From positions 1 to 22,711 of the forward strand of contig CAZMCX010000004.1 in the NCBI GenBank assembly GCA_964565125.1: a DNA stretch of 22,711 nt. Reading direction: 5' to 3'. This stretch comes from an uncultured archaeon. Its GTDB lineage: Archaea > Iainarchaeota > Iainarchaeia > Iainarchaeales > 0-14-0-20-30-16. The translations under genes and the position numbers were made by a program. The notes beneath the pieces are model-generated. The model worked only from the letters and a program-made list of their open reading frames with translations. It was not told the DNA's origin and ran no database searches. Shown here piece by piece: positions 1 through 22,711 of the stretch; position 1 is the stretch's first letter; each line of letters starts with the position of its first letter.

Positions 1-61
1 CCATTACTGCTTTTCTTTCTTTACTATCTAAATAAGGTTTTGAAACAACAATTTTTGCCAT
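1..61 (-). CDS. DegT/DnrJ/EryC1-type sugar aminotransferase (WbpE-like), first 20 codons only; runs off the window
   Basis: ATG at 61-59 overlaps the TGA (63-61) of the upstream acetyltransferase (ATGA coupling). The translation MAKIVVSKPYLDSKERKAVM resembles the N-terminus of PLP sugar aminotransferases. It would supply the aminotransferase step that the upstream Wbp-like genes in this window (oxidoreductase, dehydrogenase, acetyltransferase) do not cover. Only 20 aa are visible. Confidence 0.4.
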   Translation of the reverse strand, partial: MAKIVVSKPYLDSKERKAVM

Positions 62-660
62 CATTTCATCTCCTTTTTACACAACAAATAAACACTTACA
101 GGTATTTTTATTATTTCACTACATTTAGAACACTTAAAATCAACTATATTAATATCCTCTTTTATTTTATTATTTAGCGGAAAGCCACATTTACAAACAA
201 ATCCTTTTACTTTTGCAGGATTGCCAACAACCAAAGAATATGGTGGCACATCCTTTGTTACAACTGCGCCAGCACCAACAACACAATATTCTCCCAATGT
301 AATCCCACAAACAATAACTGCACTTGCACCTATTGAAACTCCATCTTCAACAATAGTTTTTGTTAATCTGGAATCATCCCAATGCTCTGCACGAGGATAC
401 AAATCATTTGTAAAAGTAGCATTTGGCCCAACAAAAACATTATTACCTATAATAACACCATTATAAACATTAACATTATTTTGGAATTTACACTTGTCCC
501 CAATTACTGCACCTGAATCAATATATACATCTTTACCAACTATACAATTAGCGCCTAACTTTGACCCTGATCTTACATGTGCAAAATGCCAAATCTTTGT
601 GTTTTTTCCTATTTTTGCACCATCTTCACATATTGCAGTAGGGTGTACAAAATAATCCAT
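61..660 (-). CDS. Left-handed beta-helix (hexapeptide-repeat) sugar N-acetyltransferase, WbpD/WlbB-like, with a C-terminal 4-Cys tail
   Basis: 199-aa ORF with repeated hexapeptide pattern (IGKNTKI, LGANCIV, IGDKCKF, IGNNVFV, IGASAVI, LGEYCVV, GAGAVV). Ends in CKCG-x21-CSKC. An SD-like GAGGT lies upstream of the ATG at 660. Operon context is nucleotide-sugar enzymes. Confidence 0.85.
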   Translation of the reverse strand: MDYFVHPTAICEDGAKIGKNTKIWHFAHVRSGSKLGANCIVGKDVYIDSGAVIGDKCKFQNNVNVYNGVIIGNNVFVGPNATFTNDLYPRAEHWDDSRLTKTIVEDGVSIGASAVIVCGITLGEYCVVGAGAVVTKDVPPYSLVVGNPAKVKGFVCKCGFPLNNKIKEDINIVDFKCSKCSEIIKIPVSVYLLCKKEMK

Positions 661-671
661 TATCTCAACCT

Positions 672-1904
672 CTATTCTCCTAAAAAATTCTTTGGATCCA
701 ATATAATTTTTTTATCTTTCAATGATTTTAATTTTGAATAATATTTTTGTATTTTATTAACTACAACAATCAAATCACAAAACTCTAATTGGTCCTCAGT
801 TTGTATTTCTAAGTCCAGTTCTTTTTTTGCCAAATTTTTGTCTAGGATGTCATCAAAACCTACAACTTTATACCCCAAATCTTTTAATTTTTTAACCAGT
901 GGAATAGATCTTGCATAAGCCAAAGAATTAACGCCTTCACGATACCCCAGGCCAACAATACCAATTGTCTTTATCTTATTATTTAATGATAAGCGCAATA
1001 TTTTACTTATAAAAAAATCAACCATAGAGTCATTTACTTCTCTTGCACTTGACATTAAATTAAAATGCACATCATTCTGAAACCCGTGATAAATCACAAA
1101 CCAGGGATAAACTGGAATACAATGTCCTGAAACACCCAAGCCAGGATCTAATAAATTACAATATTGATGCTTTGCGCCGGCTTTCATATGATTGTAATCA
1201 ACATCATAAAAATCACATACCTTATAAAGTTCATTTGCAATACCCACATTTATATCACGATATACCCCTTCAACAACTTTTATTAACTCTGCTTCTCTGA
1301 TTGTTTTTGCAGGATATATAATACCACAAAACTTAGCATATAACGCTTTTACTGCATTTTCTGAATTCTTTTCATAACCCGAAACAACCTTAGGAAACTC
1401 TTTGTAACGAGAAATAGAATAACCAGTCATTATCCTTTCTGGAGAATAAGCTAAATAAAAATCTCTATCTGCGCTTAGTCCTGAGTTTTTTTCCAATATT
1501 GTTTTGAAACGGGTTTCTGTTGTCTTAGGTGGAACAGTTGTTTCCAAAACCACCAAATCTCCTTTTTTTAATTGCTTTCCAACAGCAGTATAAGCATTAT
1601 CTAAAATACTAAAATCTGGCACTTTGTTTTCAGAAATAAACAAAGGCACAATAATTATGTAAGTATTTACTTTGTCTTTCAATTCTTGTAAATTATTTGT
1701 AAAAAACAGATTTTTATTTACTCTTGCAGCCAATATTTCTTTAACACCTGGCTCTTCAGGAATTGGATTTATTTTATTTGTCAATGATTCTATTTTCTTA
1801 TTATCTATATCATAACCGTAGGTTTCAATACCAGCATTCGCAATAACACAGGCCAATGGTAACCCTGCATGCCCCAAACCAACAACACAAACCTTATAAT
1901 CCAT
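672..1904 (-). CDS. Nucleotide-sugar 6-dehydrogenase (UDP-glucose/GDP-mannose dehydrogenase family; WbpA/WecC-like)
   Basis: N-terminal Rossmann motif VCVVGLGHAGLP and catalytic-Cys signature PGLGVSGHCIPVYP. The ORF track starts at GTG 1913. I prefer ATG 1904, which is preceded by GTGATTTTA (SD-like). Confidence 0.85.
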   Translation of the reverse strand: MDYKVCVVGLGHAGLPLACVIANAGIETYGYDIDNKKIESLTNKINPIPEEPGVKEILAARVNKNLFFTNNLQELKDKVNTYIIIVPLFISENKVPDFSILDNAYTAVGKQLKKGDLVVLETTVPPKTTETRFKTILEKNSGLSADRDFYLAYSPERIMTGYSISRYKEFPKVVSGYEKNSENAVKALYAKFCGIIYPAKTIREAELIKVVEGVYRDINVGIANELYKVCDFYDVDYNHMKAGAKHQYCNLLDPGLGVSGHCIPVYPWFVIYHGFQNDVHFNLMSSAREVNDSMVDFFISKILRLSLNNKIKTIGIVGLGYREGVNSLAYARSIPLVKKLKDLGYKVVGFDDILDKNLAKKELDLEIQTEDQLEFCDLIVVVNKIQKYYSKLKSLKDKKIILDPKNFLGE

Positions 1905-1909
1905 TAAAA

Positions 1910-2902
1910 TCACTTTTTAAAATTTTCCTTCAGGTGTTCTAAAAGAATTATTCCATTTAAGGCATCATCTATAGTTACATATGGTTTTTCTTTACCAGAA
2001 ATGCTGTTTAAGAAGTTATTTATTTCCATTAAAAGGGGCTCTTTTTTTTCAACAATTATTTTTCTTTCTTCACCAACAGTAACACCTGTCAATATTTCTT
2101 GATAGTCTATATTCTCTCTATGTTTTCCATTTTCATAAAAGGTGATTTCTTGTGTAATATAATCTAAACTCAGCAACCCTTTTTTTCCACAAATGTACAA
2201 TTTTCTTATTTTTGTAGGAGATAAAATATCTGTAGATAAATTTATTACAATATTTTCTTTTGTTTTCATTAAAACTCTTATAATATCTGGATCTTTTTTA
2301 TTTATGAAATTGTGCGTCTGTAAACAAGCATGACTCACACAGTCTCCCATCTTGCCAAGCAAGTAGTTTATTATTTCTAAATCATGAATTCCTAAATCAG
2401 TTAAAACATCTACATCCACCACACCTGGGGGATAAGGTCCTTGCCTTAAGATATTCATATAAAATATTTTTCCTAACTCTCCTTTAAAGACCAAATCTAT
2501 TACTTTTCTCACTGCTGGGTTATATCTCTCAATCTGACCAACAACACAAACAACACCCGCTTTTTTGATAATATCTCTAATTTCTTCTGCTTCTTTAACA
2601 TTGTGTGCAGCGGGTTTTTCTAGTAAAATATTAATTTTCTTTTGTGCTATTTTTTCTACTACTGCTTTATGCAACATAGTAGGAACACATATTGAGACAC
2701 CATCTAACTGTTCATTAGTTAGCATTTCATCCAAATCATAATAGGCTTTGCACTTATATTTTCCTGCAAACTCGTCGCATCTTTCTTTGTTAGAGTCACA
2801 TATTGCAACTAGTTCAACATCTGGTCTTTCAAAATAAATTCTGGCATGATTTTTACCCATATTACCTACACCAATTACCGCAATTTTTGGCACATTACTC
2901 AC
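1910..2902 (-). CDS. Gfo/Idh/MocA-family NAD-dependent oxidoreductase (WbpB-like UDP-sugar 3-dehydrogenase)
   Basis: KIAVIGVGNMGKNHARIY Rossmann motif close to the N-terminus and the conserved EKP motif (LLEKPAAHN). The ORF track starts at TTG 2923. GTG at 2902 is preceded by GGTGATTTT and puts the Rossmann fold at the N-terminus. Confidence 0.8.
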   Translation of the reverse strand: MSNVPKIAVIGVGNMGKNHARIYFERPDVELVAICDSNKERCDEFAGKYKCKAYYDLDEMLTNEQLDGVSICVPTMLHKAVVEKIAQKKINILLEKPAAHNVKEAEEIRDIIKKAGVVCVVGQIERYNPAVRKVIDLVFKGELGKIFYMNILRQGPYPPGVVDVDVLTDLGIHDLEIINYLLGKMGDCVSHACLQTHNFINKKDPDIIRVLMKTKENIVINLSTDILSPTKIRKLYICGKKGLLSLDYITQEITFYENGKHRENIDYQEILTGVTVGEERKIIVEKKEPLLMEINNFLNSISGKEKPYVTIDDALNGIILLEHLKENFKK

Positions 2903-3033
2903 AAAATCACCTACGTTAGTCAAAGATATAAAAAAAATAGAAAATGCTAAATTTTTGTTCGTGTAAAAAGCTTTCCGTTAAAAGACAGCCAATTAATATT
3001 AATAATATCCATTTTATTTATAAAGGTTGCTTT

Positions 3034-4224
3034 TTATCTCCCACTCACAATCTCAATAACATCTCTATTCTTCAGTTTATGCTCTTTTCCAACCATCATC
3101 TTGGTTTTAACAAGAATTGCCTTTATGAACTTATTTCCTAAATCCGAATGTATGTGGAAAGCAAAGTCCAAAGCAGTTGATTCTGGGGGCAAAAGAAAAC
3201 AATCTGGAAGCACATTTCCGTCCTTATCTGCCAACTTATTTACCCCACCTGGGAATATAGCTAAATAATTCAAAAGGTTAAACACAGACTTATCCATGAT
3301 CTCCTGAACCCCTGTGAACCCATACTTTTCCAGTATCTTGATTTTTATAAATTTTAAAGCTTTTGCTTGTTTTTCGCTAAGTTTGGATTCTTCCTTTATT
3401 TCAAAAGTATTTGCTCCAGGCAAGTAATCTATAAGCCCAACTTTATCCGCTTCCTTTAAGGCAAGCTCACTTTCAGCAGAAACAGGAACTATAAGCAAAT
3501 CAGGATATTTTTCTTTTATCCTTTTAATATTATTCTCAGCAGTAGGTAAGTCAACCTTATTTGCAGCAATAACTATTGGTTTAGATATTTTTCTAAGATT
3601 TTTTACAAAGGTTTTTTTCTGGTCAACATTCCATTCGAGCATTTGCTTTGGATAATCCTTTATCACCGCTTCCACTTGATAACGCTTTATGCCCAAGCCT
3701 GAAACCATTTCTGCCAAAGCATCCTCTATTTTCTGCTTCTTTGCTGCTTGGGCCTTTCCGGCTTTATCCCAGTTAGAATCCAAGATTCCAAAGATCCACA
3801 TATCAAGTTCAAATTCCAAGAATTCAATATCTTTTAAAGGATCATAGCCCCCCATAGCTACAGGCTCTCCTTTTTCGTTTACAGAGCCGGCAATATCAAC
3901 TACATGTATTAAGGCATCAGCCTTTCTCAAATCATCCAAGAATTTATTTCCTAAACCTTTTCCTTCATGGGCTCCAGGAACCAGACCTGCAACATCAACA
4001 ACTTCTACAGGCACAAACCTTATTCCCTTTTTACAGTATCCAACTCTCGGATTACATTGTACTCCTAGTTCTTTGTCAACACATTCAACTCTTACAAACC
4101 CAACCCCTTTGTTTGGCTCGATGGTCGTAAAAGGATAATTTGCTGCTTCTGCCTTTGCCATAGTCAGAGCTTTAAAAAAAGTACTTTTTCCCACATTTGG
4201 TTTTCCAACAATACCTACAAGCAT
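3034..4224 (-). CDS. ychF: Obg-like/YchF-family P-loop GTPase/ATPase, archaeal type with TGS-like C-terminus
   Basis: G1 GKPNVGKST, G3 DVAGLV, G4 NKVD. The 396-aa length and C-terminal ...KNRDVIEIV are typical of the archaeal YchF-like family. The ATG is preceded by GTGATATAA. Confidence 0.8.
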   Translation of the reverse strand: MLVGIVGKPNVGKSTFFKALTMAKAEAANYPFTTIEPNKGVGFVRVECVDKELGVQCNPRVGYCKKGIRFVPVEVVDVAGLVPGAHEGKGLGNKFLDDLRKADALIHVVDIAGSVNEKGEPVAMGGYDPLKDIEFLEFELDMWIFGILDSNWDKAGKAQAAKKQKIEDALAEMVSGLGIKRYQVEAVIKDYPKQMLEWNVDQKKTFVKNLRKISKPIVIAANKVDLPTAENNIKRIKEKYPDLLIVPVSAESELALKEADKVGLIDYLPGANTFEIKEESKLSEKQAKALKFIKIKILEKYGFTGVQEIMDKSVFNLLNYLAIFPGGVNKLADKDGNVLPDCFLLPPESTALDFAFHIHSDLGNKFIKAILVKTKMMVGKEHKLKNRDVIEIVSGR

Positions 4225-4258
4225 TTATATCACATCTAAATTGTATGGTGGGAAATAT

Positions 4259-4993
4259 TTATATTAAACTAGTTCTTTGCAAATATGCTAAAACACCATC
4301 TTTTACTTTTCCATAAGGGATTTGCTTTGACAACAAAGGCTTTAAATCCCGGTTATACTGGCTCTCAGAAGTTAACTCTAGTTTTGTTTTATGTATTTTC
4401 TTTTTTACACAGGCCACATCTAATTCAATAATACTTTTGTAGAAAAAAACATCATATAAGTCTCGGCCTTTATTTCTGTCAAACAAAGTAGAAACTTTTT
4501 CTGCAAATCTCTCTTCAAGAGACATTGTTTTTACTAAACAAGACGGAATATCTACAAAATCCGATACCAAACTCAAATATTCTGGCTCTTTTTCTAAACC
4601 TTGCCTGTAACCTGCATCAATTCTTATGGAATTCATTGAATCTCTTCTACCCGAATACAAAGGTCCTTTAAACATTAGTGTCAAAGTATAAGCATTCTCA
4701 AAAATCTCTTCTTTCTTTATTTCATAAGAAATACCATAATCCCCATATCCCTTGATTACTTCATTTATTTGCTCCTTAAAGGCTTGTGGGCTCTTTAAAT
4801 AAAAATCTAAATCTTCAGAAAACCGATTTAAACCATTAAAGAATCTAAAAGATGTCCCACCTTTAAAAATAGCATCGTCATAAACATTATAATAAAGATA
4901 TAAAAACACTTTAAGCAAATATTCTTTTTCTGCTTGCCACAGATTTAATTTATGTTTTCTTGCATAGTTTTTTAGCTCTGTTACCGAAATCAC
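4259..4993 (-). CDS. abiEii: AbiEii/DUF1814-family nucleotidyltransferase toxin (type IV toxin-antitoxin)
   Basis: Pol-beta NTase signature FKGGTSFRFFNGLNRFSEDLDF near the N-terminus; 244 aa. The GTG start at 4993 directly abuts the TAG (4996-4994) of the upstream AbiEi-like gene. Confidence 0.75.
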   Translation of the reverse strand: MISVTELKNYARKHKLNLWQAEKEYLLKVFLYLYYNVYDDAIFKGGTSFRFFNGLNRFSEDLDFYLKSPQAFKEQINEVIKGYGDYGISYEIKKEEIFENAYTLTLMFKGPLYSGRRDSMNSIRIDAGYRQGLEKEPEYLSLVSDFVDIPSCLVKTMSLEERFAEKVSTLFDRNKGRDLYDVFFYKSIIELDVACVKKKIHKTKLELTSESQYNRDLKPLLSKQIPYGKVKDGVLAYLQRTSLI

Positions 4994-5584
4994 CTATATC
5001 AACCCTACAACATCTAATTTTTCTTTTATTTCTTTATATTTCTTTTTTGAAGGAATCCTTTTTAAGTAAACCCTAAAGGCAGATTTACTTAATTTTTCAC
5101 CGTTAATACATACTTTAAGTGTATCCAATGTGATTAAATTAAACCATAATAAATCAAATATTGTTTTCTCTTTTGTAGCAATTGGAAATCCTATATCCTT
5201 ATATCCCAAAAATAAGTTACTATCTATATAATGTAGATCTATTTTATCTATAGATCGCCTACGTTTTGAAGTAACTAAGTGTATATTCATAGGCACTTGC
5301 TCAGTAAATCCATAATAAGAAAATGCAGTCCACAAAGAAACATAAGATGGTGCAAACACATCAGTATAAACTTTAAAATCATTCTTTACTGCTGTATCAA
5401 TTACATATGTTCCTTTCTTTAAAGCAGTGGTATGCCCTTTCTCTAACAAACTTTTTGTTAAGTAATAAGCGGTATTAATAGACATATCTCTTACTTTTCT
5501 TAAATCAGATACTTTAAATACTACTTTATTTTTAGATAAAAGTTTCTCTAAAACATCTGCTTCCAACTTACTTAATGATTTCAT
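4994..5584 (-). CDS. abiEi: AbiEi-like antitoxin/transcriptional regulator (winged-HTH N-terminus)
   Basis: 196-aa ORF immediately upstream of and abutting the AbiEii-like gene. The N-terminal segment (LSKLEADVLEKLLSKNKVVFKVSDLRKV...NTAYYLTKSLLEKGHTTALKKGTYVI) looks like the AbiEi wHTH. Assignment rests on family resemblance and synteny. Confidence 0.65.
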   Translation of the reverse strand: MKSLSKLEADVLEKLLSKNKVVFKVSDLRKVRDMSINTAYYLTKSLLEKGHTTALKKGTYVIDTAVKNDFKVYTDVFAPSYVSLWTAFSYYGFTEQVPMNIHLVTSKRRRSIDKIDLHYIDSNLFLGYKDIGFPIATKEKTIFDLLWFNLITLDTLKVCINGEKLSKSAFRVYLKRIPSKKKYKEIKEKLDVVGLI

Positions 5585-5604
5585 ATAAAAATAGTAGATT
5601 AAAA

Positions 5605-5616
5605 CCTTTATAATGC
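5605..5616 (-). promoter_or_regulatory. Archaeal TATA box (minus sense GCATTATAAAGG) for the AbiE pair; implies a leaderless or near-leaderless mRNA
   Basis: TATA-like element 21-32 nt upstream of the ATG at 5584. It is flanked by two copies of TCTACTA (minus sense; plus-strand tagtaga at 5592-5598 and 5628-5634). Confidence 0.4.
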
Positions 5617-5662
5617 TTTCTACGTTTTAGTAGAAATTACACTAAAATGTTAATAGTGTAGT

Positions 5663-5866
5663 TTACATCTTATCTAGTATTTCTTTATTTTTTATTCCAT
5701 ATAATTTAGCAAGTTTTTCTTTTCCATTGGGAAGTGCTAACATTCGCTCTTTCCAAGCATAATGTTTCTCAAATATTGCATTTATAAATCTTGTATGCTG
5801 TTTTTTCCATTTTGTAGGGTTTTCCCTTACATAGGTTGCCCAACGAACAATAAAATCATCAGTCAT
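5663..5866 (-). CDS. Hypothetical 67-aa protein, translationally coupled to the upstream nucleotidyltransferase
   Basis: ATG 5866-5864 overlaps the TGA 5865-5863 of the upstream gene (ATGA). Trp/Lys-rich, and I recognise no motif. Confidence 0.5.
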   Translation of the reverse strand: MTDDFIVRWATYVRENPTKWKKQHTRFINAIFEKHYAWKERMLALPNGKEKLAKLYGIKNKEILDKM

Positions 5867-6414
5867 AGCCTATACCTTCTTATTAACCCTTTATATTTGT
5901 TAATTTCTTGTTCATTAACTAAATTTGGATAAACCAGCCTTATATGTTGTGCATCTTCTAAATCTTTTTTGGATTTCAACAGCCCTTCTTTAAAGGCAAT
6001 ACAAACATTAACTGAAGAAAACCATACATTCAATCCAGTCAAGGCATATCTTTGTCTATTTTCTATTTGAATTTCATCTAATTTATCTTTTGCAAATTTT
6101 AGTTCCATATTTGGCAAAAACTTTCCCTTATAAATATATCTTAGTGATAGATTTTCCTTTAAATAATCATTATATATTTCTTCTAGAGTTCCTGGTTGCA
6201 TACTAGAAAAGCCAGCCTTTTTTAGTTCCTCATGGAATAACTTATATTTTTCAAGGGGTAACTGTTCTATAATTATATCCACATCTTCTGTTCCTCTTGT
6301 TCTTCCTGAAGCAATTGCAAAGAAACCAGACACCACAATATACTTTGCATGTTTCTCAACAATAGAACAAAATTTCAACACAAAATCATCAAGAATATTC
6401 CTATCTGCAATCAT
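5863..6414 (-). CDS. Pol-beta superfamily nucleotidyltransferase, minimal NTase fold plus C-terminal helical region (resembles archaeal DUF2204-like proteins)
   Basis: The signature VVSGFFAIASGRTRGTEDVDIII fits [GS]-x(9-13)-D-h-D. 183 aa. A TATA-like element lies about 40 nt upstream. Confidence 0.6.
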   Translation of the reverse strand: MIADRNILDDFVLKFCSIVEKHAKYIVVSGFFAIASGRTRGTEDVDIIIEQLPLEKYKLFHEELKKAGFSSMQPGTLEEIYNDYLKENLSLRYIYKGKFLPNMELKFAKDKLDEIQIENRQRYALTGLNVWFSSVNVCIAFKEGLLKSKKDLEDAQHIRLVYPNLVNEQEINKYKGLIRRYRL

Positions 6415-6450
6415 ATATTATATAAAAATAGCAAAAATAATAAAAAGGAT

Positions 6451-6462
6451 GGCTTATAAAGA
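6451..6462 (-). promoter_or_regulatory. TATA-like element (minus sense TCTTTATAAGCC) upstream of the NTase gene
   Basis: Matches the CTTTATAA-type element recurring upstream of several minus-strand genes in this window; 37-48 nt upstream of ATG 6414. Confidence 0.35.
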
Positions 6463-6481
6463 TTTGATTAAACTATTCTGA

Positions 6482-7161
6482 CTATTCTTGCTTGTGGTAT
6501 TCCTCAAGTAAATCAAGCCATAACCGATCCATTTTTTTATAATACTTAAGTGATTTCATTATTTGCCTGTCAATTTGAAAAACTTGTCGTCTTTCAGCAG
6601 ATACCTGGCGCCCCCAATGCCCATTTGGATAAAATGTATATCTTACGCCGCCATGTTCAAAAGTCAGAGGTTCATTTCCAGAAAAAGTTCTTGTCAAAGC
6701 GTCTATTAAATAACGATACTCTCTAAGTCTGGATCTACTTGATATCAAATATTGTAAAGAAGAAGTGCCAATAAATTGCATACATCTGTTAAAAGTTCTT
6801 TTTTTTCCCAAGATGCTTTGGATATTTGATTTAATTTCCCTAACCTCGCGCGTTCTGCATCCAAACCCCGCAGCACTTTTGTAACGCCAGTTTTATCTCT
6901 TATCTTTACATAATCTTTTTGGTATTTTCTGTGATTTCGGAACTCAATAACCCTGTGCTCTATTTCTTCCACAACATAAGGCAATCCCTCTTTCTTTACT
7001 TGTCTTGCACGTTGGTTATTTAGTTCAACCCAGCCACAATCAGGCACAGTAAGCTTTTCTTTTCATCCTGCCACAATTCCCTGATCTTTTGCTACTTTCA
7101 TAGCCTCTCGCCGGTTTCTAAAAGTAGTAATCATTTGCCTAACTATATTTGGTCTCGCCAT
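6482..7161 (-). pseudogene. Interrupted gene of unknown function: three collinear segments separated by an in-frame TGA and a -1 frame change. Either a pseudogene or a recoded gene.
   Basis: ATG at 7161 gives MARPNIVRQMITTFRNRREAMKVAKDQGIVAG, then TGA (7065-7063). The same frame continues KEKLTVPDCGW...SWEKKE. The 109-aa ORF (track start is only a TTG) lies in the -1 frame and overlaps at an A8 run. Local G+C-rich runs (ctggcgcccccaatgccc, cctcgcgcgttctgc) look unlike the surrounding genes. Confidence 0.5.
6799..6806 (-). promoter_or_regulatory. A8 run containing an A_AAA_AAA slippery heptamer in the zero frame (candidate -1 frameshift site or simple homopolymer indel)
   Basis: The zero frame reads UGG GAA AAA AAA GAA. 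A -1 slip gives ...AAA AAA AGA ACU UUU, which is exactly the downstream 109-aa frame (KKRTFNRCM...). Confidence 0.4.
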
Positions 7162-7179
7162 AAAATCAATCCTAAATTA

Positions 7180-9141
7180 TTACTTTTTCGTTAATACTTT
7201 TAACTCTTTATCCGTTTCTTCTTGCACCTTTGCTATCAGATCCTTTCTAAATTCTGGCTTAAACAAGTGGGCATAAAGCTTGTGTGATTTAAGGTACTCT
7301 TCAACAGGCAAAACTTGCTTTGGTTTGTAAGTTATTTTGTATTTCCCGTTCTCTATTTCATACAAAGGCCAGAAGTTTGTCTCTGTTGCAAGCCTAGCAA
7401 CATCATAAGTCTTAAAGCTTGGGAACTTCCACCCATAATTACAAGGCATCAGAACGCTCAAGAATTTTGGGCCTTCATAACTAAAGGCTTTCTTTATTTT
7501 ATAGATAAAATCATCCAAATATGCTGGGTTTGCTTGTGCAGCATAAGGTATATTATGCGCTGCCACAATAGGCATTATGTCTTTTCTTTTCTGGGCTTTT
7601 CCAGAGCTAACTGTCCCCGCAGGAGTAGTAGTTGTACTTGCCAAGTAAGGAGTTGATCCACTTCTTTGGCCGCCCGTGTTCGAGTAGGCTGCATTGTCAT
7701 ATAGCACATACAAAATATCGTGTCCTCTTTCAAGCATTCCTGACAAAGCTTGTAAACCTATGTCAACACTATTCATATTCAAACTTATTCGTCCATCTTT
7801 TTCAATAATTAATATATGGTTCTTTTTTAATTCAGGACAAAAAACCTTTCCGTTATATTTATATGAAGAAATATTTTTTCGTCTGAGATTTGCTAACATA
7901 GTTGGTTTATAATTGCTTGCAGAAATAGAATATTCTAATCTTCCTTTTCTTTTATTTTCATCAAGATGAACTCTATAGCCTAATTTTAATGCAATTTCTA
8001 TAAAATCATTTTTCAATTTTTCTGAGATTGTACTATACCTATAAATCTTGGAGTTTTTGTAATCATCTATGTGCCCATCGCCCAGGATTAAAGAATCAAA
8101 TAAAAACTTAAGTTGTTTAGGGGGCAAGTTTTTGAATTCTTTTGGTATAAATTTGTCTTTGGCTTTCCCAAACTGTTTTAAATAACTCCATAACTGTTGA
8201 TTACTAATAATAAACCTATCTTTACTATACCAAAAATTAAAAGGCAATTTTGATAAACAAGCCTTTATTTTATCCACATTTTTTTTATTAGTTTGAGCTA
8301 TATAAACACCATATTTTTCTCTTTTAATAGATCTCTGCGATATATGCCCCTCAGAAATCCAATACCCAAAAAATTCCAACCAATTAGCCATTAATATTTT
8401 TTTAAACGGTTTTTTGTTAGCACTAATCTTATGATAAGAAACAGACGGAACTTCAAAATAGTTTTTATTCTTCCCCGCCCAGTTCAGGTTTCCAGTAATA
8501 ATATTAATCTTATCGCTTCGGCCATAATCAAGTAAACTATTTGCCTTAATAATATCCACTTTTTTTGTAAATTTATTATAAACAGGAACATTATGATTTA
8601 AAGAAACATCAAAATGAACAAAATTGTGATTTACTTTAACTATTAAATTATTATAATCAACGATATGCATTTTGATAACTGGAACAGGCTCTATATTCAA
8701 AGTTACAGGATTTACTGAAAATATTTTGTCCCCAATTTTTAAATCTTCTACATTTTTTAGTCCTTCTTCAGTCAATATTTTTGTTTGTGGAACATAACAA
8801 CCACCATCACCTGCAAAAACAACGAACTTGTACTTCTTTTTCAACTCTCCACGCTTTTGCCTTGCTACATACGCCCTCTCTACCCCCGCAAGGGTTGATG
8901 CGGAGTTTTCAAAGGCATTATGTATACACGAAACCCCAAAGCTTGTGTGTGGCCAAATTGTACTAGTAACTTCCAAGCACCCGGTAGCAATAGATACCAC
9001 AGGTTCATAGCCATCAGGCACATTGCCCAAAACAGTTCTAACTATTGGAGGTATAAAGCACCCTGAACAGGTCCTATGCCCTGGACCAAAACCCTCTTTT
9101 CCTTTTTCCCAAATTTTCTGTAAATCATATTTTTCGGCCAT
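7180..9141 (-). CDS. porB: 2-oxoacid (pyruvate-type):ferredoxin oxidoreductase beta subunit (ThDP-binding), interrupted by an intein
   Basis: Extein motifs GHRTCSGC, VVFAGDGG...SVDIGLQALSG, YDNAAYSNTGGQRSGSTP. Last gene of a gamma-delta-alpha-beta operon. The track start is TTG 9159. ATG 9141 is preceded by AAAGTGATTTTT. Extein length is about 310 aa once the 343-aa insert is removed. Confidence 0.9.
   Translation of the reverse strand: MAEKYDLQKIWEKGKEGFGPGHRTCSGCFIPPIVRTVLGNVPDGYEPVVSIATGCLEVTSTIWPHTSFGVSCIHNAFENSASTLAGVERAYVARQKRGELKKKYKFVVFAGDGGCYVPQTKILTEEGLKNVEDLKIGDKIFSVNPVTLNIEPVPVIKMHIVDYNNLIVKVNHNFVHFDVSLNHNVPVYNKFTKKVDIIKANSLLDYGRSDKINIITGNLNWAGKNKNYFEVPSVSYHKISANKKPFKKILMANWLEFFGYWISEGHISQRSIKREKYGVYIAQTNKKNVDKIKACLSKLPFNFWYSKDRFIISNQQLWSYLKQFGKAKDKFIPKEFKNLPPKQLKFLFDSLILGDGHIDDYKNSKIYRYSTISEKLKNDFIEIALKLGYRVHLDENKRKGRLEYSISASNYKPTMLANLRRKNISSYKYNGKVFCPELKKNHILIIEKDGRISLNMNSVDIGLQALSGMLERGHDILYVLYDNAAYSNTGGQRSGSTPYLASTTTTPAGTVSSGKAQKRKDIMPIVAAHNIPYAAQANPAYLDDFIYKIKKAFSYEGPKFLSVLMPCNYGWKFPSFKTYDVARLATETNFWPLYEIENGKYKITYKPKQVLPVEEYLKSHKLYAHLFKPEFRKDLIAKVQEETDKELKVLTKK
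7771..8799 (-). mobile_element. Intein with LAGLIDADG homing-endonuclease domain (343 aa) inside the beta subunit
   Basis: Starts with Cys (TGT 8799-8797) right after GDGG. Ends ...SLNMN (AAT 7773-7771), followed by Ser +1 (AGT 7770-7768). Contains SLNH (block-B-like), LEFFGYWISEGHI and LFDSLILGDGHI (two LAGLIDADG motifs) and VFCPELKKNHILII (block-F-like). Confidence 0.85.
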
Positions 9142-9155
9142 AAAAATCACTTTAT

Positions 9156-10295
9156 TCAATTCTTCAAGTCTTTCCTAAGCCCATAGAACTGGAACTTCTT
9201 TTGCTTTCCTTTCAAGAACTTTTTAACTAGGTCTTTGGCTTCTTCTATTCCAAAGTCTCTTCCGCCAATTCCATAAACAACATTATAAAACTCTTTTCCC
9301 ATGCCTTGGAACTCCAAGCCCATAGGCCCAAACTCCGCGCCGTGGCTTATTGCCCTGTCTAAAACAATCACTTTTTTCCCTTTTAGTCCAGCCCTAAGTT
9401 CAGTGTAAGGAAACGGCCTATAAACTCTTGGCCTCAAGCACCCAACCTTCTTTCCATTTTTTCTCAATTCCTGACAAGCAAGTTCAATTGCTTGATAAGA
9501 AGACCCCATTGATACAAAAACTGTATTTGCGTCTTTTAATCCAAAAGACTCATAAAGGCCATATCCTCTTTTTGAGATCTTTTCAAATCCTTTTTGTATT
9601 TTAAGTATTGACTTAGAAGATTCTGCTAAATCTTTCCATTGCCGTTCTCTTACCTCAATATTAGAATCCATTAGAGCAACATTTCCAAAAGAGATTTTGG
9701 AATCTAACATATTCGCCCATTTTAGCTTTTTGCCAACAAAATCCTTTGCCTGTTTAGTAGACAAAGTATCAATCACCTGCTCTCCGTGAGTAGTATAGAA
9801 TCCATCCATCATAACCATTACAGGGATCTTTATATCCTCTGTAATTTTTACTGCCATCAAAGTGGTATCATAAACTTCCTGCACATCTTTACAATAAATC
9901 TGGACCCAACCTGAGTCTCTTGCCAAAAAACTATCTGAATAATCACAATGCAAAAGAAGAGGTGCACTAAGTCCTCTATTTCCCACAACCATTGTCATTG
10001 GTAATCTTAATCCCGCAGCAATGTAGATTACTTCGATCATATAAGCTAGGCCTTGTGACGCGGTAGCAGTAAACACTCTGGCACCGGCAGCACTTGCACC
10101 AATACATGCAGACATTGCACTGTGCTCTGATTCCGCAAGAATATTTTCAGTAGTAACTTTTCCGTCAGCAACATACTTTGAGAAAGTTTCGATAATTTGT
10201 GTTTGAGGAGTAATAGGATACGACACACAAACATCTGGGTTTATCTGCATCATTGCGTATGAAACAGCATAGTTTCCGTTTATTAAAGTCCTCAT
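9156..10295 (-). CDS. porA: 2-oxoacid:ferredoxin oxidoreductase alpha subunit
   Basis: The N-terminus LINGNYAVSYAMMQINPDVCVSYPITPQT is typical of PorA/VorA/KorA. 379 aa. Operon position is between delta and beta. Confidence 0.9.
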   Translation of the reverse strand: MRTLINGNYAVSYAMMQINPDVCVSYPITPQTQIIETFSKYVADGKVTTENILAESEHSAMSACIGASAAGARVFTATASQGLAYMIEVIYIAAGLRLPMTMVVGNRGLSAPLLLHCDYSDSFLARDSGWVQIYCKDVQEVYDTTLMAVKITEDIKIPVMVMMDGFYTTHGEQVIDTLSTKQAKDFVGKKLKWANMLDSKISFGNVALMDSNIEVRERQWKDLAESSKSILKIQKGFEKISKRGYGLYESFGLKDANTVFVSMGSSYQAIELACQELRKNGKKVGCLRPRVYRPFPYTELRAGLKGKKVIVLDRAISHGAEFGPMGLEFQGMGKEFYNVVYGIGGRDFGIEEAKDLVKKFLKGKQKKFQFYGLRKDLKN

Positions 10296-10297
10296 TT

Positions 10298-10567
10298 CTA
10301 CACCTTCTTCATCTCAATTGCTTTCTTCAAATAATTAGCGCAAATCCCACAGCCCTTACAGAATTTATAATCTATATGAGAAAATTTTCCCCCAACATAA
10401 ATTATTGCTGCCTCAGGACAATAAATTGCAACCTCAACATGTTTATTCATTTCATCCTTATCTTTAACAACAGGGATTTCTTTTCTCCAGGATCCGGTCT
10501 GATATTCTTCAGACTCACTTGCAAGTATTCTTGCGCCCAAATCTACTTTTTTAATTTCTTTTGCCAT
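10298..10567 (-). CDS. porD: 2-oxoacid:ferredoxin oxidoreductase delta subunit (ferredoxin-like), with only four Cys
   Basis: QTGSWRKEIPVV followed by ...IYCPEAAI...CKGCGIC. The track start is GTG 10576. ATG 10567 is preceded by GTGATTTTT. 89 aa. Confidence 0.8.
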   Translation of the reverse strand: MAKEIKKVDLGARILASESEEYQTGSWRKEIPVVKDKDEMNKHVEVAIYCPEAAIIYVGGKFSHIDYKFCKGCGICANYLKKAIEMKKV

Positions 10568-10703
10568 AAAAATCACTTCACTTATAGAGTGATAAGATTA
10601 TCCCGTTTTTTCTTTGAGTTGGTTTTGTTTATCTTTTCTTTTTGCTTACTTTTATCCTTGACACTTTTAATCCTAACCACAACGGGCCCTTACCCCTATT
10701 TGC

Positions 10704-11237
10704 TTATTTCATTAAATATGCCTCATTTAAAGCTTTTAGATTTCCGTCCAATAATTCTTGTTTCTTTGATAATGTTTCTTTCACTGCTTTTTCAAGATTT
10801 TTAAATTTAATAAATTGCACCATCTTCAGAAGAGTCCCAAGCATAACAACCCCGGGGAGATCTTTCTTCAAATACTTATCCGCAATTTCAGAAGCATCAA
10901 GAGTCTTACTATTGGCCAGCCCAAAATCTGTTTTTGCATTAATCAAAAATTTTGCTTTTTTCTGATTCAAAATTTGGTTTTTAATATCTGGTTGTGATAA
11001 TAAGGAACCATCTAAAACAACAATATAATCTGCTTGCTTTATAGAAGCTTGATCTCTTATCTTTTCTTTAGAAATTTTCACAAATGCCCTCACTGGAGCT
11101 CCACTCCTTTCTGGGCCATACTCGGGAAATACTTGAACTTCTAAACCTTGCAAGAATGCGGCTTTTGCAAATACTTCTGCTGCGGTTTTCACACCTTTGC
11201 CACCACGGCCCCAAAACACAAAACTAGTATAAGACAT
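10704..11237 (-). CDS. porG: 2-oxoacid:ferredoxin oxidoreductase gamma subunit
   Basis: The GRGGKGVKTAAEVFAKAAFLQGLEVQVFPEYGPERSGAPV signature. The track start is GTG 11246. ATG 11237 is preceded by GTGATATTA. Confidence 0.85.
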   Translation of the reverse strand: MSYTSFVFWGRGGKGVKTAAEVFAKAAFLQGLEVQVFPEYGPERSGAPVRAFVKISKEKIRDQASIKQADYIVVLDGSLLSQPDIKNQILNQKKAKFLINAKTDFGLANSKTLDASEIADKYLKKDLPGVVMLGTLLKMVQFIKFKNLEKAVKETLSKKQELLDGNLKALNEAYLMK

Positions 11238-11356
11238 TAATATCACTTATATAATCAAGAAATAATAAAGAGACTACAATTTAAATACTTTTCTGGGTTG
11301 AGTAAGTAGGCAAAAAGCACATTAATGGAAGAAAAACAAAATTGGAGCTTATTGAT

Positions 11357-12004
11357 TTATTCTTTTCTAACAATTGTTATTGTCCAGCCCCTCTTACCAT
11401 AACCCTTGTAATATTCCTCAATTTTAAAGAACTGCGATAAAAGATTAGTCATATTTAATCTATCTATCATCTGGGTATAAGGTTTAGTTTGATCTTTCTT
11501 TTCTTTTATTTTTTTGTCATCATCATAATCCGCAGTATTTGACGAATACACTAAACCATATCCACCTTTCTCTAAAATGTCAGACATTTTTTCTACAGCA
11601 TATGGGGCTATTGAAGAATCAAACTGATTCAAAAAAGATCCCGCAACCAAACCATGGAATTTCTCCTCTGGCTCCCATTCTAAAAAACAGACGTTGTAGA
11701 ATTTTGCTTTAGGGCTATTTTCTTGGGCATATTTTATCATTTCTTTAGATACATCAATACAGGACACATTAAAGTCATACTTAAAGTGTTCAGTAAGTAT
11801 GAATGAGTTTAATCCAACTCCGCACCCTAAGTCTGCAATTCTTGCTCCTTTTCCAAAACTAGAGTTGACCTTTTCAGCAAAAGGCTTTATTACCTTGTAT
11901 TGATTATCTACGAAATTTACCCATCTTGAGTTATAGTCATCGGCTAACAAATCATAGTACTCCACCAATTGTTTTTGGATCTTACTTGCTTGTTTCCCAC
12001 GCAT
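11357..12004 (-). CDS. Class I SAM-dependent methyltransferase
   Basis: Motif I IADLGCGVGLNS. 215 aa. A TATA-like CCCTTTATAAA (12026-12036) lies 22-32 nt upstream of the ATG, which suggests a leaderless mRNA. Confidence 0.8.
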   Translation of the reverse strand: MRGKQASKIQKQLVEYYDLLADDYNSRWVNFVDNQYKVIKPFAEKVNSSFGKGARIADLGCGVGLNSFILTEHFKYDFNVSCIDVSKEMIKYAQENSPKAKFYNVCFLEWEPEEKFHGLVAGSFLNQFDSSIAPYAVEKMSDILEKGGYGLVYSSNTADYDDDKKIKEKKDQTKPYTQMIDRLNMTNLLSQFFKIEEYYKGYGKRGWTITIVRKE

Positions 12005-12025
12005 GTTTATAATATAATTTCAACA

Positions 12026-12036
12026 TTTATAAAGGG
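12026..12036 (-). promoter_or_regulatory. TATA-like element for the methyltransferase gene
   Basis: Minus sense CCCTTTATAAA, located 22-32 nt upstream of ATG 12004. Confidence 0.4.
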
Positions 12037-12084
12037 CGTGGTTTTATGTATAGAAATTAGAAAAATTTGCACACAAAAACCAAA

Positions 12085-12113
12085 AAAATAATTCTAGAAA
12101 AAGAAAAATAAGT
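12085..12113 (-). terminator. Oligo-U tracts (archaeal-type terminator) after the candidate ncRNA
   Basis: The minus sense immediately after the terminal helix reads ACUUAUUUUUCUUUUUCUAGAAUUAUUUUUUUGGUUUUU. Confidence 0.4.
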
Positions 12114-12310
12114 GGCAGGTAAAACGGTATACACAAGAATATCTGGGACTACGGATATATACTCCCGGAATTGACCGCGCAAAAGACAGCAGATAAAATC
12201 TGCCCCAACATACAGCAAAGCACATGGCATGAAGCCAGAACGCTTGTTTGCATATCCTCACTGCGCCGTTTGCAAATCTCACGGAGAGATTTATAGAATA
12301 CCTACCGTAT
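12105..12310 (-). ncRNA. Unassigned structured RNA candidate (~200 nt), in the position downstream of 23S where a 5S rRNA would be expected. Its identity is not established.
   Basis: A G+C-rich island sits in AT-rich intergenic DNA.
- The ends pair: GGTAGGT (RC of 12302-12308) with ACCTGCC (RC of 12114-12120).
- Internal perfect hairpins: AAATCTC/GAGATTT and GCAGAT/ATCTGC.
- The helix GCGCAG/TTGCGC and the terminal helix each contain a G.U pair only when read on the minus strand.
- A TATA box lies upstream and oligo-U tracts lie downstream.
- The overlapping 62-aa ORF is Cys/Phe/Arg-rich and looks spurious. Confidence 0.4.
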
Positions 12311-12326
12311 AATTATATATAATACA

Positions 12327-12339
12327 TATTTATAAAACT
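12327..12339 (-). promoter_or_regulatory. TATA box (minus sense AGTTTTATAAATA) about 25-30 nt upstream of the candidate ncRNA 5' end
   Basis: The spacing to the first base of the terminal helix (about 12308) fits archaeal TATA-to-TSS distance. Confidence 0.4.
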
Positions 12340-12422
12340 TTGCCACGCATACTGGCCTAAAACAACAGTAGTCAGATTTGTATTAAGAAACCAAAAAATA
12401 ACTAAAAAAAAGAATAACTTTT

Positions 12423-12446
12423 TAGTTAGCATAGGCAAGTAAAGTG
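12423..12446. repeat. 3' arm of the 23S rRNA processing stem (perfect 24-nt inverted repeat with 15773-15796)
   Basis: Plus-strand tagttagcataggcaagtaaagtg is the exact reverse complement of cactttacttgcctatgctaacta at 15773-15796. Confidence 0.8.
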
Positions 12447-12497
12447 CTAAAGATTGCTAAAAGTTTTTAGCTAAGATTCTAAACTGAATCTCTATTT

Positions 12498-12533
12498 GTG
12501 TAGTCTTTGATTTTGTGTGTAGTCTTTGATTTT
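12498..12533. repeat. Tandem direct repeat, 2 x 17 nt (gtgtagtctttgatttt) separated by gt, abutting the 23S 3' end
   Basis: 12498-12514 and 12517-12533 are identical. A related gtgtagtct occurs inside the 23S intron (13636-13644). Confidence 0.8.
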
Positions 12534-15500
12534 TAAAGGTCCTCTTATGCTATTAGTACTGGTCAGCTGAATATCTCGCCGAAGCTCGATACTTACACTT
12601 CCAGCCTATCAACCCAGTCTTCTACTGGCGCATTAGTCTGTCCGAAGACAGAGTGACGATCTATTTTTAGGGGGGACTTCAAGCTTAGATGCTTTCAGCT
12701 TTTATTCCTTACGGCGTGGCTACCCAGCGCTGCCCTCCCGGACAACTGGTAGACTAGAGGCCGCGACCTTTTGTTCCTTTCGTACTAGAAAGATCTTCCC
12801 TTCAGATCATCAACAGTCCCAACAGATAGTAAACAAACTGGCTCGCACCGTTCTTAACCCAGCTCACGTACGGCTTTAATGAGTTAACCCCTCCACCCTT
12901 GGCTGCTTATGCACAGCCAGGATGCCATGAGCCGACAACGAGGTAGCAAACCGCGGGGTCGATATGTACTCTTGCCCGCGACAACCCAGTTACCCCCAGG
13001 GTAGCTTCACTATCAGACCAGACTGCCACCAAAGCAGTACTGACGATCATTAAGCCCTTCTTTCGAATCTGCATTCCTTGTTTTGCAGAACACAGTCAAG
13101 CCTGCTTTTGCCCTTACACTCGACAGGATGTTCCTAACACCCTTGAGCAGACCTTTGGGTTCCCCTGATACCTTTTCAGGGGAGTACCGCCCCAGCCAAA
13201 CCACCAACTCTGCAGGTGTCCCCCTTTCGGGGTGAGTCTTAGAATTTCTGAAGGTTAGTGTCCCATTGACGTCTCCACAGTTCCTGACGAAACTGCTTCG
13301 AAGACTACTAACTACGCTGCACATCAAAAAGTCTAAAACAGCAACAGATTGTGGTAAAGTTCCGTGGGGACTTCACCTCCCATTGAGACTCCGTGGCATA
13401 TTCACCACGCAGTGGGTTCGTCGAGTTATAGTTAGGGACAGTGGGAATCTCGTTATTCCATTAATGCAAGTCGGCATTAAACCGACAAGGTATTACGCTC
13501 ATACTTGTTACTTCGCCCCCAAATAGGGTTACTTACCATCATATGTGATGGCGAGCTACTATTTCTAATAGCTTCTATATGTCACCATATAGATCGGACT
13601 ATATCTTCATAGCAAAGTTGTTTTGCTATGTTTGGCGTGTAGTCTCTGGGGATTCTTCTTTATTTCTAAAGAAGCCTTTCCTGCTGATTGTCTCTCATGA
13701 ACAGATTTTTAGGGTTCACTACCCTTTCACAAGAATAGTTGCCTACCATTCACTCAAAGAGAGTTTCCAGCATATAGCCAAATTTTATTAAGGCTACGAT
13801 TATAACCTTAAGAGCCTCAGAGTTAGGCCCGCTCTTTACCAGCGCTTAGACCCCTTGAAAAGGGTTTTCACGTACTGGCAGTGAGCAGAAGTCGGCCCCT
13901 ATACTAATCTTTTCAGACTCGCAGGGACCTACGTTTTTGATAAACAGTCGGACTCCCCTTGTTAGTGCCACCTACAGTTTACACAACTGCAGGCACCCCT
14001 TATACCAAAGATGCGGGGCTATTTTGCCGAATTCCCTTAACTATATTCTCTCGATACGCCTTGGCCTTCTCAGCCAGGGGCACCTTTCCCGGTTCTCGGT
14101 ACGGTCTGATGGAATCCTTATGATCTTTCTTTTCATGGTTACCAGGTGTGAAGAACAGCTTTCGCCCCATCACCTCTTAAAGCCCTTCTCGTCATTATAA
14201 CTCTCCAAGCTTATATTAGGATTGGATATTCTGGGAAGAATACGTTCTCTAACCCAATAAGTCAAAAGATCATCTATTGTTGCCAAATTGTATCCACCAG
14301 GTACAGGAATATGAACCTGTTTCCCTTTCCCCCTACTCGTGTTACGATAGGGGTTAGGATCGACTAACCCTTAGCTGATGATCAGTGCTAAGGAACCCTA
14401 GCCCTTTCAGCGGAGAGGGTTCTCACCTCTCATAGCTATTACTACCGCTAGGATCAATATTCCATATAGGTCCACAAGAACTCACGCCCTTGCTTCTGTC
14501 CTATAAGAAAACCTTCTTACAAGATATTACATACAATGCAATCTGCATGGTATCGGTGGTCTGTTTTAGCCCCGTATATTTTTGGTGCCCTCACTCTCGG
14601 AAGGTGAGTTGTTACACACTCTTTAAATGATAGCTACTTCTGAGCTTACATTCCCTCTGTCTTAGAGTAAAGACGCCCTTTATTTGCACTTAACAGACAC
14701 TTTGGGACCTTAACCACGCGCAGGGTTGTTTCCCTTTCGGACCGGAAGCTTACCCCCCGGATCCCAACTTCAACCTTCTTAGACAAATGGCGATTCGGAG
14801 TTTAGCAAAAAAGCCGGGGATCTCTCCCCAATACTTTTTGATCAGTGCTCTACCCACCATTTCGTCTCAGGTCAAGCTAACCTTAGAGCTATTTCAGAAG
14901 GAGCCTGCTATCACCAAGTTCGCATAGATTATCGCTCCCACTCCCAGGTCACCTAAACAGTTAGTCTAGAACTAGAAACGGACCTCCACCCCTTTGTAAA
15001 AGGGTTTCATCCTGCCCAGGAGTAAATCACTTGGTTTCAGGTCTGGTATCTGTGACTAAAGACGGATTAGCATCCTTGTCCTCACTAAAAGTTGCGACAA
15101 CTCGGTTTCCCTACGCCTACGAGGTTAAACCCCTTAAGCTTGCCACAGACACAAATTCCCTAGCCCGTGCTTCGTGACGAACGACGTAACACTATACAGA
15201 GCGCTTCGTTACCTTAGGCGCTCTACCTTTCGTGCCGCGTCCACCTATTACCATTTGGTTTCAGGTGCTTTTAACTCCCTACCAAGGGTACTTTTCAACT
15301 TTCCCTCACGGTACTCGTTCGCTATCGGTCTTGGAAGAATGTTTAAGATTGGGGGTTGGTACCCCCCGTATTCATACGCAAATGCCAATGCGTATTACTC
15401 TCGGTTACTATCAGATCTTTCTCTTATATAACTAAGGGGCTATCACCCGCTATGGCGCTTCTTTCCAGAAGTCTTCGTCTTTAAGAGTTAAGACCCTAAC

Positions 15501-15772
15501 TAGACCACACCACATCTCTCTCTAATTTCTTAGAGAGATTCAGTTTGTCTTCTGCCCTTTTCCTTCGCCAGTACTGGGGGCATCGCGATTGCTTTCTTTT
15601 CCTGCAGGTACTAAGATGCTTCAATTCCCTGCGTCTCCTCCCCTTTCGGGGTAATTCGGGTATCTCTGGTTCTAAGGTTGCGTGCACCTCGCCAGAGCTT
15701 TTCGCAGCTTGCCACGCCCTTCTTCGGCTTCCAAGCCAAGTCATCCACCAAATGGTTTACTAGGACCCTTAA
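12533..15772 (-). rRNA. rrl: 23S (LSU) rRNA, archaeal, containing one ~305-nt intron
   Basis: Conserved LSU blocks read on the minus strand:
- 5' GGTGGATGACTTGGCTTGGAAGCCGAAGAAGGGCGTGGCAAGCTGCGAAAAGC
- CCGACTGTTTATCAAAAAC
- GCGTAATACCTTGTCGGTTTAATGCCGACTTGCATTAATGG
- a 3'-terminal GCTGACCAGTACTAATAGCATAAGAGG
Helix 1 pairs TTAAGGGTCC (15772-15763) with GGACCTTTAA (12542-12533). Ends are accurate to a few nt. Confidence 0.93.
13500..13804 (-). other. ORF-less intron in 23S rRNA domain IV, between the H69 hairpin and the AGCG...CCUUG segment (about E. coli U1931/A1932)
   Basis: Upstream exon ends ...AGCGGGCCTAACTCTGAGGCTCTTAAGGT. Downstream exon resumes (A)GCGTAATACCTTGTCGG. Joining them restores the universally conserved ...CCUAAGGUAGCGxAAUxCCUUGUCGG block. 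The intervening AT-rich ~305 nt has no LSU counterpart and accounts for the excess rRNA length. Boundaries are accurate to about 3 nt. Confidence 0.7.
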
Positions 15773-15796
15773 CACTTTACTTGCCTATGCTAACTA
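15773..15796. repeat. 5' arm of the 23S rRNA processing stem
   Basis: Exact inverted repeat of 12423-12446. Directly abuts helix 1 of 23S. Confidence 0.8.
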
Positions 15797-15884
15797 TATG
15801 TGATATAAATATCACGAGTTACGCCAGAACAAAAAAACTTGTTCTAACTACTCATAACTCTCGGAAAGCCCATATTTTTACATA

Positions 15885-16049
15885 TGGACTCAGCGGGAAT
15901 TGAACCCGCAGCCTCGGCCTTACCCGCAGCCTTCTTAAGAAAAGATCTCAGGAATCCATGCCATTGAAAATGGCATTTTTTCCGTAAACGCTTTTTCCTA
16001 AAAAGGGTTTGTTGCAAGGGCCGCGCTCTCCCAGTTGAGCTATGAGCCC
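15885..16049 (-). tRNA. tRNA-Ala (anticodon UGC) with a 92-nt intron at the canonical 37/38 position (intron 15921-16012); CCA not encoded
   Basis: Exons fold as a cloverleaf:
- acceptor GGGCTCA/TGAGTCC with the G3:U70 alanine identity pair
- D arm GCTC-AACTGGGA-GAGC
- anticodon arm CGGCC-CTTGCAA-GGCCG
- T arm GCGGG-TTCAATT-CCCGC
- discriminator A
It lies between 16S and 23S, as is usual in archaeal rRNA operons. Confidence 0.9.
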
Positions 16050-16078
16050 GTAGACTGTTATTAAACAATTACGAAAAT
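16050..16078. repeat. 3' arm of the 16S rRNA processing stem
   Basis: gtagactgttatt (16050-16062) and acgaaaat (16071-16078) are reverse complements of aataacagtctac (17643-17655) and attttcgt (17628-17635). That gives two helices separated by an internal loop. Confidence 0.75.
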
Positions 16079-16081
16079 TCA

Positions 16082-17566
16082 GAAGGAGGTGATCCGTCCG
16101 CAGGTTCCCCTACGGACACCTTGTTACAACTTAGCCCTCCTCACGAAACAAGAAATCGAACTACCATTGAAGTAGCCCTCATTCTAGCCTCATTCGGGTG
16201 GCTTGATGGGCGGTGTGTGTAAGAAGCAGGGACACATTCACCGCGTGATAGTGACACGCGATTACTAGGGATTCCAGCTTCATGAGAATGAGTTACAATC
16301 CTCAATCCGAACCTAGACCGAGTTTCACGGATTACCTCCCTCTCTCGAGTTCGATACCCATTGTCTCGGCCAATGTATGCCGCGTGTTGCCCAGAAGATT
16401 CGGGTCATACAGACCTATCGTCGCCCACCCCTTCCTCTAGATTGCTCCAGCTGTCCTTTCATAGTGCGCCCTTCCGAAGAAAGACTAGCAAAAAAAAGCA
16501 TGGGTCTCGCCCGTTGCCTAAGTTAATAGGACACCTCACGGCACGAGCTGACGATGGCCATACAGCACCTCTCAGCGTGTCAGGTAACCCCATCAGAGTG
16601 ACCATCATCCTGCTGTCGCCCCTGGTAAGTTTCTTTGGCGTTGTATCCGATTAAACCGCAGCATCCACCCCTTGTGGTGCTTCCCCGCCAATTCCTTTAA
16701 GTTTCAGCCTTGCGACTATACTCCTCAGGCAGCAGACTTAACGGCTTCCCTACGGCACCCCGTAAATCCAAGATTAACGGGACACCTAGTCTGCAACGTT
16801 TACGGCTGGGACTAACCGGGTATCTAATCCGGGTCGCTCCCCCAGCTTTCATCCCTCACCGTCAGGTCCGTTCTCGTAAGTCGCCTTCGCTACTGGTGGT
16901 CCTCTATGGATTATCACATTTCACCGCTACCCATAAAATACCACTTACGTCTCCCGGCCTCTAGTCAAGTAGTATTCTCTGCAATTCAACAAGTTAAGCT
17001 TGTTAATTTCACAAAGAACACACTAAACAGGCTACGGATGTTTTAGGCCCAATATCCACGAGTACCACTTGTGGAGCACGTATTACCGCGGCGGCTGGCA
17101 CGTGTCTTTCCCTCCACTTATTCGCCAAGTTATTTACACTTGACAAAAGCTAGTAAAACTAGCACTAGGAATCCCCCTATCGCGCTTTCGCGCATTGTAG
17201 AATTTTCGCGCCTGCTGCACCCCGTAGGGCTAGGGGCCTTTTCTCAGTCCCCTTCTCCGGGCTCCCCCTTGCAGGGCCCGTACGGATCTCAGGCTTGGTG
17301 GGCCATTACCCCGCCAACAACCTAATCCGGCGCAGACCCATCCTAAGGCGCCAGCAAGAAAAGGCTTGCTGACTTTAATAAAAAGAGCATCCCAGCTTCA
17401 ATTTACTATGAGGTATTACTCTCAGTTTCCCGAGCTTAACCTCTCCTCAGGGTAGGTTGTCCACGTGTTACTGAGCCGTTCGCCGAAGGTATCCATATAC
17501 CTTCTAGACTTGCATGGCTTAGTCGAATTCCTATAGCAGTACTCTCCAGCGGGATCAGCTGGAATC
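16082..17566 (-). rRNA. rrs: 16S (SSU) rRNA, archaeal
   Basis: 5' ATTCCAGCTGATCCCGCTGGAG. Archaeal-type GTGCCAGCCGCCGCGGTAATAC (RC of about 17079-17100). 3' AAGTTGTAACAAGGTGTCCGTAGGGGAACCTGCGGACGGATCACCTCCT. Length about 1485 nt, with no insertion apparent. Confidence 0.95.
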
Positions 17567-17627
17567 ATATCGCAATATTAGTCTAAAAACATTCAGAAAT
17601 TGGTTTAATTATACACACATTATTTTG

Positions 17628-17655
17628 ATTTTCGTTTTTACCAATAACAGTCTAC
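17628..17655. repeat. 5' arm of the 16S rRNA processing stem
   Basis: Complementary to 16050-16078 (13 bp + internal loop + 8 bp). Confidence 0.75.
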
Positions 17656-17744
17656 ATCCTACCTAAAAAACCTTAGGTAATCATGGGATGGTTCTCAAAA
17701 ATTGAGAAAACCAACAAAAAAGCACAGCAAAAATCTTCTGCTAT

Positions 17745-17790
17745 GTAAATTTTTATAAAATATAAAGAGCCCCAAAAGCTTTATAAAGGC
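17745..17790 (-). promoter_or_regulatory. rRNA operon promoter region with two tandem TATA-like elements
   Basis: The minus sense reads CGAAAGCCTTTATAAAGC (TATA = RC of 17778-17789), followed by CTTTATATTTTATAAAAA (RC of about 17750-17767). This is about 180-220 nt upstream of the 16S 5' end. Confidence 0.45.
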
Positions 17791-17873
17791 TTTCGGCTTA
17801 TTCATTATGAAGGCTAAAGTGTCAAGGCTATTTTTTAGTTCATTATTTCAGTTAAAAAGTAAACAAAATTTAA

Positions 17874-18920
17874 TTATTCCGCAACAACCCTATTTCTTCC
17901 CTGCTCTTTTGCCTTGTATAATCTTTCATCCGCCAAAGACACAAGAAGATCTGGACTTACATCCTCAGTTTCATTAACACTTGCAACCCCGATACTAATA
18001 GTTACCTTGCCTACAGAAAACTCAGAATTATCAATTGCGAACCTAAGCCTTTCACCTACTACCTTTGCACCTTCTTTGTCACAATCTAACAGAACAATAA
18101 ATTCTTCTCCACCCCAACGACAAAGATAATCATGATTTCTTCCGGGCCTGCCCCTCAAACTACTAAACAAAATCTTTGCCAACTTTCTAAGAACTACATC
18201 CCCATTAAGATGGCCATAGGTATCGTTGATATTCTTGAAATGGTCTATATCTATTATTAATAAAGAGAACACGGCTTTTGTTTTTTTGTAATCTTCCAGT
18301 TTGTCATTAAAGTTTATTTCAAACGATCTTCGGATCGAAACCTTTGTCAAAGGATCCAATTGTTTGTCTATTACCGAAGCTATAAACCGCCCAATAGATG
18401 CAAAGTAAATTGCTGAGATCAAAAGCATTGTCTTTATGTCTCCTTCATACTTTAATTTTTTTAGTAAAAGATTCTTGCCTTTTATTATCACAATCCCAAT
18501 AACAGAATCATTGAATACCAACGGAACCAACAAAGTGCTTTTATCAAAAACAGAATCAATTAGAACTTTAGTATACCTAAAACTATGTGGAACCATGTTA
18601 TAAGCATAAATTATATTTTTCTTGTCTTTTGGATAAAAATATATTATCTCTTTGTCTTCAATTGATTTTAGAATATAATAATTCTCTGGAGTTATCTGGT
18701 TCAGATCTATCTCCTCAAGATGACTTTCTGTTTTTGTCCTATTTGCCAAACACACAAGGGTGTCTTTATCAAGTAAATAAACTCCCGCGGTTTCCACATT
18801 TTTTAGAGTATCCATTATTAACTCCAAAACCCTACTTAAATTTGTTTCATATTTAGAACTTAAGAGTGTACTCATGGTATAAAGTTCTTTTGCAAGGGCC
18901 CAGCCCCAAACTTTTTGCAT
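17874..18920 (-). CDS. GAF-like sensor + GGDEF-domain diguanylate cyclase, with active-site and I-site motifs intact
   Basis: IIDIDHFKNINDTYGHLNGDVVL, RNHD-YLCRW-GGEEF (GGEEF at nt 18113-18099, RxxD five residues upstream), and LYKAKEQGRNRV. The N-terminal ~160 aa are GAF-like. The track start is GTG 18929. ATG 18920 is preceded by AGGTG, which overlaps the transporter TAG. Confidence 0.9.
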   Translation of the reverse strand: MQKVWGWALAKELYTMSTLLSSKYETNLSRVLELIMDTLKNVETAGVYLLDKDTLVCLANRTKTESHLEEIDLNQITPENYYILKSIEDKEIIYFYPKDKKNIIYAYNMVPHSFRYTKVLIDSVFDKSTLLVPLVFNDSVIGIVIIKGKNLLLKKLKYEGDIKTMLLISAIYFASIGRFIASVIDKQLDPLTKVSIRRSFEINFNDKLEDYKKTKAVFSLLIIDIDHFKNINDTYGHLNGDVVLRKLAKILFSSLRGRPGRNHDYLCRWGGEEFIVLLDCDKEGAKVVGERLRFAIDNSEFSVGKVTISIGVASVNETEDVSPDLLVSLADERLYKAKEQGRNRVVAE

Positions 18921-18929
18921 TGATGACAC

Positions 18930-20153
18930 CTATAGGAAGAATGAAAAAATAAACAAAATTATTAGAACTAAAAGGTCTACATATAACATAGCCCGATATA
19001 GTTTATATATTCTTCCTTCAAGTGTAGAAAAAGATCTAGTAAATATCAAAAATAATAGCAAAAACAAGAACGTAGAAAATATCGTCAAATAAGATCCAAA
19101 CACTATATCCAAAAATTCAATAACCGCCACAGAAAACAAAGACGGAATCGCAAGAATTATCAAAACCACAAGAGCAATTAAGGCCACTTTTTTTATCTTT
19201 ACTTTATAATAATCTACAAAAGATGCAACTACAAGTTCAAACAAAGAAATTGTAGAAGTAAATGTAATTAAAAAAAGCAGTAAGAAAAATATTGGACCCA
19301 AAAAAAACAAGCCTTTAAAAGCCATAGTCAAAACATCAAAAACCAGCCTTGGTCCAGAAGCAAGATCTAAGCCATAACTAAACAAAAATGAGTAAATTAT
19401 TATCCCTATCAAAACAGATATCAAAAGACTAGAAAAAATTATACTTCCAATTGTAAAATTTAGGTTTTCTTTTTTCGAATAGCTCGCATAAGTCAACAAA
19501 ATTCCAAATCCAAGAGATAATGAAAACAGGGCGTGGGCAAAAGCAAGCACAATCGTCTTCAAAGAAATTGCTGAAGCATTAAAACTAAACATATATTTTA
19601 CTGCTGTTCCAAAACCTGGGCTTGCCACAGCATAGTACAATAACACAAATAAAAAAATAATAAACAAAACCGATGAAATATAGTTAACTACATTCACTCC
19701 TTTCTTTAGCCCAAATCTTACTGCCAAATAAACCAAGAATACAGTTATGAAAAAGGCAAAAAACATCAAGGCACTCCCAATGTAGGAATCAAATGACAAA
19801 AAGCCAGCAAAAGATGTGAAAAAGTATCCCAAAGTCCAAGAAGTCACTACTGAATAATAACTAAGCACAATCAAAGACACAAAGAGCAAAAACAAAGGAA
19901 TAAAAATAATATATCTTGACTTAAATTTCTCCTTAAACAGGCACATAACTGTGGTCTTATACTTTTGTCCAAGGTACATCTCAAAAAAAATCAAAGGAAT
20001 CCCAAGAACAAACACCGCAATAACATATAAAAACAAAAATGCAGAACCGCCATTACTTCCCATCAAATAAGGAAAACGCCAAACATACCCCAAGCCAATA
20101 ACTGATGCCATTATATTAAGAAATAAAGTCAATTTCCCAATATGTTCACGCAT
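18930..20153 (-). CDS. Neurotransmitter:sodium symporter (NSS/SNF) family transporter, short form
   Basis: N-terminal signature IGLGYVWRFPYLMGSNGGSAFLFLYVIAVFVLGIPLIFFEMYLGQ. The protein is highly hydrophobic and multi-TM throughout. 407 aa. Confidence 0.85.
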   Translation of the reverse strand: MREHIGKLTLFLNIMASVIGLGYVWRFPYLMGSNGGSAFLFLYVIAVFVLGIPLIFFEMYLGQKYKTTVMCLFKEKFKSRYIIFIPLFLLFVSLIVLSYYSVVTSWTLGYFFTSFAGFLSFDSYIGSALMFFAFFITVFLVYLAVRFGLKKGVNVVNYISSVLFIIFLFVLLYYAVASPGFGTAVKYMFSFNASAISLKTIVLAFAHALFSLSLGFGILLTYASYSKKENLNFTIGSIIFSSLLISVLIGIIIYSFLFSYGLDLASGPRLVFDVLTMAFKGLFFLGPIFFLLLFLITFTSTISLFELVVASFVDYYKVKIKKVALIALVVLIILAIPSLFSVAVIEFLDIVFGSYLTIFSTFLFLLLFLIFTRSFSTLEGRIYKLYRAMLYVDLLVLIILFIFSFFL

Positions 20154-20214
20154 AATATATATATTTCATATATCTATATATTATTAATAGTAAAAGAATA
20201 ACTGAGGAAAGAGA

Positions 20215-21966
20215 ATGATTCCAGATTTTCTTAAGAAACATTATCTATTAACCACTTTCTTTTTTGTTTTTATATTTTTACCATACCTAATCTTAGAGAT
20301 TTATAGCTATGACGGCATATTTAGTCTAATTACAAGATTTATCTGTTTTTCATCGCTCTTGGTATTTTGCATAGTTTTGTCTAAATATTTAGAACATAAA
20401 AACAGCATAATAAAATATTCTTTGTTTTTCATATTCTTTCTATATTATATCCTTACCTATCTATTTGCTGCTTATTTAGCATTTTCTAGAACCCCTTTTA
20501 AGATAGTGGCCAATATTGAATTGGGATTGAACTCAATAACACATGGGCTGGTGGGAATATTAGGATATTTTAATATCGCACTTGTCTTTGTTGCAGTAAT
20601 TCTTTTGTTCTTACTTACTAGCCACTTCTTTAGAAAAGTTACAAAAAACATTCACAAAGAATTTGGCGGAAAAATTGCAGGGTTATTACTTCTGTTAACT
20701 GTTGTATTCCTAGTAACTGGAAATGACCTAGTAGTTTCTTCTGTAATAGACGCATATCAAGACTACGAAGCCACTAAAAACAACCCAGTTGTATTTCCAG
20801 ATTACAATTTTTCTACAACTTCAAATGAGAACATATTTTTATTACAACTAGAATCCTTAAACTCTGCAATTGTAACTAAAGAATACAGCCCCAACTTCTT
20901 AGAAATCGCAAAGGATGGAGTTTTATTAAAAAAATATCATAATAACAGCATAAGAACAAACCTGGCCCAAGACAATATTTTATGCGGAATAAATGGAAAC
21001 TTCAAAACCCCATTTTCGCACCACCCCGAAGATATCAAAAACACCTGCCTACCACAGTTGCTAAAAGACAGCGGCTACAAAACTTTATTTTTTAGAGCAG
21101 ATATTTTAGAATTCACAAATACCGGGAACTACATGAAAGCAATCGGTTTTGAGGAAATACATCATGATGATATAATGCAAGAAGGCGATCTGAAATATCC
21201 ATGGGGCTATGACGATGCTTTGTTTTACAAAAGAACTTTTGAATACTTAAATAAATACTACAAAGACACAAACAACCTCTTTATTTACCTAGAAGTTTCT
21301 TCACATCACATCCCATTTTCTGAAAAAGAGGAATATGGAAATCATGTTTTTTTAGAACCACAAAATTTCACTGAAAAATACATAAACTCTGCTTATGTTC
21401 AAGACATGGCTCTAAAAACATTTTATGACGATTTTAAAAAATACACTAACGGAAACACCCACTTAATTATCCAAGGAGACCACAGCTGGCCAATAGGGAT
21501 CCATGGAAATGTAAACAACGAAAAAGGATATTATGAAGATAACTTTCTTACCTCTCTTATTTTCATAGGAAAGAAAGGTCAAGGATACCTAACAAATTAT
21601 ATAACTGAAGAAAGATTTAGCGAAGTTGACACTGTTCCTACAATCTTTTCAATCCTCAATAAAGAACAATATGAAAACTCTTTTGAGCCCGCACTTAAAG
21701 GCCAAGAACCCACAAATTATGAAAAATGCCACATGCTTATCCAGCCACATATGGACATGTCAGCATCAATTGTGAAATACCCTGATAAATATGTTTACCT
21801 TTTAAAATTAAAAGAAATACATTACTTTAATCTAGCAAACGATCCCAATGAAATGGATGAAACAGTTCTAGCCAAGGATATAGGCCTAAAAGATTTCCTT
21901 ATGACTTACGGTTGTGAGAGATACAAGGAATATTATTCTAAAAACTTAATTGAAACTGAAGAATAA
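20215..21966 (+). CDS. LtaS/sulfatase-like (alkaline-phosphatase superfamily) membrane phosphotransferase
   Basis: About 5 N-terminal TM segments, then an extracytoplasmic domain with LQLESLNS, SIRTN (candidate nucleophile Thr), SSHHIPF and QGDHSWP motifs. SD-like GAGG lies upstream of the ATG. Confidence 0.75.
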   Translation: MIPDFLKKHYLLTTFFFVFIFLPYLILEIYSYDGIFSLITRFICFSSLLVFCIVLSKYLEHKNSIIKYSLFFIFFLYYILTYLFAAYLAFSRTPFKIVANIELGLNSITHGLVGILGYFNIALVFVAVILLFLLTSHFFRKVTKNIHKEFGGKIAGLLLLLTVVFLVTGNDLVVSSVIDAYQDYEATKNNPVVFPDYNFSTTSNENIFLLQLESLNSAIVTKEYSPNFLEIAKDGVLLKKYHNNSIRTNLAQDNILCGINGNFKTPFSHHPEDIKNTCLPQLLKDSGYKTLFFRADILEFTNTGNYMKAIGFEEIHHDDIMQEGDLKYPWGYDDALFYKRTFEYLNKYYKDTNNLFIYLEVSSHHIPFSEKEEYGNHVFLEPQNFTEKYINSAYVQDMALKTFYDDFKKYTNGNTHLIIQGDHSWPIGIHGNVNNEKGYYEDNFLTSLIFIGKKGQGYLTNYITEERFSEVDTVPTIFSILNKEQYENSFEPALKGQEPTNYEKCHMLIQPHMDMSASIVKYPDKYVYLLKLKEIHYFNLANDPNEMDETVLAKDIGLKDFLMTYGCERYKEYYSKNLIETEE

Positions 21967-21990
21967 GGGACCCATCTACAAACTACAAAT

Positions 21991-22017
21991 AGCAGAATTA
22001 TTTTGCTTTTATTTTTT
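21991..22017 (+). terminator. Hairpin plus T-run after the LtaS-like gene
   Basis: agcagaa-tta-ttttgct (7 bp including one G.U), followed by tttatttttt. Confidence 0.3.
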
Positions 22018-22518
22018 ATAGTCACATAAAAACACTTTTGCATTTTCATAAGTTATTACTATTCTGTGCAAGGTATCTATTAACTCTTTAGGTTCTTTAT
22101 AATATTTCTTAAATGTTTTTATACCTCCTTTTTCTATCAGTTTCATCGCAAATGCCAAAGTTATTAAATCCTTCTTGTTATATGTCCAAATAAGTTTATA
22201 TCTTAATTTTTCAGACAATGTTACCCCACTTAATACTGGAGAAACATTTAAATTAAAAAACCAACAAATCCCCAAAAAAATGTTAGTTTTAAAACGATTC
22301 TAAACTCTTAAAGGATGTTTAATTATTTTTCCAACACGCCGAGGATATAAAAATATTACTCCTAACTCTTCTAATAAGAAAATTAATTTGGAGGGGGTTT
22401 TGTAATTTCTGTTAAATAGATTACTATATTTTTCATCTATTTCTTTTGATTCCAATATTAGTTTTTCTTGATATTTAGAGGGATATGACTTTATTTTTGA
22501 AACTATTTTTTCTGGCAA
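22009..22518 (-). pseudogene. Degenerate ORF: two same-frame fragments (72 aa and 88 aa) separated by an in-frame TAG, neither with an ATG start
   Basis: The starts at 22518 and 22275 are both TTG and in the same frame. TAG lies at 22302-22300. I recognise no motif. Confidence 0.3.
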
Positions 22519-22711
22519 ACCAAATGGAATATTAATAAGCAGATTGCTTTAATACTTGATTATTTTGCATTGGTTTTAATAGGCCGTTCTGAGAAACATA
22601 ACATAAATTTAAGTCTTGTAAAGGAACATCATATAAACTTGTGATGTGAACACGGATTTTTAGTTTGTCTTGTGTTTTGGCAAAGGCTTTCTATTTATAA
22701 AGTTTATGACT

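Follow-up and report, generated by a model that had tools for sequence, protein, structure and literature searches.

A candidate family of structured RNAs with a double-pseudoknot fold in Iainarchaeota, encoded next to the 23S rRNA gene in one clade

Which RNA, if any, is encoded directly behind the 23S rRNA gene in this genome of an Iainarchaeota (DPANN) archaeon, where a 5S rRNA gene would be expected? In the 22,711 nt stretch of DNA that was analyzed (the window), an earlier note had described a structured RNA gene on the minus strand, just 3' of the 23S rRNA gene, that possesses a TATA box of its own and ends in an oligo-U terminator. The analysis supports this description, with promoter, terminator and both ends of the RNA predicted from the sequence. 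The proposed G+C-rich island has a G+C content of 43%, compared with about 30% in the flanks. The predicted RNA comprises about 195 nt (12111–12308, minus strand), as judged from an island of conservation, a match to a covariance model (R2, see below) and the lack of a match to Rfam; its 5' end is likely to be near 12308–12306, and the transcript probably stops within the U-run just past 12111. A TATA box, TTTTATAAATA (12327–12337, minus strand), which had been placed 25–30 nt ahead of the first pairing, can be read directly 30 nt upstream of G12306, and in all clades every homologue has a TATA element 28–30 nt ahead of its first helix. This box probably serves as the promoter of the RNA gene. 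The U5 to U7 runs noticed beyond the terminal helix are also present (U5, U5, U7 and U5 at 12072–12110, minus strand), U-runs come after the RNA in all homologues, and those of the window may represent an archaeal terminator.

On the minus strand, the island folds more stably than shuffled sequence (minimum free energy −65.4 kcal/mol, z = −3.1, with none of 200 shuffled sequences equally good); the plus strand has z = −1.8. The orientation that had been deduced from G·U pairs was borne out as well: conserved G-U and U-G pairs, for example the invariant U-G pair that closes helix a (see below), are possible on the minus strand only. ARAGORN found no tRNA or tmRNA, and the RNA is single-copy in each locus examined. 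An open reading frame that starts with GTG and has 62 codons (12094–12282) overlaps the island, and one might argue that the island is this reading frame, a relic or a chance accumulation of G and C instead of an RNA gene. This is barely credible: the reading frame has no Pfam match, the homologues differ by indels of many lengths and show covariation of base pairs, not conservation of codons, and the island is more conserved than the adjacent coding sequence. The RNA is 96.5% identical to that of the sister species (locus L017), compared with 87% for the coding sequence of the neighboring methyltransferase gene and 78%, 62% and 31% for the adjacent spacers. Two substitutions between the two species fall into helix b, and both preserve pairing. 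At the level of sequence, the RNA appears to be under purifying selection.

Altogether, 15 homologues were found in genomes and metagenomes of Iainarchaeota (Diapherotrites) by three independent routes, that is, via methyltransferase neighbors, a DNA pattern scan and TrmB neighbors, and their conservation is far beyond chance. They fall into four clades, with the RNA of the window in clade A, and the family has so far been seen in Iainarchaeota (Diapherotrites, DPANN) only. Its carriers include the complete or near-complete genomes JAQTTP01, CAYZSS01, CAZQQS01 and GCA_030154545.1, and groundwater and sediment are among the sources of the JGI and ENA contigs. Three further pattern matches (L016, L023 and L026) are located in bacterial coding regions, are missed by the covariance model and were dismissed as chance matches; viral contigs contained no matches, and a viral or mobile origin was rejected. 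The homologues range in size from about 135 to 325 nt, with a core of about 125–150 nt in clade B; the core of the short member L018 has 136 nt. The long forms of about 300 nt contain a long 5' domain that is limited to one subclade and is therefore probably derived, and the ancestral size of the RNA is about 150–200 nt. The genomic setting also differs between the clades. In clade A the RNA gene has the orientation of the 23S rRNA gene and follows it at a distance of about 225 nt, whereas in clades B, C and D it is unlinked to rRNA and located beside a TrmB-family gene. Thus, the statement that the RNA occupies the place of a 5S rRNA holds for one clade, but not for the other three.

All members share a common fold, in which two arms, c and b, branch off a terminal helix (T) at a three-way junction. 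The tips of the arms are joined by two helices of 6 bp (f) and 7 bp (a), which cross each other as well as both arms and thus form a double pseudoknot with the strand order f5' < a5' < f3' < a3'. Constrained folds gave the identical architecture for every member, including three sequences outside the derivation of the model. In the window, the 5' strand of helix T (GGUAGGUA, 12299–12306, minus strand) pairs with its 3' strand (UACCUGCC, 12114–12121, minus strand). The terminal helix GGTAGGT/ACCTGCC of the earlier note is therefore real; in the RNA it reads GGUAGGU(A)/(U)ACCUGCC, and compensatory changes are found in L001 (GGUGGG/CCCACC), L015, L018, L030 and L034. It has between 3 and 10 bp in the different members and is internal in the long forms, and a tRNA-like acceptor stem was rejected for these reasons. 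The hairpin H1, AAAUCUC-UCCGU-GAGAUUU (12274–12292, minus strand), had also been recognized correctly; it is present in clade A and in part of clade C, with compensatory changes in L001 and L015.

Arm c contains, in this order, a conserved GUGA, the 5' strand of helix f, a variable hairpin e, the 5' strand of helix a and a small hairpin, hp. The strands of helix c itself are GCAAA-C-GGCGC (12263–12273, minus strand) and GCUGUCUUUUGC (12179–12190, minus strand). Its sequence differs in every lineage, with double changes in all six modeled pairs and in 10 of the 13 pairs of a helix digest, in the alignments of which helices T and c were extracted sequence by sequence and are hence fitted. The GUGA (12258–12261, minus strand) is unpaired at the c/f/a/hp junction; its UGA is invariant, and L034 has AUGA. 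It was also considered as a GNRA tetraloop, but L004 and L010 are the only members in which it caps a hairpin; in all others it is unpaired at the junction. It is directly followed by GGAUAU, the 5' strand of helix f (12252–12257, minus strand; partner AUAUCC, 12153–12158, minus strand), and by hairpin e (12215–12251, minus strand), which in the constrained folds carries a conserved GC on the 5' side of its base and varies in length between about 25 and 50 nt. In helix a, UUGGGGC (12202–12208, minus strand) is the 5' strand and pairs with GUCCCAG (12143–12149, minus strand). Hairpin hp, AGAU-UUU-AUCU (12191–12201, minus strand), comes directly after this 5' strand and directly before the 3' strand of helix c; it contains a nearly invariant GAUUYUAU and corresponds to the previously noted GCAGAT-TTT-ATCTGC, read as (GC)AGAU-UUU-AUCU(GC).

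In arm b, the 5' strand GGGAGUAU (12159–12166, minus strand) pairs with AUAUUCUU (12135–12142, minus strand), and what looks like a 16-nt loop consists of the 3' strand of helix f (6 nt), a G-N-A linker (GUA, 12150–12152, minus strand; neither the G nor the A changes in 14 sequences) and the 3' strand of helix a (7 nt). A further helix of clade A, d, is formed in the constrained fold by GCGGU (12174–12178, minus strand) and ACCGU (12124–12128, minus strand); L001 and L015 have GCGG/CCGC, and the analogous helix of L034 is GGAAAU/AUUUCC. Two proposals of the earlier note did not survive the comparison. Instead of a helix GCGCAG/UUGCGC, the homologues show pairing of UUGC with GCAA in helix c and of GCGG with CCG(U) in helix d, and the duplication of UGCAAAC is not kept. 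The helices meet in two four-way junctions, f/e/a/b and c/f/a/hp, which have helices f and a in common.

The pairing was quantified in an alignment (A7) of the real sequences, for which the model structure did not contain helices f and a. In total, 92.3% of the cells were paired, compared with 74.3% in shuffled controls (none of 500 reached the observed value, in a sample of 15 sequences from one phylum, the relatedness of which inflates the shuffle controls) and with 38–46% when the partners were slid, and 26 of the 37 pairs had compensatory double changes. Of the two helices that were absent from the model, helix f was 98.9% paired, with double changes in five of its six pairs, and helix a was 99.0% paired, with its three middle pairs covarying between GGG/CCC, GAA/UUC, AAG/CUU and AGA/UCU. 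The values for helix b were 94.2% and seven of eight pairs, and those for the base of the hairpin e stem were 87.8% and four of six pairs. The helix digest agreed with these results. A covariance model (R2) built from hand-derived nested helices without any clade A sequence matched the window at 12122–12281 with 40.4 bits (E = 3e-6; the next match had E > 1), and it detects clade A at E-values of about 1e-6 to 1e-5. In contrast, a model based on the RNAalifold structure (R1) barely detected clade A (E 0.2–1.1); unconstrained RNAalifold cannot represent pseudoknots, broke hairpin hp and formed spurious pairs.

Does this RNA belong to a known family? The scans against Rfam took in the window, L001/L002/L004, L010/L012, 18 further loci and L030/L031. 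At E ≤ 10, no family of Rfam 15 matched the RNA region of the window (11950–12560), L004, L010 or L012, and at the gathering score no match to the RNA was obtained in any homologous locus. Thus, no known family claims the RNA of the window, and the tests assign it to neither 5S rRNA, RNase P RNA nor SRP RNA. Literature searches on 5S rRNA, RNase P and structured RNAs of DPANN archaea and Iainarchaeota yielded no description of it either. Of the three identities that had been offered (5S rRNA, an RNase P-like RNA or a new family), the evidence favors a new RNA family.

One candidate is a divergent, expanded 5S rRNA. No 5S rRNA was found in the window, and like 5S rRNA the RNA lies directly behind the 23S rRNA gene on the same strand in one clade, has a terminal helix with two arms on a three-way junction and a core of about 125–150 nt in clade B, and is conserved to an rRNA-like degree. 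Nevertheless, this identity is very unlikely. The 5S_rRNA model (RF00001) gave no match at E ≤ 10 in four lineages and none at the gathering score at any locus, and the signatures of loop C, loop E and helix III are missing. 5S rRNA has an open Y shape, in which the ends of the arms (loops C and D) point apart, whereas in this RNA the tip of arm b is bound to the interior of arm c by the 13 covarying Watson-Crick pairs of the pseudoknot helices f and a, and therefore the open Y does not fit. The putative promoter of its own and the location beside TrmB, away from rRNA, in three of the four clades also speak against a 5S rRNA, as does the 23S rRNA, which matches the full archaeal model with 2491 bits, so that no remodeled 5S site is suggested. 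The segment UUCCGGGAGUAU, in which a resemblance to 5S rRNA had been seen, is not loop E; it consists of the linker and the 5' strand of helix b, and GGGAGUAU covaries to GGAAGCAU, UUGCACAU, AAGUUCAU and others.

A reduced SRP (7S) RNA, with the T/c/b junction as helices 5, 6 and 8, is highly improbable. In the S domain of SRP RNA, too, two arms run side by side from a three-way junction and make contact at their tips, which the arms of this RNA recall, and the long forms of this RNA reach about 300 nt. However, the Archaea_SRP model (RF01857) did not match at E ≤ 10, neither GNAR tetraloops nor the internal-loop motif of helix 8 are present (the loop of hp is UYU and helix b is uninterrupted), and the long 5' domain is found in one subclade only and is probably derived. 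As modeled, the double-pseudoknot fold rules out a 5S as well as an SRP architecture. The Alu-like segment GUAGUCCCAG was rejected, since its YYYCAG part pairs with UUGRRRC and does not form an Alu helix-4 loop.

Downstream of the RNA, on the same strand, the window contains a separate gene for a class I SAM-dependent methyltransferase of 215 aa (11357–12004, minus strand), for which only generic Pfam and NCBIfam matches and no informative family or solved relative were found. The methyltransferase gene follows the RNA in clades A and B despite different upstream genes, the compact pseudoknot and its conserved junction pocket resemble an aptamer, and the U-runs begin immediately after helix T. 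Accordingly, the RNA could be envisaged as a cis-regulatory leader, for instance a riboswitch for SAM or SAH, by which the methyltransferase is controlled via the oligo-U terminator. The chance that this is the case is very slim. The methyltransferase gene has a promoter of its own, ACATAAAA-N9-TTTATA (12028–12049, minus strand), the TATA element of which starts about 29 nt before the ATG, implying a leaderless mRNA; such an element is found 26–29 nt before the ATG in every lineage, and in L001, L015, L004 and L010 its distance from the ATG equals that in the window. This separate element argues against the RNA being the 5' UTR of the gene. In addition, an insertion of about 300 bp lies between the two genes in L017, the RNA is kept in L018, L030, L031 and L034, which lack the methyltransferase gene at this place, and no SAM, SAH or other riboswitch model matched. 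An obligatory pair of the RNA and the methyltransferase was therefore rejected; the neighbor is frequent but dispensable.

An extremely reduced and rewired RNase P RNA, that is, the catalytic subunit with helices f, e and a as P2, P3 and P4 and the G-N-A linker as J2/4, has to be weighed next. RNase P RNAs have the strand order P2-P3-P4 ... P2'-J2/4-P4' with P2 and P4 crossing, and they can be as short as about 200 nt (the minimal type T of Pyrobaculum). The order f5'-e-a5' ... f3'-GNA-a3' corresponds to it, with a helix-hairpin-helix succession, 3' strands on a short linker and crossing helices in both, and the RNA shares with RNase P RNA a predicted stand-alone, stable nature and a size near that of the minimal type T. 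RNase P proteins, but no HARP, have been reported for DPANN archaea (PMC6380272), which requires that their genomes encode an RNase P RNA at some place; none was seen in the approximately 190 kb examined.

The match is, however, one of topology only and a loose resemblance. Neither RNaseP_arch (RF00373) nor RNaseP-T (RF02357) nor any other RNase P model matched at E ≤ 10. CR-I (GNAANNUC), CR-V and the bulged U of P4 are missing, helix a being an unbulged UUGRRRC/GYYYCAG. The 5' flank of helix f (c5') pairs with c3' and the 3' flank of helix a (b3') with b5', which lies ahead of f3', and thus there is no P1 that joins the ends directly onto P2/P4. The linkers are 0–3 nt long, whereas J3/4 and J2/4 of RNase P RNA are long, and this difference implies a side-by-side arrangement of the helices. 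There is no S-domain, P5 or P15; about 35 nt (hp, c3', the linker and b5') separate a5' from f3', and the ancestral size of about 150–200 nt also speaks against this assignment. The segments in which CR-I and CR-V had been suspected covary or vary and are not conserved as such: GAGGAUAU combines the conserved GUGA with one strand (5') of the covarying helix f, and ACAAGCGUUCUGGCUUCA is located inside the variable hairpin e. We therefore regard an RNase P RNA as improbable.

Two other comparisons are instructive. With HDV-like ribozymes the RNA has in common two crossing helices of 6–7 bp and a small hairpin after the second 5' strand (f = P1, a = P2, hp = P3). It differs from them by the insertion of c3', the linker and b5' between 'P3' and the 3' strand of 'P1', by the lack of P4, by a G-N-A without a catalytic C as the counterpart of J4/2, by the conserved GUGA upstream of 'P1' and by the lack of an Rfam match. 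Like the orphan bacterial RNAs raiA, OLE and ROOL, it is lineage-restricted and stand-alone, has an intricate fold with strong covariation and was found as an island of G+C content or conservation; unlike them it is archaeal (DPANN), has another fold and shows no relationship in sequence or in Rfam.

We therefore favor, with somewhat better than even confidence, a structured RNA that is transcribed independently, is stable, acts in trans and belongs to a family missing from Rfam 15. That the gene is independent is indicated by its own TATA element, by the separate TATA element of the methyltransferase gene and by the persistence of the RNA in loci without this gene. In the modeled fold, helices f and a should lie side by side. 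Almost all invariant nucleotides (UGA, GC, UG-UUG, GAUUYUAU, G-N-A and CAG-AU) line the two four-way junctions, where they probably form one conserved pocket that may represent the functional site. The role of this pocket would be to bind a ligand or a partner protein, or to act as a catalytic center. Our working model is that the RNA may serve a lineage-specific housekeeping ribonucleoprotein as its RNA subunit or its scaffold, because it combines rRNA-like conservation, a strong promoter of the type of stable RNAs, a single copy per locus and, in one clade, a placement behind the 23S rRNA gene. A bolder version, which we consider unlikely, is that it is the catalytic or core subunit of an unrecognized machine, either a new class of ribozyme or ribonucleoprotein, or a rewired RNase P RNA devoid of CR-I and CR-V, or a stand-in for 5S rRNA.

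To our knowledge, few classes of stand-alone structured RNAs have been described in Archaea beyond the universal and the guide RNAs, and we know of none that is specific for DPANN archaea; the literature searched held no comparable case. The RNA has seven or eight covariation-backed helices in 15 sequences, with two crossing pseudoknot helices caged by two four-way junctions. A comparable complexity of the fold is usual in ribozymes, riboswitch aptamers and the cores of ribonucleoproteins. If the RNA were indeed a rewired RNase P RNA or an equivalent of 5S rRNA, it would revise the supposedly invariant core of these universal RNAs. The covariance model is ready for the annotation of Iainarchaeota genomes and for seeking relatives in other DPANN groups, and the RNA is a concrete candidate for a new RNA function in very reduced genomes.

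The element downstream of the 23S rRNA gene (12306-12114, minus strand) is the gene for a structured RNA, the family of which matched nothing known in the searches made. The features listed in the earlier note are present in the window sequence, namely, the TATA box TTTTATAAATA at 12337-12327, 30 nt upstream of G12306, the terminal helix GGUAGGU(A)/(U)ACCUGCC, the hairpins AAAUCUC-UCCGU-GAGAUUU and (GC)AGAU-UUU-AUCU(GC), and U5-U7 runs from 12110 downwards; the G+C-rich island, too, is real (43% in the element vs about 30% in the flanks). Folding of the minus strand yielded −65.4 kcal/mol (z = −3.1), with none of 200 shuffles as good, and folding of the plus strand z = −1.8. A 62-codon ORF that overlaps the RNA region had no Pfam hit. 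In the Rfam search that the earlier note had advised (window 11950-12560, E ≤ 10), no known family claimed the element: none of the families, 5S, RNase P and SRP included, matched within it, and the sole matches, three chance-level ones to snoRNA and HIV, lay outside. The homologous regions of loci L004, L010 and L012 were likewise negative at E ≤ 10, as were about 150 kb of related loci at the gathering score.

The source of the window is a DPANN archaeon with A+T-rich DNA. The rRNA operon is on the minus strand and comprises the 16S rRNA (16084-17565), an intron-containing tRNA (15885-16049) and the 23S rRNA (12533-15772), which includes a group I intron (13575-13835, minus strand; Rfam 94.9 bits, E = 1e-23); in locus L015, a different and larger insertion is found around the same 23S site. 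The tRNA presumably contains an intron because the 165-nt spacer stretch matches a tRNA end to end (Rfam 52 bits); ARAGORN was silent there and made no calls on the window. No 5S rRNA was found in the whole window by the Rfam scan at the gathering score. Directly 3' of the 23S rRNA, at about 12500-12545 (minus strand), AUCAAAGACUACACA occurs twice in tandem, a duplication shared with L017 and possibly belonging to the trailer or processing stem of the 23S rRNA. The stretch from the 23S end to the RNA gene is only a spacer of about 225 nt in the window, and in L001 it contains a called ORF of 171 aa (442-957, plus strand) with no Pfam hit. Adjoining the operon, 17874-18929 (minus strand) encodes a protein of 351 aa in which a GGDEF diguanylate-cyclase domain is recognized (E = 4e-39), a domain that is uncommon in Archaea. 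The RNA is followed downstream by a methyltransferase gene (11357-12004; generic, class I, SAM-dependent) and by genes for pyruvate:ferredoxin oxidoreductase. The gene for the TPP-binding (beta-like) subunit of the latter (7180-9159, minus strand) includes a LAGLIDADG domain, probably an intein, and about 1 kb (window 7755-8801) is missing there from the L017 orthologue. L017 belongs to the closest named relative, 'MAG: Candidatus ainarchaeum sp. isolate STB_43', with 95% identity over the 23S end and the element, and a homologue of the methyltransferase carries the annotation Candidatus Diapherotrites.

Altogether, 15 distinct members were collected by three routes, with one copy of the RNA per locus. 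Inspection of the 350-480 nt gaps upstream of methyltransferase orthologues (41-73% identity) yielded a related element in L001, L004, L010, L012 and L028. The DNA pattern GTTGRRRCRGATTYTATC-N(20-52)-(GN)AGYYYCAG, scanned over 185,579 species genomes, matched three archaeal loci (L015, L017, L018) and, by chance, one bacterial locus; in JGI metagenomes, it recovered known types again and added L019/L025 and L020, along with two chance matches, and in viral contigs it had no match. Finally, contigs with orthologues of a TrmB-family protein found upstream of L019 contributed L030, L031, L033 and the divergent L034. These members fall into clade A (window, L017, L001, L015; size about 200 nt, position downstream of the 23S gene), clade B (L004 with about 150 nt, and the long forms L010, L012, L018, L020, L028 and L033 with about 270-325 nt), clade C (L019, L030, L031; about 175-205 nt) and clade D (L034; about 170 nt). 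All long forms have an additional conserved 5' domain of about 150 nt (2577-2745 in L010) that consists of three hairpins, a conserved 17-nt loop, GCUUUUCUGUUNGCUAU, and GAUGGUC, and that is not matched by Rfam. A single TATA element lies upstream of this domain, from which the domain is predicted to be transcribed. The 3' tail AUCUGCAC may pair with GUGUA of the 5' domain; neither is present in L018. Upstream in L004 there is a short hairpin region, remnant-like and ending in a U-run.

For the fold, complementarities were spotted by eye and then extracted by fixed rules anchored on the motifs GUGA, UUGRRRC and GYYYCAG, followed by constrained folding of all members. The order of helices and hairpins (5' and 3' denoting their strands) is T5' - [H1] - c5' - A - GUGA - f5' - (U)GC - hairpin e - a5' - hp - c3' - linker [d5'] - b5' - f3' - G-N-A - a3' - b3' - [d3'] - T3'. 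In the constrained folds, T, c and b meet in a three-way junction. What would be a 16-nt loop of b is engaged in two further helices: its first six nucleotides pair with the six after GUGA (helix f) and its last seven with UUGRRRC (helix a), so that f and a span across c and b and, because f5' < a5' < f3' < a3', cross one another. Strand tracing yielded two four-way junctions, f/e/a/b and c/f/a/hp. With f and a common to both and their far ends bridged by the three-nucleotide G-N-A, the two helices must lie side by side in the modelled fold.

The covariation check proposed in the earlier note came out in favor of these helices. In N-padded helix digests with registers preserved, 97.6% of the cells paired for 11 sequences and 96.9% for 14, including three held out, compared to 73% and 71% in shuffles (0 of 500 equal to the observed value) and 33-46% in slid controls; in these digests, T and c are fitted because they were extracted per sequence, and the positions of f, a, b and hp follow from rule-based anchors. 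A less fitted test used all 15 real sequences aligned to covariance model R2, with f and a, both absent from its structure, added as pseudoknots. Here, 92.3% of the cells paired, vs 74.3% in shuffles (0 of 500), a control inflated by relatedness within the single phylum covered, and 38-46% in slid controls, which, like the number of distinct pair types per column, are independent of this inflation. Both sides had changed in 26 of the 37 pairs. Helix f was 98.9% paired, with double changes in five of six pairs and variants including GGAUAU/AUAUCC, CGAUGU/ACAUCG, CAACUU/AAGUUG, CAGUUU/AAAUUG, CGACCU/AGGUUG and CAAUAU/AUAUUG. Helix a was 99.0% paired, and helix b 94.2% (double changes in 7/8 pairs); helix c was only 82% paired on the R2 columns due to register slips, yet had double changes in all six pairs.

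The RNA of the window is a member of this family. R2, built from clades B, C and D on the hand-derived nested helices c, e, hp and b, with no clade A sequence, matched window 12122-12281 (minus strand) at 40.4 bits (E = 3.3e-6, filters off) and the other clade A members L001, L017 and L015 at 36-40 bits; the next match in the 37.5 kb search space had E = 1.5. The top matches of the earlier model R1, whose RNAalifold-derived structure lacks these helices, were at these same places, but at E of only 0.2-1.1.

The RNA is also under selection. It is 96.5% identical between the window and L017. For the neighbouring segments, the values are 98.8% (23S end), 78% (23S-TATA spacer), 62% (promoter region), 31% (spacer before the methyltransferase, where L017 has an insertion of roughly 300 bp) and 87% (methyltransferase coding sequence). 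Five of the seven differences within the RNA are in single-stranded parts, and the remaining two, in b3', convert G-U to G-C and U-A to U-G.

In all members, the sequence is laid out as for an independent gene, with a TATA element 28-30 nt ahead of the first helix and U-runs past the last one. As judged from this arrangement, these would serve as promoter and terminator and set the ends of a separate transcript. The methyltransferase has a TATA element of its own 26-29 nt ahead of the ATG, the usual geometry of leaderless archaeal mRNAs. The motif (CT)ACATAAAA-N9-TTTATA precedes the methyltransferase gene and, in L015 and L017, the RNA gene as well (window 12028-12049, minus strand; L015 3615-3638 and 3938-3961; L001 1262-1285; L002 74-97), so that the two genes might share a promoter-proximal element; the window has it at the methyltransferase promoter only. 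In clades A and B, the methyltransferase gene comes after the RNA; it is absent from L018 (with the neighbourhood otherwise retained), L030, L031 and L034, which rules out an obligatory pair; these members, together with the separate methyltransferase promoter, also contradict a riboswitch. The association with either neighbour, the methyltransferase or the TrmB-family gene, is therefore conserved synteny rather than obligatory pairing. Downstream of the locus in clades B and D, there is a conserved convergent gene of about 185-198 aa without a Pfam family (L004 10636-11199; L010 3633-4196; L018 953-1549; L034 2527-3084), followed by Glycos_transf_4 and STT3 (AglB-like) genes.

The earlier note had seen the RNA at the place expected for 5S rRNA; this holds for clade A, behind the 23S gene, but not for clades B, C and D, where a TrmB-family regulator gene is upstream instead. 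The RNA shares with 5S rRNA the three-way junction and, in clade A only, this position, but has neither 5S sequence signatures nor a 5S model score, and its arm tips, tied by 13 base pairs, are at odds with the extended 5S shape. A derived form of RNase P RNA appears improbable. The order f5'-e-a5' ... f3'-GNA-a3' does match the crossing P2-P3-P4 ... P2'-J2/4-P4', as reconstructed for the E. coli M1 RNA sequence, which makes it a lead rather than a test. Moreover, RNase P proteins but no HARP have been reported for DPANN archaea (PMC6380272), so these genomes must encode an RNase P RNA. However, the RNA lacks CR-I, CR-V and the bulged U; its flanks pair with internal strands (c, b) and not with each other as in P1; P5, P15 and the S-domain have no counterpart; and the linkers are too short for RNase P geometry. 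As for SRP RNA, GNAR loops and the helix-8 motif are lacking, and the model does not match. Mapping onto an HDV-like ribozyme (f = P1, a = P2, hp = P3) fails on the intervening strands, the lack of P4 and the lack of a catalytic C.

We infer that the invariant nucleotides lining the two four-way junctions are the functional site of this new RNA. It would act in trans, most plausibly within a ribonucleoprotein.

Follow-up and report, generated by a model that had tools for sequence, protein, structure and literature searches.

We find it likely that the 22,711-nucleotide stretch of DNA analysed here (the window) carries a genuine gene from the chromosome of a DPANN archaeon (Iainarchaeota) and that this gene encodes a sensor-regulated diguanylate cyclase. 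In our best reading of the sequence data, the protein would be an anciently acquired, functional, product-inhibited diguanylate cyclase that is co-transcribed with an NSS transporter. The enzyme type itself is ordinary; the value of the locus is its secure archaeal provenance, the point that published censuses have left open. In reviews and censuses, c-di-GMP signalling is described as confined to Bacteria apart from one Methanocella ORF, GGDEF and HD-GYP genes found in archaeal metagenome bins count as possible bacterial contamination, and confirmation on archaeal contigs is listed as open (PMC5847659; bioRxiv 10.1101/2021.11.05.467447; PMC10086821; PMC10249747). Only one GGDEF protein, RCIX2274, is reported from a complete archaeal genome (PMC5847659; bioRxiv 10.1101/2021.11.05.467447), GGDEF presence "need[s] to be confirmed in archaeal contigs" (PMC10086821), and no archaeon examined so far has yielded c-di-GMP (PMC10249747, PMC8646023). 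An earlier, sequence-only reading of the window had called GGDEF genes rare in archaea, which agrees with this literature (PMC5847659, PMC10086821, PMC10249747).

Features of the cyclase locus and its surroundings, in window coordinates
Feature	Position	Strand	Basis or remark
Gene for GAF-like sensor + GGDEF diguanylate cyclase, 348 aa	17874..18920	-	ATG 18920, TAA 17874-17876
N-terminal sensor core, residues ~28-153, modelled GAF fold	18462..18839	-	AF2 + Foldseek
Long linker helix from sensor to GGDEF, residues ~162-188, ending in DxLT turn (D189-T192)	18357..18437	-	AF2
GGDEF catalytic domain, residues 189-348	17877..18356	-	Pfam, PDB sequence matches, Foldseek
RxxD inhibitory (I) site RNHD, R261-D264	18129..18140	-	read from translation
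GGEEF active-site motif, G270-F274	18099..18113	-	read from translation
Spacer, cyclase stop codon to 16S 5′ end	17566..17873	-	pattern level only
Archaeal rRNA operon	12533..17565	-	Rfam; anchors the taxonomic assignment
16S	16084-17565	-	Rfam SSU_rRNA_archaea, 1366 bits
tRNA-Ala(UGC), intron ~94 nt	15885-16049	-	Rfam tRNA, 52 bits
23S	12533-15772	-	Rfam LSU_rRNA_archaea, 2492 bits
Group I intron in 23S	13575-13835		Rfam
NSS/SNF-family sodium-dependent transporter, 407 aa	18930..20153	-	Pfam SNF 2.9e-31, NCBIfam Na_transp
Membrane-anchored sulfatase-superfamily protein, divergent	20215..21966	+	Pfam Sulfatase 2.1e-18

The longest ORF at the cyclase gene (17874-18929, minus strand) begins with GTG and has 351 aa; a start at the internal ATG gives a product that equals its homologues in length. 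Residues 191-347 match PF00990 over profile positions 3-161 of 161 (E=4e-39; 134.4 bits, cut-off 23.8), and NCBIfam TIGR00254 matches at E=1.1e-43 (148.8 bits, cut-off 37.4). GGDEF chains in the PDB match by sequence down to 7.7e-27, with 3ign and 5euh at 1e-26 to 1e-27. Residues 200-348 were modelled by AF2 with pLDDT mostly 82-96, and Foldseek aligns the domain to 3ign, 5euh and 4zmm with target-normalised TM of 0.86-0.89 and rmsd of 1.6-2.0 Å, a resemblance to c-di-GMP-bound GGDEF structures. Within the translation, DIDHFKNINDTYGHLNGD carries D224, D226, N232 and D241, and KAKEQGRN supplies K338 and R342. D224, N232, D241, K338 and R342 are spaced exactly as in PleD, where their counterparts are D327, N335, D344, K442 and R446, which we take to be the metal Asp, the guanine-reading Asn/Asp and the phosphate-binding Lys/Arg. 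RNHD is followed by five residues (YLCRW) and then by GGEEF, again the PleD spacing. No archaeal orthologue departs from GGEEF, nor does any sequence in an alignment of 30 GGDEF proteins, in which D224, N232, D241 and K338 are invariant too; D224, D226, N232, D241, R268, GGEEF, K338 and R342 are invariant in both archaeal clades described below. The sequence-only reading had claimed a complete GGDEF catalytic domain with an RxxD exactly five residues upstream of GGEEF, and both claims are borne out, by the full-length Pfam and NCBIfam matches together with the presence of every catalytic and guanine-reading residue, and by the translation. Work of Hallberg et al. in 2016 reportedly showed that Hypr GGDEFs, the cGAMP producers, carry Ser at the position of PleD D344; here this residue is Asp241, invariant among orthologues, and the Hypr signature is absent. 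Guanine specificity is predicted from Asn232 and Asp241, and with it c-di-GMP, not cGAMP, as the product.

The N-terminal sensor is a GAF fold by its modelled structure only. For the AF2 model of residues 1-189 (pLDDT 78, pTM 0.78), all 50 of the 50 PDB matches listed by Foldseek are GAF domains or GAF-containing proteins, with a best E of 2e-5 and target-normalised TM up to 0.66. None of the GAF HMMs (PF01590, PF13185, PF13492) scores above its cut-off in the sensor sequence; the best match, to GAF_2, comes from just one of three orthologues, with E=0.068 and 13.8 bits against a cut-off of 28.6. The GAF-like sensor named in the sequence-only reading thus stands at the level of the fold and is not detected at the level of the sequence. 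A sensor profile search of 1.84 billion representative proteins matched only the protein's own cluster and two distantly related proteins, P0241 and P0242. C58 is not conserved among the orthologues, and they have no conserved Cys for bilin attachment; because of this and of the single GAF-fold domain, we conclude that the protein is not a phytochrome. The linker helix appears in the secondary structure of both AF2 models, which are of monomers, ending at residue 187 or 188 (162-187/188), and D189 and T192 of the turn that ends it are invariant among the 30 GGDEF proteins.

The cyclase gene lies 308 nt upstream of a 16S-tRNA-Ala(intron)-23S operon. The archaeal rRNA context with introns claimed from the sequence is confirmed by Rfam, which detects archaeal SSU and LSU genes, a group I intron in the 23S and the intron-bearing tRNA-Ala, the last overlooked by ARAGORN. 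The closest genome is the GTDB genome 'Candidatus ainarchaeum sp. STB_43', with which the window shares 99.3% 16S identity. The window appears to be its entire contig, since the longest contig of cluster member P0243 measures 22,711 bp, and look-ups of the window proteins at 61-660 and 20215-21966 gave no record by which to extend it. The window also encodes an archaeal/eukaryotic-type YchF-related GTPase (PF08438, NF007171, 552 bits), and sigma-70 promoter scans gave background levels, as expected for an archaeon. At pattern level, the spacer contains a terminator-like hairpin and T-run at 17723-17745 as well as A/T-rich TTTATA-type boxes, and both the terminator of the cyclase gene and the promoter of the rRNA operon are probably located there.

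Six aligned orthologues with 59-99% identity keep all catalytic residues. For the loci L011, L009, L001 and L006, 16S identity to the window is 99.3, 97.7, 93.8 and 92.0%, and cyclase protein identity is 93, 89, 59 and 64%, respectively. The cyclase gene has dN/dS values of 0.050 and 0.042, with no difference between its sensor half and its catalytic half, and its GC (0.342) and GC3 (0.304) are inside the range of the neighbouring genes. The gene is thus inherited vertically under strong purifying selection in a clade (clade A) that spans ~92-99% 16S identity. RxxD is present in five of six clade-A sequences; the exception, P0004, is the most divergent clade-A orthologue and has KNLD. A second archaeal clade (clade B), made up of P0241 and P0242, has the same sensor-GGDEF architecture and lacks RxxD; short archaeal-type triose-phosphate isomerase and intron-bearing tRNAs adjoin on its contigs. 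Since both P0004 and clade B lack the motif, product inhibition is predicted not to be universal across the archaeal family. A contig scan with the six-sequence family alignment, using back-translated patterns that are universal GGDEF motifs, returned no new members, its 80 loci being GGDEF-domain-only at ≤49% identity, and a homologue search with P0241 yielded just a singleton, which brought clade B no new members.

Among other GGDEF domains, the closest are from Bacteria and share ≤50% identity. A neighbour-joining tree of 123 GGDEF domains singles out no bacterial donor; the nearest neighbours, at 45-50% identity, belong to many different phyla. Clade B does not group with clade A in this tree, so it is the shared sensor domain only that argues for a common origin of the two clades. 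Fully ameliorated composition, together with nearest relatives that are bacterial GGDEFs at such low identity, makes it most likely that an ancestor acquired the gene from a bacterium long ago. Because no donor is identified, we infer this horizontal acquisition and do not regard it as proven.

The cyclase gene is closely tied to the gene for an NSS transporter. The transporter stop codon lies 9 nt ahead of the cyclase ATG, which has GGTG upstream, and given this short gap the two genes are probably one operon. All orthologous loci that reach far enough upstream (L001, L002, L004, L005, L008, L010, L011 and L013) keep the adjacency, with 5-9 nt between the two genes. A sulfatase-superfamily gene, divergent in the window and with a weak match to NCBIfam PRK03776 (glycerophosphotransferase), is also a neighbour in several sublineages; L005 and L008 have it beside the transporter gene, and L001 lacks it. 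Members of the NSS family import amino acids or osmolytes and are not known to export nucleotides. From the tight coupling of transporter and cyclase genes one may speculate that signalling is tied to the uptake of whatever solute is transported, or that the transporter itself is a target of the signal.

As far as can be seen, the c-di-GMP pathway is incomplete within the window and the related loci scanned. In line with what had been read from the sequence, there is no EAL, HD-GYP or PilZ domain among the window ORFs. Likewise, the called genes of the related loci L001-L015 include no EAL or HD-GYP phosphodiesterase, and those whose proteins were scanned have no PilZ domain either. Judged by the Rfam gathering threshold, neither the window nor 11 of these loci (L001-L003, L005, L006, L008, L009, L011 and L013-L015) has a c-di-GMP-I or c-di-GMP-II riboswitch.

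The sequence-only reading had named a chimera at the rRNA/GGDEF junction as the main route by which it could fail. More broadly, a bacterial GGDEF gene could have been misjoined or misbinned to an archaeal rRNA operon, an artefact that we consider extremely unlikely. Conserved rRNA genes are known chimera hot-spots and do cause misjoins, and censuses treat c-di-GMP genes in archaeal MAGs as potential contamination (bioRxiv 10.1101/2021.11.05.467447; PMC5847659). Such an artefact could also be read from locus L013 (ENA k141_31742), which matches the window in the SNF-GGDEF-16S stretch, yet has a 23S that is only ~65% identical and other downstream genes. However, the junction lies in unique spacer sequence outside the rRNA, and this region aligns without a break to L011, L009, L008 and L001. 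The SNF-GGDEF-archaeal 16S order is repeated in at least 10 further contigs of different samples and sources (NCBI, ENA and JGI; 59-99% protein identity). Archaeal 16S/23S genes stand directly downstream of the cyclase in the window and seven other loci (L001, L002, L003, L008, L009, L011 and L013), and in L006 one methyltransferase gene lies between the cyclase and the archaeal 16S. L011 is colinear with window positions 20750-7162, that is, with both flanks of the rRNA operon, and the genome showing this colinearity is a separately assembled GTDB genome labelled 'Candidatus ainarchaeum sp.'. On the flank away from the rRNA, L001, with its 59%-identical orthologue, encodes a family B polymerase and a type II methionine aminopeptidase, the latter scoring higher than its curated cut-off; both lie upstream of the SNF and GGDEF genes. 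The repetition of the arrangement across independent assemblies, the L011 colinearity and the L001 flank exclude a chimera at the junction. Protein divergence that broadly follows 16S divergence, GC and GC3 that equal those of the neighbours, and the lack of any bacterial protein >50% identical over the GGDEF domain also speak against an artefact, and because the cyclase gene adjoins the archaeon's own rRNA genes we dismiss bacterial contamination. A separate candidate link between the two rRNA flanks was rejected: the methyltransferase between GGDEF and 16S in L005 and L006 had been considered an orthologue of the window methyltransferase at 11357-12004, and BLASTP gave 34% identity over 82 aa, a generic SAM-binding similarity.

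What the enzyme does in the cell can be read in several ways. On the pattern of PleD/WspR/Dcsbis-type enzymes, from which the steps are inferred, the linker helices would pair two cyclase copies, and a ligand in the GAF domain would shift the helix register such that two GTP-loaded GGDEF half-sites meet. Two GTP would then be condensed to 3′,3′-c-di-GMP, which would bind the RxxD site and turn the enzyme off. Alternatively, the GGDEF domain may be catalytically silent and serve, as do many degenerate GGDEF proteins of Bacteria, as a scaffold or a receptor for nucleotides or c-di-GMP, with the archaeon making no c-di-GMP. The absence of a phosphodiesterase, PilZ or riboswitch partner in the window would fit a silent domain, as would the failure to detect c-di-GMP in studied archaea (PMC10249747) and the precedent of a WspR-like protein with an inactivated GGDEF in an archaeal MAG (Galperin et al., PMC5847659). 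We nevertheless think it unlikely, as receptor and scaffold GGDEFs normally lose the GGDEF motif or metal and substrate residues, all of which are invariant here, the catalytic half has a dN/dS of ~0.05, and RxxD is the less conserved element, the reverse of what a receptor role predicts. It is likewise unlikely that the cyclase is active and its product is not an intracellular archaeal messenger, being released or transferred to a bacterial partner or host, or that it makes another nucleotide. In its favour, the host belongs to the DPANN archaea, many of which are episymbionts, the cyclase gene is coupled to that of a membrane transporter, and no intracellular effectors are visible in the window. 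This reading is purely speculative, however, and the importer character of NSS transporters runs against it; Asp241 speaks against Hypr-type cGAMP synthesis, and effectors may lie elsewhere, as only a fraction of each genome was inspected. The functional, product-inhibited cyclase remains our preferred reading. Its possible extension, native c-di-GMP signalling in a DPANN lineage through effectors unrelated to PilZ, EAL or HD-GYP, is a tentative and rather unlikely proposal; c-di-GMP might, for example, directly control the NSS transporter or envelope-modifying enzymes, or it might be aimed at partner cells, whether bacterial or archaeal.

Linkage to the rRNA operon, repeated in many independent assemblies, together with vertical descent and purifying selection, provides for one lineage the confirmation that has been called for. 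The cyclase gene is a concrete, clonable candidate for asking whether any archaeon makes c-di-GMP, and the pair of NSS transporter and cyclase genes gives a defined entry point to archaeal effectors. If the enzyme is active, a bacterial second-messenger enzyme would have been domesticated in a genome-reduced archaeon; if native signalling does operate in DPANN archaea, c-di-GMP biology would reach into the third domain and gain a new mechanism of output.

The closest structural counterpart over the full length is Dcsbis of Pseudomonas aeruginosa (PA2771; 4zmu/4zmm), which likewise has an N-terminal GAF fold, a helical linker and a C-terminal GGDEF, in 341 versus 348 aa. Its structure 4zmu is the best full-length Foldseek match (E=3e-16, 368 aligned columns), and the GGDEF alone gives a TM of 0.89 with an rmsd of 1.6 Å; however, overall identity is 23%, and the window protein differs in a sensor that is not GAF by sequence, an archaeal host and the coupling to an NSS transporter. 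PleD of Caulobacter crescentus (1w25, 2v0n), the reference GGDEF cyclase, is 34-36% identical to the catalytic domain over ~200 aligned columns and shares the spacing of the metal, guanine, GGEEF and phosphate residues as well as the RxxD five residues ahead. PleD is switched on by REC phosphorylation, whereas the window protein carries a GAF-fold sensor in place of any receiver domain. The phytochrome-linked IsPadC (5llw/5llx/6et7) also joins a GAF-containing sensor to a GGDEF through a long helical linker and is among the top full-length structural matches (Foldseek, 5llw), and it matches the sensor-only model too; its sensor is a bilin-bearing PAS-GAF-PHY module in contrast to the single GAF-fold domain here. 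Among archaeal proteins, RCIX2274 (CAJ37382) of Methanocella arvoryzae is a GGDEF protein of presumably bacterial origin, like ours. By its published description it is set apart as a REC-PAS-PocR-GGDEF-HD-GYP protein of a euryarchaeal methanogen, whereas the window cyclase is a two-domain GAF-GGDEF protein of a DPANN archaeon and belongs to a family of conserved orthologues whose gene neighbourhood is fixed. GGDEF proteins have also been attributed to DPANN metagenome assemblies, as with the WspR-like proteins of 'Candidatus Micrarchaeum acidiphilum', which combine REC and GGDEF (PMC5847659). Those Micrarchaeum GGDEF domains are described as inactivated and their archaeal provenance has been questioned, whereas the active site of the window cyclase is intact and its provenance is anchored by the rRNA operon.

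The cyclase gene, a 348-residue GGDEF protein with a GAF-like sensor, lies upstream of an archaeal 16S gene across a 308-nt spacer, in low-GC sequence (~31-37% outside the rRNA genes) whose genes are mostly on the minus strand. The gene boundaries proposed in a sequence-only reading are exact, since the product of the ATG start has the length of all close homologues. No 5S rRNA gene was found beside the 16S-tRNA-23S operon (12004-12533) or across the whole 22.7-kb contig.

Features of the window and the sensor-GGDEF proteins of the second clade
Feature	Coordinates	Strand	Support or remark
AbiEii-family nucleotidyltransferase toxin gene	4259-4993	-	Pfam 1.5e-24
Unannotated 196-aa ORF, directly before AbiEii-family gene	4994-5584	-	
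Pyruvate:ferredoxin oxidoreductase, thiamine-diphosphate-binding subunit	7180-9159	-	
Archaeal 23S rRNA	12533-15772	-	Rfam
Group I intron within 23S	13575-13835	-	Rfam 94.9 bits
tRNA-Ala, anticodon UGC, intron-bearing	15885-16049	-	Rfam
Archaeal 16S rRNA	16084-17565	-	Rfam
Cyclase ORF	17874-18929	-	351 aa if GTG start; 348 aa from ATG at 18920
NSS/SNF sodium-dependent transporter, 407 aa	18930-20153	-	Pfam, NCBIfam
Membrane sulfatase-superfamily gene	20215-21966	+	Pfam; divergent from transporter-cyclase pair
Protein P0241	L014 1338-2615		sensor+GGDEF
Protein P0242	L015 1524-2828		sensor+GGDEF

Residues 191-347 match the Pfam GGDEF family end to end (E=4e-39), the protein matches NCBIfam TIGR00254 (1.1e-43), and it matches 47 distinct PDB sequences (best 7.7e-27), nearly all of which carry the name of a diguanylate cyclase or GGDEF protein. 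The complete catalytic domain that had been described, with GGEEF and an RxxD site five residues upstream, can be read in the translation: the metal- and guanine-binding stretch D224-I-D226-H-F-K-N-I-N232-D-T-Y-G-H-L-N-G-D241, then R261-N-H-D264, the five residues YLCRW, G270-G-E-E-F274, and the C-terminal motif Y-K-A-K338-E-Q-G-R342-N. The spacing of these motifs is identical in PleD, where we take the equivalents to be D327, N335, D344, R359xxD362, G368GEEF, K442 and R446. Except for the RxxD arginine, these residues are invariant in all six archaeal sequences, and an alignment of 30 proteins that includes bacterial GGDEFs keeps most of them unchanged too. Hallberg et al. reportedly described in 2016 a Ser at the position equivalent to Asp241 in the cGAMP-making Hypr subfamily, whereas the archaeal protein has Asp, which argues for a predicted specificity for GTP. 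The full-length AlphaFold2 model (pLDDT 73; GGDEF part mostly 82-96) agrees closely with c-di-GMP-bound GGDEF crystal structures (target-normalised TM 0.86-0.89, rmsd 1.6-2.0 Å), and its best full-length matches are two cyclases, the GAF-GGDEF protein Dcsbis (4zmu) and the phytochrome-linked IsPadC.

The proposal of a GAF-like N-terminal sensor holds at the level of fold but not of sequence. No Pfam model scores above its threshold on the first 189 residues, the nearest being GAF_2 (E=0.068, in a single orthologue); modelled alone (pLDDT 78, pTM 0.78), they return in Foldseek 50 listed matches, all of them GAF domains or GAF-containing proteins. In the models a long helix, residues 162-188, leads from the sensor to a conserved DxLT turn at the start of the GGDEF domain. 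Together, the sequence matches and structure models predict a three-part architecture of GAF-fold sensor, signalling helix and GGDEF domain.

The NSS/SNF transporter gene ends 9 nt from the cyclase ATG, with GGTG between, and the gap is 5-9 nt in orthologous loci, so the two genes very probably form one operon. The closest non-orthologous relatives of the transporter are just 34-36% identical, and the few that are named are bacterial. In some sublineages the divergent sulfatase-superfamily gene adjoins the pair; L001, the locus of a more distant relative, lacks it. The dN/dS of the cyclase is 0.050 against L011 and 0.042 against L009, the loci of closer relatives, and the two halves of the protein, sensor and catalytic, have equally low values. 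The sequence and models show a protein with the residues for cyclase chemistry intact, a GAF-fold sensor, a linker helix and an RxxD site, encoded by a gene that is under purifying selection and coupled to a transporter gene in a very probable operon. From the bacterial enzymes PleD, WspR, Dcsbis and IsPadC, we infer that it would form a homodimer via the linker helices, in which a ligand on the GAF domain would control the juxtaposition of two GTP-loaded half-sites; the paired half-sites would make c-di-GMP, and the RxxD site would provide feedback inhibition. Speculatively, the GAF ligand could be the solute imported by the transporter, or the transporter itself could be a target. The window contains no phosphodiesterase or PilZ domain, in agreement with the sequence-only reading, and no riboswitch; nor were any of these found in the related loci scanned, which cover a fraction of each genome.

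The main caveat raised earlier was that the rRNA/GGDEF junction might be an assembly chimera. We find four orthologue clusters, at 99, 89, 64 and 59% identity, on contigs of different samples recorded in NCBI, ENA, JGI and Logan; matches beyond them cover the GGDEF domain only, at ~45-50%. An archaeal 16S directly follows the GGDEF gene in five loci (L001, L002, L003, L008, L009), and the transporter gene precedes GGDEF wherever the contig reaches upstream (L001, L002, L008). One unrelated methyltransferase gene separates GGDEF from the archaeal 16S in L006, and L005 has the same transporter-GGDEF-methyltransferase order on a contig that ends before any rRNA. Additionally, a 93%-identical cyclase with an archaeal rRNA operon downstream as in the window is encoded in a GTDB species-representative genome, 'Candidatus ainarchaeum sp. 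STB_43' (L011, contig JAQTTP010000005.1, 63 kb, with a SPAdes NODE-style name), a record name that has probably lost the first letter of Candidatus Iainarchaeum (Iainarchaeota, DPANN/Nanobdellati). Over 12.9 kb L011 is colinear with window 20750-7162, spanning the transporter, GGDEF, 16S, tRNA, 23S, methyltransferase and pyruvate:ferredoxin oxidoreductase genes, the sole difference being two missing mobile insertions. The flanks are archaeal: in L001, genes for a type II methionine aminopeptidase (scoring above the TIGR00501 cut-off) and a family B DNA polymerase lie beyond the transporter-GGDEF pair, and the window encodes an archaeal/eukaryotic-type YchF-related GTPase. Divergence of the cyclase broadly tracks that of the host, with 16S and protein identities to the window of 99.3 and 93% (L011), 97.7 and 89% (L009), 93.8 and 59% (L001), and 92.0 (partial) and 64% (L006), and its GC (0.342) and GC3 (0.304) are inside the range of neighbouring genes. 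Altogether, recurrence, the colinear genome, the archaeal flank, host-tracking divergence and composition exclude a chimera or bin contamination and show that the cyclase is inherited vertically in a clade of roughly genus-to-family depth.

One further locus, L013 (ENA k141_31742, 72.8 kb, from 4453), has a 100% identical transporter protein, a cyclase (P0249) in the same ≥90%-identity cluster and a matching 16S, followed by a different archaeal 23S (~65% identity, blastn) and different downstream genes (SNase, PRPP synthetase). Probably the assembler joined two genomes wrongly within the spacer, a case that shows how prone rRNA operons are to misassembly in this material.

The window also carries several mobile or variable elements. 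The 23S insertion (~305 nt, 13500-13804, minus strand) is missing from L011 (site 6910/6911) at 99.3% 16S identity, and L001, L002 and L003 have a ~740-nt insertion at the same site (L001 15218-15956), within which a LAGLIDADG_1 ORF was called in L001 and L002; within this lineage, then, the group I intron moves and varies. The pyruvate:ferredoxin oxidoreductase subunit is interrupted by an intein (Hint + LAGLIDADG_3, residues ~121-464; 1033 nt, ~7768-8800) that is missing from the otherwise colinear L011, a location inside a central-metabolism enzyme that to our knowledge is unusual. The tRNA-Ala in the 16S-23S spacer, missed by ARAGORN, has a ~94-nt intron after the anticodon loop. Relatives differ in intron length, as the gene measures 108 nt in L009 and L011 and 177 nt in L001. 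The 196-aa ORF is probably the cognate antitoxin of the AbiEii-family toxin, which would make the two an archaeal example of a type IV toxin-antitoxin or abortive-infection pair. Several ORFs of 72-183 aa (5863-6414, 6482-7047, 22009-22518) have no Pfam match and could encode lineage-specific proteins.

Apart from its own cluster, a sensor-domain profile searched exhaustively against 1.84 billion representative proteins found just two, both distant: P0241 (E=1e-7) and P0242 (E=1.5e-5), each a singleton in 90% clusters. Both have sensor and GGDEF domains with GGEEF intact and RxxD absent, and an extra 30-45 N-terminal residues. Their loci share a short, divergently transcribed triose-phosphate isomerase gene on one side of GGDEF and a codirectional tRNA-Thr(CGU) on the other. 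The isomerases (216-217 aa, 57% identical to each other) fit NF003302/PRK04302, presumably the archaeal-type model, far better than bacterial-type models, and tRNA genes of 92 and 84 nt in L014 imply introns. A second, very divergent clade with archaeal features thus has the same architecture. A neighbour-joining tree did not group its GGDEF domains with those of the window's family, so the case for common ancestry is the sensor domain, which is shared by no other proteins in the search.

As an enzyme type the protein is ordinary: Bacteria have many GAF-GGDEF cyclases, and the L011 orthologue, MDD4983842.1, already bears the NCBI label 'GGDEF domain-containing protein'. It is the archaeal host that is unusual. 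Galperin et al. regarded bacterial-type regulators on archaeal metagenome contigs as possible contamination (PMC5847659), Galperin & Chou gave the same caution for HD-GYP, Römling 2022 wrote that the presence of GGDEF proteins 'need[s] to be confirmed in archaeal contigs' (PMC10086821), and a 2023 review of archaeal second messengers recorded c-di-GMP as undetected in any archaeon (PMC10249747). Further literature searches turned up nothing beyond these sources on GGDEF genes in DPANN archaea, Iainarchaeota included. The original observation is borne out and its interpretation supported, and through this locus the acknowledged question of a genuine c-di-GMP cyclase in any archaeon becomes directly testable. 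A more novel possibility would be non-bacterial effectors. The locus reveals no new mechanism; it adds a member to a known enzyme family, from an unexpected domain of life and with unusually secure provenance.
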